Positions 1 to 64,000 of a DNA stretch of 64,000 nucleotides are shown piece after piece. The position numbers and the translations under genes are program-made. Source of the DNA: Candidatus Bathyarchaeota archaeon (lineage in GTDB: Archaea > Thermoproteota > Bathyarchaeia > 40CM-2-53-6); contig CAVTBR010000001.1 in the NCBI GenBank assembly GCA_963733055.1, positions 544,001 to 608,000 of the forward strand. The letters run 5' to 3'. How positions within the stretch are numbered: position 1 is the first letter of the stretch; each line of letters opens with the position of its first letter. The notes under the pieces are model-generated. The model was not told the DNA's origin. It worked only from the letters and a program-made list of their open reading frames with translations, and did not search any database.

Positions 1-310
1 CGCGGGGTTGGGTCGGTATTCTTGTATACGGTTCTTGACAGTTCCTTTCACTGTTTGGTTCTTGATGTTATTGATGTAATCCCGTAAGTTAGGGTAGGGG
101 CCGATAACGTTTCGGAGAAGCGACAAGTGGTCTAACCTGATCGGAGTCTTTGGCTTAGTCTATCTGGAAGAAAAGCGGCAGCGACATACAGGCTGCATGG
201 TCTCCATTTTGGTTGTCCGGTTTCCAAGCGTTATGGGCTAGTGCTTGGCGTTATTAGATTTTCGGCGAGGGCTGACCTTAACCTTTCATTCAACATAAAC
301 TTCCGCCGCC

Positions 311-2290
311 CTATAACGCACTCGCCATCAAAGCTTTCTTGGCGGTTAGCTCAAATCTGCCATTCTCGGCGGATTTGCTCGCGGTTCCGTAGACTTCGAT
401 CTCTCTTCCGACAACCTTCGAGAATTGTTCTTTACTCAGCGGCAACTCGCACTCGTGATTCTTGACCATTTGATACTTGAATTCGGCGAGGTTCAAGATC
501 GGCAGGGCCTGCTCATCAAGATCAGAGAAGATCAGGTCCGCTACGCCTGTTCCGTCGTCTATTCGCACTCGCCCCGTTAGCACAAACTTGCCAGAACGCG
601 GTTGTTTGCAATTTCCGCACGTATACGCATTTTCAGAACCCGTCAACGGTGACCCGCACGTTTCGCATAACGCAACTAACTTAAGCGCCTGAACTACCTC
701 AAGCACCATACCCTTTACCCAAGTGCTCAACCCGGGCTCAAGTGCAATGACGTGTCGTATGTCCTCCCAGGCAGGTCTTTCCTTCACAACCTCAGGAAGG
801 ATTTCGATGCGGGAGAGGGGGATTGAACTCAACTCAAATTGTCCCGTCAATCCTGTACGAACTTTGAGGCCCTGAATTCTCACACGCAGACCAGGACGAA
901 GCTTCATCACATCTGCCGCTTGGTCTCGCCAGAAGGTAACTCTGGAGGAGCTTGTGCCGTCTCGGAGGGTGAATGAGGAAAGGTTTATCGTCTCACCCTT
1001 CTCGGTGACCACCTGTCGAGCTAATGGCTCGTCATTAACTGATCCTTCTACGATAACAAGTCCTTTCGATTGTTGAAGCGTGCTTAAACTGGTGGCAGGC
1101 CTGACTCCTACCGGTTTCTCGGATGTCTTCTGCAGTTCTCCTGACCTGCCTAGGCTTAACATAATTTCCCCCATCCTTTCGCAGACCGCGACTCCCTTAA
1201 GTTCAAGGACGTCTCCCTCCGCGAGATCGTTTACGAGCTGTGCCTTGTCGTCCCATAGGGAGAGCGAAACGATCCCGGACTCGTCCGCGACCATCAGCCT
1301 CGCCATCTTAACGCTTTCTCCGGTTTGTCTCTTAATTTCCTGAGGCACTCCCTTGGCGAGGACACGGACGTACAAGTCGGCGGATCCTGTTTGATCATTC
1401 AGGTCCGCTACTTTGAATGACTTGGCGCCGGGCATTTTGAGGTAGGCGGGCGGACTCTCGAGTAATTCAATTTGGCTTCTACTCTCAACATGCAACTCGA
1501 GCCTGGCGTTTTTGTCGAGGCGTACTCTGCCATTAAGCATCTGGACGATGTTCCCAATCTTCAGGTCTTTCAATTCCTCAGCTCTCTCATTCCACGCAAC
1601 CAGTGGGATGCTTCCAGACTCATCAGCAACTATTGTTCGAAGCACGCTTCCCGCTCTTTCTTCCTTCGCGAAAGTGTAGTACCTGGTGTCAGACTGGACG
1701 ATGCCTATTGCGTTCACCTGACTCGCCCCCGCGGTCAGCTTGCCGAGTGGGGTGAATAGGTCGCCGAATTCTGGTAAGTCGGCTTTGGGCATGTCCTCGG
1801 GGTCGATCTGTATGCTGCTTCGCTCACCAGCATGAACCTCCGTGTCCCCAGACAGCCCCTGTCGCGTGTAAGCGTGGCCAATTCTCAAAACCCTACCCTG
1901 CAGATTACCCGCCCGAGAGAGCACGTCCACGTGCCTGTCCCATATCGCGCAGCGAACCCGATCCGACTTATCTGCAATTAGAATCCGCATGACGCGACCC
2001 GGTGTCCCATCCCGTCTCTGGAATTGTTGCGGTGGCCACGTCATGAGAACACGGCCAGAGATGGTTATATCGTTCAATCCGGAGACGAGGTCTTTCACTT
2101 GCATGCGTCCGAGATCCGTCCCGCGGGTCTGTATGAGCAGCTCTTCCGCAACTAGCCTCGCAGCGCCTTCGTCTGAAAGCAGCCCTCGTCCCTCCTTCTT
2201 CTTCTCGTCGATTAAGGCGAGAATCTGTTCTTGCGAAAGCTCGTGTCGCTTGGAGAGAATGTCTCCCACTATGGTTTGCACAATGGACAA
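311..2290 (-). CDS. rpa: Replication protein A / multi-OB-fold ssDNA-binding protein with C-terminal zinc finger
   Basis: N-terminal helical DUF2240-like region (GLLSDEGAARLVA). Repeated OB folds (xxADESGxxxxxxW pattern four times). C-terminal CETC...CGNC Zn finger followed by DDGTG. Confidence 0.88.
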   Translation of the reverse strand: MSIVQTIVGDILSKRHELSQEQILALIDEKKKEGRGLLSDEGAARLVAEELLIQTRGTDLGRMQVKDLVSGLNDITISGRVLMTWPPQQFQRRDGTPGRVMRILIADKSDRVRCAIWDRHVDVLSRAGNLQGRVLRIGHAYTRQGLSGDTEVHAGERSSIQIDPEDMPKADLPEFGDLFTPLGKLTAGASQVNAIGIVQSDTRYYTFAKEERAGSVLRTIVADESGSIPLVAWNERAEELKDLKIGNIVQMLNGRVRLDKNARLELHVESRSQIELLESPPAYLKMPGAKSFKVADLNDQTGSADLYVRVLAKGVPQEIKRQTGESVKMARLMVADESGIVSLSLWDDKAQLVNDLAEGDVLELKGVAVCERMGEIMLSLGRSGELQKTSEKPVGVRPATSLSTLQQSKGLVIVEGSVNDEPLARQVVTEKGETINLSSFTLRDGTSSSRVTFWRDQAADVMKLRPGLRVRIQGLKVRTGLTGQFELSSIPLSRIEILPEVVKERPAWEDIRHVIALEPGLSTWVKGMVLEVVQALKLVALCETCGSPLTGSENAYTCGNCKQPRSGKFVLTGRVRIDDGTGVADLIFSDLDEQALPILNLAEFKYQMVKNHECELPLSKEQFSKVVGREIEVYGTASKSAENGRFELTAKKALMASAL

Positions 2291-2521
2291 TCGTTCGCTC
2301 GCCTTACTGCAATTTCGCTCCAGAAATTTGACCCGAGACTAAACCCTCTCGTCTCCCCGATCAGTGGGCATAACAATCAATGACTCACTTTTGCAATGAA
2401 CCACATTAATATCTTCACCTTCGACACTCGCAAAACAGGAAATATCCCTCGTTCTGCTTGGGCTGACTAGAGGGACCGTAACGGATTCAAGGTTCGACAG
2501 CGTAATCTTCAATGATCCATA

Positions 2522-2785
2522 ATGGAACCGTCGTACACTAAAGTGGGTCGAATCGAACACTACTATTCGAAGGCAAGCGTAGCCATCGTGGAAATCTCAT
2601 CACCGCTTAAGCAGGGAGACAAGATAGTGATTCGGGGTAGTACGACTAAGATTGAGCAAACAGTTGACTCGATGGAAGTAGAACACAAGCAGGTTCCCCT
2701 CGCTCAAGCTGGGCAGAGGGTCGGTCTCAAGGTTGCCGGGCGGGTCCGAGAGAACGACGTCGTATACAAAGTGGAGCAAGGTTAG
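2522..2785 (+). CDS. Small translation-elongation-factor-like beta-barrel protein (EF-Tu domain II / U32 C-terminal-like)
   Basis: VGRIEHYYSKASVA, LKQGDKI, QTVDSMEVEH, AQAGQRVGLKV and RVRENDVVYK match this stand-alone barrel family. Confidence 0.75.
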   Translation: MEPSYTKVGRIEHYYSKASVAIVEISSPLKQGDKIVIRGSTTKIEQTVDSMEVEHKQVPLAQAGQRVGLKVAGRVRENDVVYKVEQG

Positions 2786-2828
2786 AATAGCTCGTTATTG
2801 AGTACGCCGGGACTAAGGTGCAAGAATC

Positions 2829-3137
2829 TTGCCGGACGTTACAATCGAAGGAACCGTACTAGTAGTTACACCCATCCAATCTTCACAGGGCAGGCCTATG
2901 GTGCAGATGCAATTGGGCGACACGATCAAGGGACCGGTAACGATGCCACTGGATATGGACCGGGAAATGGCTGGAGTTACGATTGCCGTCCAGAGAGTGC
3001 TTACTCAACTGCCTGGCGTCGGCCAGCAGCTTGGGACTCCGCGCCTAATCGTTACGTTAACCGAGGAGGAATACCAAGAATTAGGCCGTCCGCGGTATCC
3101 TGATCACCTGTCGATAACGTTGAAAGTGACATCCTAA
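2829..3137 (+). CDS. Arcadin-1-like protein
   Basis: ~100 aa with C-terminal PRLIVTLTEEEYQELG and central helix VQRVLTQLPG. These resemble Pyrobaculum arcadin-1 as recalled (PRxTLWLTEEE..FG); not searched. Confidence 0.55.
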   Translation: MPDVTIEGTVLVVTPIQSSQGRPMVQMQLGDTIKGPVTMPLDMDREMAGVTIAVQRVLTQLPGVGQQLGTPRLIVTLTEEEYQELGRPRYPDHLSITLKVTS

Positions 3138-3158
3138 CCCAACGGTCTTGGATTGATT

Positions 3159-6012
3159 TTAGTCCCAGAACAATCTAGTTCTCGCGTACTCCCGTTCCGC
3201 TTTTAGTACGTCCAAGTACAGGTCGTCCTCTGTTCGGTGAACCTTTCTCAGAATTCGGGTCGCGGTTGCCGGCCCCACGCCGCGTCCGCTCAGAACTACA
3301 ATTGCCTCTCTGCCTTTTGTTTGGACTAAGCTTGCGCTGAAGCAGGCTTGTTTCCAGACATGTTCCTCCTCCGGCGTCAGCCTAGAGCTCTTTTTCTTCT
3401 TCTTAACAACCTTCAGGAGTTGATCATTCCGTTCGTAAGTGGCGGCGATGAGGGTTGATCCACACTTCGGACAACGAACCTTCTCGCCTAATTGATCGAC
3501 CACCCTTATCGCGTCCCAATCGCCATTGAATATGCAAACCAACCGAACCGTTTCCGCCAGCAGACGCTCACGAACAATCTCAGTCAACGACTTCGAAGGA
3601 ACCGCAGGCCTGAGTAAGTCATGCGGAATTATCTTGTCGACAATCGGTGTAGCGTAGGGTGAGCACGTTTCGGCTATTCCTGTAACTATGTCGATTGCAA
3701 TTTCCCGGTCAAGGATCTTCGTAACCGTCTCCTGCGTAGTTAGTAGATCGAATTTTTCGAGAAGCACCTCTCTTTGCGTTTCAGTGTTGACGGGGGAATG
3801 TTTCATCGCACGGACAAGCATCCGCGCACGGTTAGATCGGTAATCTGCCCTCCTTTCTATAACCCCAAAGCGTCTGGCCACGTGCCAGTGTCGCCACGCG
3901 AAGAGGTCTGAATTCTGGAGGGCTTCAATCAGAACTTTCTCAACATCTTCCGGGGTAAATTTCTGAAGTTCATTGGCTACGGTTTCAGGTTCAACTTTGA
4001 ATGGGCAAATGAGAGCTATGCGGTAAGGGTCGGTCTGGGTTGCAACGTTCACTCCATACTTCGCACTAAGAAGCGAGGCGAGTATCATCGCGAGAGTGTC
4101 ATTGACCATGCTGCCGAAACAGGCGTGGATGATAATGCAGTTCTCGAACTTCTCGATAATGATATGTCGATCTGACGGTAGCTGCGAATGTTTCAGTTGA
4201 GCAGTTATGGTATCCGTGATCTTGGCTAGAGCTTCTTCGCTGAGTTGGAGTTGTTGTTGGATTTTTCGTAGTTCTTCCGGTTGATCGATACTCGAAGCTA
4301 TTTGGGCTCTCAACCTGCCGACTTCTTGGGCGGTCTCGTAGCTGACGGGAATGATTTCTCCTTCCCAGCTCGGGATCAGCGTCAAGTGTGGGGGCGGTGG
4401 GTTCTACTTCGACGGAGAGTTTCTCTTCGTTTACGTTGATGATCTTCCAGGTTTGTCCGTGGATGATGAAGATCGTGCCGCCTTTACATTTCCTGGACAC
4501 GAACCCTTGGTCTAATGTGCCGATTCTTCGTTTCCTGAAGAAGTCGAATACGTCAAATCTCTTGACGTCTGGGATGACGGAGAGGTTTTCGTAGTAATAG
4601 TGGAAGGTTCTCGGGAAACGGGCTGAAACCACATCGTCGAAAAGTCTGATTATCCTGATTGAGTCGAGAAACTTCACGAAATCATGCAACTCTACCCCTG
4701 AGAAGTTTCGGTAGGGGTAAGATTTTCGAATTATCTCATAGATGTCCGCGAGTTTCGCTCGCTTCAGGTCGAGTGCGATGCCGGCTATTTGATGCGCTAA
4801 CACGTCTAAGGCGGTGTCGTGTATGGTTGTTTTCTCAATTCTCGAAGCTTTCGCGTTAGCCGCCAGCACGGCGGCTTCCAATAGGTCGTCTGCCCACGCC
4901 CCAATGATCGTTCCCTGGGCCGTGCCCCGTAAAGTATGGCCGCTCCTACCGATTCTCTGTATTAACCGCGTAGACATTCTAGGGGACATGTACTGAACGA
5001 TGTAGTCCACCCGTCCAATATCCATGCCCAGCTCCAATGACGAGGTGCATATCACGCCCTTCAGTGACCCATCGTGAAAGGCGTTCTCGACCTCTTCGCG
5101 GATTTCGCGTGAAAGCGACCCATGGTGGACGCGTACGGGTAGATCGGGTTTCAGGGCGTGCAGTTGCGACCCTACCGCCTCTGCCTGTTCGCGAGTATTC
5201 GTGAAAACTAGTGTCGAACGATTCTCTGCAATCAATTCCGCGATTCTCTTGGACCTCGCGATAGTTGTTGGTGGTAATCCGAATCGTTCGGCGTCTGTTG
5301 TGTCTGAGTGGTTGGGTGTGACGTATTGGATCCCAATCTGGACTTGGCGTAGTTCGCGTGATTTGGCGACCGTCACGGTTCGGTCTGCCCCTACGAGAAA
5401 TTGGCCGACCTTTTCCTCCTCACCCACCGTTGCGGAGAGGCCTATTCTCTGAAAACTATGGCCAGCTAAGTGTTGCAATCGTTCCAATGCTATGGCTAGT
5501 TGGATGCCTCGTTTGTCGGTGGCGAGTTCATGGATCTCGTCAACCACAACCCACATCACACCCTTGAGATGCTCGCGCATCCTCTTGCCAGGGAGGATGG
5601 CTTGCAAGGTCTCTGGGGTTGTGACTAACATCTCGGGTGGTGCTCGTGCTTGCGCGGTGCGAGCACTTTGGGTGGTATCTCCATGCCTAACCTGCACCTT
5701 GATGTCCAACTCTCGCCCAATATCCGTAAGCCTACGGACAATGTCCCGGTTTAATGCTCTCAACGGGGTGACGTAGAGGATCGAGATACCTTTCGTCTCC
5801 CCCGCGGATCGGCGTTCAATGAACATGTTGAAGATCGGGAGGACGGAGGCGAGAGTTTTCCCGGTGCCCGTGGGTGCGATGACGAGAACGTTTCGCCCCT
5901 CAAGTATAGGTGGAATGGCGATTTGTTGTATGTCGCTCGGCTCTTCTAACCCAACACTCTCTAGATGAACACGGATGGGCCTATGCAATTGCGCGAATGC
6001 GTTCTCCATCAA
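3159..6012 (-). CDS. lhr: Lhr-family ATP-dependent DEAD/DEAH helicase (one extra base near 4377 splits it into two ORFs)
   Basis: APTGTGKT, DEIHE, SAT, HHGSLS, TSSLELGMD, QRIGRSGH. The downstream frame resumes with IPSWEGE and carries a C-terminal CPKC zinc ribbon. Confidence 0.9.
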
Positions 6013-6253
6013 CTAAATCCACCCCTACACCATGCAGGCTCCAAGCCTGCCACGCTTATCGTCCGTCGAAAAAATGTCTATCCTCAATCGCTTATGCGGA
6101 AGGCTTCTCGTAGGCTAGATAGACGAAGATTACAATTACGGCTACGAATGCTAGGAAGGTTATGCCGATCTGGAGAAGTCCCCAGAACTCATCAGTTGTC
6201 AAGATTCCGACGCACGCCTGTGGCTACACAGCGAATTCCCATTTAAAAACACG

Positions 6254-6685
6254 TCAGTCGGATTTGCGGTCTGCATCCTTCGCGCGCCATCGAGCTGTGA
6301 CGCTTGAATATTGTGAATCGTTCTTTTGGATCTTCTCGAACTTACCTAGGGCCTCTGCGATGTGCTGTGCGATTATATGATAGCATAAACCGCGTTTCCT
6401 ATCCATGACTCGGAAGTAATAGTCGTCACAGTAGCAGAAGGGTATGTCGGGCATGACCTGATACTCGCTCTTCCTCCCCTGAACAACCCACACCGTCCTT
6501 CCGCTTGGAGTAAACTCGTATCGTCCCACTTTCTTCGAATTCGCCAGTTCCCAACCGTTCGTGAACCGCTCTCCAAAGAGTTTCTTCAGAGCCTCATTCA
6601 GCTGGGGTGAAAGTTCCTTGCGCGACTCAAGTTCCTTGTAAGCCTCCTCCATCAGGTCCTTCTCTTGCTGGAAAGCGGTTGGCAT
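6254..6685 (-). CDS. SWIM zinc-finger protein
   Basis: CYCDDYYFRVMDRKRGLCYH (CxC-xn-CxH). Probable start is MPTAFQQ at 6685. Confidence 0.75.
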   Translation of the reverse strand: MPTAFQQEKDLMEEAYKELESRKELSPQLNEALKKLFGERFTNGWELANSKKVGRYEFTPSGRTVWVVQGRKSEYQVMPDIPFCYCDDYYFRVMDRKRGLCYHIIAQHIAEALGKFEKIQKNDSQYSSVTARWRAKDADRKSD

Positions 6686-6869
6686 TGCTATTCTAACAGG
6701 AATGAGACTCAGTCGGCTGCATTTTAGCGTCATGCTGCCTCGGGTTGGGTCTATTTATTGACGGAGTATCAGTAGACCGTTTACGTGGCCTCGGGTTGTC
6801 GGGAAACGTTTTTAAGTTGTCACGCGTCGGTCTACGCACTCGCGCTAGAAACTTCTCCTGCGCGTCGCC

Positions 6870-7553
6870 GTGCGCTCCGGAATTCTTTCGGAGGAAAGTA
6901 AACCCATGTACCAAGAACAGAAGAGCAATATGCCGAAATACGTACTGACAGGAACCACCACGATGGGCCTCGTCTGTCGTGATGGAATAGTTTTAGGAAC
7001 TGACACTCGCGCCACGCTCGGAACCTTCGTAGCCCACAAGAGAGCCAAGAAGGTCTACCAACTCGACGACCACGTAGCCATGACGATAGCCGGCGGCGTT
7101 GCGGACGCTCAAAGCGTCGTCGAGACACTACGCGCAAACGCGAAACTCTACAAGTACGAAAAAGGGTTACCGATGCCCATCAGCGCCATCGCCCGACTGG
7201 CAGCCAACCTACTCTTCTCCGCCCGGTACTATCCGTTCATTCTTCAATCAATTATTGGCGGAATGGACGACACAGGGCCGCGCATCTTCACCCTTGACCC
7301 CCTCGGAAGCGTTACCGAAGAAAAATACGTGTCAACGGGCTCAGGATCACCCATCGTTTACGGTGTACTTGAACCCGGTTACAAGGAAGGCATGTCCATC
7401 AACGAGGCCATACCCCTCGTAGTTACCGCAGTAAACTCCGCAATGAAACGTGACTCTGCGAGCGGCGACAGCTTTGACGTTGCAGTCATAACGAAAGAAG
7501 GTTACAGAGAACTAAGCGAGGACGAGAAGAAAGTGCTCGCTAAACCGAACTGA
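6870..7553 (+). CDS. psmB: Proteasome beta subunit (catalytic, propeptide G-T processing site)
   Basis: LTG|TTTMGL, DTRAT, GSGS, RDSASG. Directly upstream of aCPSF1, a conserved archaeal arrangement. Exact start is uncertain. Confidence 0.93.
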   Translation: MRSGILSEESKPMYQEQKSNMPKYVLTGTTTMGLVCRDGIVLGTDTRATLGTFVAHKRAKKVYQLDDHVAMTIAGGVADAQSVVETLRANAKLYKYEKGLPMPISAIARLAANLLFSARYYPFILQSIIGGMDDTGPRIFTLDPLGSVTEEKYVSTGSGSPIVYGVLEPGYKEGMSINEAIPLVVTAVNSAMKRDSASGDSFDVAVITKEGYRELSEDEKKVLAKPN

Positions 7554-7602
7554 ATCCAGCTAATCAGAATTCTAACTAACTAATCTTCAAGGTGCTTCGG
7601 CA

Positions 7603-10600
7603 GTGGCTAGAATAGTAGACGATACTCAGGCGAGAATACGCGAAACCATAGTCACCCACATGCCGAAAGAGGCCGAGATTACAAGAATCGAATTCGAAGG
7701 GCCACGTCTCGCAATTTACGTCAAGAATGTCGGGCTTCTCCTTGAGCAGAGCCATATCGTTACCGAAATCGTAAACCTCCTCCACAAACGGGTCGTGGTA
7801 CGCTCCGACCCCTCGATCCGACTGAAAGAGAAGGAGGCTGAACATTTGATAAAGGGAATCGTACCCTCCGAGGCTGAAATTACTGAGATAAACTTCGACC
7901 CAAGCCTCGGCGAGGTTGTTATAGAGGCCAAAAAGCCTGGGCTGGCTATAGGTAAGGATGGTTCCACACTTTCGGAAATCATCAAGAAAACGAGCTGGCG
8001 GCCTAGAGTTCTCCGTGCCCCACCCCTTCCATCAAAAATCATAGCGAGCAGCCGACACATCCTACACTCAGAAAGCGAAGAGAGAAGCAGGATCTTCCGC
8101 GATGTGGGAGAACGAATCTTCCGCCCCAGATTATCCAAAACATCATCCGTTTACTTGACAACGCTCGGAGGATTCCATGAAGTCGGCAGATCAGCAATGC
8201 TCATAGAAACGGAGGAAAGCTGCGTGCTGATGGATTGCGGCATCAGCGCAGGCGCGGACCTCCCCCAGTACGCTTATCCGCGGCTGGATTCCGACGATTT
8301 CGACATCGAAAAATTAGACGCGGTCATCCTCTCACACGCGCACCTCGACCATTGCGGGCTGATCCCGATCCTCTACAAGTACGGCTACGATGGACCCGTA
8401 TACTGCTCAGAGCCGACGGCGGTCTTGATGACCCTCCTCCAGTTGGATTACTTAGATATCTTCGGTAAGGAAGGAGGCCACCCGCCCTATGACCAGAAGG
8501 ATGTGCGTGAAGTTGTCCTACACACCATCCCCGTCAAGTACGGCGTCGTAACAGATGTGGCTCCAGACATCAAACTCACCCTCCACAACGCAGGCCACAT
8601 AATCGGAAGCTCCATCGTCCACCTACACATCGGCGAAGGCCTACACAACGTCGTTTACTCCGCTGACTGGTCGACCCCGATCACCGTTCTCGACCCAGAA
8701 GGTCAAGTCAGAATTGTCAAGATAGGCGAACTAATTGACAGACTCATGCAAGGGAGAGAACGCGACGGCCGAAGCTTTGTTGAGAGAGTTGCGAACTTGG
8801 ATGGTTGGAGAGCCTTTGCATTCGACCCCAAAACATTGCAGCCAAAAGCCGTTCCAATCACCAGTTTCCTGAGACACCCCATCTCCGAAGACCTGTTCGA
8901 AATCACAACTTCAACTGGAAGAAAGGTTTCCGTGACCGCCTCTCACAGTCTGTTTAGGGCAAAAGACGGAGAAATCTCTGCGGTTAAAGTTCGTGAATTG
9001 AAGAAAGGAGACTACCTCGTCGGCGCACGAACCTTACCAGAATTCGACACCACGCCCCCCCTTGTTGAGCTTGATGAGAGGGAATTCAGAGTACATTACA
9101 ATGACAAATCAGAACTGCGGCAATTGCTCAACACCCTACGCATACAAGTTCGCAGAAAGTTTCCGGACTTGGAAAAGGACGTAATGAGATGGCTAAACGA
9201 GCACTACGAATATGGCACTTATCGTTCACATATTGCTCGAAAATATCACATTAAGAATTCAAGAATAAGATCAATCTTCAGCGAACTAGGAATTCCCGAC
9301 GCCCCGAGGCTTAAGGCAAACCTTCCGAAGAGATTCGAAGTAACACCTTCTTTCTCTCGATTTCTTGGTTTCTTCGCCTCCGAAGGAAGCACCCAAGGCA
9401 ACACAGTTGTCATAACAAACTACGACGAAAAAGTGAGAAGCGATTGCTTGAGAACAGTCGAGCCAATATTCGACTGCAATTATTCAGATGACGGACGCGA
9501 GATTCGGTTCTTCTCGCGAAGCTTAAAGAAACTAATGCATAAACTCGAAGTCCTTGGAACCGCCTACACGAAACGGGTCTCACCACTAGTTCTGAGTGGC
9601 TCCGAGGAGAACGTTTGCGAATTTCTGAAAGGTTACTTCACTGGCGACGGATCGCTTCGAATACGGTCTAAGGGATGCTCTATTTCTGCGGCATCCAGGA
9701 ACCCGCTACTACTTCAAGACGTCGCGTTCCTACTTCTCAGATTAGACATCCCAGTGACCTTCGAACATAATCGGAGTAACGGGATGTATACAATCACAGT
9801 ATACGGCGTTGAGCTACTGGAGAGGTTCCTTGAGAAGGTTAGAATTCCGGAATGGTCACGCGCTATGGTAGCGGTGAATCCGAAGAGGTCTAAGAGCGCC
9901 TTCTACAACCGTACGCCGTTCGCAGCTCTCACGCCCTCACTCCAAGCGCGCATTTCGAAGACAGCTTACCGATCTGCGAAGAGCATGGGCAGGGATCATC
10001 TGCAGAGCCTGCTCCAGTACGGCGACGAGAACGACGAACAGGTCACCAATGCGCCGTTCATCTATGATGAGGTAAAACGCATAAGGAAAATGAAACCAAC
10101 CAGCCCCTACGTCTACGATCTGTCCGTTAATGGGTACGAGAACTTCCTTGGCGGCTCTGGTTTCCTATTCCTCCACAACACTGGAGATTTTAAGTTCGGT
10201 AGGACGATGTTGCTCGAACCGGCCACTTGCTCTTTTCCGCGTGCTGAGACTTTGATCATGGAGAGTACGTATGGTGGCCCTGATGATGTAATGTCGGACA
10301 GGGAGACGGTGGAAGGTCACCTTGCAAAGATTGTGAATGAGACTGCTGAGAGAGGCGGTAGAGTTCTAATTCCCACGCTTGCTGTGGGGCGTGCTCAGGA
10401 GATAATGCTCGTTCTCAACGCTTACATGAAGAATAAGCAGATCAAAGAGCTCCCGATATTTTTGGAAGGCATGATTTCCGAAGCCACGGCCATTCACACT
10501 GCCTACCCTGAATATCTCTCCCGCGACCTCCGGGAACAGATTTTGTACAAGGACATTAACCCGTTCCAGTCAGAATACTTCACGAATGTGGACCATCCCT

Positions 10601-11043
10601 CTGAACGTGAGAAGATCGCAACGGGTCCGCCATGCGTCATACTCGCTACTTCAGGGATGATGGAGGGCGGGCCTGCGATAGATTATTTCCGTTACATGGC
10701 AGCCGATGAGAAGAACACACTAGTTTTCGTCAGTTACCAAGTCGAAGGAACTTTGGGGAATAGGCTGAAGAATGGCGCGCGTGAAGTCTCCTTGATGGGA
10801 CGCAATGGGAAACTTGAAGCCTTGAAGATCAACCTACACGTCGATGCGGTTGAAGGTTTCTCGGGTCATTCCGACAGAAACCAGCTCTTCGCTTTCCTCA
10901 AGCGAGTGTCACCTAGGCCTTCAAGAGTAATAATGGGACATGGGGAGAGACGAAAGACCGATCTATTTGCGCATCAGGTTTCAAGAATTCTGAAGCTGAG
11001 AACGGTAGCGCCTGATCTGCAAGAGAAGTTAAGGCTGAGATAG
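7603..11043 (+). CDS. fttA: aCPSF1 / FttA beta-CASP ribonuclease (KH-KH-MBL-beta-CASP), intein-containing
   Basis: EFEGP, KH GLAIGKDG, SHAHLDH, AGHIIGS, Y|TGDFK, MESTYG, SGMMEGG, FSGHSD, HGE. The exteins total 639 aa after intein removal. Confidence 0.93.
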   Translation: MARIVDDTQARIRETIVTHMPKEAEITRIEFEGPRLAIYVKNVGLLLEQSHIVTEIVNLLHKRVVVRSDPSIRLKEKEAEHLIKGIVPSEAEITEINFDPSLGEVVIEAKKPGLAIGKDGSTLSEIIKKTSWRPRVLRAPPLPSKIIASSRHILHSESEERSRIFRDVGERIFRPRLSKTSSVYLTTLGGFHEVGRSAMLIETEESCVLMDCGISAGADLPQYAYPRLDSDDFDIEKLDAVILSHAHLDHCGLIPILYKYGYDGPVYCSEPTAVLMTLLQLDYLDIFGKEGGHPPYDQKDVREVVLHTIPVKYGVVTDVAPDIKLTLHNAGHIIGSSIVHLHIGEGLHNVVYSADWSTPITVLDPEGQVRIVKIGELIDRLMQGRERDGRSFVERVANLDGWRAFAFDPKTLQPKAVPITSFLRHPISEDLFEITTSTGRKVSVTASHSLFRAKDGEISAVKVRELKKGDYLVGARTLPEFDTTPPLVELDEREFRVHYNDKSELRQLLNTLRIQVRRKFPDLEKDVMRWLNEHYEYGTYRSHIARKYHIKNSRIRSIFSELGIPDAPRLKANLPKRFEVTPSFSRFLGFFASEGSTQGNTVVITNYDEKVRSDCLRTVEPIFDCNYSDDGREIRFFSRSLKKLMHKLEVLGTAYTKRVSPLVLSGSEENVCEFLKGYFTGDGSLRIRSKGCSISAASRNPLLLQDVAFLLLRLDIPVTFEHNRSNGMYTITVYGVELLERFLEKVRIPEWSRAMVAVNPKRSKSAFYNRTPFAALTPSLQARISKTAYRSAKSMGRDHLQSLLQYGDENDEQVTNAPFIYDEVKRIRKMKPTSPYVYDLSVNGYENFLGGSGFLFLHNTGDFKFGRTMLLEPATCSFPRAETLIMESTYGGPDDVMSDRETVEGHLAKIVNETAERGGRVLIPTLAVGRAQEIMLVLNAYMKNKQIKELPIFLEGMISEATAIHTAYPEYLSRDLREQILYKDINPFQSEYFTNVDHPSEREKIATGPPCVILATSGMMEGGPAIDYFRYMAADEKNTLVFVSYQVEGTLGNRLKNGAREVSLMGRNGKLEALKINLHVDAVEGFSGHSDRNQLFAFLKRVSPRPSRVIMGHGERRKTDLFAHQVSRILKLRTVAPDLQEKLRLR
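8659..10179 (+). mobile_element. Intein (507 aa) with LAGLIDADG homing endonuclease inside aCPSF1
   Basis: Starts with Ser (SADWSTPI). Block B VTASHSLF, LAGLIDADG motifs FLGFFASEGS and FLKGYFTGDGS, block F YVYDLSV, ends FLHN before a +1 Thr. Removal restores NVVY-TGDFK. Confidence 0.93.
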
Positions 11044-11079
11044 ACTAGGGCCGTGGCCCAGCACGGATCAGTTGGACTA

Positions 11080-11442
11080 TTATTCCTCGTTAGCCGCTAC
11101 GCCGGTCGCTGCGGCTTCCACGGGAGAATCCTCTCTTCGACGCCAAACCTTGACGGTAGGCGGCGTCATAACAATGCGTTCCTCGCCGAGCCTCGCGATG
11201 TCTCCTTGAATAGATTTCACGAAAGTGACAAGTTCACTGATTGCAGACTTGGTTTCTTCAACGCTCCGCTTGGCGATTGGGCTGATTTTAACGATCAATA
11301 TGTTTCCTTCAATAATCTCCGCCTTGATCCTCGGCACGTCGTTTGGGTCGCGCAGCGGAAACGCCTTGACGTAGATCGGACGTTGAATCGAAGGGTTAAC
11401 CAAGGGGAACCTTTCGTCGCCCGCATAATTAGAACCAATCAA
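11080..11442 (-). CDS. sepF: Archaeal SepF-family cell-division protein
   Basis: GNILIVKISP...ELVTFVKSIQGDIARLGEERIVMTP matches the archaeal SepF/DUF552 core. Confidence 0.75.
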   Translation of the reverse strand: MIGSNYAGDERFPLVNPSIQRPIYVKAFPLRDPNDVPRIKAEIIEGNILIVKISPIAKRSVEETKSAISELVTFVKSIQGDIARLGEERIVMTPPTVKVWRRREDSPVEAAATGVAANEE

Positions 11443-11646
11443 CTTTAGTACACCGGTTTCGACGTGGGTTTCTCTCTGGAATAGCAGTTTAAACGTTTGC
11501 GCCCAAAGAGGGGGATTCTAACATGCTCATGTTAAGACACATGAGCACCCCCATCGAGAAGTGTGCGGAGGTTGTCACGCACGCGCCTAGAAATTTAGAG
11601 CAATTTCAGAGAGGAATTAGGTCGATTTCTACTGGAAATCGAATAA

Positions 11647-12144
11647 TCAGCTTGGTTTGTTGTAGGAGGTCCAAAGCTCGTCACCGACGAAGTGAACGTT
11701 CTTGATCACCTTACCTTTACTCATCGACTTCATTTCCATCGACTCCACCTCAGCTAAGCCTAAAGCGAGTGGCTTACCGTATTTTTCATCGACGATTACC
11801 AGCAGGTCACCCTTGGCAAAATTGCTCGGTACATCACGGATTCCCGGACGCATAATGTCCGCACCGTTCGCGACATGAGCCACTGCACCCATATCGACAA
11901 CAACTCGCGGCAACGTCTGGACAAATTTATCGAACTTCAACGACGGCAGTAAGCCAATCTTTCTCCGCAAGATCAACGGCGAATTATCCGCAAAGTAGAC
12001 CATCTCTTCACCGACGGCGAGCTCATCAAAACTCTCCACTGACGCAAGCGATTCTTCAGTGCTAGGATATCGGCCAATGAACTCTCGAAAAAGCCCCTTG
12101 ACTTCTTTGTCTTTAAGACGGCGCATTGAAGGCATGATCTTCAA
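11647..12144 (-). CDS. PUA-domain RNA-binding protein (DUF1947 + PUA)
   Basis: VVVDMGAVAHVANGADIMRPGI...KGKVIKNVHFVGDELW. Confidence 0.88.
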   Translation of the reverse strand: MKIMPSMRRLKDKEVKGLFREFIGRYPSTEESLASVESFDELAVGEEMVYFADNSPLILRRKIGLLPSLKFDKFVQTLPRVVVDMGAVAHVANGADIMRPGIRDVPSNFAKGDLLVIVDEKYGKPLALGLAEVESMEMKSMSKGKVIKNVHFVGDELWTSYNKPS

Positions 12145-12281
12145 CTCTGAACTCGCTTTGCGAATATCATTCGAAAGCTCCTTCGAACCAAACTTCCTGC
12201 TAGATTATGTAGCCTAACCTTTAATTTGGAGCTTCCTCTTCTACGCAAACCTTACCGCCACAAATCAGGTCTGAAACAACA

Positions 12282-12512
12282 ATGTCTGCAGTCGCTGACA
12301 AGATCTTCCAAGAGAGCCTCAGCAAAATCGTTCTCGTGGAACTGAAAGGTAGCCGCACCATACGCGGGAAACTCTACAGCTACGACCAGCACATGAATTT
12401 GGTCCTCGAGGACGCGGAAGACGTGTCGAACCCGGAGAATACTCGGAACATTGGGACGATCATTGTCAGGGGCGACAACGTAGTTCTCGTCTCACCACCT
12501 CCGAAAAGGTAG
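12282..12512 (+). CDS. Lsm/SmAP1 RNA-binding protein
   Basis: Sm1 motif GKLYSYDQHMNLVLEDAE and Sm2 motif IIVRGDNVVLVSP. Upstream of rpl37e. Confidence 0.93.
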   Translation: MSAVADKIFQESLSKIVLVELKGSRTIRGKLYSYDQHMNLVLEDAEDVSNPENTRNIGTIIVRGDNVVLVSPPPKR

Positions 12513-12549
12513 TTTGGTCACTTAGCAGAATACGGGAAGTTGCGGAGCT

Positions 12550-12741
12550 TTGACGAAAGGAACGGCCTCATTTGGAAGACGAGGGCGTTCAAAGACTCAT
12601 ATCCGATGCAGACGATGCGGACGGCACTCTTACCATGTAAGGTGGAAACGTTGCTCGGCCTGCGGCTTTGGAGCATCCAAAAGACTGCGAGGCTACTCGT
12701 GGCAGACGCATACTCTCAACAGAGTTCGCAGAATAAGGTAG
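12550..12741 (+). CDS. rpl37e: 50S ribosomal protein L37e
   Basis: MTKGTASFG, THIRCRRCG, CSACGFG. Confidence 0.95.
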   Translation: MTKGTASFGRRGRSKTHIRCRRCGRHSYHVRWKRCSACGFGASKRLRGYSWQTHTLNRVRRIR

Positions 12742-12749
12742 CCCTATCC

Positions 12750-12910
12750 CTAGCCTACATTGTCCCCCCTAGTCCCAGTTGGGGGTGTGTGGCGAGAGTG
12801 AAAATCGCAATTTGTTCCCCCGGTAACAAACTTCCTACACACAGAACCTTGTTCCCCAGGAACAAGTCCTAAGCGTCCGACGGTTGGGTATGAGCGTCCC
12901 GTTAGGCTAG
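12750..12910. ncRNA. Candidate structured non-coding RNA (unidentified)
   Basis: Closing stem CTAGCCTA/TAGGCTAG encloses several perfect internal stems, including twin TTGTT-CC..GG-AACAA hairpins. No credible ORF. Confidence 0.45.
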
Positions 12911-12937
12911 ACTCGACCGAACCCCGATACTGACTGA

Positions 12938-13687
12938 CTAAGCGGTCGGTGCTGGTTGAACGGGCGCCACTGCTGGTTGCGTTGCTGCAGTAGGTGTCGC
13001 CGGAGGCTTCTTGAACGTTTCAAGGAACGTGACGGTTTCTATCTTCGGAAGGTACTTTTCCACGTCAGCGGTCAGTGTACGCTTGGCAACTTGCAAACCT
13101 TCTAGGAAGAACGCGTCTTCTGGAACTTCGACTTGGAGTTTTCCGTTCTCGATTTTAATCAAGAACTTCTGCTGCTCCACAGATGGGATGCGTTTGTGAA
13201 CTAGGTTGAGTACTTTCTCATCCTCTGCTTCAATGACCTTTTCCAGAGTTATATCGTATATCAGCGTCTTACCCGCAAATGGATGGTTGTAATCCACCTG
13301 AACGCGGCCGGCTCCCACGGAGCGAATTTGGGCTGTCTTGCCGTCCATGTTCACCTGCAGCCCCGGTACTGGAGTTATGCCTTCAGCTGCGAATTTTCGA
13401 AGCGGAACAAGTCGAACCTTTTTCGGATCACGAACGCCATATCCCTTGTCTGGGGGAAGTTCGATGGTGGTTGCCTTGCCGACTTCGAAATTCGTGAGCG
13501 CCTCGTCTAGTCCTTTCGGCACCCATCCTTCTCCAACTATGATGAAGAACGGTTCATAGTGTTCTTCGCCGTGATAGAGCTTCTTTTCTTTCGCCACGCT
13601 CTCGAGCGTGGTTCCAACTGTCTCTCCAGTCTCTTTCACCTTGAGCGTATAGTTGGCGAGTATGAAATCTCCACTCTTAACTGGCAA
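12938..13687 (-). CDS. FKBP-type peptidyl-prolyl isomerase (long archaeal SlyD type)
   Basis: GLDEAL, ELPPDKGYGVRD, VDYNHPFAGKTL, plus an archaeal C-terminal domain. Confidence 0.9.
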   Translation of the reverse strand: MPVKSGDFILANYTLKVKETGETVGTTLESVAKEKKLYHGEEHYEPFFIIVGEGWVPKGLDEALTNFEVGKATTIELPPDKGYGVRDPKKVRLVPLRKFAAEGITPVPGLQVNMDGKTAQIRSVGAGRVQVDYNHPFAGKTLIYDITLEKVIEAEDEKVLNLVHKRIPSVEQQKFLIKIENGKLQVEVPEDAFFLEGLQVAKRTLTADVEKYLPKIETVTFLETFKKPPATPTAATQPAVAPVQPAPTA

Positions 13688-13746
13688 TCAAATTCACCTG
13701 GAATCATGAAGGTGAAGCTAAGATTTGCACGCTCTACATTAATCTT

Positions 13747-16165
13747 TCAGAGGTGGACTATTTTGAAAACATAGTACTTCGGAAAATCGACGGCGAAGAT
13801 GAACACCGCAGAGAAAACCAGCGCTACCAGTACTTGGCTCAATGTTAGTGATGGGATGATGATTCCGTAAATGCCGAGTAGAAAGAAGACCACGATCGTA
13901 GCCAGATTAGCAATGAGTAGTTCCGTGCCTGGTCTGGAAGACCAGAAATGCCGTCTCTCTCTCACGCTAAGGACCCTGAATTGACTTGTGAATACGAGGG
14001 TCAAGAGTACGAATGTCTGGAGCCGCGCCATATTCATCCTATAGTAAAAGACGCCGAGGTACAATACGACTGCTCCCTCAATTACCAAGAGCAAGCCTAC
14101 CGCGAGTGACGCAGCCGTGATATTTTTCACATTCCAGATATTCGGGTTGGACGTGCTTTCCACGTTATCTTTTGCGAGCGACATGGTTGCGAAATCATTC
14201 GCAAAGATGAGCAGGACCATGCCAAGCACGGAGAGAACGACCTGATTTAACCAGAAGAAACCCACGACGAGTACGCCGATGAACTGTATTACTTTCGTTA
14301 CCTTGTTTATGACCCACGTCAACATGCGCTGGTAGATTTGCCTACTCGTGTCTACTGCATCCAGGATGACTCTAATGCCAGCCTCGGTGAGCACGATGCT
14401 TGCGGAAGCTTTCGCAACGTCAGTAGCGTTGTTAACCGCTATTCCGACCTCCGCTTGCTTGAGGGCTGGCGAATCGTTAACGCCGTCGCCGGTCATACCA
14501 ACCAAATGGCCTTTTGATTGAAGCAGCTTCACTACCTTGTACTTGTCTTCGGGATAGATTTCCGCCAACCCATCGTATTCTTCCAGGACCCGCGCTTGAT
14601 CGCTCATCGATAGTTTCTCAAGTTCTGAAATTGAACGAATTCTGTCCCCAATCCCAACTTGCCGTGCTATCTCTTTCGCTATTGCGGCGTTGTCCCCGGT
14701 TAGCATTTTAGGGGTTATCCCGATTCGTCGTAAGCCTTCAATCGTCTGCTGCGCAGTCGGGCCGCGGCGGGTCGGCGATGGGCAGCAACCCTACGAATCG
14801 AAGACTTTTCGGGTCAGAATCTTCCGATTTGGCAACGACGAGTGTTCTATATCCTTTCTGCCATAATTCTTCCAGAGCCCGATCAACTTCTTTTCTAATG
14901 GTTTGATTGAGTTGTTGGCAAAGCGGGAGCACGATTTGCGGTGCGCCTTTCATAACGGTAAATCGATTTCCATTCTGTTCGACGACCGCCTCAGACCTCT
15001 TTGTCATCGGGTCGAAGGGAACAAATGAAATCTGCTTGTATTGAGCGAGATTCGTCCGCATTGTTTTCGCGAAATCGATGACCGCCTGATCGATCGGGTC
15101 CCCTATCTCTTCCTTCGAAGCCAAGCTCGCGGTGGTTATGACGTCTTCCTGAGTGAATCCATTGAATGGAAGGGGGTCGGTAGCTGATAGCTTGTTTTGG
15201 GTTATCGTCCCTGTCTTGTCCAGGCAGAGTAAATCCATTGATGCCGCGTCTTCGATCGAATCTAACCGTGTGACTAAGGCACCTCCTTTTGCGAGTTGCA
15301 TTGCCCCCACGGCGAGTACAATTGCGAAGACCGCTGGGAGAGCAACGGGAACTGCTCCCATCAGGAAAATGAGTGCGAATCTTACGATGTTGAGTGGATC
15401 TAAGGCTTGAGTAAGTGTGGCCTCTACAAGCACGAGTGCTAGAGCTGCGATAGCGACGTACATAGAATACTTGATGATTGCTGACATGATCTGCTGTTGA
15501 TGAGACGTCGGCTTCGCGATTCGCACGAGTTCAGCAGTTTTACCGAAGAAAGTGTTCGGTCCAGTATTGAACACCAGGGCCTTAGCTTCCCCTCGCTTCA
15601 CAATTGAACTCGAATACACAACGGCCACTTGGCCGACGCTTACCGGAAGCGATTCACCCGTCAAGGCGGACTGATCGACGGATAATCCTCCGTCAACAAT
15701 CTTGACATCAGCTGGAACAAGGTCTCCCAAACCAAGCTGCACGATATCCCCGGGCACAAGTTCCTTTGCATCCATGATCGTCCACTTGCCTTCTCTCAGG
15801 GCCTTGGCTTTGGGTGCGAGGCGTTTCTTCAAGAATTCCAACGCCTTCTGAGAACTTCGAGAATGATGGTAACCGATGATGACGTTGATTGTCAAAAGGC
15901 TGAAGATTATACCAACTTCCAAGTAGTCGCCTATCAGATATGAGAGAAGGATTGTCAGTTCTAAGAGCCAAGGCATCGGCCCCCAGTACCGTGATAGGAA
16001 TTCAACTACCGGACTACGCTTTTTCTCGGCGACTTCATTGAAACCGAACCTTTGGATTCGTAGTTCTGCTTCAGAATTGGCAAGGCCATTGATTGAAGAC
16101 TTCAACTGGGCGAACGTTTCATCAACGCCCAGGTGGGCGTAGTCAGGCGTGTTCGTGCTTTGCAT
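13747..16165 (-). CDS. P-type IIIA plasma-membrane proton-efflux ATPase (one extra base near 14750)
   Basis: ALTGESLP, VPVALP, DKTGT, KGAP, DPPRPD, MLTGD, TGDGVNDSPALK, LIFANDF. Removing one base joins the two ORFs via QTIEGLRRIGITPK. Confidence 0.88.
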
Positions 16166-16217
16166 CGCGTTCGACCAATATTACTCTCGGACCGCCGAAT
16201 CTCTCCCTCAGCCTGAA

Positions 16218-16583
16218 TCATGAAGTCAAGAGGAGATACCCGACGATCAGAATCGCGAATGTGAAAATGGCGACGCTGAATATCATTTCAACGACCGCAG
16301 TTGGCTCATACATGCCAATTCGAATTCTTTCCTGATTCTTCACGAATCTCTTCAAAGCCAGAAGCTCCATAAACCCTCCAACCAGAACCAAAGCTACTCC
16401 AAGAATTGATGAGAAGTGAATCGACGGTACCGACGAGGCGAGAGGGCTGATTTCCCTAAGGAACAGGCCAAACCTCGCAACAACAAAACCCAATGCGATG
16501 ATAGCAATTCCAGTCCTAACCCACGCAAGATACGTTCTTTCATTAGCTAAGTGATCTGACACCTTAGCTCCATCAGCAGTCAA
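16218..16583 (-). CDS. YidH/DUF202 membrane protein
   Basis: DHLANERTYLAWVRT and three TM segments. Confidence 0.85.
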   Translation of the reverse strand: MTADGAKVSDHLANERTYLAWVRTGIAIIALGFVVARFGLFLREISPLASSVPSIHFSSILGVALVLVGGFMELLALKRFVKNQERIRIGMYEPTAVVEMIFSVAIFTFAILIVGYLLLTS

Positions 16584-16745
16584 ATGTGATCAACCAAGAT
16601 TATCGATAGCTGAATTTAACTGCCGAGGAAGATGAGCGGTCTGCATTACATTTCTGACTGTTTCGTTTGTGCTTCTCCGCTCTTGAGTTTTCGACTCCAA
16701 TCTTTTATCTTCGAGTTGAAAGACCTCAACACGTGGTGTGGTTCG

Positions 16746-17816
16746 GTGAAGCTCTTCACTGTTGGGCCGGTGGCCTGCTATCCTGAAGTGCTTGAAGCTA
16801 TGGGGCGGCAGATGGTAAGCCATCGTAGTAAAGAGTACCTCGCCCTCCATTACGAGACAGTTCGACTTCTACAGGATTTCATTTCAACGAAGAACGAGAT
16901 CTTCCTCTTCAGCAGCACTGGGACAGGTTTCATGGAGGCATCGGTAAGGAACTGTGTCAGGAAGAAGATGCTGTGCTGCATAAACGGCAGTTTCGGAGAA
17001 CGCTTCGCCGAAGTCGCAGAATCAAATGCAGTAGCGCTCGTGAAGCTAGCCCCACCCCTCGGCCAACCTATCTCAGTTGGGGAGTTGGATGAGGTCTTGA
17101 AGAAGAACCCTGATGTTGAAGCTGTAGCCCTCACTCACAATGAGACGAGCGTCGGTCTCATCAATCCACTAAAAGAACTCGCCGCCATCGTCAAGAAACA
17201 CGGAAAACTCCTGTTCGTGGACGCGGTCAGTTCAATGGGCGGCACCGACTTCAACGTAGATGAATTAGGAATCGATGTTTGCTTCTCAAGCTCACAGAAA
17301 TGCTTCGGCGTCCCCCCAGGTCTGGGGATGGGCAGCGTAAGCGAACAGGCGCTGGACCTCTCCGCCTCCGCCACGAACAAGGGATGGTATTTTGACTTCA
17401 AAGTTTGGGAGGAAGACCAGAAGAAAGGTCACGGGACACCGGTTACGTCAGTGATTCCGCAGGTCGCGGGCCTCAATACTGCTTTGAAAATGATCCAAAA
17501 GAAGGGCGGAAAGCAATGGTACTTCGACCTCTACAAACAACGAAACCTAAGGATTAGACAAGGTATCGAAAAAATCGGCCTGTCAACATTCCCGAAGAAA
17601 GGTTCCGAGAGCCCAACTGTGAATTGCATCAACGCACCCGCAGGACTCGAAGGCGGACTCATCTACGAAAAGATGCGTCAAAATGGATTCGAATTAGCGG
17701 AAGGTTACGGACCACTAAAGAAGAAAACCTTCAGAATCGGGAATATGGGTTACATAGAAATGAGCGACATTGATCTAATGCTGAAAACACTCAACGACGT
17801 TGTATCGTCAAAATGA
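16746..17816 (+). CDS. Class V PLP aminotransferase (serine-pyruvate/alanine-glyoxylate or archaeal phosphoserine aminotransferase type)
   Basis: LFTVGP, HNETSVG, VDAVSS, SSQK (PLP Lys), FRIGNMG. Start placed at GTG 16746. Confidence 0.85.
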   Translation: MKLFTVGPVACYPEVLEAMGRQMVSHRSKEYLALHYETVRLLQDFISTKNEIFLFSSTGTGFMEASVRNCVRKKMLCCINGSFGERFAEVAESNAVALVKLAPPLGQPISVGELDEVLKKNPDVEAVALTHNETSVGLINPLKELAAIVKKHGKLLFVDAVSSMGGTDFNVDELGIDVCFSSSQKCFGVPPGLGMGSVSEQALDLSASATNKGWYFDFKVWEEDQKKGHGTPVTSVIPQVAGLNTALKMIQKKGGKQWYFDLYKQRNLRIRQGIEKIGLSTFPKKGSESPTVNCINAPAGLEGGLIYEKMRQNGFELAEGYGPLKKKTFRIGNMGYIEMSDIDLMLKTLNDVVSSK

Positions 17817-17917
17817 AAGTGCTCCTAACCTGAATCGAGAACCTAACCGCGTTTTATGTTGAAAAATAAGAGTCCTTTTCTGCAAGGCCTCGCCTCTTGA
17901 TGAACGCGCAATAAACA

Positions 17918-19162
17918 ATGTCAATTAGACTCGGCAAAATCATGGGGATACCGGTGCGTATCCACTACACTCTCTGGGTCGTTTTCCTTCTCATAGCGTG
18001 GTCCCTTGCATACGGCTACATGCCCCATCAATATCCCGGTCTCAGCGAATTGACCTACTGGACAATTGGCATCGCGTCGGCCATCGTCTTGTTCGTTTCC
18101 GTTTTGGTCCATGAGCTTTCGCACTCGTATATTGCAAAGAAGAACGGGCTGCCCATCGCTAGAATAACACTATTCTTCTTTGGAGGGGTTTCTGAGATGA
18201 CAGAGGAACCCAAGGATCCTGGGCTTGAGGTTCGCATGGCGGCTGCCGGGCCCTTGATGAGTTTCCTCATCGCTGGTGTTCTCGGTGCGGTTTGGTATTT
18301 GGGCCAAATGACTCATCTTCCCATTGTCATAACGGCCACGGTTGGATATGGCGCTTTGATCAACGCGGTACTGGGCGCGTTCAACCTGTTACCCGCCTTC
18401 CCGCTTGACGGAGGACGCATCTTCCGCGGGAGCCTCTGGAAACACTCGAACAACCTGATCAGTGCAACACGGACAGCGACGCGAGTAAGCGAAGCACTTT
18501 CGCTGCTCATGATGCTTGGTGGTTTCGTGGCGATAATTGTTGGGGATTTCGTTGACGGAATCTGGATTGTAGTTTTGGGTTGGTTCATCAGGTCTGGGGC
18601 GGAGACCAGTCTTAGGCAGACGCTTGTCGGTGAAACGCTCACCGGAGTAACTCTAGGGAACATAATGACAAAGAATGTCTTCACGGTGCCGCCGAACATT
18701 ACGGTTCAGCAAGTGGTTTCCGACTATTTCCTAGTTCACCCCCACGGTGGCTACCCCGTCGTTAGCGATGGACGGCTACTGGGCTTGATTACGTTGCAGA
18801 GCGTGCGCGCAGTTCCGAAAGAAGTGAGAGGCTCTCAGACCGTTGCGCAGGCTATGATACCCATCGAACGCACCGTGACCGCTCCACCTAACCTATCAGC
18901 TTTGGATGCAATACAGAAGATGGCACGGGAGAAGGTTGGTAGGCTTCTAGTTACAGAGAACGGACAGTTACTGGGCATAGTGACCCGAGGAGACCTAATG
19001 AAAACCATTCAGACCCGCCAAGAGCTCGAAAGATCAGAATGGAAACCACCCGTTCCACCTGCGGCGGATGCACCGAAACCACGTTACTGTATTCAATGCG
19101 GCGCATCACTTCCTAGTGGGACGAGCATCTGCCCTCACTGCAACGCCACCCAACCCCAATGA
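17918..19162 (+). CDS. Site-2 (M50) intramembrane metalloprotease with CBS pair and C-terminal double zinc ribbon
   Basis: HELSH, NLLPAFPLDGG, two CBS domains, CIQCG...CPHC. Confidence 0.9.
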   Translation: MSIRLGKIMGIPVRIHYTLWVVFLLIAWSLAYGYMPHQYPGLSELTYWTIGIASAIVLFVSVLVHELSHSYIAKKNGLPIARITLFFFGGVSEMTEEPKDPGLEVRMAAAGPLMSFLIAGVLGAVWYLGQMTHLPIVITATVGYGALINAVLGAFNLLPAFPLDGGRIFRGSLWKHSNNLISATRTATRVSEALSLLMMLGGFVAIIVGDFVDGIWIVVLGWFIRSGAETSLRQTLVGETLTGVTLGNIMTKNVFTVPPNITVQQVVSDYFLVHPHGGYPVVSDGRLLGLITLQSVRAVPKEVRGSQTVAQAMIPIERTVTAPPNLSALDAIQKMAREKVGRLLVTENGQLLGIVTRGDLMKTIQTRQELERSEWKPPVPPAADAPKPRYCIQCGASLPSGTSICPHCNATQPQ

Positions 19163-19186
19163 CCTTTCCATAAACACGAATCGAGG

Positions 19187-19666
19187 CTAGTGCGGTTTGC
19201 CGGCCTTCTGAAGTCTCTCCTTGTGTCTCTCTTCACCCTCGTTCCATCTCCTTTTCTCCTCCTCAGTTTCCGGTACCAGTGCGGGGAGGACCATTGGTTT
19301 GCCGTCTTTCCCGAGACCGACGTAGGTCAGGAAACATGTGCCGGCGTGCCTCACCTCGGCAGTGAGCGGGTTTTCAGCCTCTACCCGAACTCCTAGCTCC
19401 ATTGAGGTTTTGTGAACGTAGTTGACTGAGGATTCGAAGCGAAGCATATCTCCGATGTAGGCGGGAGCTAGGAAGTCCATTCGATCTATCGAGGCGGTTA
19501 CGAGGTTACAGCGGGCGTGTTTAATTGCGGATAACCACGCGGTCTCCTCAATCAGACTGAGAATTCTTCCGCCAAACACGTTACCCATCGTGTTAGCATC
19601 CATCGGTAACATAATCCTCGTCACACTAACATACGAATCCCGCGGCGACTTACTCTGTTGACTCAT
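19187..19666 (-). CDS. Acyl-CoA thioesterase (hotdog fold)
   Basis: PMDANTMGNVFGG, VTASIDRMDFLAP, TSMELGVRV. Confidence 0.88.
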   Translation of the reverse strand: MSQQSKSPRDSYVSVTRIMLPMDANTMGNVFGGRILSLIEETAWLSAIKHARCNLVTASIDRMDFLAPAYIGDMLRFESSVNYVHKTSMELGVRVEAENPLTAEVRHAGTCFLTYVGLGKDGKPMVLPALVPETEEEKRRWNEGEERHKERLQKAGKPH

Positions 19667-19842
19667 AGCAACTCAACGAACATTACGGCCAGTTGAGCTG
19701 TAAGCCTTTGCGTCCCAGAGCACCTCTACCTTCCGACCCTGCACTGTCTTGGCGTTGACTTGAATCCTCTCTAAAGACACAAAGACGAGAAGATTGAAAG
19801 AGCTCGGACGAACCGAATTAGAGAGGTCAGGCAGTTTCCCCC

Positions 19843-21987
19843 ATGTCCCAAGAGAATTCTCGTGATTCACCAACGGAACTGATGCAGGTTAGAGGAAGGC
19901 CACGCCATCCAATTACCACCCTGAATTCTCTGATCCATTACCTCTGCGTCCTGATTCTGATCGCGATCTTGGTGAACCAAGCTCTTGTTGCCCCCGCTCT
20001 ATCAACTCAATCATCTGAATCAGAGACACGGTACGTGAAGCTCGGATTGGAAGCCGCCGACTGGATCGCGTCGTTTCAGATCACACCACTCAACGATTCT
20101 TGGGGAATACCATACAGAAACGAAAGCGCGTGGGGCCTGGACCCGTACTTCTTTGAGAACGGAACCATAACTGCTGGAGTCGGGAACATCGCAGGTGGAG
20201 AACGCCAAAAGTTAGCGTACCTAATCGGAGGGCATGACGCTGGCGAGGGAGCCAACGCCGCACTCGACGCTTACCTAGAAACAGGGAATCCGAAGTACTT
20301 GGAAATCTTCAACGTTTACTACGGTTACTTTCTAGGCTCCCAAATACCCGGGCCCAGGACCACAACCCCAGCTCGCGCCCTACTCGGCACTGGGAAGAAC
20401 ATCACAGTGAATAATTCTGGATTCTGGGCCGAGCAGGCGAGCGTCACCCCTGGGGTTAACGGCAATTACGGAAGTCAAACCGATGAGACAAAATTGCAAG
20501 CAATCTATCCCGCCGCTGAACACGGAAACCCGATCGCCATAACTCTCATTGCATATTACCGTTTCACGCACGACCAAACCGCGCTCACCATGCTCAACCG
20601 GTACGGGAGTTGGCTGGTAGGAACACAGATTCACAACGGAGCGTACGCCGGCGCTTTTCCTGTTACTCAATATTATTGGGCGGTAGGTTGGAAACCGAGA
20701 ATGTACGAAACAACTGAATCAGCCTGGGTTCTCGCGGAACTGTATCTGCTAACTGGAAACCAGACCTATCTCAACTCAGCTCAAGCTGCTGGTCAGTACA
20801 TGTTGTCAAGACAATTCATCGGCCCAGAGTGGGGGAATACACCGGTTTATGGTGCACTCCCGTACGAGTGGAATGAAACACATTACTCCAACTCTGTTTC
20901 CACGAACCACGCCGGCTTCACGATACTAGCCTGGACCCAGCTCTACCGCATTACTGGAGACTCAAGATACTTGGAAGCTGCTGAGAAATATGCTGATTGG
21001 CTTCTGAGTTTTCAGGTTACAGACACCAACACAATCTGGGGCAACCACACATTTGCAAATGATAGTATGGCAGTGGGCGGCTTCTTTTATGGGTACCAAA
21101 CGGCGAAACATCAGTTTGGCTGGCGAGTCGCCGAATCGTTATGGAGTGCGGGGTACGCGATACCGGCACTGCTAATGCTCTCAAGAATCGCGTCCAACAA
21201 TAGTTATGCAGGTTCAGCTTTGCTCGCGGCTGACTGGCTGTACCGAATGAGATACCCCGACAGCACCCTCATTCCGCTTCAAGCCTTAGCGATCATCAAG
21301 TATCCCCTCTCAAGCTGGTGGGGCCTCTACCCGCAATACTACCAACCAGATATGCGCGAGGTTGAGAAGGCGGGGATCGTATCCTTCGTCAACCAAGGCA
21401 AAATGAACCAGTCCTCAATTCGAGACCATCAACTCACATGGTTCGAAAAAACCTTCAACGTAGACTTCAACCAGATTGATTATGAAATGGCGAACCGCGG
21501 CCCGACAGCCATGAAGATGGCGTGGAGCTGGTGGCCAAACATAGGCTTCGAACCAAGGTACGGCGGCGACATAGCATTCGGAGCCTTCGCCATAGACAGC
21601 TATCTAACGTTCAACTCTACGTCTAATGAAACGGCGCGGATCCTTGAGCAAGTAGGCCAGCTGACCGGAAACGACACAACCACCTTCCCCCAGAATATCA
21701 CATATTCGTATAACCAAGCTACGGAACTCGCGACCCTCGCTCAAGAAAGCTTCAACCTTGGCTGGTACACGGTAGCGAAAGGACAGATCGACAACGCCCT
21801 ATCTTATGCCAACTCGGCTCTTAGTCAACTTCAACCACTCATACCCCTCAGACAGAACATCACAACGCTTCTGACCGTGCTTGCAGTCGCTGTGCTCGTT
21901 ATTCTGATCTCAAACCTGTATTGGCACAGGCGACTAACAAGAACGACCAAGCACAGACGCATCCGTCCCAAACAAAGACGCAAGTGA
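19843..21987 (+). CDS. Secreted, membrane-anchored (alpha/alpha)6-barrel protein (six-hairpin glycosidase/epimerase-like)
   Basis: N-terminal hydrophobic signal. Repeated helix-hairpin motifs (YLETGNPKYL, LYLLTGNQTYL, LYRITGDSRYLEAA...WLL). C-terminal TM and basic tail. Start is uncertain. Confidence 0.6.
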   Translation: MSQENSRDSPTELMQVRGRPRHPITTLNSLIHYLCVLILIAILVNQALVAPALSTQSSESETRYVKLGLEAADWIASFQITPLNDSWGIPYRNESAWGLDPYFFENGTITAGVGNIAGGERQKLAYLIGGHDAGEGANAALDAYLETGNPKYLEIFNVYYGYFLGSQIPGPRTTTPARALLGTGKNITVNNSGFWAEQASVTPGVNGNYGSQTDETKLQAIYPAAEHGNPIAITLIAYYRFTHDQTALTMLNRYGSWLVGTQIHNGAYAGAFPVTQYYWAVGWKPRMYETTESAWVLAELYLLTGNQTYLNSAQAAGQYMLSRQFIGPEWGNTPVYGALPYEWNETHYSNSVSTNHAGFTILAWTQLYRITGDSRYLEAAEKYADWLLSFQVTDTNTIWGNHTFANDSMAVGGFFYGYQTAKHQFGWRVAESLWSAGYAIPALLMLSRIASNNSYAGSALLAADWLYRMRYPDSTLIPLQALAIIKYPLSSWWGLYPQYYQPDMREVEKAGIVSFVNQGKMNQSSIRDHQLTWFEKTFNVDFNQIDYEMANRGPTAMKMAWSWWPNIGFEPRYGGDIAFGAFAIDSYLTFNSTSNETARILEQVGQLTGNDTTTFPQNITYSYNQATELATLAQESFNLGWYTVAKGQIDNALSYANSALSQLQPLIPLRQNITTLLTVLAVAVLVILISNLYWHRRLTRTTKHRRIRPKQRRK

Positions 21988-22055
21988 CACAAGCCGCTAG
22001 GCGTGGGCCAAAGTCTTTTCAACTCGAAACATAATTGAACTCTCCAGATTGGTCT

Positions 22056-22765
22056 ATGGTTAAAGTCTCAGAAGGCAATTCGTTTCTACTTCAGCTTTTG
22101 CGGCTGGCGGCTTCGTTCTAGGATACGCAACCAATAGCCTAGTTCTATCACAAACCCTTCCCCCCTCCGGACCTGTCGTCACCACACCCGACGACGCTTT
22201 GAACGCTCTAATGGCTGGAAACACGCGTTACGCGCAGGGTGCTCCAATTCATCCGAATCAATCTGCCGAACGGCAGGCCGAAGTTGCTCAGGGCCAACAT
22301 CCATGGGCCGCAATCCTTGGATGCATAGACTCTCGCGTGCCCCCCGAACTTGTCTTCGATCAGGGATTAGGGGACCTCTACGTCGCTCGAACCGCTGGCC
22401 AAGTGATCGATAACGTCGTCATAGGCAGTCTTGAGTACGCAGTCGAGCATGGAGCGAAGCTAATGATGGTATTGGGCCATCAAAGCTGCGGCGCCGTAAT
22501 TGCAACTATCGAAGTTCTTCAGAGCAATGGTCACGCGGATGGGCAGATCGAGACGCTAGTTGAAGCTATCAAACCAGCAGTGATGGAAGCTCAGTCGGAA
22601 TCGGGCGACCTGATTGACAATTCGATCCGGGCAAACGTTATGTTGGAAGCCGCATACCTCCAATCATCGAGTCAAATAATATCCCACGCCCTAGAGAACG
22701 GCGAAATCAAATTGGTTGGAGCGTATTACGACTTACACAACGGCACGGTAACCATCATAACCTAA
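22056..22765 (+). CDS. Beta-carbonic anhydrase with Tat signal peptide (one base missing near 22069)
   Basis: CIDSRV and HQSCG Zn motifs. The frame is open upstream of 22199 to RRQFVSTSAFAAGGFVLG, and ATG 22056 gives MVKVSRRQF if one base is restored. Confidence 0.82.
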
Positions 22766-22840
22766 CCGCTAACCTTCCAGCTGACCTAAGACTCTAAAAT
22801 CAAAAAACAGGTGAACGAACCGACATCGGGTCAGGCAGCC

Positions 22841-22921
22841 TTATGCTACCATTTCCTCTTGTCTAACGTTCTTGTCGTGCTCCTTACCTAAACTCATCTT
22901 AACTTTGCGTTTCTTCGCCAT
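22841..22921 (-). CDS. Putative 26-aa peptide MAKKRKVKMSLGKEHDKNVRQEEMVA
   Basis: GGAGGTGA Shine-Dalgarno 6 nt before ATG, TATATA upstream, T6 tract downstream. Confidence 0.45.
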   Translation of the reverse strand: MAKKRKVKMSLGKEHDKNVRQEEMVA

Positions 22922-23065
22922 CTCAACTCACCTCCAACAAATCCTACTGAAAGAGGACTGCGTCTAACCGAGTATATAGCGTGGCTTGGAGAAGACGTCT
23001 CCGTCGGAGAAGGTTCCGCATTTCCACTTGAGCGACCAACTCCACCCTCCATGCGGGTATGGACG

Positions 23066-23344
23066 CTAAGCGGAGTGTCTATCCATGTAACGATCAGCAA
23101 CCCGCCTGGCTCTTTCATATGCACCAATCCAATCCCTCGGTCCTTTGGCACAGCCCATTCCAACGAGCTTTCCCCTCAAATCATCGCTCGAAATCGGATT
23201 GGTTTCAAATGCGAGAACCGCATAACAACGATTTGGCCGAGCAGCGAAAATATCAATCATAACATACTTGCTCGTCGCTCGTTTTTTCCAAAGGAAAGGC
23301 TTGCCATTAATCCCCTTGTCTACAACTCGCCATGCTCTTGTCAA
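23066..23344 (-). CDS. Hypothetical protein (92 aa)
   Basis: Protein-like composition, co-oriented with its neighbours. No recognisable motif. Confidence 0.4.
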   Translation of the reverse strand: MTRAWRVVDKGINGKPFLWKKRATSKYVMIDIFAARPNRCYAVLAFETNPISSDDLRGKLVGMGCAKGPRDWIGAYERARRVADRYMDRHSA

Positions 23345-23430
23345 AATTCAATCACAGCTTGTCAGGTGAGTCCAGGGTAGAGCGCTTGATAATGAACATG
23401 GAAGATAACCATCTTTGTACGCAGATTCTA

Positions 23431-24666
23431 TCAGGCGTCGGTGATTGGAGCCTCTCTCAGGTTAGGCTGAAGCTTCACAATCCTTAGACTGATGATCTCT
23501 GTTTTTCGGCTTGAGATGCTGTCGATCACTTGGTTGGTTGGATATGTGTCAATTTGAATGTGTGCCACCGCTGCGTTCGCCCCTTCGAAATTTACATTAT
23601 GAACTTCGTGTACGCTGATTTTTGATTCTCTAAGGTCCGTTAGAATTCTGGTAAGCACGCCGATTCTGTCGTAGTGGCGAATTATTAGTTCGTATAGTGC
23701 TGAAGTTCCCTGTGCGAAGTTCACGCAGTTCTCCACATCCCCAGTCCTTAGGTAGTGTTCGATTATTCGGATTGTTTCGTCCGCGGTTGCTCTTTGCGCT
23801 TGCATTGTTGAGGCTCCAATGTGGTGAGTCCCCACCCAGTTTGGTACGCCCGCCAACACGTCAACGAAATTCCCCTGCCCCTCCTTAGGTTCTGTTTCGA
23901 AGACATCAAGGCCGGCTCGGATTCGGCCGTTTTTGAGAGCTTCGGCCAATGCGACAGTATCGATGACGGCGCCCCTAGATGTGTTGACAATTATGGTTCC
24001 TTGCTTCATTCGCGCGATTAGTTTGGCTGAGATTAGGTGTTTCGTTTCGGGGGTGAGGGCGACGTGCAGGGAGATTATGTCGGATCTTTCTATGAGTTCA
24101 TCGATTGAGGATGCGCGGGTGATGCCGAGTTTAGCTGCTTTTTTGTCTGTGAGGCTTCGGGACCATGCGACCACGTGCATGTCAAAAGACTTGGCGCGTT
24201 TGATTACTTCACGCCCGATGGAACCCACCCCCACGACTCCGAAGACTCTTCTCTTGAGACCGTCTGCGTGCTGGAAGACGGACTTGTTCCATTTTCGTTC
24301 CTGCAAAGCCGCGTTCTGCTCGGGGATTCTTCGATCGACCGCAAGTAATAGGCCAAAGGTGAGTTCGGCCACCGCGGCCGCGTTCTTGTCAGGACAATTG
24401 GTTACGTAAACTCCCCTTGCCGAAGCCGCGGCCATATCGACATTTTCTGTCCCCGCTCCGGCCCTCACAATAAGTTCGAGGTCTTCTCCCGCTTCAATCG
24501 CCTGCGCTCGAACCCTCGTCCCTCTTACAACCAGAATCTTGACCCCTTTTATGCGATCCACCACCGAGTCCTCCGTCAAATCGGGGTCGTATTCAACCTC
24601 ACCCACAATCTTGCGCAATGTATCAACGTGTGATGGTGGGAGCGTATCAGCGATTAAGAGCTTCAA
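23431..24666 (-). CDS. D-3-phosphoglycerate dehydrogenase-like 2-hydroxyacid dehydrogenase with ACT domain
   Basis: RAGAG, GVVGVGSIG, NTSRG, LDVFETEP, HHIGAST, C-terminal HYDRIGVL ACT domain. Confidence 0.85.
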   Translation of the reverse strand: MKLLIADTLPPSHVDTLRKIVGEVEYDPDLTEDSVVDRIKGVKILVVRGTRVRAQAIEAGEDLELIVRAGAGTENVDMAAASARGVYVTNCPDKNAAAVAELTFGLLLAVDRRIPEQNAALQERKWNKSVFQHADGLKRRVFGVVGVGSIGREVIKRAKSFDMHVVAWSRSLTDKKAAKLGITRASSIDELIERSDIISLHVALTPETKHLISAKLIARMKQGTIIVNTSRGAVIDTVALAEALKNGRIRAGLDVFETEPKEGQGNFVDVLAGVPNWVGTHHIGASTMQAQRATADETIRIIEHYLRTGDVENCVNFAQGTSALYELIIRHYDRIGVLTRILTDLRESKISVHEVHNVNFEGANAAVAHIQIDTYPTNQVIDSISSRKTEIISLRIVKLQPNLREAPITDA

Positions 24667-24694
24667 ACCGAAGCCTCAGAAGAGTTCTCGTGTC

Positions 24695-25657
24695 CTAGTT
24701 ACTTAGTCCTTGCGACTTTGCGTCTTCGTGCCCTTTGGTCGGGGGCTTCCAAAAATCAAGTAAATATTCGAACGTTGTTCCCATAGTGATGTAGTTGGAC
24801 GGCCAACCAAATATTCCGACTTTGTTCACTATGTTCGTTCTGTCCCAAATGATCGTATTACGTAACTCGTAACCTACTTCGATAAGGGATCGGTAAATGT
24901 TGATGTGGATTGGAATCCTCTTTCCGTACCTCTCGTTTTTCCACCACATATCTGGAACATTGATAATAGCGTGGCCGCGCGGCTTTAGCAGAGGAAGAAG
25001 TTTTGCATAGATCTCCTTCACTTCTTCCGAATAGCGTTCGACCTCAAGCGTTCCTAGGTCTCTTGGATCTTGACTGTACTGCTCAACCTTTAGGAACTGC
25101 TTGTTTCGCCTAGAGTCGCCGCGTCTACTCTTGTTGAGTCGGGCTCGGTTTAGGAGGTTTGCGTAGGGGGGCGAGGTGAAAATTAGGCTAAATGATTCGG
25201 GTTCCAAATATCGCGAAATGCTTCTAGCGTCGTCACAGACCACTATCTGTTTTGTACCGCTGTCGAACTTGTTCTTAGCGAGGCGTTGCTCAGCTACGTG
25301 ACAGTATGCGGGAGATATGTCGAAACCGACACCGTTTCTTTCAAGGTCACCGCAGGCAACGAGAGTTGTCCCGATCCCATCGAACGGATCTAGAACCAAC
25401 TCCCCCCTATGCGTATACAGCTCGATGACCTTCCGAGCGAGACCGATTGGCATTACGGCCGGATGGATTTCTTTGTCTCGGACATCACGCCCTTCGTAGA
25501 AAACTTCCCAGACGCCTATCTGAGCCTTAATCCATTCCTTCGCTGTCATACAGTTGAGATGATTCTCAGGGCAGTTGCACAGCCTCCGACCCGAAACGTC
25601 GAGTTTCTTAGCAACCTGCACAGAACAACCCTTGCTGCATGACCCGAGTTCACTCAT
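24695..25657 (-). CDS. Orphan amino-DNA methyltransferase (SPPY, likely N4-cytosine)
   Basis: HPAVMP, DPFDGIGTT (motif I), TSPPY (motif IV), RNTIIW. No adjacent endonuclease. Confidence 0.8.
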   Translation of the reverse strand: MSELGSCSKGCSVQVAKKLDVSGRRLCNCPENHLNCMTAKEWIKAQIGVWEVFYEGRDVRDKEIHPAVMPIGLARKVIELYTHRGELVLDPFDGIGTTLVACGDLERNGVGFDISPAYCHVAEQRLAKNKFDSGTKQIVVCDDARSISRYLEPESFSLIFTSPPYANLLNRARLNKSRRGDSRRNKQFLKVEQYSQDPRDLGTLEVERYSEEVKEIYAKLLPLLKPRGHAIINVPDMWWKNERYGKRIPIHINIYRSLIEVGYELRNTIIWDRTNIVNKVGIFGWPSNYITMGTTFEYLLDFWKPPTKGHEDAKSQGLSN

Positions 25658-25691
25658 ATTAATCTCGAAGATGAGATTACGAGTTGGGATT

Positions 25692-26018
25692 CTAATATCG
25701 TCGAGTCGCGGGGTCTATCTCGATTGCCCACTGATCGATGCCCCCTTTGAGGTTCTTCACTTTCTTGAACCCACGCTGACGAAGGAGGTTGACCACCCAT
25801 GCACTTCTTTCTCCAACGTGGCAGTAGAAAACGTACTCGTTCTCTGGGTTAAGATCGTTCACACCCCTCCAAAATTGGCTCAGGGGAATCAACGTGCTCC
25901 CTTCTATGTGGCAGAAATCGTATTCGTATTGTTCCCTCACGTCAACTAAGCGTATCTGGGTTTCGCTGTCGAGTAAGCGTTTGAGTTCTTTGACGGTAAT
26001 CTCAAACTCCTCTTCCAT
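25692..26018 (-). CDS. Single-domain rhodanese (sulfurtransferase)
   Basis: LVDVRE, YCHVGERS active-site loop, NLKGGIDQW. Start placed at MEEEF. Confidence 0.88.
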   Translation of the reverse strand: MEEEFEITVKELKRLLDSETQIRLVDVREQYEYDFCHIEGSTLIPLSQFWRGVNDLNPENEYVFYCHVGERSAWVVNLLRQRGFKKVKNLKGGIDQWAIEIDPATRRY

Positions 26019-26040
26019 TCGGGTTTTCCTCTGCTGGTAC

Positions 26041-26355
26041 CTAGGCACCCGTCCATTGGAAGAACACTATATCATCGCCCTCGCTGAGGGCTTCGTCAAA
26101 GTTCCGTATTGGCGTAGGTAGCTTACCATTGATGCTCAGAGTGTACAGCCTTCTTATGGTGTCTTTTAGTCCCTCCCTCGTCCTCTTTCTGTAGGTTGAA
26201 CCGAATTCTTCTTCAAGTTTGTCGATGAGATCGCCTACAGTACTTCCGCTATTCAGACTAACAAGCGCAGATTTCCCCATTACCTCTCCTAGCGTCGACA
26301 CTCCGGTAACTCTGATATGAATGATCGAGGGGTTATCCATTGAACAAACCACCAA
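26041..26355 (-). CDS. MoaD/ThiS/SAMP-like ubiquitin-fold protein ending in -TGA
   Basis: GSTVGDLIDKL, LSING, LSEGDDIVFF beta-grasp motifs. C-terminus is GA, not GG. Confidence 0.72.
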   Translation of the reverse strand: MVVCSMDNPSIIHIRVTGVSTLGEVMGKSALVSLNSGSTVGDLIDKLEEEFGSTYRKRTREGLKDTIRRLYTLSINGKLPTPIRNFDEALSEGDDIVFFQWTGA

Positions 26356-26451
26356 GTCCGCAATGAGTATCTACTCGGAGAACTGGCATTAGACATTTTT
26401 CTCGACTCGCATCCCAACGTACGAAACAAAGTAGTAACTATGCATTAGTTG

Positions 26452-26595
26452 TGGCGGGTCCGGAGGGATTTGAACCTTGCCGGCCACCTTGCTATGTTTT
26501 GTGGCTCTCGACCTTCGGGTATCCCCAAGTCGGTTAAGAGCTTCGGCCAAAGCTGAAATTTCGTCCGCCGCTCTACCTGGCTGAGCTACGGACCC
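26452..26595 (-). tRNA. tRNA-Lys(CUU) with three introns (30/31, 37/38, 51/52) and encoded CCA
   Basis: Removing 26564-26542 (23 nt), 26534-26521 (14 nt) and 26506-26477 (30 nt) gives a 77-nt cloverleaf GGGTCCG...CTCTTAA...GGTTCAAATCC...CGGACCCGCCA. BHB motifs flank the introns. Confidence 0.9.
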
Positions 26596-26670
26596 GCTGA
26601 AAGCCTGTGAAAGTTTGCTCGCGAATTAAAGTATTCTTGGCGACTAGTGACGGCGAGGACAAGTTGAGCC

Positions 26671-27493
26671 ATGGGGCAGTTAATCTTCATAGGTTTAGGA
26701 CTTTACGATGAACAAGGCCTCTCGTTGCGCGGTCAAGCAGAAGCGAGAGCGTGTGATCGAGTTTTCTTGGAACTCTACACCAGTGTCATGCCTGGGTTTA
26801 GAATTGAAGAGCTGGTAAGAGTTATCGGCAAACCCGTTGAAATTCTCTCCCGCGAGGACGTCGAGGAAAAAGCTGAAGAAAAGATCCTCTCTAAAGCCAA
26901 GGCGGAAAAGGTTGCGTTTCTCGTCTCCGGCGACCCGATGGTTGCCACAACTCACGTTGACTTACGCCTGCGGGCTCACAGGGCTGGGATTCAAACTCGA
27001 ATCATCCACGGAGCCTCGGTAGGTTCGGCGGCCAGCGGGGGTGACTGGTCTGCAGTCCTACAAGTTCGGCAGGACCATCACCGTCCCTGTCATGGCGGGG
27101 GAGGCTCTCCCTGAGAGCGTGCACGCGGCTCTCAGGGGGAATATGGAGGCAGGTTTACACTCCCTCGTACTTCTCGAGGTGAACGTTGAGACTAAACAGC
27201 ACGTTACAATTCCTAAAGCGCTCGAGGGGTTACTATCCCTCGCAGCCCACCACCACAACCACCACCCCACCCCCAACCCTGTCTTGAGTCCGGAAACGTT
27301 GGCTGTGGGCATAGCCAGGTTGGAAGCACCAGACATGATCGTTCACGCCTCAACCATCTCCGAACTGATGCGGTTTGATTTCGGCAAACCTCCGCACTGC
27401 CTCATCTTCCCAAGCACCCTACACTTCGTTGAAGCAGAAGCGCTACAGGTGTTCTGTGGCGCCCGAAAAGAGTTGGTGAATCAAGAACATTGA
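26671..27493 (+). CDS. dph5: Diphthine synthase (extra G in G5 run 27037-27041)
   Basis: LIFIGLGL, ELYTS, GDPMVATTH, IIHGAS, TGLQSYKFG, GLHSLVLL, PPHCLIFP, LHFVEAEAL. Confidence 0.92.
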
Positions 27494-27768
27494 GTTCAAT
27501 CAATGAGGATCCAGCTAGCAGGGCCCGTAGGTATATTGAGAATCTTACGGCGGAGTTCGAGAAAATCTCCACAACGAAGACCGCCACCCTCGCCACAACA
27601 GCGAACATTGACAGAGTCACCGATGCCGTTCGGCGGTACCTGCAAGACGCACGCCACTACCTAGGCCAAGGACGTGCGACCACTTCCCTCGCGTCAGTCG
27701 CTTACGCTGAAGGTTTGCTCGATGCGCTGAAATTTCTAGAGTTGACGCAACCTCGAATTGAGCAGTAA
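27490..27768 (+). CDS. DUF357 protein
   Basis: RYLQDARHYL...SVAYAEGLLDAL. Adjacent to dph5. Confidence 0.8.
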   Translation: MSSINEDPASRARRYIENLTAEFEKISTTKTATLATTANIDRVTDAVRRYLQDARHYLGQGRATTSLASVAYAEGLLDALKFLELTQPRIEQ

Positions 27769-28459
27769 GGCATTTAGTGATGAGAATGCCTTTCTCAGAA
27801 AGAACGAAAAACCGTCCAGTGGGTTAAGAATGGACCTAGACGACAGAACTCTCATCAAAACCGCGTACCTCCTACAACTCCAGCACGGCCCCTTCACCGC
27901 AAAGACCTTCCGCGACACCATCAAACACGACACCCTTGCGGATCTAATATCCTCAAAATATCTGCTACAGCACCGGAACGGTTCTGAAACTCGCTACACG
28001 TTATCCGAAGAAGGCCGCAAGCTAATCAAAGTCGTGTTGGCGGGTGGCGTATATGATGTTCTTCACGTAGGGCACTTGGCGGCACTCACGGAGGCGAAGT
28101 CGCTCGGTGATGTTCTTGTCGTGGTTGTTGCTACTGACATTACGGTCGAGACGTTGAAGGGGCGGAAACCGGTGGTGCCGGAAGAGGATCGGCGTGCTCT
28201 TGTCGAGGGGCTGAAACCCGTGGACGTAGCCATCTTGGGGTACGAAGATGTTGGCTTCGGCTTTGAACAAGTCTTAGGTGAGGTGAAACCGGATATGGTA
28301 GCCTTTGGCTACGATCAGGAAAATCTGGAAAAGACGGTTGTTGAAATTATTCAGCGGCATCGGTTGGGGATTAAGGTGGTTAGGTTGTCGCGGTTTGACA
28401 ATGAGAAGTATGCGAGTTCTAGTTTGTTGAGGCAGAAGCTTTCTGAGGAACTGAGCTAA
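27758..28459 (+). CDS. ribL: FAD synthase (cytidylyltransferase fold) with N-terminal winged-helix-like extension
   Basis: GGVYDVLHVGH, LVVVVATD, LKPVD, FGYDQ, SSS. The N-terminal segment ends YTLSEEGRK. The start may be ATG 27830. Confidence 0.78.
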   Translation: MSSKAFSDENAFLRKNEKPSSGLRMDLDDRTLIKTAYLLQLQHGPFTAKTFRDTIKHDTLADLISSKYLLQHRNGSETRYTLSEEGRKLIKVVLAGGVYDVLHVGHLAALTEAKSLGDVLVVVVATDITVETLKGRKPVVPEEDRRALVEGLKPVDVAILGYEDVGFGFEQVLGEVKPDMVAFGYDQENLEKTVVEIIQRHRLGIKVVRLSRFDNEKYASSSLLRQKLSEELS

Positions 28460-29132
28460 ACGCCCTCACCTTCACAGCGTCCCCGTCCTTAATTCGAAGC
28501 GCCTTCCTCAAATACTCACTTGAAATAATCTCAACCACATCACCCTGGTAGTGCGTTCGGACGGGGGAGATTAGGGCGCAGGGAATTTTGTCCGCGACCC
28601 TTCCATGAAAACACTTAGCGGGGCCAAAACTCCTGTTGCCATCCGTAAATCCCTCGATAAGTATGAAAGGCGAGGCCTCAAGCATCCGCACTTCCTCCTG
28701 GTACTCTTTCCGCACTCTAAGGTTCAAGGTGCCGGGGTAGGGTTCGAAACCTAGCTTCGCAACAAACTGCTTCCTGTACCCCTCTTGGTTCACGTAATAA
28801 GCCCCCTCTCCGAGACCAGAGAACAGAGTCCCTTCAAAGACCAGTTCAGTCTTCTTCATCTCAAACGCCCGTTTGAGCGTCAGGAACATGTTATCGAGAT
28901 GCTTGACACCGGTCGGCGTGATTTTTATTGATTCACGGCGGCCCAGCCTTACTCTGTGAATGAGCCCCATCTTCTCCAGTTCGATAAGGTGCCGGGATGC
29001 TGTTTGCTGGGACACGCTTAGAAGTTTCGCGAGTTCGGTGGTGGTGAAGATTACTTCATCCGGGTAAGCGCCTACCTCTATGAGCTTGTAGAGGGTTATG
29101 AGGAGGCTTGGTTTGATTTCTTGATTCGCCAT
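28419..29132 (-). CDS. ribK: CTP-dependent riboflavin kinase with N-terminal HTH (RbkR-type)
   Basis: SQQTASR HTH, SGLGEGAYY, LGFEPYPGTLN, RTHY, EIISSEYLR. Confidence 0.92.
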   Translation of the reverse strand: MANQEIKPSLLITLYKLIEVGAYPDEVIFTTTELAKLLSVSQQTASRHLIELEKMGLIHRVRLGRRESIKITPTGVKHLDNMFLTLKRAFEMKKTELVFEGTLFSGLGEGAYYVNQEGYRKQFVAKLGFEPYPGTLNLRVRKEYQEEVRMLEASPFILIEGFTDGNRSFGPAKCFHGRVADKIPCALISPVRTHYQGDVVEIISSEYLRKALRIKDGDAVKVRAFSSVPQKASASTN

Positions 29133-29760
29133 TTTTCCTTCGTTACCTCTTCATGAGCTAACCTGATCGGGACCGGACCATGTGATGTGAGGCAGTGCTT
29201 GACAAGCTTAACCACGTCTTTCAAGGATATCTTGTGCCCCACACTGACATAGATGGTCTTCCCACTCCCCGGCAGAACCATACTCTCAGCTATCAGGCGA
29301 CCACGCTCATCCAACACACGATTCCCTTCCACTGAACCATAAAGTAGATTCTTCGCCACACCAATGGTAGGGCGGTCCAGAGCTAGGCCAACGAAACAGG
29401 CTAAACCAAACTTCCTCGGGTGAGCGCACCCATGAGCATCCACCATGCACACGAAGGAGCTAGCCCTCAGGTTGTGAATGGCTCGGAGCACCAGGGCCCT
29501 TCCCTGAACGCGAGAAGCCCTGGGATGTATGGGAACCTGGTGCGCTCCTTGATGGTTTTGATTCTTAGAGGTTGGAGGGTGTTGTAATCCGTCAGCACCG
29601 CTGCGGCTACGGTTGTTCCGTTGAAGTAGGTTGCGTCACAGCCGACCAGAGAAGTCAGTTTTGTTGGAAGGTCGCTTGTTTCTTCGACCTGTGGCGCAAG
29701 CCTTTCTTGCATTGCCGCTGCTTTTTTCGGGGAAATTTCCTTCGGTATCCTAATTCGCAT
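29096..29760 (-). CDS. nfi: Endonuclease V (one base missing near 29495)
   Basis: GCDATY, FPYIPGLLAFRE, VDAHGCAHPRKFGLA, IGVAK, IYVSVGH. Confidence 0.9.
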
Positions 29761-30445
29761 GTCGGCCGCTTTTTAGTTGCTTGGAATTAGCCCCGAGCTT
29801 CCGTTCTACACTTCTCAGTGCACGTTCCAATGAGACTCGGCGAAGATCGGTTGCTACGTCGCCGCGGGTGGATTCCAAGATTCTTCGGGACGCGTCAAGT
29901 TTGTGGCGAAAGTTTGGAAGAATCGAGGTTCGGTCCAAGGACATGAGGTCTTCGTAGAGGCCTTCCATGGTTGAGAGGAGCTTCTGCGCTTCCTCGGCTT
30001 CCCCCCGCCGCAACGAGTCCAGAATCAGCCTCCGCATCTCCCCAATGAAGTCGAGCATGCCGAGGAGGTAGGCTGTGCTGCCCGTCCCAACCTCCTTCAA
30101 GGAAGCAATCGCCCCGCTTTTCTTCAGTTGAAAGAGAAGTTTGGCTTCTGCGTATTCTTGGAAGGCAACAAGCACCTGCCCGAATTGTGGGAGTTCGGAG
30201 TGTGCGGAGAGGAGAGTTTGAAGGTCGTCGAGGGATTGCTTGGCTTCGGTTATTGTCTTACTCGCTTGCGATAGGTTTCCGCGGTGAACCTGTATGATTG
30301 CCCAGCTGCACAACCTCGTTGTGCTTCTGGTTAGGGTCTGGAGTTCTTCCCGTGCCTTGTCGTAGGATAATAGTTCCGCTTGAATTTGGTGCATGTCGGC
30401 CTTTGACAGCATAAGCGTTCGCTGCGCGCTAGCGGAATCCTGCAA
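29750..30445 (-). CDS. Translin/Trax-family protein
   Basis: DKAREEL...R, QEYAEA, YLLGMLDFIGEMRR, FRHKLD. Confidence 0.85.
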   Translation of the reverse strand: MQDSASAQRTLMLSKADMHQIQAELLSYDKAREELQTLTRSTTRLCSWAIIQVHRGNLSQASKTITEAKQSLDDLQTLLSAHSELPQFGQVLVAFQEYAEAKLLFQLKKSGAIASLKEVGTGSTAYLLGMLDFIGEMRRLILDSLRRGEAEEAQKLLSTMEGLYEDLMSLDRTSILPNFRHKLDASRRILESTRGDVATDLRRVSLERALRSVERKLGANSKQLKSGRHAN

Positions 30446-30466
30446 TTAAACGGATAGAAACCGGGT

Positions 30467-31082
30467 CTACTTCAGGGACGCTTCGTGTTCTTCGCGTATT
30501 CCGCTGCTGGTTATGATGAGCATGTCGAGTCCTTCCCCGCTGCCGATGTCTCTCGCTGAGGCGGCTTTCACGGCCTTACGAACCAAGCCTTTGGCGTCTT
30601 CAACCGCCATGCCTTCTTTGAAGTCTGTTTCGAGGAGACCCATTGCAATCTCCGACCCCGAGCCGATCGCGGTGAACTTGTCCTCAATCACTGAACCTAA
30701 GGGGTCTAAGACGAATAATCTCGGCCCGGCTTCGTCCATGCCGCCGACGATCGTTTGTGCGATGTATGGGAAGTATCGGCGTTCGAAGAGCATGCTGCCC
30801 ATCAGTTTGGCCGACGGTTCGGACGGTGATGCTTTGCTCACGCTCGAACGAGTATAGGTTTAGGTAGGCTCCGACTTCGCGTGTGAGGATTTGCATGTCG
30901 GCTACTATGCCGGCGCAAGCGGCGCCTATTTTATCAGCGATCTTGAAAACCTTCTTTCCACTCTTGCTCATGACGAAGTAACCGTACGTGACTCTGCGTT
31001 CGGCGGCGAGGATCACGCCGTCCTTACAAACTACGCCGACGGTTGTCGCGCCGGGTAAGTAGTATTCGCTCAATTGATACAC
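30467..31082 (-). CDS. psmB: Second proteasome beta subunit, probably non-catalytic (one extra base near 30813)
   Basis: LPGATTVG (Ala where the paralog has Thr1), AERRVT, LDPLGS, GSGS, RDIGSG. Confidence 0.87.
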
Positions 31083-31165
31083 CCAATTGACGAAAACCGT
31101 CGCAGACGCTCTAATAAGGGCTTAGTACTCCAAAACCCAGTCACAGACATATCAGAGGAAAAACC

Positions 31166-31438
31166 GTGGTTCATCCTCTCAAGAATGTTCTCAACCGACT
31201 TCGCTGGGATGCCGAGGAGAAACCTGAGGACTACATGATTACCTATCGGCATAGGGGTGCACCGGGGGACGTGAAGATTCTTCGTGCGTCGGGCATCAAG
31301 AGGCTGGGTAAATCTTACTTCACCATTCAAGAAGTTCCCGGGGCGGATGAAACTCTGATTCCCTTTCACAGAATCCTCGAAATCCGCAACACCATCGATG
31401 ACTCTATCATCTGGGTAAGCCGGAAAAGTCGGGGGTGA
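31166..31438 (+). CDS. MJ1316/DUF504 RNA cyclic-end recognition domain protein
   Basis: VLNRLRWD, YRHRGAP, IPFHRILEI. Confidence 0.85.
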   Translation: MVHPLKNVLNRLRWDAEEKPEDYMITYRHRGAPGDVKILRASGIKRLGKSYFTIQEVPGADETLIPFHRILEIRNTIDDSIIWVSRKSRG

Positions 31439-31578
31439 TGAAAGGAGAATTGTTAGCTGGCACATACTGCGGTTTTTGCGGCCGCCCTTTGGAAACCCCG
31501 CTCAAAACTTGCTCCAGGTGTGGAAACACTATGTGTGAAACTTGCTTGGATGAGCATCAGAAGACTTGTGCGAAGTAG
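31438..31578 (+). CDS. 46-aa zinc-finger microprotein (AN1/B-box-like)
   Basis: MKGELLAGTYCGFCGRPLETPLKTCSRCGNTMCETCLDEHQKTCAK. TGATG overlap with the upstream stop codon. Confidence 0.72.
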   Translation: MKGELLAGTYCGFCGRPLETPLKTCSRCGNTMCETCLDEHQKTCAK

Positions 31579-31708
31579 AGTTGGAATGGGATGAACGTTT
31601 TCAGTCACATGAATCTTGCACCATTTCGCAAGTGTGAGCGACTTGATGCTGTAGGGTTCAAACTAAACTAGAAATATCAGGGTTTCTTGATGCTGATCAC
31701 GATTCTCT

Positions 31709-34424
31709 GTGAAGGAAAACTTCGATTTTGTGAAGACACCAATCGATTCCCCTCAAGGCCGGGCCGAATATTTCAATCTCAAGAAATTGAAAGAGATAGG
31801 CTGCGATCTGGAAAAACTACCCTACTCGATTAGGGTTCTTCTTGAGAACACGCTTCGATCATCCGGGAAGGTTGCGAGCGCCAAGGAGACAGCGTATAGG
31901 CTGGCTGAGTGGCCGAAGACCATCGGCGAAGAATTGCCTTTCATGCCTTACCGTGTTCTTCTGCAGGACTACACCGGCGTCCCACTCATTGTTGATTTGG
32001 CGGCGATGCGAAGCGCATTTCGCGAGGAGGAAGCTGAATCCGAGAACTGTCAATTCGAAAGTTCCGGTCGATCTGATCATTGATCATTCGGTTCAGGTTG
32101 ATAGTTGGAGCACCCCGAATGCTCTGTCGATGAATTTGGAACGAGAGTATGAGAGAAATTCTGAACGGTATTCGCTCTTGAAGTGGGCCCAGTCATCATT
32201 TACCGGCATGAGAATCTTCCCCCCAGGCAAAGGAATCTGCCATCAGGTTAACTTGGAGTATTTGGCGAAAGTAGTTTCCCTTCACGAATCCGACGGAACC
32301 TTAGCCGCGTTCCCCGACACATTGGTTGGAACTGATTCGCATACGACGATGGTTAACGGAGTTGGAGTGTTGGGCTGGGGCGTTGGTGGAATAGAGGCCG
32401 AGGCCGTAATGTTAGGTGAGCCATACTACATGCCCATCCCGAAAGTTATTGGCGTCAAACTTACAGGCCAACTTCCCGAAGGCGCAACTCCAACCGACCT
32501 GGTACTAACGGTCACAGAGGCTCTGCGAAAAGAGGACCCGGTAGGAGCGTTCGTTGAATACTTCGGTGACGCATACCGCGACTTGAGTGTCCCTGACCGG
32601 GCGACATTGGGAAACATGTCCCCCGAGTACGGTGCTACTGTCGGTTTCTCGCCGGTGGATGAACAAACAATCGCCTACCTAACCAACACCGGGAGAGGAA
32701 GCGACCACACGAAATTCGTGAAAGAGTATTGCCGGAGTCAGGGGCTCTTTTTGGAGGAGAATAGCTCGGAGGCGAACTACTCGAAAATTATCACAATCGA
32801 CCTAAGCAAGATTGAACCGTCGATCGCGGGTCCGAGGAACCCGGACGAAAGGGTTCCCCTCAAATCTGCCCCAACTCTAATCGCGACCGTTCTTGAACAG
32901 TACAAGAGAACCGGCCCTCCACCGCCTACCGCCGGTAAGATCGCTGATGACGGATACCAACTCAGTCTCCTCCACAATACGCCTAAGGGAAATGGAACAC
33001 CGAACCCCAGTCAGTTGAGTGATGGCTCGATTGTTATCGCCGCAATAACGAGCTGCACAAACACCTCCAACCCCACAGTCATGGTCGGCGCCGGCCTGAT
33101 GGCAAGGAAGGCAGTTCAACTGGGGCTCAGTCCGAAGGGTTTCGTTAAGAGAAGCCTCGCACCCGGCTCGAAAGTTGTCACAGATTACCTATCAAAATCC
33201 GGATTACTCAAAGACCTCGATAAGCTTGGATTCAACATAGTTGGTTACGGATGCACTACGTGCATTGGGAACAGTGGTCCCCTAGCCCCTGAAATTGAGA
33301 AACAGATTCGGGACAGAAACTTGTACGCTGTTGCGGTGTTGAGTGGCAACAGAAACTTTGATGGACGCATCCACCCCCTCGCCAAAGCATCCTTCCTCAT
33401 GTCGCCCATGCTAGTGGTCGCCTACGCCTTGGTCGGCAGAATTGATTTTGATTTCTACAAAGAACCCATGGGCACAGGCAAGGATGGGAGAGAGATATTT
33501 CTAAAAGATATTTGGCCTACGATGAGAGAGATTCGGGAAACAATCTCTAACTCACTCTCACCAGAATTTTATAAGGGAACCTACGGCGCAGCCCTCGTGG
33601 GTGACGAGAAGTGGAATGCGCTTCAATCACCCACAGGCGATGCGTACGTCTGGGATCCGAAATCAACCTACATCCGCGAACCACCATGGTTCGTGAACGA
33701 AAAGGAAATGGTTGCGGACATTTCCAAGGCCCGCGTGCTCGCAATCTTCGAAGATAAGGTCACAACTGATCACATATCACCCGCTGGGACGATTCCGCCC
33801 GATAGCCCCGCAGGGCTTTACTTACAACAGAATGGCGTTCCCAGAACTATGTTCAGCAGTTATGGTAGCAGGAGGGGGAACCATGAGGTTATGGTGCGGG
33901 GTGGGTTCGCGAACATACGTCTGAAGAACATACTCGCTCAGGGGAAAGAGGGCGGGTGGACTGTGCATCAGCCTTCGGGGGAAGTGATGACGATTTACGA
34001 CGCAGCCGCACGCTACATCGCCGAGCAGACCCCGCTCCTAATTCTGGCAGGGAAACAGTATGGGGCGGGTAGCTCTAGGGATTGGGCTGCAAAGGCCGCG
34101 AAGCTGTTGGGTGTGAGGGCGGTGATCGCGGAGAGCTTCGAAAGAATCCACCGCAGCAACCTCGTCGCAATGGGCGTACTACCACTCGAATTCAAAAAAG
34201 GCGAAAGCTGGAAAACGCTAGGGCTCCAAGGAGACGAAGTCTACGAGGTGAAGGGCGTTAGCGAAATCAAGGGATCGAAAACACAGTTAACGGTGAACGC
34301 TAAGGAGAAAACTAAGCAGTCGAGCTTCGAAGTCACAGCCAGGCTGGACAATCAGGTCGAGGTGCAATACTATCGGGACGGCGGAGTGCTTCCGTACGTC
34401 TTCGGGAAACTCGCACCGGCATAA
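31709..34424 (+). CDS. acnA: Aconitate hydratase A (extra T at 32018-32020)
   Basis: LPYSIRVLLEN, RVLLQDYTGVP, DHSVQVD, GTDSHT, SCTNTSNP, GYGCTTCIGNSG, TTDHISPAG, GSSRDWAAK. Confidence 0.94.
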
Positions 34425-34479
34425 CTTCTGGATTAGCTGAAGGCCGGGAGAACGAAGAGATCTGCCTAGTAGATGTGAG

Positions 34480-34908
34480 TTATCTTGTAAGCGCGAGGGC
34501 GATGGATAGGGAGAAGAATAGGGTTGCGAGAGTAGAATTTACGAGATACCATCTCGGCACCCAACGTTCTCTTATATGGTATCCCCCGCCCCACGACGTC
34601 CAGTCTTCTGGTTTAGGCCAGGTTCCGGCGAAATGGTACCAGGAAATGTCCTCCCCGAGTGGCACCATTATCCACAGCCCGAAGCTGAGGCATACTCCGA
34701 GGAGGTTGGGTTCGAATACGAGAACGGATAAGGGTAATGCTGAGAAGAGGCCGAACATTATGAGGTGGTACTTGGCGAAGTGGTGGAAGAATCTTAGGCG
34801 TAGATGGTCGGCGGGAGGTATGAACCCGTGCTCGATGAAACCATAGATGTAAGCGAACAGGAAACCGAGTAAGATTACTGCAACTGCCTTTACCGCCGTC
34901 ACAATCAT
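34480..34908 (-). CDS. Hypothetical membrane protein
   Basis: Four hydrophobic segments with an EDISWY motif. Confidence 0.6.
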   Translation of the reverse strand: MIVTAVKAVAVILLGFLFAYIYGFIEHGFIPPADHLRLRFFHHFAKYHLIMFGLFSALPLSVLVFEPNLLGVCLSFGLWIMVPLGEDISWYHFAGTWPKPEDWTSWGGGYHIRERWVPRWYLVNSTLATLFFSLSIALALTR

Positions 34909-34969
34909 ATCGGATTCCTCACCGACGTGGTTCGATGGCCGGTATTTTATTTCTACGTTGAACGCCGGG

Positions 34970-36031
34970 CTAAGGTTTCAACGCGATTCCATTCACCGCT
35001 ATTCTGCCGGGATGGTGCCATTCCCCTTCGACCTCGAATTTGATTTCGGCGATCATCTCGGCGACCTTAATGTTGGTTAGGGTGTGCATTGTGATTTCTG
35101 AAACTTGAATTGTCGACCGGCCCTCGGCGACTGCCATGTAGGGGATTAGGATGTCACCCATATGCCGATCCACGGGCGCTTTCGAAGCTAATTCCGTAAT
35201 CAATTTGGTTGCGGCCTCCTCCCCCACCGCTTCCGCCGGTTTACCCTTTTCTCCCAAGCTATCCGAACCCACTATCGCTCCGTTACCGAATTTCGCCAAT
35301 AACGTAACCCCGCTTCCAGGTGCAATATGCGGATCTTGGTTGGGGAGGTAGGTTTCGTTGGCAATATTCACCTGGGTGAAACCTTCTGAATTCAGTCTTT
35401 CCTTCGCGGCGTTCGTTTGTCTTTGGGCTACGTGGCTTGAGAGTCGGACGCAGTGGCTGATTCCCTCGATTCCCAACAGCTCTCCTCTTTCTATGAAGTT
35501 GGTGGCTTTGAGGGTTCGGGGTGGGTCTATGAAAATGGTTGCGTGGCCCCCACCTTTCGGATAGTGACCTCGGCGATCTACTTGGATGGTTGCCTGGTAC
35601 CCCATGTGTTGTAGTAGGGGGAGTTGGATTAGGCGAACGTAGTCTATGGTTGGGCTCCACCGCACATCCGTTCCACCCGTCAGGTCTAAGCTCACCCGGG
35701 TGGGTGCGTAGGCGGCCGCGGGCATGAGCGCTTGCAAAATCAACGGAATGCTACCGGCCGTGCCCACATCAAAACTCAACCGGCCCCCAACGTAACCCTG
35801 GGGGTTGAAGGTTAGTTCCCGTGAACCCGGGGTTAGGCCCATGGTTTCGGCGTTGCAAATGGCGGCGACGGCTTTCACGGCGACAACGTGCTGAGCCTGC
35901 AGGCCGGGGTTGGGGCGCTTGTCGCGGATCTTGGTGAGTTTGACGGGTTTTCCGGTGAGGGCGGATAGGGCTATGGTGGTTCGAACAATCTGGCCCCCAC
36001 CCTCCAACAGATCTCCGGATATTTCGAGCAT
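34970..36031 (-). CDS. rtcA: RNA 3'-terminal phosphate cyclase
   Basis: EGGGQIVRT, RPNPGLQAQH, TAGSI, GGTDV, RRGHYPKGGG, catalytic DRHMGD. Start placed at MLEISGD. Confidence 0.93.
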   Translation of the reverse strand: MLEISGDLLEGGGQIVRTTIALSALTGKPVKLTKIRDKRPNPGLQAQHVVAVKAVAAICNAETMGLTPGSRELTFNPQGYVGGRLSFDVGTAGSIPLILQALMPAAAYAPTRVSLDLTGGTDVRWSPTIDYVRLIQLPLLQHMGYQATIQVDRRGHYPKGGGHATIFIDPPRTLKATNFIERGELLGIEGISHCVRLSSHVAQRQTNAAKERLNSEGFTQVNIANETYLPNQDPHIAPGSGVTLLAKFGNGAIVGSDSLGEKGKPAEAVGEEAATKLITELASKAPVDRHMGDILIPYMAVAEGRSTIQVSEITMHTLTNIKVAEMIAEIKFEVEGEWHHPGRIAVNGIALKP

Positions 36032-36252
36032 GGTTGCCGTGGGGGGCGGATGGTTTGGGGGTTTGTATTGTTTGTGCGTGAGCGCATGGGGGAGAGCGAT
36101 TGCTGTTTTTCCACTAGGTGGAAAGGGGGCTGTTGCGACTGGTGGGGGTGGGGGGGTGTAGTTTTCTGGGGCAAACATGTTACTGTGCAGAGAGTGTTCG
36201 CGTCTTCAGGGTTTGGATTCTTAACGGCATCGAGATGAATAATGTGGCGAAG

Positions 36253-36420
36253 TTATTTTTCGACGGCTACGTCTATGTAGGTTTCAGCATCGTAAAGGAT
36301 TCCCTCTAACCCTCTGTGTCGACCGCTCTTCATGACGAGCCTCGGTTGGGACATTTTTCTGGCGAGGTAGATTATTCGTTTGCCCACGATGCCATCTCCC
36401 TCACCGATGAGAGTTGTCAT
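36253..36420 (-). CDS. Putative 55-aa protein coupled to the RHH gene
   Basis: MTTLIGEGDGIVGKRIIYLARKMSQPRLVMKSGRHRGLEGILYDAETYIDVAVEK. ATGA overlap with the upstream stop codon. Confidence 0.45.
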   Translation of the reverse strand: MTTLIGEGDGIVGKRIIYLARKMSQPRLVMKSGRHRGLEGILYDAETYIDVAVEK

Positions 36421-36770
36421 GAGGTCTCGCCTTTTGACTTGTGAATCTTGCCGGAATCAATCATGCGTTTGATTGCTTCTAGAGTTGTGCGGAGATCCAG
36501 GCCGAGTTCTTCAGCTATTTCGGAAGCAAAGTGTGAGCCTGGGTGCTTGGTTAGGTAGCCGTCGATAAGTTTCTCGGCGTGGGGACGCGAGGTGTCGCGA
36601 AGGGCGATTGGTTCGGCTTCTCTCAACTTGTCCCTTACCGCTTCCCTGGCGAAGTCGGCTGCGCTTCTGAAGATGCCGGCGTCAATCATTTCTTCTATTC
36701 TTCCATACTCTGATTGTGTGAGCCTCACCGCGATCTGGTAGGCTTGCTCCGTTCTAGACATAGTAGTCAC
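36417..36770 (-). CDS. CopG/Arc ribbon-helix-helix plus winged-HTH regulator
   Basis: QIAVRLT...IDAGIFRSAADFAREAVRDKL (RHH) and FASEIAEELGLDLRTT (HTH). Confidence 0.78.
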   Translation of the reverse strand: MTTMSRTEQAYQIAVRLTQSEYGRIEEMIDAGIFRSAADFAREAVRDKLREAEPIALRDTSRPHAEKLIDGYLTKHPGSHFASEIAEELGLDLRTTLEAIKRMIDSGKIHKSKGETS

Positions 36771-36808
36771 GCGTTGATTGTGCTACCAGGCGGTATATAT
36801 CTGTACCG
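36763..36808 (-). promoter_or_regulatory. TATA box with overlapping inverted repeats (candidate autoregulatory operator)
   Basis: TATATA at 36794-36799 lies inside CGGTA-N8-TACCG. An imperfect GTAG.CAC..GTGCTAC palindrome covers the start region. Confidence 0.4.
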
Positions 36809-36865
36809 TGGAAAAGGTGGCGGGTAGATGGGGGGGTTGCGGCCGTTGGGGGGCCGCGTGTTGTT

Positions 36866-37951
36866 TTATGGGTATGTTCGGGTGGTGCGGTGGATGAGTT
36901 GGGTTAGGTTCGCAGGGTTGACGGTTGGTAGTTGTATGTAGGTTAGGGCGCGGGTGCCGGTTAGGGTTGCGAGGCTGAGGGTTGAGAGGATGAGGTTGGT
37001 TGTTGCGAACGCGAGTAGGTTCAATGAGCCGGTTGCGTAGGCGGCGACGATCATTATTGTGCTGGCGGTGAGCCAGAGGGTTGAGGGGGTGAGGGTTAGG
37101 TGTGTTAGGTTGCGGCGTTTGATTAGTCGGGTTGTGATGTATGCGACTGGGGCGACGTATACGAGGCCGATTAGGGAGGCGGCGACTAGGCCGGCGGTTA
37201 TGGCGGCGGCTTCGGTGCTGATTGGGGCTATGAAGCCGTATGTGTAGTAGGAGGCGTATAGTATGCCGAGTAGTGGGATGACTGTGGTTTGGATGGCGGT
37301 GTATGCGTAGGGGTTTGTTGCGGCGGAGTAAGTGGCCGACGGGGCCCAGCTGTAGTACCAGGCGTTGAAGGTGGTTAGGAAGGTGCGGCCGGCGGTTGTG
37401 TTCTCGATTTGGTTGTTGCGGAAGTTGCGGAGGAATTGGGCGTAGGGTTGAAGCCTGTTACCGTTGGTCACGTAGCTGACCGGGCAGTTCGTCGTGCCCG
37501 TCACACCTTTCTGGGTTACGAGATTTGTGTAGGTGGCGGTGCTGGTTGAGGTGGAGGAGACGGTGGAGATGGCGGTGTTGCTGCTGGTTTGTGTGCGGGT
37601 GTAGATTGTGGAGTAGCTTGTGGTGGTTAGGGTCGTGCTGATGGTGCTGGTGTAACTGAAGAACGTGGAGGTGGTGGTGGCGGTTGTTGAAGTTGTTGAG
37701 CTGGATATGCTGGTGGATACTGTCGTGCTCGTAGATGATACTGTTGAGACACTGGTGCCAGTGTATTGGTAGCTGGTAGTGGAGCTTAGGGGAGGAGTCG
37801 AGACACAGCCGTTGATGCCGCAAGTTCCCGTAGCCACCGCTAAGTTCGCGGGGGAGCTAGTAGCCATCAAGGCGGCTAGGATGCCGACCATGAGTAGTAG
37901 GGCGACGGCTAGGGTTCGAGGATTCAATCTGCTCATCTTGTCAGGTTTCAT
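36866..37951 (-). CDS. Thr/Ser-rich surface protein with CFI-box-CTERM-like domain and C-terminal TM bundle
   Basis: Signal peptide, CGINGC, Pro-free T/S tract, CPVSYVTNG...FLRNFRN...TAGRTFLTTFNAWYYSWAP, four TM helices. ATG 37951 overlaps the upstream TGA. Confidence 0.75.
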   Translation of the reverse strand: MKPDKMSRLNPRTLAVALLLMVGILAALMATSSPANLAVATGTCGINGCVSTPPLSSTTSYQYTGTSVSTVSSTSTTVSTSISSSTTSTTATTTSTFFSYTSTISTTLTTTSYSTIYTRTQTSSNTAISTVSSTSTSTATYTNLVTQKGVTGTTNCPVSYVTNGNRLQPYAQFLRNFRNNQIENTTAGRTFLTTFNAWYYSWAPSATYSAATNPYAYTAIQTTVIPLLGILYASYYTYGFIAPISTEAAAITAGLVAASLIGLVYVAPVAYITTRLIKRRNLTHLTLTPSTLWLTASTIMIVAAYATGSLNLLAFATTNLILSTLSLATLTGTRALTYIQLPTVNPANLTQLIHRTTRTYP

Positions 37952-40900
37952 GTGAACAACCTCCTGAGTAACATCGGGATTAGTAACAGTAACGCCGCCA
38001 AGAGGCCGGTGCCGTCGATGCCGGGGACGGGGTTGAATGGTGTGGGTTGAGTTTGGAAGCCACAGGGCAGAGGCCCGCATGGCACGGTTGTGAATTGGGT
38101 TGTTGTGGAGTAAGTGACCGTGGTTTGCGTGTTGGTTGTAGAGCTGGTTGAGGTTATGACGGTGGTGGTCTGGCCGGAGACGGTGCTGACGGTGAAGTGG
38201 GTGTAGGTTGTGAAGAATATGCCCGTTGTACTGACGGTTGTGGATGAGAAGCTGAAGGTCGTGGCGACACTGGTTGTTGTAGAGCTCTGGGAGGTGGTTG
38301 TGGTAGCTGAACTTGTTGTTGTGCTGTACGTTGTGATTGTGCTTGCGAGGGTGACGCCGAGGAAGTTGGAAGCGAAGTCAAGGCTAGTGCCAGTGCAGGT
38401 TGGGGGACTGGAAGTTGTCTGTGCAGTGGGTGGGGTGCTGCACGCGGTTACCGTGATCAGGTAATAGCCCCCAGGCGCGTTGGGAGCCACATTGAACGCC
38501 CCAGCAACGTATCCGCTACCGATGGTACAGGTTACGGGATGGGTTAAGTCGAATAACGCGCCTGAGTTTGCGTCTATAGTGCAGTACCTGTCCTGCGGGT
38601 TGAAGCCGGCACCTGCAACCCCTACCGCCAGACCCTGTTCTACGCTGGCAGGATTCAATTGTATCAGGGCGGATGGTGAGCCTACTGTGAAGACGGCGGA
38701 CGCATTCGAACCCGTGTTATCTCCGACCTCGATGGCGTATGTGCCCGCAATAGCTGTTGAGGGTACGACGACGGAGCCCGAGACTTGGCCGAAGGGGTCA
38801 AGGGCGCAGCTCGGCTTGACTGTGGAGGCGTTGAATGATGGGATTACGGTGGCATTGCAGCGGGTGGCGTCCGACTCGAAACCTGTGCCGGTGTAGGTGA
38901 AGACTGAGTTGATTGTTCCGGATGTTGGGACGACGGTTATTTGGGCGGTTACGCCGAACGGTGCACCGATCGGGTGGCCTGGTGAGGCGGATAGGAGGTC
39001 GCTTGCGGGTGTTCCCTTTACGGTCACGTTCCAGTGAATGTCTTCAGTGGCGTACGGGCTGACCACGAAGGTGCCTTGTGCGGTCTGCGGGGCAGTGATG
39101 GAGCAGGTTGGGGAAGTTATCAGCGTATTATCCTGATCCGCCGGAGTAATGTCACCCTTGTAAGCTAAGATAATGCATCCCGTATCTGACGTCGACAGAC
39201 CATACGCCCTCACTACAACCGTCGCACCAGTAGTAGCGTTGGTTGGATAGAGATCGATTTCGGACACACCAGGGATGACGGTCAGAACGGCTTGAGCAAA
39301 GTCTCCCACGCTTGGAGCGCACCCATTGTTGCCGTTGCAACCCGTGATTTCAATCACATACTGACCCGGCGCAACCGCCGCGATGATGAAGCTGGCGTTA
39401 ACGTTGCCCGTTCCGACGGTGATAGCGCACCCAGACGATCCCGGAAGGATCGGGTTGGGAAGGCTGGGGCTGCTGACCGAGCATGACTGGTCCGTTGGGA
39501 GGAACCCAGTACCATTAACCACAATCTCCGACCCAATCACACCCGAAAGGGGCCTCAAGGAAATCTTAGGCCCACCCACAACTTTGAGATTGGCTTGCGC
39601 GAAGTCGCCGATGCTCGGAGCGCAGCCGTTGTTTCCGAGACAACCCGTAATCTCGATTACGTATTGCCCCGGGAGTACGTTTCCAATCGTGAAACTACCG
39701 TTAACGAGCCCAGTACCGACGCGAATAGTGCAGCTCGCTGAACCGGGCAAGATTGCGCCATGACCATTCGAGTCAAGCCCGACGGTTGAGACAGTGCAAC
39801 TTGTATCGGTGGGGAGGAAGCCAGTACCGTTGACTATGACATCCGTACCAGGCGAACCAGTCGACGGCCTCAAACTAATGCTAGGACCACCCACCACATT
39901 CAACACCGCCTGCGCAAAATCACCGACGCTTGGAGTGCATCCGTTGTTGCCGAGGCATCCAGTAATCTCGATTACGTATTGGCCGGGGAGCACATTACCG
40001 ATCGTGAAACTACCGTTAACGAGCCCTGTACCAACCCTTATGGCACAACCCGCGGAACCCGGCACAATTGCACTATGGCCGTTGGCGTCAAGCCCAACAG
40101 TTGAGATAGTACAGCTCGTGTCTGTGGGCAGGAACCCAGTACCATTAACGAGAACATGCGCACCCGGTGGACCAGACGACGGCCTCAAACCAATGTTAGG
40201 ACCGCCTACCACGTTGAGGATAGCTTGCGCGAAGTCGCCCGCGCTTGGAACGCAGCCATTGTTTCCGAGACAACCCGTAACCTCGATAATGTATTGTCCG
40301 GGGAGTACGTTTCCAACCGTGAAGCTTGCATTAACGACTCCGCTACCAACAGCTATTGCACAACCCGCCGTACCGCCCAAGATTGGGCCATGCCCATTAG
40401 CGTCAAGCCCGACGGCTGAAACACTGCAACTCGTATCTGTGGGCAGGAACCCAGTACCATTAATCTGAATATGCGCGCCAGGCTGACCGGTCGACGGCCT
40501 CACGCTAATCCTTGGCCCATTCACTACGTTCAATACTGCTTGTGCGAAATCACCAACGCTTGGAGCGCAGCCGTTGTTGCCTTGGCAGCCTGTAACCTCA
40601 ATCACATACTGTCCGGGGAGAACGTTTCCGATTGTGAAGCTACCATTGACGGCTCCACTACCAACGCTTATTGCACAACCCGCAGTGCCCCCCAAGATTG
40701 GGCTATGACCATTGGCGTCAAGCCCCACAGCCGAGATAGTACAACTACTGTCGGTGGGCAGGAACCCAGTACCATTAACGAGAACATGCGCACCCGGTTG
40801 ACCAGACGACGGCTTTAAGCTAATTATTGGACCACCTAACACATTCAAGACTGCTTGCGCGAAATCGCCGGCGCTTGGAGTGCAGCCGTTATTCCCAAGA

Positions 40901-43900
40901 CAACCCGTAACCTCAATCACATACTGCCCTGGAAACACATTCCCAATCAGGAAACTTCCGTTAACAACCCCACTACCAACAACTATAGCACAACCCGCAG
41001 AGCCCGCTAAGATTGGACCGTGCCCGTTCGAGTCTAGTCCGACGGCTGAGATTGTGCAACTCGTGTCCGTGGGTAGGAACCCGGTACCGTTAACGAGAAT
41101 GTGAGCACCCGTACGAGCGCTCTGGGGCCTTAGTGTTATCGCTGGCCCTTTCACCACGTTCAACACCGCCTGAGCGAAATCACCAGCACTTGGAACACAC
41201 CCGTTATTCCCACCGCAACCCGTAATCTCAATCACAAACTGACCCGGAAGCACATTACCAACAATGAAACTACCATTAACAGCCCCACTACCAACCTTAA
41301 TGGCGCAACCCGCCGTACCCGATAGGATTGCACTGTGACCATTAGCGTCAAGGCCGACAGTTGAGATCGTGCAACTCTGGTCCGTGGGCAAGAACCCAGT
41401 ACCGTTCACGAGAATGTGCGTACCAGGTTGACCGGTTGACGGATTCAACGTAATCGCTGGCCCACCAACAACATCCAACACTGCCTGCGCAAAATCACCA
41501 GCACTTGGGAAGCAGCCGTTATTCCCACCGCAACCCGTAATCTCGATCACGTACTCGCCGGGGAGAACGTTTCCAATCGTGAAACTACCATTCACGATTC
41601 CACTGCCAACATTTATGCCACAAGCAGCCGTACCCGCCAACAATGGACTGTGACCATTCGAGTCAAGCCCAACCGCTGAGACAGTGCAACTCGTATCCGT
41701 AGGCAGGAACCCAGTACCATTAACCAGGATGTGAGCACCAGTGCGGCCGCTCGACGGAATCAGCTTTATCACGGGCCCTTTCACCACGTTCAACACTGCC
41801 TGCGCGAAATCACCGGCACTTGGGAAGCAGCCGTTATTCCCAAGACAACCAGTTATCTCAATTACATACTGGCCGGGGAGAACGTTTCCAATCGTGAAAC
41901 TACCATTAACGACGCCCGTGCCGACCCTTATGCCACAAGCAGCCGTACCCGCCAACAATGGACTGTGACCATTCGAGTCAAGCCCAACCGCCGAAATAGT
42001 GCAGCTGGTATCCGTAGGCAGGAATCCGGTGCCGTTAACAAGAATATGAGCACCCGGTTGACCAGTCGAAGGAGTCAAACCAATCTTAGGACCACTAACT
42101 ACGTTCAATACTGCTTGCGCAAAATCGCCGGCGCTGGGGAAGCAGCCATTATTTCCACTACAGCCAGTGATCTCGATCACGTATTGACCGGGCAGTACGT
42201 TTCCAATCGTGAAACTACCGTTAACAACACCAGTACCAACCCTAATCCCACAACCCGCCGTACCCGACAAGATTGGACTGTGGCCGTTAGCGTCAAGCCC
42301 GACGGCTGAGATCGTACAACTCGTGTCTGTTGGTAGGAACCCAGTACCGTTGACCTGAACATGAACACCGGGTTGACCGGTCGACGGAGTCAAACCAATC
42401 TTAGGACCGCCCACCACGTTGAGTATGGCCTGAGCGGTGTCGATCAGGAGGTTCGTTGTGCTGGTGAATGTGGTTGTAGTGGAGGCGGTCGTTGCGGTGG
42501 TGGTGGTTGTGCTTGCGGTGAATGTGGTGGTTATGGTTGTGACGAGGCCTGATGAAGCGTCTATTTCGATCACATATTGACCTGGAGGTACGCTTCCGAC
42601 CGTGAAGCTAGCGTTCACAACCCCGCTTCCTTCGTGAATGACACAAGCCGCCGTCCCGGCCAAAATTGGATTAACAAGGTTGCTGGGACCACTCACAAGA
42701 ATGCAGGTAGTGTCTGAAGGAAGGAACCCAGTACCATTAACCTCAACATGCGTACCCGGCGCAGTCTGTGGAGGGAAACAGAGAGATCGATGGCCCGCTA
42801 ACAACGAAGAGTACAGCCTGCGCAAAATCACCAGCGCTCGGAGCGCAACCATTGTTGCCCAAACAACCAGTGATCTCAATCAAATACTGACCCGGCTGTA
42901 CATTAGAAACAATGAAACTGGCATTAACGAAACCCGTCCCAGCGTTGATGGCGCAAGCCGCGGTGCCCGGAACTATCACCTCGAGGGAGGCGGGGATACT
43001 CGAAACACTACACGAAGTATCTGTGGGCAAAAAGCCGGTACCGTTAACTTCGATATGGGCCCCTGTACGTGCGGTTGACGGAAACAACTTAATCGTTGGT
43101 CCACTCACTACGTTCAATACTGCCTGCGCAAAATCGCCGGCGCTAGGGAAACAACCGTTATTCCCGAGACAAGCCGTAATCTCAATCACGTACTGACCCG
43201 GAAGCACGTTACCAATCGTGAAACTACCGTTAACGATTCCGGTGCCAGCCCTAATTCCACAAGCCGCCGTACCAGCCAACAATGGACTATGTCCATTCGC
43301 ATCAAGACCAACAGCCGAGACAGTACAACTCGTATCTGTGGGTAGGAACCCAGTACCGTTGACTAGTATATGCGCGCCAGGCTGACCGGTCGACGGCTTC
43401 AAACCAATCACTGGCCCACTAACCACGTTCAACACTGCTTGCGCAAAGTCACCAGCACTTGGGAAACAACCATTATTCCCACCACAAGCCGTAATCTCAA
43501 TCACGTATTGACCGGGGAGAACATTTCCGATCGAGAAACTACCATTGACCGCACCACTACCAACCTTAATTCCACAAGCCGCCGTACCAGCCAAGATTGG
43601 GCTATGGCCGTTAGCGTCAAGCCCCACGGCTGAAACCGTGCAACTAGTATCGGTCGGCAAGAATCCGGTACCGTTAACTAGAATATGCGCACCGGGTTGA
43701 CCAGTCGACGGCTTCAAACCAATGACAGGACCATTCACAACATTCAGCACTGCCTGCGCGAAGTCTCCTGCACTTGGGAAACAGCCGTTATTCCCGAGGC
43801 AACCCGTAATCTCAATCACATACTGACCCGGAAGCACGTTCCCGATCGAGAAACTACCATTGACCGCACCACTACCAACCTTAATTCCACAAGCCGCCGT

Positions 43901-45019
43901 ACCAGCCAACAATGGACTGTGACCATTCGAGTCAAGCCCGACTGCTGAGACAGTACAACTCGTATCTGTGGGTAGGAACCCAGTACCGTTGACTAAGATG
44001 TGCGCGCCAGGCTGACCGGTCGACGGCTTCAAACCAATCACTGGCCCACTAACCACGTTTAGCAACGCTTGCGCAAAGTCACCAGCACTTGGGAAACAAC
44101 CATTATTCCCACCACAACCCGTGACCTCAATCACATACTGACCCGGAAGTACATTGCCAACGGTGAAACTACCGTTAACTACGCCGGACCCAGCATGAAT
44201 CACACAAGCCGCAGAACCAGCCAACAGTGGGCTATGCCCATTCGCATCAAGCCCAACGGCTGAGATCGTGCAACTCTGATCCGCGGGCGAGAATCCCGTA
44301 CCGTTAACCTGAACATGAAGACCAGTCTGACCAGCCGGCGGAGTCAAAATTATTCTTGGACCAGTCGTGACTGTGAATTCTTGTTGTGCGAAATCGCCCA
44401 CGCTGGGTGCGCATCCATTGTTGCCGGTGCATGCGGTTATCTCAATTACATAGTTATCCGGTGGGACTGGACCAGCAATGAAAGTGCCGTTTCCCGATCC
44501 ATTGCTTACAACACACGCAGCAGATGTGACAACCGACGGGTTTGTTGGGCTGGAGACCGAGCAACTTGTATCGGTAGTCGGGACGCCGGTAATGGTGAAT
44601 TTTACGTCAGTTCCCGAAGGGCCAGATGTTGGTGTGAGGACGAGGCCAAAGTTGTCTACGTTGAAGGAAGCTTGACCTGAATCGCTAGTCGGATTACCAG
44701 TCACCGTAATGGTATAGGTACCAGCCCCCACGCTGGCAACTGTGAAGGTAAACGTTCCTGCTCCACCACTCAGTGAACAAGATGAAGGATTACTTACGGG
44801 CGTTCCGGAAGCCGTACAACTCGTGTCTGATCCACTAAATCCTGAAAGCGTAACCGTGATGAGCGTGCCGGGACGCGCGTGAGTCGGACTTGGAGTGACG
44901 GTCGGAGCCGACTGAACGGGCGTGAATATGTTGGACTGTGCGATCGTCGCCGCGAAAGCGGATAGAATCAGGAGCAGTGTGACTAAGTATTTGATCCGGC
45001 GCAGTCTCAACTCAAGCAC
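37948..45019 (-). CDS. Giant secreted surface protein (~2,350 aa) with ~21 Cys-containing Ig-like (IPT/TIG-like) domains (one extra base near 42765)
   Basis: Signal peptide, ~105-aa repeats (P.I.L.PS.G..G..I.VNGTGFLPTD.SC...C...VNGSF.IGNVLPGQYVIE.TGC.GNNGC.PS.GDFAQA.L.V), Thr-rich stalk, VPGI-TM-RR C-terminal anchor. Confidence 0.85.
39280..44370 (-). repeat. Intragenic tandem repeat array, ~315-bp unit, about 16 copies with the NGTGF motif
   Basis: The motif ggaacccagtacc(a/g)tt recurs at ~315-bp spacing. Long near-identical stretches occur, e.g. 43321-43364 vs 43951-43994. Confidence 0.9.
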
Positions 45020-45349
45020 ATCTTTGAAGTTAAATGCTGAAGCGATCTTTGACGATATTTAACGAATCTTGACTGAATACGGCAAATTATTGACAGACAG
45101 ACGGCAAAATTTGCTAGATTCTGCTTCATCTGCGGAAGGGGAGACAATTTCGAACTCGTTACCATCATCTGCAGTAGACCGCCAGAACCCATTCTATGCC
45201 CTGTAGCTATTTAATTGTTGCTATGTGCAACACATCTACAATATGCAGGTCGAAGCACAACATGAGTAGACTGTCACGATCATGCGAATCCAAGAGGATG
45301 TTATGGTTGGTTTTCCTTGCCTGATAGATGAAAAGATGTCAAACTAACG

Positions 45350-45477
45350 CCCTCAGGACAGGTTGAGAGAAGCGTTGAGTATGTGACATTCATCCCGCAA
45401 GACAGGTCTTGGCGGACTGAAAATTCCCCTTCACGTCACTAGGAAGGAGTTAATCGCCTCATCGGAGGTCCTGAGGG
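45350..45477 (+). ncRNA. Candidate structured RNA or MITE-like element
   Basis: Perfect 10-bp inverted repeat CCCTCAGGAC/GTCCTGAGGG with nested stems (GTGAC/GTCAC, CCGC-AAGAC/GTCTT-GCGG), followed by a T tract. Confidence 0.35.
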
Positions 45478-45638
45478 ACCTGATTTTTGTTATTCAATAA
45501 ATAGAGGCGTCAATCACAGAGATTCTTCCCCATTTCGCATGTTACGCCACACGAAGACGGCAGTTTTCTGAGCTCTACATCGGCCACAACCAAGACTTCG
45601 TCGAGTACGACGACGCCAACAGCTGATTCACAAATTGT

Positions 45639-46169
45639 CTACTTGCCAAGTTTGCGTAGTTTGAAACCTATTCCTAAGGACCACAGCCCCAGGAGCAAAA
45701 GTGAGATGGTGGAAAGAAAGGTCAACGGTTGCGGAAGATAAGTTGCTAACCCGATTATTCCCGTAATTATACTCAGATAAGCAACCCACTTGTAACGAAC
45801 TGCCTTCAATCTCACTAGGCCAAAAATTAGCACGCCGATTACGAAAACCGCGTTCCCTACAGCGTATGCTAGATCATGGGGTAATCTCGTAAGAAATGAT
45901 ACCGTGAACAAGAGATCTGCAGCAATTATGACAATCATCCCGAACGCGAAGAATGCCGCTACGACTTTTGCAGCAACTTCATGCGCCTTTCGCATGGAAT
46001 GGTAAATCGCAGGTATCGCCACGAGGAAGAGTATAGCGACGAGTGTGATGAGCCAGTGAACTCCACGCTCAAAGGTCGGTACCAACAAGGCGTAGAAGAG
46101 TAGTATGATTCCATTCACGAACAGGCAGACGGTACCAATTTTGGACAGCGTAACCTTGCCGATCTTCAT
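45639..46169 (-). CDS. Hypothetical polytopic membrane protein
   Basis: About six hydrophobic segments. Confidence 0.65.
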   Translation of the reverse strand: MKIGKVTLSKIGTVCLFVNGIILLFYALLVPTFERGVHWLITLVAILFLVAIPAIYHSMRKAHEVAAKVVAAFFAFGMIVIIAADLLFTVSFLTRLPHDLAYAVGNAVFVIGVLIFGLVRLKAVRYKWVAYLSIITGIIGLATYLPQPLTFLSTISLLLLGLWSLGIGFKLRKLGK

Positions 46170-46240
46170 TAAATACCTGATTTAGATGCGGTAAGGATGC
46201 ATTTAACACCTTTCCGGAGCAAACAGGTGAGGAGCCTGGC

Positions 46241-47521
46241 TTAATCCTGGTTTCCGGTTACGAACTTGTATCCCCTTTCCATTTCCTCATCCCAAGAGTT
46301 CTGAACTGCGGTCTTCAATCCGTTTTCGAATAGTTCCCTCCTCAATTGGTAACTGTTGAGTAATTGCTCGAAGCTCTCCACAATCCCGGTCATGGTGGGA
46401 GTGCATAAAATGCAATTTTGACCGTTCCTCAGGACAGATCGATGTGCCGGGTAGTCATTGGTAACTACCGCACAGCCCGAAGCCATTAATTCGAATGGAA
46501 TGACTCCTGGATGGGGAGTGAACATTAGGTTAAGGGCCGCATCACACGATCTGTACAGTTCCGCGGTATCTTCCAATGAGAGAAAACCTAGATGCTTGAT
46601 CTCCTCCCGAATATCCCATTGTTCAAGATTCGCCCCAGCCGTCACGATTTCAATTTCAGGGTAGGCCCTCTTTATCCTTTCAAGAGACTGAATTCCTAAA
46701 TCAAATCCATTTCTGGGCATCAGGGGCCTTGCAAAGAAGAAGATTTTCTGCAGTTTCTTGCGCGGATGCTTCACATTCGGATGGTAGAGAGTTGTGTCTA
46801 CACACGGGTTGAATGCTACCGCCTCTCCGCCGTAGGTTTTGACGTACCAGTCTTTGAGGGGTTGTGCTGTAGCTATTGCTTGAAACCCGAAATGGTAGGT
46901 AAGCTCGGCCAGCGCTGACCATGGTCCGGCCTCATAAAATAAAGCCTCGTTGTCTTGTATGAAGTAGAATTTGCCAAGTGTGTTGTTGAATTTCAGAAGT
47001 GGGTAGGCGGTGGCCCAGAAGGTGGCGAAACTAACGTCGGCGTATGGTATAGCATTCAAATCGGGATTTCGATAAGTCTTCGCTCCGCGAAGCGCAGGGA
47101 AACGTTCACCAAATTTAGACGCAATAAGATCCTCAGTTGTTGGGTTTTCACCGATAATTATGAAATTGTTCTGTATCCCTTTTCGTCCGAGATAATCGGC
47201 GAATCTGAAGATGTTCATTATTCCGGCGTAAACTTCGGGAAAATCTGGGATAAACCAGTTCACAGAGGTAATTCTTCGGTTATCGGTCTTTTTCCAAGAC
47301 TCTATGATCCTTTGATTTTCTTTGAGATCGCGTTCGGTGAAGTCGTATGCGGCGAGTCGTCGGTCAATATAGTGGAACTTGCTTCCTGATGTGAGTCGAT
47401 CTGCGGCGCTTACTTCAATTTCTTTTGATAGTTCTCTACTGGAGTACATTAGCAGGGCTGCTAGAAATCTTCGGAGGCCGAACTTCTTCAGGTACCGATA
47501 TGCGAGACCTACTTTGGACAT
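46241..47521 (-). CDS. GT4 glycosyltransferase, WsaF-like (rhamnosyltransferase family)
   Basis: YAGIMNI, ATFWATA, YFIQDNEALFY, FFARP..PRNGFDL, LMFTPHPGVIPFELMASG. Confidence 0.8.
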   Translation of the reverse strand: MSKVGLAYRYLKKFGLRRFLAALLMYSSRELSKEIEVSAADRLTSGSKFHYIDRRLAAYDFTERDLKENQRIIESWKKTDNRRITSVNWFIPDFPEVYAGIMNIFRFADYLGRKGIQNNFIIIGENPTTEDLIASKFGERFPALRGAKTYRNPDLNAIPYADVSFATFWATAYPLLKFNNTLGKFYFIQDNEALFYEAGPWSALAELTYHFGFQAIATAQPLKDWYVKTYGGEAVAFNPCVDTTLYHPNVKHPRKKLQKIFFFARPLMPRNGFDLGIQSLERIKRAYPEIEIVTAGANLEQWDIREEIKHLGFLSLEDTAELYRSCDAALNLMFTPHPGVIPFELMASGCAVVTNDYPAHRSVLRNGQNCILCTPTMTGIVESFEQLLNSYQLRRELFENGLKTAVQNSWDEEMERGYKFVTGNQD

Positions 47522-47611
47522 GAAATCACGTGCGGATTATTCCGATGCTTCTTGATCAAGGCTGAAGCTTCACAGATAAAACCTCGTCGAGCCGGGAAGC
47601 GGTGAGAGTCA

Positions 47612-49108
47612 TCATTTTGAATGGTTTAGGCGCTTTGCAAGACCCCAACAAATCAAGGATATAACCGCTATCGCTGCCAGGAAGATGACTACGCGGAGGG
47701 CGCTAAAGTTGCTGCAACTTGCCAAGGCACCAAGACAGAGCTTGTTCAGGACCGCGATCCGCTGCTGAAGTGTGTTGTAATCCCAGTAAACACTTGATAA
47801 GAGACATGCCCTGTATGCGGGATCGTTCATGTGGTGCAGACAATTTAGATTCATTAGCATAGTGAGGTGCAAACTTACACCCCTCTCAAATCCATCCACA
47901 TAGCCAAGAAACAGACTTACCACAAAGAGACTGAGAAAAGTGGTACGACCGTAGCGCAAACGTGTGGTGGTGGTTGTACGAGAGCTCACAGCGAACGATC
48001 GCATTATGATAACGAAACCTGGTATCAGGAAGAGTACAGAGATCGCCACGTAACGTGACGAAACCGCATAGCCTAGACCTGCAAACCCAAACCTACCGAA
48101 AGCAGTTACAACTCCAGATATCACCGCAAACGCGGCCATCTGCAACCAAGGCGTTAGGAGCGAAAGCCCGTGCCGGACACGGTAGATTGCCGCCACGAAT
48201 GCGAAAGAGTATAGAACCCCGACGACAAGGCTTCCGTATTCACTGTTTGGGGAGTAATACCAAAAGAAATGGATGAGGAGATTGTGAAAATTTAGGCTCA
48301 TCACTTCGTTCATAGTTGGAGTCCAAGCCCCCAGACCGGCTCCAAGGTAAGTAAAGACGAACTCGAGTACACTAAACGGCTCTAGCGTGAGCGATCCTGA
48401 GAATCCTCCGGGGATCCAAAGCTTGAGGTAAGTTAAGGTTGCAACGCATCCTGCAACTAGCCATCCGCAAAGGAAAATGATCTTTCTTCCGTGACTGAGT
48501 CGTAGGAAACTTCCTAGTCCGACTGGCCAAACTATCAGACCAAGAAGGCTGGAGAAGGAGGCTAGATATGCGAATAATAATGCGAGTAAGAATGCAGCTG
48601 AACCTCGCGGGAGATGCCAAAGAAAATAGATGCTCAGGAGGAGAAATGACGTTGTCATGTACCATTGAAGAGGAGAAAAACCTGAAACAAAATTCCCGGA
48701 TTGCTCAAACAGGAACAGGAGCCAAGAGACAGGCACGATCAGCCAAGTTGAATTAGGGACAGTTTCCTTAAGCAACCTCCACAGGACTACTAGACTTACG
48801 TTGATCAGGAACCAGCCCGTTAACATTTCCCAAACGACATTCCATGATGTAAGAACGGCGTTGACCACCATCACGAGTCCCGGAAAGACAACAAGATGTT
48901 CATTATGGGGCAAGACGAGGTTACTTAACCAAGGTCCACCTTCGAAGAACGCTTGAACCAGTGGGATGAATTGGATTTCGTCCCAAACGATTACGTTAAC
49001 TCCGAATCTGATGATGAAAATCAACGTCAGAAGAGATGGAAGAACGGCGCCAAAGATCTTCCAACTCATGAAACGCTTTAACGAATAGAGATTTGGCCCA
49101 GAACTCAT
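47612..49108 (-). CDS. Polytopic membrane protein, putative GT-C glycosyltransferase
   Basis: First loop VNVIVWDE...HNEHL, SFSSLLGLIVWP, GRFG...SSRY, ~12 TM. Paralog of 53512-55334. Confidence 0.6.
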   Translation of the reverse strand: MSSGPNLYSLKRFMSWKIFGAVLPSLLTLIFIIRFGVNVIVWDEIQFIPLVQAFFEGGPWLSNLVLPHNEHLVVFPGLVMVVNAVLTSWNVVWEMLTGWFLINVSLVVLWRLLKETVPNSTWLIVPVSWLLFLFEQSGNFVSGFSPLQWYMTTSFLLLSIYFLWHLPRGSAAFLLALLFAYLASFSSLLGLIVWPVGLGSFLRLSHGRKIIFLCGWLVAGCVATLTYLKLWIPGGFSGSLTLEPFSVLEFVFTYLGAGLGAWTPTMNEVMSLNFHNLLIHFFWYYSPNSEYGSLVVGVLYSFAFVAAIYRVRHGLSLLTPWLQMAAFAVISGVVTAFGRFGFAGLGYAVSSRYVAISVLFLIPGFVIIMRSFAVSSRTTTTTRLRYGRTTFLSLFVVSLFLGYVDGFERGVSLHLTMLMNLNCLHHMNDPAYRACLLSSVYWDYNTLQQRIAVLNKLCLGALASCSNFSALRVVIFLAAIAVISLICWGLAKRLNHSK

Positions 49109-49230
49109 AAAGCCAACCTGCTGTGACGTCGTGAATAAAGTATTGTCTCAACGTTGTGAAACGACTTGAAGTTCATTGCTCGAAAAGCGGGATGCGAAAT
49201 CATTTAGGTTCATCGCCTGAGTGACTCTCC

Positions 49231-50985
49231 ATGGTCCTCCTAGCAGTAGCCGTAGCCGTTTTCGTTCCAATTCTCTACTACATCCCTGGCGGGGCTATAA
49301 CACGTCTCTTGAGATTGCAAAGGGAGAGGATTAACTTGTATTCTTATGCAGTGTCAACTTTGGTCTACGCTTCAGTCGCGATTTTAGGACACCTGCTTGG
49401 TGTGGGCCAAGTTACATTGATGGAATTAGTTGTGAGTTCCACCCTGATTGTTTGCGTGGTTATGCTCGCGAGAGTGGTTCGGTCCGGAACCATTGTTAGC
49501 GAAGCTAAAACCTTCCTCGGGAACCAAGTAATGCTGATTCTGGTCGCTGGATTTGTGCTCAGAGTCTTGCTAAGCGGATTGATTTCCGATTTTTGGCGAG
49601 GAGGAGACTGGTATTTCTTTCATTATGACACCGCTTTAGTGCTGTTAACAAACTCCTGGAATATTTCGCCGGATCGTACACCATTGTTCAGTCTCATCTC
49701 CGCCATGTTTATGTCAATATTTGGCAGTGAATTTTGGGTAGCGCAGATTGTCGGTGACTTTCTTAACGCCCTTTTCCTAATTCCATCCTATTACATCAGT
49801 AAACAGCTTTTCGGGCAAAATACCGCAATAAGCGCGCTAATATTCTTGTCAGTGCTACCCTACTTCACTTACAACGCGATCTACTATTGGCCCAAGCTCT
49901 TCGCAACATACTTCGTGCTGCTCTCCTTCTACGAGATGCTCGCTATCTTACGCCAAAAACCGGTCAACTGGCCACTATACATGACCAGTGCAGCATTGGC
50001 TGTCCTGGCCCATGAATATGCGCTGGTGTTTGGGATTTCCGGAGTGATCATTGGTCTAGTCTACAGAAAGTTGGATTACTCAGGATTCTTACGGGGGGCG
50101 ATCTGCCTTGTTGGGATTATGTCACCGTGGTGGGTGTACAATCTCATCACATTTGGAACTCCAATTGCCTCGTCGTTCAGGTATTACCCGTTCGCTGTAG
50201 GAGGGTTCGCAGCGATTCCTCCTGCCGTACCTACGGCCGAGTTTTATAGACAATTCTTCGCGACGCCCATTTCAACATTGATTTGGATGAGAGTAAGTAA
50301 TCTCTTAGTCACCTACATCCCTCTTCTCGGGCTTCTAGAGAAGTACGTTGCAATACCATACCTACCCAGAATCGATGTGGCAATATGGGGATTCGAATTC
50401 GTCTACCAATTCTATAGCATCGACTCACTTTTTGGCGCGCTGACTATTTCTCTGTCGATATTTCTGCTAATTTTCCTCCGACACGCACGTCTTAACAATA
50501 TAGTTAAACTGATTGGCGGATACGTTACGATCTCTTCAATCCTACTGACTCTTCAGTGGGGATGGTTCATGTCAGGCAACTTGGGATTTGGAAACCAAGG
50601 ATTGTTCCCAGCATTCACGCTCTTGACGATCTTGTCGGTCGCGGGTCTTGAGAGAATTGGTAAGGATCGCGCCTTCGTCTTCATTGGCAGCATTTTTGAG
50701 ACCGCTCTTTTCTATGTTTTCTTACTAGCAACCGGAAACTCTAATCTGGAGGAACCGACGCGCGTGACGTTATACTACCAATTTACCGAACATTGGACCG
50801 AGCATTGGCCGTTAGCCTGCTTCGTAGTTCTAATCATAGCATTCTACTTTTGTATTCTAGCTGGCTATGACCAGCCATGGAAAACTGTTTACTCTCGGAT
50901 CGGGAAAATTGTAGATCGGACTCATCACAACAGCTCCCACGAGGTCATCTCCCGAGCCGATGAGGTCGGTAAAAGCGTACACTGA
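49231..50985 (+). CDS. GT-C (ArnT/PMT_2-like) glycosyltransferase
   Basis: GGDW, DRTPLF, YYWPK and many TM segments. Confidence 0.68.
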   Translation: MVLLAVAVAVFVPILYYIPGGAITRLLRLQRERINLYSYAVSTLVYASVAILGHLLGVGQVTLMELVVSSTLIVCVVMLARVVRSGTIVSEAKTFLGNQVMLILVAGFVLRVLLSGLISDFWRGGDWYFFHYDTALVLLTNSWNISPDRTPLFSLISAMFMSIFGSEFWVAQIVGDFLNALFLIPSYYISKQLFGQNTAISALIFLSVLPYFTYNAIYYWPKLFATYFVLLSFYEMLAILRQKPVNWPLYMTSAALAVLAHEYALVFGISGVIIGLVYRKLDYSGFLRGAICLVGIMSPWWVYNLITFGTPIASSFRYYPFAVGGFAAIPPAVPTAEFYRQFFATPISTLIWMRVSNLLVTYIPLLGLLEKYVAIPYLPRIDVAIWGFEFVYQFYSIDSLFGALTISLSIFLLIFLRHARLNNIVKLIGGYVTISSILLTLQWGWFMSGNLGFGNQGLFPAFTLLTILSVAGLERIGKDRAFVFIGSIFETALFYVFLLATGNSNLEEPTRVTLYYQFTEHWTEHWPLACFVVLIIAFYFCILAGYDQPWKTVYSRIGKIVDRTHHNSSHEVISRADEVGKSVH

Positions 50986-50997
50986 ATAGGGAAAACG

Positions 50998-52368
50998 ATG
51001 ATGTTGGTGTACCGCGACAAAATCGCAAAACTTCTCCTAGTCACCATAATTTTGACGTATGTTGTCGTCGCGTGCCTCTTCAGTTTCACCGTGCCATTGT
51101 ATGAGGCCCCAGACGAACCTCACCATCTATTGTATGTTGACTTCATCGCCGCAAATCATAGATTACCGAACCTAAACACCGCAGACAGGGCTAGTGTTCC
51201 GAACGAAGGATATCAGCTCCCGCTCTACTATGTTTTGGCGGCCGGGCTGCTTAATCTCCTTGGTAGAAGTCGAGTCGACCCAGCAATACAGATAAATCCG
51301 GCTTATCTTGCGGGCGTACCTAACGTGCTGAATGAATATCTTCATTCACCCAACGAGTATCTCCAACCAGACGCCCTAGTAGTGCATTTCCTACGGCTTT
51401 TCTCCATACTTTGGGGCGCCGTGACAGTATATCTAACCTACAAGATCGCTCGCACCATACAGCTAGAGACTTACATAGCGCTTCTCGCGGCCGCGATCAA
51501 CGCCTTCATTCCAGAGTTTCTCTTTCTAACTGGAATCGTGAGCAATGACAGCATGTCTTGGGCGATGTCCTCATTGGTCATACTACTAACCTTACGCTTG
51601 TACATGAACAAAGACGTAGATTGGCACAATATCCTCTATTTGGGAGTGGCATTGGGCGCAGCTTTACTGACGAAAGCGACTTTGATAATTCTCATCCCCT
51701 TCGTCATTGCAGTGATCATCCTGAAGGCCTCTTCAGGAGAGGGACGGAGAATTAGACCCAAACTCTTCAAAGTTACGTTGAGCTTGGTTGTGATAGTCGC
51801 GTTGTTGGCGGGATGGTGGTACGTTAGAAGCATTGTACTCTACAATGATTTCACGGGGTTGAAGATGTGGGTGGAACTCAACCCATCTCTGATTGTAAAG
51901 AAGAGCATCTGGTCACCATACTTTGAAACAATCTTTCCGATTTGGGTATTCTCGAGCTTTTGGGCAGTTTTTGGATGGATGGATGTATGGCCTAATCAAA
52001 TCTTCTTCGTGTTTTACGGTATGCTCTGCTCGGTAGGAGGAATTGGCGCAATTGTAGAAACCTTTGACCCGTCGGGTACTCCGAGTTCAGGTTCGAAAAT
52101 AAGGCTTACGCAATTGATGCTAATTGGTTTCTTCGCGCTCGCTCTTGCTGCACTCATTTGGGCAAACTTAACAATAAGTATGCCCCAAGGCCGGGAACTC
52201 TTTGACGCGCTATCCGCAGTTTGCATTCTCTTGGCTCAAGGATTGAGCCGTGCTCTCAGAACAAAATCCGACTGGTTTCCACGCATCGTCCTCTCAGGAT
52301 TAGTGGTTGTGATGTTCGCCCTGAGCATTCATTTCCTACTCTTCCTTAGAGCCATCTACGCGATATAG
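50998..52368 (+). CDS. GT-C (PMT_2/DUF2142-like) glycosyltransferase
   Basis: EAPDEPHH, QLPLYY, LRLFS, VSNDS, LLTKAT, QGRE. Confidence 0.75.
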   Translation: MMLVYRDKIAKLLLVTIILTYVVVACLFSFTVPLYEAPDEPHHLLYVDFIAANHRLPNLNTADRASVPNEGYQLPLYYVLAAGLLNLLGRSRVDPAIQINPAYLAGVPNVLNEYLHSPNEYLQPDALVVHFLRLFSILWGAVTVYLTYKIARTIQLETYIALLAAAINAFIPEFLFLTGIVSNDSMSWAMSSLVILLTLRLYMNKDVDWHNILYLGVALGAALLTKATLIILIPFVIAVIILKASSGEGRRIRPKLFKVTLSLVVIVALLAGWWYVRSIVLYNDFTGLKMWVELNPSLIVKKSIWSPYFETIFPIWVFSSFWAVFGWMDVWPNQIFFVFYGMLCSVGGIGAIVETFDPSGTPSSGSKIRLTQLMLIGFFALALAALIWANLTISMPQGRELFDALSAVCILLAQGLSRALRTKSDWFPRIVLSGLVVVMFALSIHFLLFLRAIYAI

Positions 52369-52423
52369 GAGGCATAGCGGTTGCCAATCTTATTCGGCAC
52401 CTTGCGCAAGGCAAGATGCAAAT

Positions 52424-53398
52424 ATGGACATGGATTGCTTGCGCAACATGTTAAGCGGAGTCAATACACACTTGAACCCCGAAAAACCTGAACCTGTGCG
52501 AGTTCTGCTTGACGTCTACGAGAGGCGCCCCGACCTTCAAGAAGCTTTTCCAGAGGTGAAGAACCGAAATCTTCAACGTCTCATCAACTGGGCAGCAGCA
52601 GTTGTTTCGCAAGGAGGTTTCGAAACCGATTATTCAACGCTACTTGCTCATCGTTCTTGGTACCTTGCCAATGCCAACAAGGTTCGAGCGACGCATATTT
52701 TTGCGGACATTCTCTTGCATGTAAACAAACCACTGGTTCATGCGTTGAAAGGTCTCTTCGATGCCAATGCCAACGAAAACAAGATTCGAGAATCGCAAGA
52801 TATTTTTGAAGACATTCTCTTGCATGTAAACCAACCACTGGTTCATTCGTTGAAAGGTGTCTTCGATGAAACCGATATTTCAGAACACCTAACAACGCTT
52901 TCTATGTTGAGTGTAGAGTTTGAACTGAGGAATATATTGGAGCTAGGAGTGCGAACCGGAGAATCCACGGTTGCACTTACCGAAGCGGCGTCAGCAATAG
53001 AGGGTCACGTTTTCAGTGTGGATCTGTACGACTGCGTGGAGGCAAAGAGAAGAATCCGTGACTTCGGCTTGGAGAAGCGTTGGACATTCATCCAAGGTAA
53101 CGATCTGGAGGTAGCCGCTGAATGGACAACTCCCATCGATCACTTGTTCATAGACACAACGCATCTTTATTCTCACACCCTTCTCGAGCTTGAGGCCTTT
53201 GAATCCCACGTTCGGAAAGGAGGCTTCATCTCATTGCATGATTCGGTTTCGTCTACGGGCGTGATAGAGGCGGTAAAAGAATTTGTCCGACGGCATGCTG
53301 GCAGGTTTCGGTTTTATCATTACGTCAACTCTAATGGGTTGACTGTTCTGAGAAATGTTGGCTTAAGCAGCGGAGAACGGAATGTAACATCGTTCTAA
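52424..53398 (+). CDS. Class I SAM methyltransferase (Methyltransf_24-like) with N-terminal RPDLQ module and internal duplication
   Basis: ILELGVRTGEST, SVD, FIDTTHLY, GGFISLHD. Confidence 0.8.
   Translation: MDMDCLRNMLSGVNTHLNPEKPEPVRVLLDVYERRPDLQEAFPEVKNRNLQRLINWAAAVVSQGGFETDYSTLLAHRSWYLANANKVRATHIFADILLHVNKPLVHALKGLFDANANENKIRESQDIFEDILLHVNQPLVHSLKGVFDETDISEHLTTLSMLSVEFELRNILELGVRTGESTVALTEAASAIEGHVFSVDLYDCVEAKRRIRDFGLEKRWTFIQGNDLEVAAEWTTPIDHLFIDTTHLYSHTLLELEAFESHVRKGGFISLHDSVSSTGVIEAVKEFVRRHAGRFRFYHYVNSNGLTVLRNVGLSSGERNVTSF
52695..52868 (+). repeat. Two 69-bp direct repeats 105 bp apart inside the methyltransferase gene
   Basis: 52695-52763 vs 52800-52868 encode IFADILLHVNKPLVHALKGLFD and IFEDILLHVNQPLVHSLKGVFD. 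Confidence 0.9.
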
Positions 53399-53511
53399 CC
53401 AAAAGTAAGGTTTCTCCGCGGGTTTGTCACGACGTGAAAAACCTGACGACTCTAGAAGATGAATCGGTCTTAGGGCCGATTAGGTTTAGCGGAGTTTCGG
53501 GACGCGCATTG

Positions 53512-55334
53512 TTAGTCTAGAACAAAATAAGCTACGTTTTGCTCATAATAGAAATAAGGGCCATTCAATGCCACTATTTCAAGCGAGAGTGTGTGCTGGC
53601 CCTTTGCTAGAATTAATGCAGAGAATGAAGCGATGTAGCCAGAATACTCAAAGCGGGAATTTCGATAGGCGGCTGCCACGTCTGGTCTGTCTCCGCCATA
53701 AAGTGTAGGCAATTCAAGTTTTCCATCGATGACTATGAAGACCGCACGAGCCGTAGCGTTGGTCTGTTTATCCGCTGCCCAACCAGTGATGGTTATCGTC
53801 TCCTCTTGGTCCGAGTGAATTATGACGGGCGAACTGGTGTTGGACGCGATTCGCCCGTTTATCGTATCTAGAGAAAAGTAGGTGTCCGAACCGATGGAAG
53901 TCATAGATGATGTGGTAATGGCTGGTCCTCCAAATACGTTAAGTCGATTCTGTTCAAGAAAATTAGCTCGTTCTCGTACTACCGCCGCAGGCGTGTAGAG
54001 ATTGCCTTGTATGTTCTCATCCGATTGTATCTGGTAGGTCTTCAGTACATATGCACTCATTTCCCTCGATGATCTCCAATTCGCTCCCTCCTGCCAGCCC
54101 CCACTGTAAGAAATAACCAGACCTATTAGAAACACCGCTAGGAGAACTTTGACCCAGACTCTATAATTCATCGCAATTGATCTTCCTGACTTAGCCCTTC
54201 CATTCGTAACCCGTTCTCTACTAGGTGATTTCTGAGCGACCGTTATTGCCAACAAGTACAACCCAACTATCCCAAGCGACGTCACCGGCGTATATCTAGA
54301 GTTCAGAGCGTACGCTACTCCAAAGCCACCTCTTCCTATTGTGGAAGCTAGAGCGGATAATGCTCCGAAGAAAGTCAAAGATAGAAAGACACTGCCAGCC
54401 TTCAACATGTTTATCCGGTATGCCTGTCGCAACACAGCTGCTAAAACTAGAATCATGGTCAAACCAAAGGCAGCGGCCGTCGTTACGTCGAAAGAGAACG
54501 GCGCTCCGACCAGAGATAGGAAGTAGGCAATGCCTCCGAACGGTGTGCGAAAACGTATTCCCACGAAGGAAGGCCGCTGGGTCTAGTCCAGCCGTAGAAA
54601 TATGTTCCAGTCACAATTGACCCAGCAATAATCCACGTCAATGACCCGCGGATGTTCTGATTCCGACCATGCATGAGAATCTGATAGAGACCGACTGGCC
54701 AGACCAACAGTCCTTCCAGAGTTGAAAAGGAAGCAACAGTAGCCGTCACAAGAGCAACAATGAACGACTGAGTCGATCTCGAGCGCTCATCCAATAATGC
54801 GAAGGTTGACACGGCTGCGAATATTAGCAGATAAATCTCAAGGGAAGTGAAGCCCCACAAGATGCTGTCAGTTTGTCTAAAGCTGAAGAGGAGAAACGAA
54901 GCAGGTACGAAAAACAAAACCATTTTTGGATCTTTATGAGACTTGACCCAGTAGATATAGAGGAGTAAGACTGCTGTCAAAGTGAGCAGAAACCAACCGA
55001 GAAAGGTTTCGATCACGGCGTTGAACCCTGTGAGCTTCTCGGTGACAAGTGTGAGGAGGTTTGGAAAAAGAGGTCTGTGCTCGTTATGCTGAGCGAACAC
55101 ATCACTGACTGATAATCTTCCTTGGTTCAGTTTTTCCAAAAGCGGAACCATATCCCATTCGTCCCAGAAGACAACGTTCACGCCAAAAACCGCAATGTAA
55201 TACGCGAGCGCCACGGAAGGAAGCATCGCGAGGGACGCGTAGATGGTAAGCATGGTACGAGCGCGCAGGCCTTTTCTGAATCGACTTCCGACTCCTTCCT
55301 CTTTCGGTAACCGCAACGCCAACCTAGGATTCAC
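53512..55334 (-). CDS. Polytopic membrane protein, putative GT-C, with C-terminal Ig-like domain (one base missing near 54542)
   Basis: VNVVFWDEW...QHNEHR, SFSTLEGLLVWP, GRGG...NSRY, C-terminal ITGWAAD...RPDVAAAY...SGY. Confidence 0.65.
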
Positions 55335-55830
55335 GCCGCAATATTGTTATTTTATCATCATTGTCCTATCCATCAGGATCAATGCATGTTCAGCAACATC
55401 TCTCCCGCGCCAACAATTACGTCTTACTACCATTCGCCGCGTCGCCTTGCGAGGTCCGCCCACGGTGACTCACTCACACCAATTCGTTACACAAATCCAA
55501 TACAAATACAATGGCAGTCCAGAACAGTTTACCGGTTAGCGCCCTCTGACTGACAACTTGACAACACAGTCAGCGGCACAAGCCATAAGCAGCAACTGAG
55601 TTGGGTTGAATGATTCAATCAACAACGTGGAACATCGCGATCGATCTTGTGAGTTCCAGCAATAACACACCCTCATCCTTTCACACCACACGTGAGGTCA
55701 CCGTTACCCAATTGGCGCAACTCAACGACCTCACATTGTTCAGGTGTGATGAACAAAGTAATTAAAGGTTCGAGTTGTTCAAGTGTTATTCGCGCGCGTT
55801 CTATCGGATCCTTAGAAGGCTCATAGTAGG

Positions 55831-57270
55831 TTGCGTCTTCTCCACTCCAGTCATCTGCAGTTGGTGGTTGTCTTACTAGTGCTCGGTTTCTTCACTTTTT
55901 TTTCGTTAGCTAAGATGTCCTTCTATCCTGATGAGAGTTTTTTCATCTCTGAAGGAATTCATGCGTTTTCACTCGTTCGAGAAGGGAGGCTGTTTGATCC
56001 CTGGTGGACTGCGAGATCGCCATGGTACACAGTTAGCCCTCCGCTATCCGAACTAGTCTTCGGTATGGCTGAATATCTCACCGGCACGTCAAGCGGCAGC
56101 TGGTATTTCTTCATACCGACTGGTTTGGTTGGTCAAATTCCGCCTCTCCACATCGTGTGGGTAGCAAGAGTGGCTTCTGCTGTGGTAGCGATGCTAACGT
56201 TGCCCTTGGTGTATTTGATAGGTCGCAAACTGAGTAGCCACCTGACAGGTCTGACGGCTGTTATCTTCCTAGGCTTGGATACTCTATGGCTTATGTCCGC
56301 TAGGAGAGCCATGGCTGATATCTTTGGAACTATTTTCTCGGTCGCGGCAATATTGCTATTCCTGGTTTACGCGAATTCGAAGGATTTCAAGGCTCTCTTG
56401 TTATGTGGTGTTGCTCAAGGTTTGGCCTTGGCGTCAAAGTACACTTCGATATTTGGATTAGTGGCAACTGCTCTTCTACTCCTCATTCTATCTGAGAGGC
56501 GTTTTTCAACGCGTGAGTTAGCAGTAAACGAGGTAGTCTTCGTCGGAATCTCAATCTCGCTGCCTATCCTACTGAACCCGTTTTTCTACCCCGATCCTAT
56601 ACATGGCGCTTTAACACTGGCCAAGTACATGTCCGGCGGATTTCAATTTGCAGGCCTAAGGCCGGGCCAATCAAACCCAATTGAAACACTTCTTGGAGTA
56701 ATCGGGTCATTGTTGGTTCCTATCTCGCCCAATTACTCTACTTACACAACCGTAGCAACATCAATCCTTTTTGTGATAGGATTCGTGATGTTGGCGTGTG
56801 ACCTTAGAAAAGGCCCTAAGGAGAATGTTACGGGTGCAGTTTTGCTGACATGGCTTGGAGTATATGTAGTTGGCATGTCGCTCACGCTTAGGGTGATTTG
56901 GGTTTACCGCTACTATCTGCCTCTCATTCCGGTAATCTCCTTGATCTCGGCTTATGGTTTGTCGATATTGGTGAAAGGCATGGGCCCACGACTATCTGCC
57001 TTAATCGTCTCTCTGCTAACGCTCAGTATGGTGCTTAACGTTCTAGCATTTTACCCTGAGTTCTATCAAGGTGTAACGAGCAACGATTGGGGAACGCTCC
57101 AACTTGCAGTTCTTGAACCACTTGGCATAACTTCAGTTGCCCTAAGTGCATTGGCATTTGCGATGGCGTTGTTTTGGAGAAGATCGCTAACTTCAAGAAT
57201 CCTGCATCGGCCAACGAAGCTCGCCAAACGGCCGCCAGATCAAAGTTCTGCCTTAGTGAGGCTTACATGA
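55831..57270 (+). CDS. GT-C (PMT/ArnT-like) glycosyltransferase
   Basis: FYPDE, SPPL, ARVAS, RRAMAD, LASKYT, YRYYLP. Confidence 0.75.
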   Translation: MRLLHSSHLQLVVVLLVLGFFTFFSLAKMSFYPDESFFISEGIHAFSLVREGRLFDPWWTARSPWYTVSPPLSELVFGMAEYLTGTSSGSWYFFIPTGLVGQIPPLHIVWVARVASAVVAMLTLPLVYLIGRKLSSHLTGLTAVIFLGLDTLWLMSARRAMADIFGTIFSVAAILLFLVYANSKDFKALLLCGVAQGLALASKYTSIFGLVATALLLLILSERRFSTRELAVNEVVFVGISISLPILLNPFFYPDPIHGALTLAKYMSGGFQFAGLRPGQSNPIETLLGVIGSLLVPISPNYSTYTTVATSILFVIGFVMLACDLRKGPKENVTGAVLLTWLGVYVVGMSLTLRVIWVYRYYLPLIPVISLISAYGLSILVKGMGPRLSALIVSLLTLSMVLNVLAFYPEFYQGVTSNDWGTLQLAVLEPLGITSVALSALAFAMALFWRRSLTSRILHRPTKLAKRPPDQSSALVRLT

Positions 57271-57614
57271 AGAATATGGTTCGTTAGCTGGTGAGCTTTG
57301 AGACTGATTACCGTATCCCAGCTTCGTTTTCTGTTATGTTGTCCTGATTATTTGAATTTGATTCGCCTAGAATCTATAAGTGTGTGATACTACTGGTGCG
57401 CACACGCATTTTCTAACGGCAGAGTACGACGGTTCAAATTTGGGCGAATTGAAGTCGTAGGTGTTTACAGTGGCGTTTGCCACACTCAGCATTTACCAAT
57501 TAAGAGGCAAAGGTAAAACGCAAAGGATGGGCGAGACTAAGCCACTCCAACCAGAACGTGCTACGCTCGAAAAGTGTGATAAGAGCGCGGGACTGAACAC
57601 ATGAACGGTACCAA

Positions 57615-58592
57615 ATGAATAGAAGAGAGTTCCTCAAGGTATCAGGAAACTTATTCGCCGCAGCAGGTTTCGGGTATGCACTGAAACAGGCTGGAATAGA
57701 AACACTGCTTCCAGAAGTGTTGGCATCAAATATCCACTTAGAGTCTAATGTTCCTTCGATAAATGTCCCAATCTCTAATGAGCCGCTGAACATTCCTATG
57801 GACGGTCAGTGGCATGACACTTGGACCGACTCAACAAAAATTGATCTGGTGAACACGCTAGGCGGTACTTACCCCTACAGCGGAAAGACTGGCTACGCAT
57901 TTGCCGGCCTCAAGTGTGACCAAGACTACATCTATTGTTATGTTGAGTACCTCCCTCCTCCGGACGATTCAGGAAAAAGAGCTTTCAACCCCAACGAACT
58001 CCTGATTCTTTTAGACACCAAAGATGAGGGTTGGGCGATCCCTCACAGTGATGACTATTTATTCGATGTAAAACCGTCTGAGATTTCGGAGCCATATCAC
58101 GAATTATACTATCAAACTGGGTTAGACAACCAAACCAAAGGCTGGTCAACCCCTCCCGGTTACCACGTAACTGTTAATACATTCGCAGATTCCGCATTTT
58201 CAATAATTAGCACTCCAACAATCCCTCAACACCATCCATACTACGAGTTTCTGGCTTCGAGAAATGGACTTGAAATGAGTAACCCATTTCGACTATGCCT
58301 TGTCGCCATAGACAACCACGTGGTATCACATGATAATGGCGTTACGCAATTCTGGGCGTCTTTTCCTGCCAACGATTTTGCAACTCCAGACAACATATTT
58401 TGGTGGCCTGGCGGCTGGGCGAACGTCTACCTCCAACAGCAAACCCCAACCACCTCCGTTACAAACTCGCAGCCCATCCCGAGCAAACCCTTCGATTCTG
58501 CTGAGCTGGCGGAGTTAGGTGGCGCAGTGGCACTTGGACTTGGGTTGATGGGTCTTTATTCTGGGAGAAGATCGAAGAATAAGGTTGGATAG
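57615..58592 (+). CDS. Tat-exported, C-terminally anchored protein with DOMON/CBM9-like domain
   Basis: MNRREFLK, IPMDGQW...W, CDQDYIY, LLDT, YEF, C-terminal TM and basic tail. Confidence 0.6.
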   Translation: MNRREFLKVSGNLFAAAGFGYALKQAGIETLLPEVLASNIHLESNVPSINVPISNEPLNIPMDGQWHDTWTDSTKIDLVNTLGGTYPYSGKTGYAFAGLKCDQDYIYCYVEYLPPPDDSGKRAFNPNELLILLDTKDEGWAIPHSDDYLFDVKPSEISEPYHELYYQTGLDNQTKGWSTPPGYHVTVNTFADSAFSIISTPTIPQHHPYYEFLASRNGLEMSNPFRLCLVAIDNHVVSHDNGVTQFWASFPANDFATPDNIFWWPGGWANVYLQQQTPTTSVTNSQPIPSKPFDSAELAELGGAVALGLGLMGLYSGRRSKNKVG

Positions 58593-58652
58593 GCAGAATT
58601 TGTGAGATGTACGACTTAGACGGCCCTCGTCAACCTTTGGTAGAGAAATATA

Positions 58653-61411
58653 TTAGACAGATTCATGCAGTCGCGGGCGAGAGCTTAGCGTATAGAGCCT
58701 GTCTTCTGACTCAAGTGACAGGTTGGCATTATAGAATGGATCGCAGCGTAATAGTTTCTTCCATTTGTTTGTGAAATATCGGAGGTCACTTCAGGAAATG
58801 TTCGCCGAGTCGCGCCTTCCAAATGATAAAGCACAGAGTATGGTGTGTAAACCGTAAGGTACCCTAGTTCATATGCTCTAATACACAAGTCTACGTCGTT
58901 GCCTCCAACCGTCAAATTCACGTCGAACCCTTTAAGGCGGTCGAAAAGTTGACGCTTGATCATCATACATGCAGCCGTTACGGCCACAGAGTTTCTGATT
59001 ATGTGGGCAAACCCAAAATAAGTAGCGTCCGAATCGGGAATTCCGCGAAATGGGTGACCGGCCGATCCCCCACAACCAAGAATTACGCCCGCGTGCTGAA
59101 TTCGCCTGTTTTTGTACAGCAGTTTGGCTCCCACGATTCCCACGTCCGCACGGCTCTCTAGAATACTGACCATCTCCTCAAGCCATCCGCATTCCATTAC
59201 TTCAGTGTCGTCGTTGAGAAACAGGAGGTAGTCTCCTTTTGCGTGTTCGGATGCAAAATTGTTGATCTTGGCGAAATTGAATTCTTCGTCATATCTGAGC
59301 ACTTCACACTCCAAAGATCGCAGATATTCCATAGTTTTGCTATTCTCGCTGCGATGGTCGACAACGATTATTTCGTAGTTCTCGTAGCTCGTCTTCGTCC
59401 TAATGCTCTCCAAACACGCCTTCAGTAGGTCTGGTTTGTCACGTGTGACAATTATTATTGAGATCAAGGGATAGTTTGCAAGCTTGTATCGAACTCGATA
59501 CCATTGATTGTAACCGTCTAAGATCTCCGCCTCAATGCCTCGACGGTTCATGGCCTCTTTCAACGCCTTCTTAGCAGCGTCTCTAGCAAATGGCTTGGCT
59601 GCAAGCGAAGAGGCGGTAGATTCACTAGTTCTGCGCCAGCTGTAAACCGGCTTCGCCACATGACCAATTCTGTTAGATCTTTCTGTCACTCGCAAGGCCA
59701 TATCATAGTCTTGAGCTCCTTCGAAACCCTCGCGAACGCTCCCTACTCCCAGAAGGACTTCTTTCCTGCATACTACCAAGTGTGGGACATAATTCATCGA
59801 AAGAAGTAAATCTGGAGACCAATCGGGTTTAAAGAACGGGTTAACTCTGCGCCCATATTCGTCGATTATGTCTTCGTCTGTGTAGATGAAATCTAATTCA
59901 GGTCGAACATTCAGTATTCGTGCAACTTCGAACAACGCGTCCTCGGCGAGTTTGTCATCATGATCTAGAAATCCAACAAATTGACCATTCGATATGGAGA
60001 GCGCTTGGGCAGTGGCTCCTGCGATTCCTTCATGCATCTTTAGAAGAGTTGCTTTAATGCGATTATCTTTTCGGGCGTAGTCGCGAATGGTCTCTCTCAA
60101 GGCATCATCTGATAAGTCATCTGCAATGCATAACTCCCAATTCGGATAGATCTGCCCTCTTACTGACTCAATTGCCTCGGTAAGCCACTTCGGATCAGGA
60201 TTATAGACGGGCATGAGAATGCTAATCGTAGGTTTCTGTGGAAAGCGGTCGATTTCCTGCCGGGCATCATTACGCATCCTCTCGGTATATGCGAAGCGCG
60301 AAATCCACTTGTTATACCTGCTCATTTTGATAGCGTTCCGTGATCGCAAACGCGCATAGAATCTGAAGGGCATCGTGATTACTTTTCTCGTGTTTGATGC
60401 GAGATTCTTTCGGAACCTATCTCTTGACGTGTTTTCCGGAAACAATCGGTTGACTTGGGATTCAAGTCGGGTCCAGAACTTGAATGCAAGAGTTTCGCAG
60501 ATGGCACTGAAGGCAACTAACTGACTCGTAATGGAAAGATAGTCTAACGAAGAATCATAAGTGGATTTTGCCCGAGCTATTAGATTCCCATACTCTCCCT
60601 GCATGACTCCAGCGAACGCAGTCTGAAGGTCCGGTCTCGATTTGTAGAGTCGTTGAAGGATATTCGCCATCTTTGACGGTTCCAAGAAGGCGCAAAACTC
60701 AGATAGGCCAGGCATATCGAAGTCTAGGCCTAAGAGTTCCGTTAACCCCGCGGGTTCAACATAAGAACTCACAAGCTGAATGTGTGAATCGCTCATTCGG
60801 CGTTCTGCTGGTACAGAAACATGTCGCGCTTCGGCATAGAGTTTTGAGTAACATAATGGCACGAGTCCCTCATACAGGATTATCGGATCGCCGTATTGCA
60901 CATCTACCACATTGAAGTCTCCACGCAGAAGCTGCTCGAGAGATCGCTTGTCGTAAAATCGCAATTGATTGGAAGGGATCGTACCCTCAAGGTACAGGCC
61001 CCGTTCCTTCAACCAAAAGTAGGAGTCACTTGCAGGAGTAGTGACCAGAAGATTCTGTCGAGAGACTCTGGCGGCTTCGTTAATTGCCTGTTCTGGTTTT
61101 TCCAACTGCTCGATTACACTACACATTAGGGCTGTGTCGAATGCCTTTTCGCGAAAACCTAATTGACCGGCATCCATAACCACAACTTCAACTCCAGCCA
61201 GTTTAGCTTCCTTCAGGTAATTCACGGACAGATCAATGCCAACACAGTACAATCCCACCTTGTTCAGTGGTTCACTATATGTACCGTACCCGCAGCCGAC
61301 ATCCAAGACCGCCTTTCCGACCCTATTTGAGAAAAATTCCAGATATCTTTGATTGGCTATACGGACAGGCCCTGCAAGACGAATTTCTTGCAAACTCGTT
61401 TCAACAGACAC
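58653..61411 (-). CDS. Methyltransferase-GT2-GT2 fusion, WsaE-like (one base missing near 58790; true stop 58653)
   Basis: VLDVGCGYG, then PVYN, FLDHDD, KPDWSP, GAQDYD, then FLNDD, IQHAG, AVTAAC, NDVDLC. The shifted frame restores DPFYNANLS. Confidence 0.82.
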
Positions 61412-61720
61412 AGTAAATCGGCTGTGATCCCCAGCAATTTCAGTTTATTTAACGATATTCCTAGCCGAAATATGGTTGGAAATGTACCACGTTTGCAAGG
61501 TGTAACCGTCCAAGCTTATCTCAAACCAGCAAATTTTGAGCGAGGATACAAGCGGTTAGTTCGTTCTCTGACCGCTTTCAAGCCAATGGGCAACAGCCTA
61601 CTTGCCTTACTTTGATCTCTCTCAATCTGTTTGAGGAGTAACGTCTAAGCGGTATTCTAATTTGGCTTGTTAGCTTACGAAATCTCTAGGACTTTTGAAG
61701 CCAGAACAGACTAGGGCAGT

Positions 61721-63457
61721 TCATTCAAGGGTTGGAATAGGATGGTCGTAGGATAGGTTTTCGTTGAAGTATCTGTCCCTGTGGGAAATTATCTGTTGAT
61801 ATTGCGGGAATCCGTTCAATTTCACTTGCCGAGGGAGGTCATGCTCAAGCATAATTAGCTTGGCGTGAGGCGTGTAAACCACTCTGCGACCTATTCGTTG
61901 CTGTGAGAGACAATAGCCGATGTCAGCTGCGGTTTCGAGGTTGGTGTCAAAGCCTCCGAGCATACTGAACACTTCGCGAGGAGTGGCGAGACAGCAACCG
62001 GATACCGCGTTTAGGTCTCTGAACCATTCGGTGTGCCCCAGAGCGAGAGAAGACACTTCTCGCGCACCTCTGAAAAGATAGTCTGAAAGGCCAATGACAA
62101 TTCCTCCATGCAGTATCCTATGATTAGTTGTTAGGATCATGCATCCAACCGCCCCCACTCCGTTAATTGCAGCCCACCCGGTTAACTCTTCAAGCCAGCC
62201 TGCACTCGACACCTCCGTAAGCGAGTCAAGGAACACCAGCACCTTACCGGAAGCATTCTTCGCTCCTTCGTTGTAGGCCGCATACTGCTCAAAACGAGAA
62301 TGGAGGGGTACAGGCTGCACGTCACTAATATCAAGGTCCATCCGATCAGAAGTTACAACGATTATCTCAAAATTCTTGTAAGACGACTTACATTTGACCG
62401 AGTTGACGCAACGACGAATGGCGGTCTTTTGAGTACCCGTGATGATTACCGAAACCAGAGGACTGTCCGGAAGCTTCCATTTAACCCGTAAGGCGCCAGA
62501 TGCATGTCGCTGCGCTTTCCCATATACTTGATTCCGTTCAAGACACTGATCTACAACTCGCAGCTGCGCCGTTCTAGCGTACGGTTTTGCATGGAACCCG
62601 ACCGCCGAGACTGAAGATGGTGCCTCTCTCCAGTGATACAAGATCTTGGGTACGTGGGCAATTTTATCACTGTGCTCCGTGGCTCTGAGGAACAGATCCC
62701 AATCCTGCGCGCCGTCGGTTTCTGGCCTAAAACCTCCCAGGCTCTTCGTGAGTGTCGACCTGAGCACACAGAGATGTGCAAGATAATTTACTGAGAGCAT
62801 CATGTCAGGAGACCAATCAGGCTTGAAAAGAGGGTCAACTCGTTTTCCGTCGAACAACATGCGGTCCGAGTCAGAGTAGATGACAGCACTCTCAGCAATT
62901 CGGTTTAGGAGGGACACGACCTCGAATAGTGCGAAAGGAGCTAGTAGGTCGTCGTGATCAAGGAATGCAAGGAAATCGCCGCGAGCCAGATCCAGAGCCT
63001 TGTTCGAATTTGCGGAAATTCCAAGATTCCTCTCCAAGAATTCGATTCTCGTGTTCTCATTTTGCTTCGCAAATTCCCTAAGATAGTCTGTTACTTCTTT
63101 CCTTGAGCCTCCATCAACGATGCATAGTTCCCAGTTCTCATAGGTCTGCACGACAACAGATTTGAGCGTTTCAGCCAATAGATCGAGTGGAGGATTCCAA
63201 ACGGGAGTTATTATGCTAATCAGAGGACGATAGCTAAACTTCTTCGAAATAAGAGGTTGTTCTGCAAGGGCGGCATCAGACGGTTCGCTTCGCGCTATCC
63301 AACCAGCATAATCCCGAGCAGGCACAGATGGGCCGAGAACGTAAAACGCGCGCATTCGAATTTTCTCTAGTGCTTGTGAAGCTAGTGAACCAAGCCCTTC
63401 GTCTCTCGCAAGATCTAGGCTCCGTTGCACAATTTTCTTGAGTTCAAGCAACTCCAT
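61721..63457 (-). CDS. Bi-domain GT2 glycosyltransferase
   Basis: TPVWN, FLDHDD, KPDWSP, GAQDWD, LYHWR. The second GT2 domain is degenerate. Ends DRYFNENLS. Confidence 0.85.
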   Translation of the reverse strand: MELLELKKIVQRSLDLARDEGLGSLASQALEKIRMRAFYVLGPSVPARDYAGWIARSEPSDAALAEQPLISKKFSYRPLISIITPVWNPPLDLLAETLKSVVVQTYENWELCIVDGGSRKEVTDYLREFAKQNENTRIEFLERNLGISANSNKALDLARGDFLAFLDHDDLLAPFALFEVVSLLNRIAESAVIYSDSDRMLFDGKRVDPLFKPDWSPDMMLSVNYLAHLCVLRSTLTKSLGGFRPETDGAQDWDLFLRATEHSDKIAHVPKILYHWREAPSSVSAVGFHAKPYARTAQLRVVDQCLERNQVYGKAQRHASGALRVKWKLPDSPLVSVIITGTQKTAIRRCVNSVKCKSSYKNFEIIVVTSDRMDLDISDVQPVPLHSRFEQYAAYNEGAKNASGKVLVFLDSLTEVSSAGWLEELTGWAAINGVGAVGCMILTTNHRILHGGIVIGLSDYLFRGAREVSSLALGHTEWFRDLNAVSGCCLATPREVFSMLGGFDTNLETAADIGYCLSQQRIGRRVVYTPHAKLIMLEHDLPRQVKLNGFPQYQQIISHRDRYFNENLSYDHPIPTLE

Positions 63458-63588
63458 TCACAACATTAACCATCGGCGGGGTATTTCGTTTCCAGCTACA
63501 GCGTTCGGGCTGACGGATCGACGAAACCTAACTCCTCCACATATCGGGTGTATCCAATGGATTGAAAACTCTAGTTTTCCGATTCTCA

Positions 63589-64000
63589 TCATGACTTAAC
63601 GGATGGAAAGTCGTCCCGCACGTCGGTGCGATACAGATCGGTCGTCTCTGAAGACGTACCGAAGGCCCTAGTCTCTCCGTTCAATAAGTAGAGGCCCTTC
63701 TCACAAAAATCTGTGACCAGCTTTAGACTGTGAGATACAAGCACAATTGTTTTGCCTTCCTTTTTGAATTGTCTGAATCTTTCCAGGCATTTCTCTTGAA
63801 ACTCCATGTCACCAACAGCTAACGCCTCATCGATCAGGAAAATGTCAGCCGCAGATTCGATTGCAATCGAAAATGCAAGCCTCACGTGCATCCCGGACGA
63901 AAGATGCTTGAGTTTCGTATCTTGGAATTTCTCCAATCCCGCGAATTGTATTATTGGCTCCTCGAGAAGTTTCATATCTGATCTAGACCTACCCATGATT
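63589..64000 (-). CDS. Wzt/TagH-like polysaccharide ABC exporter ATPase (5' truncated by window edge)
   Basis: LSSGMHVRLAFS, LIDEALAVGDMEFQEKC, VSHS. Confidence 0.88.
   Translation of the reverse strand, partial: IMGRSRSDMKLLEEPIIQFAGLEKFQDTKLKHLSSGMHVRLAFSIAIESAADIFLIDEALAVGDMEFQEKCLERFRQFKKEGKTIVLVSHSLKLVTDFCEKGLYLLNGETRAFGTSSETTDLYRTDVRDDFPSVKS

Follow-up and report, generated by a model that had tools for sequence, protein, structure and literature searches.

Two overlapping genes on the reverse strand of the analysed window (a 64,000-nucleotide stretch of the genome, here G000, of a Bathyarchaeia archaeon from soil or peat) encode a giant Ig-repeat protein and a small membrane protein. 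We consider it rather probable that they form a translationally coupled two-gene surface module, conserved in the genus, in which a fibrillar adhesin-like giant has a dedicated membrane base. The small membrane protein probably holds the giant in place. The stop codon of the giant gene (TGA, 37948–37950) and the start codon of the partner gene (ATG, 37949–37951) share bases as ATGA. A 404-aa ORF starting at position 38080 was also considered for the partner and rejected; the start at the overlapping ATG gives 361 aa. Genes for glycosyltransferases of the GT1, GT2 and PMT_2 types are located directly upstream of the pair. STT3/AglB is encoded in the same genome. The features of the pair are listed in Table 1.

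Table 1. Features of the giant gene and the partner gene in the window
Feature	Position	Strand	Basis
ORF A (758 aa), covering the N-terminal part of the giant gene	42743–45019	−	ORFs, translation table 11
Predicted signal peptide of the giant, RRIKYLVTLLLILSAFAATIAQS	44939–45019	−	Read by eye
Ig-like repeats in tandem, period 315 nt (105 aa), 3.7 copies with 80% matches	43097–44276	−	Tandem Repeats Finder
Frame break, one extra base (coding strand GAC-T-GCG)	42762–42764	−	Bridging contigs, P0272, dN/dS
ORF B (1643 aa), covering the C-terminal part of the giant gene	37948–42879	−	ORFs, translation table 11
Thr-rich linker inside the giant, following the sixth NGTGF domain	42454–42540	−	Sequence
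Ig-like repeats in tandem, period 315 nt (105 aa), 9.0 copies with 76% matches	39596–42420	−	Tandem Repeats Finder
Ser/Thr-rich stalk of the giant next to the membrane, ~100 aa, with the CX4C motif CGPLPC at its end (38062–38079)	38062–38379	−	Sequence and orthologue alignment
C-terminal TM segment of the giant, GLLAALLLLIPMLL, with RRLFT tail (LLRRLFT)	37951–38007	−	Sequence and orthologue alignment
Partner gene, 361 aa	36866–37951	−	ATG at 37949–37951 overlapping the giant's TGA
Hydrophobic segment at the partner's N-terminus (37862–37912; signal peptide or signal anchor) and CX4C motif CGINGC (37805–37822)	37805–37912	−	Sequence
Partner Ser/Thr-rich stalk, residues 50–155, 65% S/T	37487–37804	−	Sequence
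Partner CFI-box-like head, from invariant Cys156 (CPVSYVTNGN...LRNFRNN...AGRTF...FNAWYYSWAP)	37271–37486	−	Sub-threshold CFI_box_CTERM match
Partner, four predicted TM helices, residues 214–338	36938–37312	−	AF2 model (pLDDT 70–87), hydropathy

The giant gene is present in the assembly as two ORFs in different frames. ORF A covers the signal peptide and two divergent Ig-like domains as well as the first repeats, and its final ~6 codons ahead of the TGA are out of frame; true coding in the frame of ORF B begins at ~42762 and takes in further repeats, three divergent domains, the stalk and, finally, the TM tail. One protein is obtained only if one base near 42762–42764 is skipped, and without the extra base near 42763 the giant reads ...FPSTD-APGTHVEVNGTGF... 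The read-through product has ~2356 aa and about 21 Ig-like domains (2 divergent N-terminal domains, 16 repeats and 3 divergent C-terminal domains), with 78 cysteine residues and 39 N-X-S/T sequons. The motifs NGTGF, with a spacing of mostly 105 aa, and C.GNNGC were each found in 16 repeats, and GLD[AS]NGH in 13. Each repeat has a conserved Cys pair; in most there is an additional CxGNNGC loop along with two N-glycosylation sequons. The start codon is placed tentatively at the GTG of position 45019; the intact orthologue P0275 has the same N-terminal beginning. The original prediction had described a ~2,350-aa protein of ~21 domains with a Thr-rich stalk, CGPLPC, a TM segment and an RR tail, together with the partner. 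All of the described repeat, stalk, tail and partner features were found, but the single continuous gene was not, and the prediction did not mention the frame break.

The break is most likely a one-nucleotide assembly error, and we hold this view with good confidence. The extra base is absent from all five metagenome contigs bridging the site, and the protein P0272 of a relative is in frame across it. The value of dN/dS is 0.076 over the 227 codons immediately past the break in the downstream frame, which remains open through 1643 codons in the window; values obtained against the congener G013 were 0.076–0.256 in all four segments that were tested. At least four other housekeeping genes are broken in the window (Lhr, proteasome beta, the TP_methylase gene and a P-type ATPase). 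The proteasome insertion is private to G000 in comparison with four relatives, and the TP_methylase gene is unbroken in G013. Random error alone, however, does not explain why G013 carries the identical extra base at the identical site. A real break would mean that the gene is decaying into a pseudogene, that it encodes a truncated secreted fragment, or that ribosomes shift by +1 at GAC-U-GCG in this lineage. This is consistent with the presence of the same base in two assemblies whose DNA differs by ~14% over the matched stretch, with its position outside any homopolymer and with the finding that none of the three further breaks for which G000 and G013 were compared is common to both assemblies. 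Nevertheless, we regard a real break as unlikely: besides P0272, the bridging contigs and the low dN/dS in a long open frame, private indels occur in the proteasome genes of both G000 and G013, the giant copy of G013 has at least three further breaks, and inspection by eye revealed neither a slippery nor a re-pairing site.

Comparison with related genomes revealed that gene adjacency is retained. In all 12 congener loci, the partner gene comes directly after a large ORF ending in ...LRRL[FLV], and the 4-nt stop/start overlap of the xTGA type was found in every one of the 13 loci (12 from congeners and that of the window; ATGA in 2 and TTGA in 11), although the flanking genes vary among clades. 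Since the pairing is conserved with the overlap, a coupled surface protein with a dedicated anchor is a reasonable reading. Orthologues of the partner (E ≤ 1e-67) were found in 12 of 22 congeners (13 counting the fragments in G008); the 18 genomes searched from other genera yielded no full-length match. A search of a 5.8-billion-protein set gave 169 homologues of the partner at E ≤ 0.001. Homologues of the giant number 54, with lengths of 910–2083 aa and the same tail among those listed. The CX4C motifs of the giant tail and of the partner are jointly present in 8 of 8 loci and jointly absent in 5 of 5; this co-variation is perhaps one evolutionary event among kin.

The partner had been predicted to comprise a signal peptide, CGINGC, a Thr-rich stalk, a CFI-box-CTERM-like domain and a TM bundle. 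These elements are present, with a match to CFI_box_CTERM (NF041770) that lies below the threshold (27.2 and 30.6 bits; cut-off 40). The stalk shows unusually high conservation among 40 homologues. In the AF2 model residues 157–357 are helical (pLDDT 70–87), and a short C-terminal helix follows the four predicted TM helices. The canonical CFI-box genes of G000 encode a signal peptide, an ectodomain, an S/T linker, a C[LFI]IATATYGS head and a TM-helix module, in which a hydropathy scan showed three to four hydrophobic segments and to which the partner aligns. The partner retains the invariant Cys, the LRxFR...AGxxF...FNxWYYSxxP signature and the TM module of the seven canonical members of the same genome, but its head reads CPVSYVTNGN, and instead of an ectodomain of its own it has the CX4C peptide and stalk alone. 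Judged by this homology, the partner corresponds, as a separate protein, to the C-terminal anchor that other surface proteins of G000 bear in cis. A regular-expression search of 251 proteins with the A1 repeat found the CFI-box fused in cis in 14, the LRRL[FLV] tail in 57 and a PGF tail in 23. A literature search for the term 'CFI-box-CTERM' found no paper.

These data also bear on whether the two proteins are merely co-transcribed and independent, the partner being a short 'stalk-only' CFI-box member with a role of its own rather than an anchor of the giant. None of the seven other CFI-box genes in G000 adjoins a repeat gene, the giant has its own TM segment, and binding has no computational support, all of which agrees with independence. 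We find independence improbable, however, given the overlap at every locus despite variable flanks, the co-variation of the paired CX4C motifs, the fusions of the giant's repeat with the CFI-box, and a tail conservation (invariant D, L and RRL) far beyond the need of a plain anchor. The tail motif D..GLLA.L..P..LRRL is invariant or nearly so across 12 orthologues.

The same tail had been suggested to resemble a PGF/PEF-type signal (VPGI, TM, RR), which would be cleaved by an archaeosortase and replaced with a lipid anchor. Like PGF-, PEF- and Loki-CTERM signals, it does have a hydrophobic helix at the C-terminus with Arg residues after it, the PGI adding to a tripartite appearance. Three exosortase/archaeosortase-family genes, all above the TIGR04178 cut-off, were found in the genome, and paralogues with the giant's repeat use a Loki-CTERM tail (for a 440-aa paralogue, 23.6 vs. 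19.9 bits). However, no CTERM model matched the giant tail at E ≤ 0.1, and orthologues carry GPFAD, SDEF, SDGF or PYD in place of PGI; a conserved P[GE]F motif is absent. The tail type occurs in a single ORF of the genome, whereas regular expressions found at least 12 PEF-type and 5 IPGFP-type (PGF/Loki-type) tails. The suggestion was therefore not borne out, and a sorting signal here seems very improbable.

We propose that the first gene would yield one secreted polypeptide of ~2356 aa with a single C-terminal TM helix, which on the cell surface would most likely take the form of a long glycosylated rod, a fibril of the fibrillar adhesin type. Its C-terminus would anchor the fibril, and the divergent N-terminal domains would be held far off the cell. 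The protein may have an adhesive role. The xTGA overlap would allow both proteins to be produced in a fixed proportion. The partner would serve as the membrane base into which the conserved single-pass tail docks, and the two co-varying CX4C motifs could latch the tail to it. Note that with a TM helix of its own the giant does not obviously need a separate anchor. Of the adhesin or filament with a dedicated anchor put forward in the original prediction, the coupling is supported by the conserved pairing and overlap and by the 14 in-cis fusions, and physical binding of the giant to the partner is something we infer.

An arrangement of this kind could also be a two-component S-layer, in which the giant would make up the outer lattice and the small Thr-rich protein would be the membrane stalk that anchors it. 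Sulfolobales SlaA and SlaB are described in PMC5744192 as adjacent, bicistronic, glycosylated and non-covalently associated, and this layout of a large beta-sandwich-rich glycoprotein and a small Ser/Thr-rich membrane stalk protein parallels the window pair, in which a large Ig-rich, sequon-rich protein adjoins a co-oriented stalk-and-membrane protein. In addition, an S-layer is reported as visible by EM in a cultivated Bathyarchaeia strain (PMC10477458), and anchoring via co-expressed accessory proteins is given as possible for archaeal S-layers (bioRxiv 10.1101/2024.05.28.596244). We still judge an S-layer to be unlikely. Sixteen near-identical tandem repeats, variable in copy number and length between species, are more in keeping with an extensible rod than with the unit of a lattice, and an S-layer protein would be expected in every member of the group, whereas orthologues are confined to one genus among the genomes searched (12–13 of 22 congeners, 0 of 18 others). 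The pair matched no S-layer family of Pfam or NCBIfam and has no sequence families in common with SlaA/SlaB. Unlike that system, the large protein of the window has its own TM helix and homogenised repeats, and the small one has at its end a CFI-box head with four TM helices instead of a coiled coil with one TM helix.

The repeat family had not been recognised in the original prediction, and a Pfam scan of 30 single repeats likewise gave no strong match to a characterised family (best E-value 0.0013, gathering score never reached). For the whole giant, Pfam gave just summed weak matches confined to one beta-hairpin. Repeats are 76–91% alike within one genome vs. 43–65% to the aligned repeats of G016, G003, G002 and G004. 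The AF2 model of a repeat from the larger array (pLDDT 92.3) is a seven-strand sandwich, which points to a generic Ig/IPT-like fold. With IPT/TIG (PF01833) the repeat shares the predicted Ig-like E-set sandwich and an opening P-x-I-x-L-x-P-x-x-G...V-x-V-x-G-x-G-F, and distant members of the repeat-profile family match TIG (e.g., P0240, 368 bits); the window repeats, however, are below the TIG threshold (3 of 30 matched, best E 0.006).

Tandem Ig-like stalks are characteristic of bacterial fibrillar adhesins (invasin/intimin, FdeC, Bap/SiiE type). The giant differs from these in its archaeal host, in its C-terminal TM helix in place of an outer-membrane barrel or LPXTG anchor, in the Cys pair, CxGNNGC loop and two sequons of its repeats, and in having no adhesive or enzymatic tip domain recognisable with Pfam. 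Nevertheless, it resembles them in its many tandem Ig-like domains and species-variable repeat number, and the closest structures to the repeat model were FdeC (Z 8.3), InvE (8.0), InvD (7.8) and invasin (7.5), along with EBF3 IPT/TIG (7.5), at identities of 5–20% and with Z-scores in the range of 7–8.3 that the structure-search tool describes as common.

The minus-strand stretch 36866–45019 contains three ORFs under translation table 11, not two. When read through, ORF A and ORF B, which occupy different frames and overlap, encode a giant Ig-repeat protein, while a longer third ORF contains the gene for its CFI-box-like partner. The true start of the partner is the ATG at 37949–37951, which overlaps the TGA of the giant gene as ATGA and gives a protein of 361 aa (36866–37951). 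ORF A ends with ...GPSISLFPSTDCAGYAC-stop, and the same bases in the frame of ORF B read ...TAPGTHVEVNGTGF...; a repeat of normal length is restored once one base is skipped. The read-through product, with X at the break, consists of 752 + 1604 residues and contains 78 cysteine residues, 39 N-X-S/T sequons, 16 NGTGF, 13 GLD[AS]NGH and 16 C.GNNGC motifs. It comprises about 21 domains, counting the divergent ones, two at the N-terminus and three at the C-terminus, and its C-terminal part contains, in order, a Ser/Thr stalk of ~100 aa, CGPLPC, a hydrophobic helix and LLRRLFT. The original prediction had described these features of a two-gene surface module accurately, but had silently read through the frame break. 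A GC skew of up to +0.35 was found at 36001–38000; it is accounted for by the two stalks, whose Thr-rich (ACN) coding sequence lies on the minus strand, and a replication signal was rejected as its source.

Features of the window discussed in the text
Feature	Position	Strand	Details
ORF A (giant protein)	42743–45019	-	758 aa
ORF B (giant protein)	37948–42879	-	1643 aa
Longer ORF containing the partner	36866–38080	-	404 aa
Repeat array	39596–42420	-	315-nt period, 9.0 copies (Tandem Repeats Finder)
Repeat array	43097–44276	-	315-nt period, 3.7 copies (Tandem Repeats Finder)
Internal Thr-rich linker of the giant protein	42454–42540	-	
Lhr helicase	3159–4385 / 4099–6012		housekeeping gene, split
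P-type ATPase	13747–14706 / 14738–16165		housekeeping gene, split
TP_methylase gene	26671–27114 / 27041–27493		split
Proteasome subunit	30467–30841 / 30684–31082		split
Endonuclease V	29096–29491		truncated; ORF begins at profile position 77
FttA (KH, metallo-beta-lactamase, beta-CASP)	7603–11043		intein with LAGLIDADG domain, residues 369–859
GT1/WsaF-like	46241–47521		glycosylation island
Three PMT_2-type GT-C genes	49231–50985, 50998–52368, 55831–57270		glycosylation island
Methyltransferase	52424–53398		glycosylation island
Two GT2 genes	58685–61411, 61721–63457		glycosylation island

The source genome (2.88 Mb, 3 contigs), which judging by the names of homologues is that of a Bathyarchaeia archaeon, contains other broken genes in the window. 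The proteasome gene carries a 1-nt insertion that is private with respect to four congeners; one of these, the genome G013, has a private 2-nt deletion in the same gene, which is unbroken in the other three. In the source genome the TP_methylase gene is likewise broken by a private 1-nt insertion, its G013 counterpart being intact, and Lhr is broken at differing places in the two genomes. These private or differing breaks indicate that both assemblies are rich in indels. The homologous NCBI protein P0272 is in frame across the break site of the giant (GPSIGLSPGSDAPGAHVEVNGTGF), and one base is absent at 42762–42764 in all five bridging contigs from three public runs; the metagenome contigs compared belong to relatives, mostly at <95% identity, and an RNA library among the four runs gives no indication of transcription. 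Sampled words of the window were found at a share of ≤0.10 in soil, peat, wetland and sediment metagenomes. On matched segments of the window and G013, dN/dS was 0.097 directly before the break in the frame of ORF A and 0.076 over the 227 codons directly after it in the frame of ORF B, against 0.83 when this DNA was read in a wrong frame. The G013 copy of the giant gene contains a further break, and intact orthologues of 1980–2083 aa were found in the database (P0275, P0276, P0278 and P0286). An assembly error is the most likely source of the extra T in GAC-T-GCG, and this is held with good confidence.

An identical extra base is present at the identical place in G013 (locus L021, contig C1, near 10230), where the DNA is ~86% identical over the matched stretch. 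Its context is not a homopolymer, and the other frame breaks differ between the two genomes. The shared base does not fit a random error; it is possibly a systematic base-calling error or a real insertion common to both genomes, while a real +1 frameshift site is the least likely explanation and a very improbable one. The break junction was found by a genus-wide DNA search in G013 only; an exact pattern of 23 nt taken downstream of the break had no match in the metagenome or genome contig collections, nor did a degenerate back-translated pattern. A model with two polypeptides, in which ORF B would start from the TTG at 42879 with a chance hydrophobic leader, was rejected because this stretch is under selection in the frame of ORF A, and the G013 counterpart of the putative leader contains Glu and Pro. 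Since both assemblies carry many indels, their frame breaks are not safely taken as biology without reads.

The comparison with G013 revealed two other differences in the window. The alignment skips 8658–10178, so the FttA intein is absent in G013. In addition, the syntenic stretch of G013 contains no equivalent of the P-type ATPase region (13750–16672); the alignment jumps from 13750 to 16672 across ~140 bases of G013. Upstream of the giant gene a glycosylation island is located (46241–63457), and the module is accompanied by similar flanking genes in the genomes G013 and G015.

In an alignment of 30 single repeats from the window and four congeners, Cys31 was invariant and Cys53 nearly so. 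The CxGNNGC loop proved to be an insertion that is present in 14/14 of the aligned window repeats versus 2/16 of the congener repeats. Modeling of this alignment using AlphaFold2 led to a seven-strand sandwich (pLDDT 92.3). A Foldseek search with the model found nanobody-type Ig V domains only (E ~1e-4), and the top matches of an exhaustive structural alignment were Ig-like domains of adhesins, namely FdeC (Z 8.3), InvE (8.0), InvD (7.8) and invasin (7.5), in a Z range that is common by the aligner's own note. The IPT/TIG domain of EBF3 (Z 7.5, rmsd 2.6 over 76 residues) was among many Ig-like hits with similar Z. The repeat had been left without a family in the original prediction, and indeed none of the 30 repeats gave a significant Pfam match (best E 0.0013). 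TIG (PF01833) was weakly matched by 3/30 single repeats, below the gathering threshold (best E 0.006), and by neither ORF A nor ORF B at E ≤ 0.1. For the whole protein, the Pfam scores (NOMO_6th, EMC7, fn3_3) result from adding up weak hits to one hairpin, and no stretch passes alone.

Of 1.84 billion cluster representatives searched with a profile of the repeat alignment, as proposed together with the prediction, 1042 scored at E ≤ 0.001 and 91 reached E ≤ 1e-30; a single protein contained as many as 30 repeats. Where sources name these proteins, the name is nearly always "hypothetical protein" of a Bathyarchaeia MAG; one weak match is a beta strand repeat-containing protein of Nitrosotalea. 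TIG was scored by 6 of the 17 matches scanned against Pfam. A repeat family without a Pfam model of its own is thereby defined. The identity among the window repeats is 76–91%, versus 43–65% with the aligned repeats of the four congeners, and the repeat length is ~92–96 aa in the congener G016 and 108–112 aa in the congener G003. Such homogeneity together with length variation is the concerted evolution pattern of extensible stalks. Three paralogues built of this repeat were found in the source genome. One (L041; contig C3, 330406–331728; 440 aa) has an N-terminus and repeats as in the giant, and the other two (C1:638253–638876 and C1:1251980–1252624; ~210 aa each) contain two domains and no anchor.

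The partner scored 27.2 bits (hmmscan) and 30.6 bits (genome search) against CFI-box-CTERM (NF041770), below the curated cut-off of 40, while seven other loci of the source genome are above it (44.6–80.2 bits). In these canonical ORFs the order is a signal peptide, an ectodomain, a Ser/Thr linker and C[LFI]IATATYGS...LRNFRD...AGxxF...FNAWYYSFSP, and a hydropathy scan showed further hydrophobic helices (3–4 segments) after the head. The pattern that they share (a starting Cys, LRxFR, AGxxF and FNxWYYSxxP) is also found in the partner, whose head, however, begins with CPVSYV instead of C[LFI]IATA. All 40 partner homologues compared have C156, L174, R175, F177, R178, A187, G188, F191, F195, N196, W198, Y199, Y200 and P204, and their Ser/Thr stalk is also unusually well conserved. 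The partner consists of the stalk (50–155), the head (156–227) and four helices (214–338); the CFI-box is thus close to the C-terminal end, between a low-complexity linker and the transmembrane (TM) segments. Since the partner aligns to the whole ~190-aa canonical module, the 69 positions of the curated model correspond to no more than the head of a larger anchor. Judging by sequence, the partner appears to be this anchor without an ectodomain.

The AlphaFold2 model of the partner contains an N-terminal helix, a low-confidence stalk and a confident helical module (157–357, pLDDT 70–87). A structure search with it found generic helical hairpins only (Z ≤ 8.3, below the level that the search tool sets for helical proteins), and its ESM Atlas matches were limited to unnamed Bathyarchaeota and Nitrososphaerota clusters (0.82–0.88). 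The CFI-box was found in 56 of the 201 genomes sampled across the phylum and, in one family, in 26/26 genomes with up to 16 matches per genome. The term "CFI-box-CTERM" was found in no paper of the literature library searched.

Orthologues of the partner (E ≤ 1e-67) were found in 12/22 congeners, with fragments besides in the congener G008, and in 18 genomes of other genera the anchor module was matched and nothing beyond it. The adjacency of the two genes, which was to be expected from the original prediction, was observed in all 12 congener loci, where a large ORF with an ...LRRL[FLV] end is located directly 5' of the partner. The TGA/start overlap (xTGA) is present in 13/13 loci including the window, as ATGA in 2 and TTGA in 11. 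The genes flanking the pair vary between clades, so the conserved unit is the pair itself. The tail of the giant keeps D..GLLA.L..P..LRRL. In addition, CGPLPC in the tail and CG[IV][NS]GC in the partner are both present in 8/8 loci and both absent in 5/5, and this co-occurrence of the CX4C motifs may reflect one evolutionary event. A regex search among 251 repeat-holding proteins revealed the LRRL[FLV] tail in 57, a PGF-type tail in 23 and a CFI-box in cis in 14; the cis fusions constitute a Rosetta-stone link between the repeat ectodomain and the CFI-box anchor. Prediction of a complex between the whole partner and the last 100 aa of the giant scored 0.00 in two runs without controls, which is no evidence either way.

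In the clade of G003 (loci L024 at 18426–19730, L025, L015 and L016), two more small genes are located 3' of the partner, encoding a protein of ~220–230 aa with a signal peptide and one of ~200 aa whose C-terminus carries a TM helix. Neither gene follows the partner in the window; an HTH gene (36417–36770) and RtcA (34970–36178) are located there instead.

The tail of the giant had been likened to the PGF/PEF-type signals of archaeosortases, and this was not borne out. The tail of ORF B matched no CTERM family (PGF/PEF/Loki) at E ≤ 0.1, while the paralogue L041, serving as a positive control, ends in a Loki-CTERM signal (23.6 bits, cut-off 19.9). The position before the TM helix reads PGID, AGVD, GPFAD, SDEF, SDGF or PYD in 12 orthologues, with D alone invariant and no conserved P[GE]F motif. 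Among all ORFs of ≥60 aa in the source genome, the tail has one real hit; a second regex hit was rejected as a 99-aa ORF without that tail. At least 12 PEF+TM+RRR and 5 IPGFP+TM+RRR tails were found in the same genome by regex. From its sequence, the tail is best read as an ordinary TM helix, though a specifically conserved one. Archaeosortases do occur in the genome: three exosortase/archaeosortase-family genes are over the TIGR04178 cut-off and none reaches a subtype cut-off. Two genes of this family adjoin genes with PEF+TM+Arg tails at C3:306002–307232 and C1:655295–657624, and each such archaeosortase and its neighbor are likely an enzyme–substrate pair.

Fibrillar adhesins are defined, in a working sense, by a stalk of similar Ig-like domains in tandem, a cell anchor and a distinct adhesive tip domain. 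The 315-nt arrays, the Ig-like model and the C-terminal hydrophobic helix of the giant correspond to the stalk and the anchor. The two domains at its N-terminus are of the same fold family and divergent, with 63% identity to G013 and a dN/dS of 0.217; no known binding domain was matched there in Pfam. The presence of AglB in the genome and of the GT1, GT2 and PMT_2 genes in the upstream island makes glycosylation of the giant plausible. Bathyarchaeia are among the most abundant archaea of sediments and soils, and to our knowledge no envelope protein of this group has been characterized. The module probably consists of a rod-like, glycosylated fibril of Ig-like domains that is anchored via its C-terminus, and of a membrane base dedicated to it; it provides a concrete conserved candidate for such a long surface structure in Bathyarchaeia.

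The main rival explanation is a two-component S-layer like SlaA/SlaB. In the literature consulted, descriptions of the Bathyarchaeia envelope are limited to an S-layer and a sheath seen by electron microscopy (PMC10477458) and to predicted S-layer proteins that are not named (bioRxiv 10.1101/2024.05.28.596244). However, no S-layer family was among the Pfam or NCBIfam hits. The S-layer is ranked below the fibril because the repeats are homogenized and variable in length and the distribution is patchy, and we consider it rather unlikely.

Returning to the fibril with its membrane base, gene coupling, tail conservation, motif co-variation and the cis fusions suggest that the giant binds the partner. 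A split CFI-box anchor can tentatively be proposed, in which two components would fix the giant fibril to the archaeal membrane without an archaeosortase. The base protein would be translated separately from the fibril, the single-pass tail D..GLLA.L..P..LRRLF would insert into its four-helix CFI-box module, and CGPLPC and CG[IV][NS]GC could latch the tail to the base via disulfides or a shared metal site. If true, the CFI-box-CTERM family would thereby gain its first functional handle. This family is curated but unstudied, and its domain is the head of the ~190-aa anchor. Such an anchor can serve either fused in cis or encoded by its own gene, which makes the function of the CFI-box directly testable. 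The giant and the partner are unannotated and the repeat is without a family model of its own. The parts themselves are of known kinds, and the novelty lies in how they are arranged, with a CFI-box anchor that stands alone and is translationally coupled.
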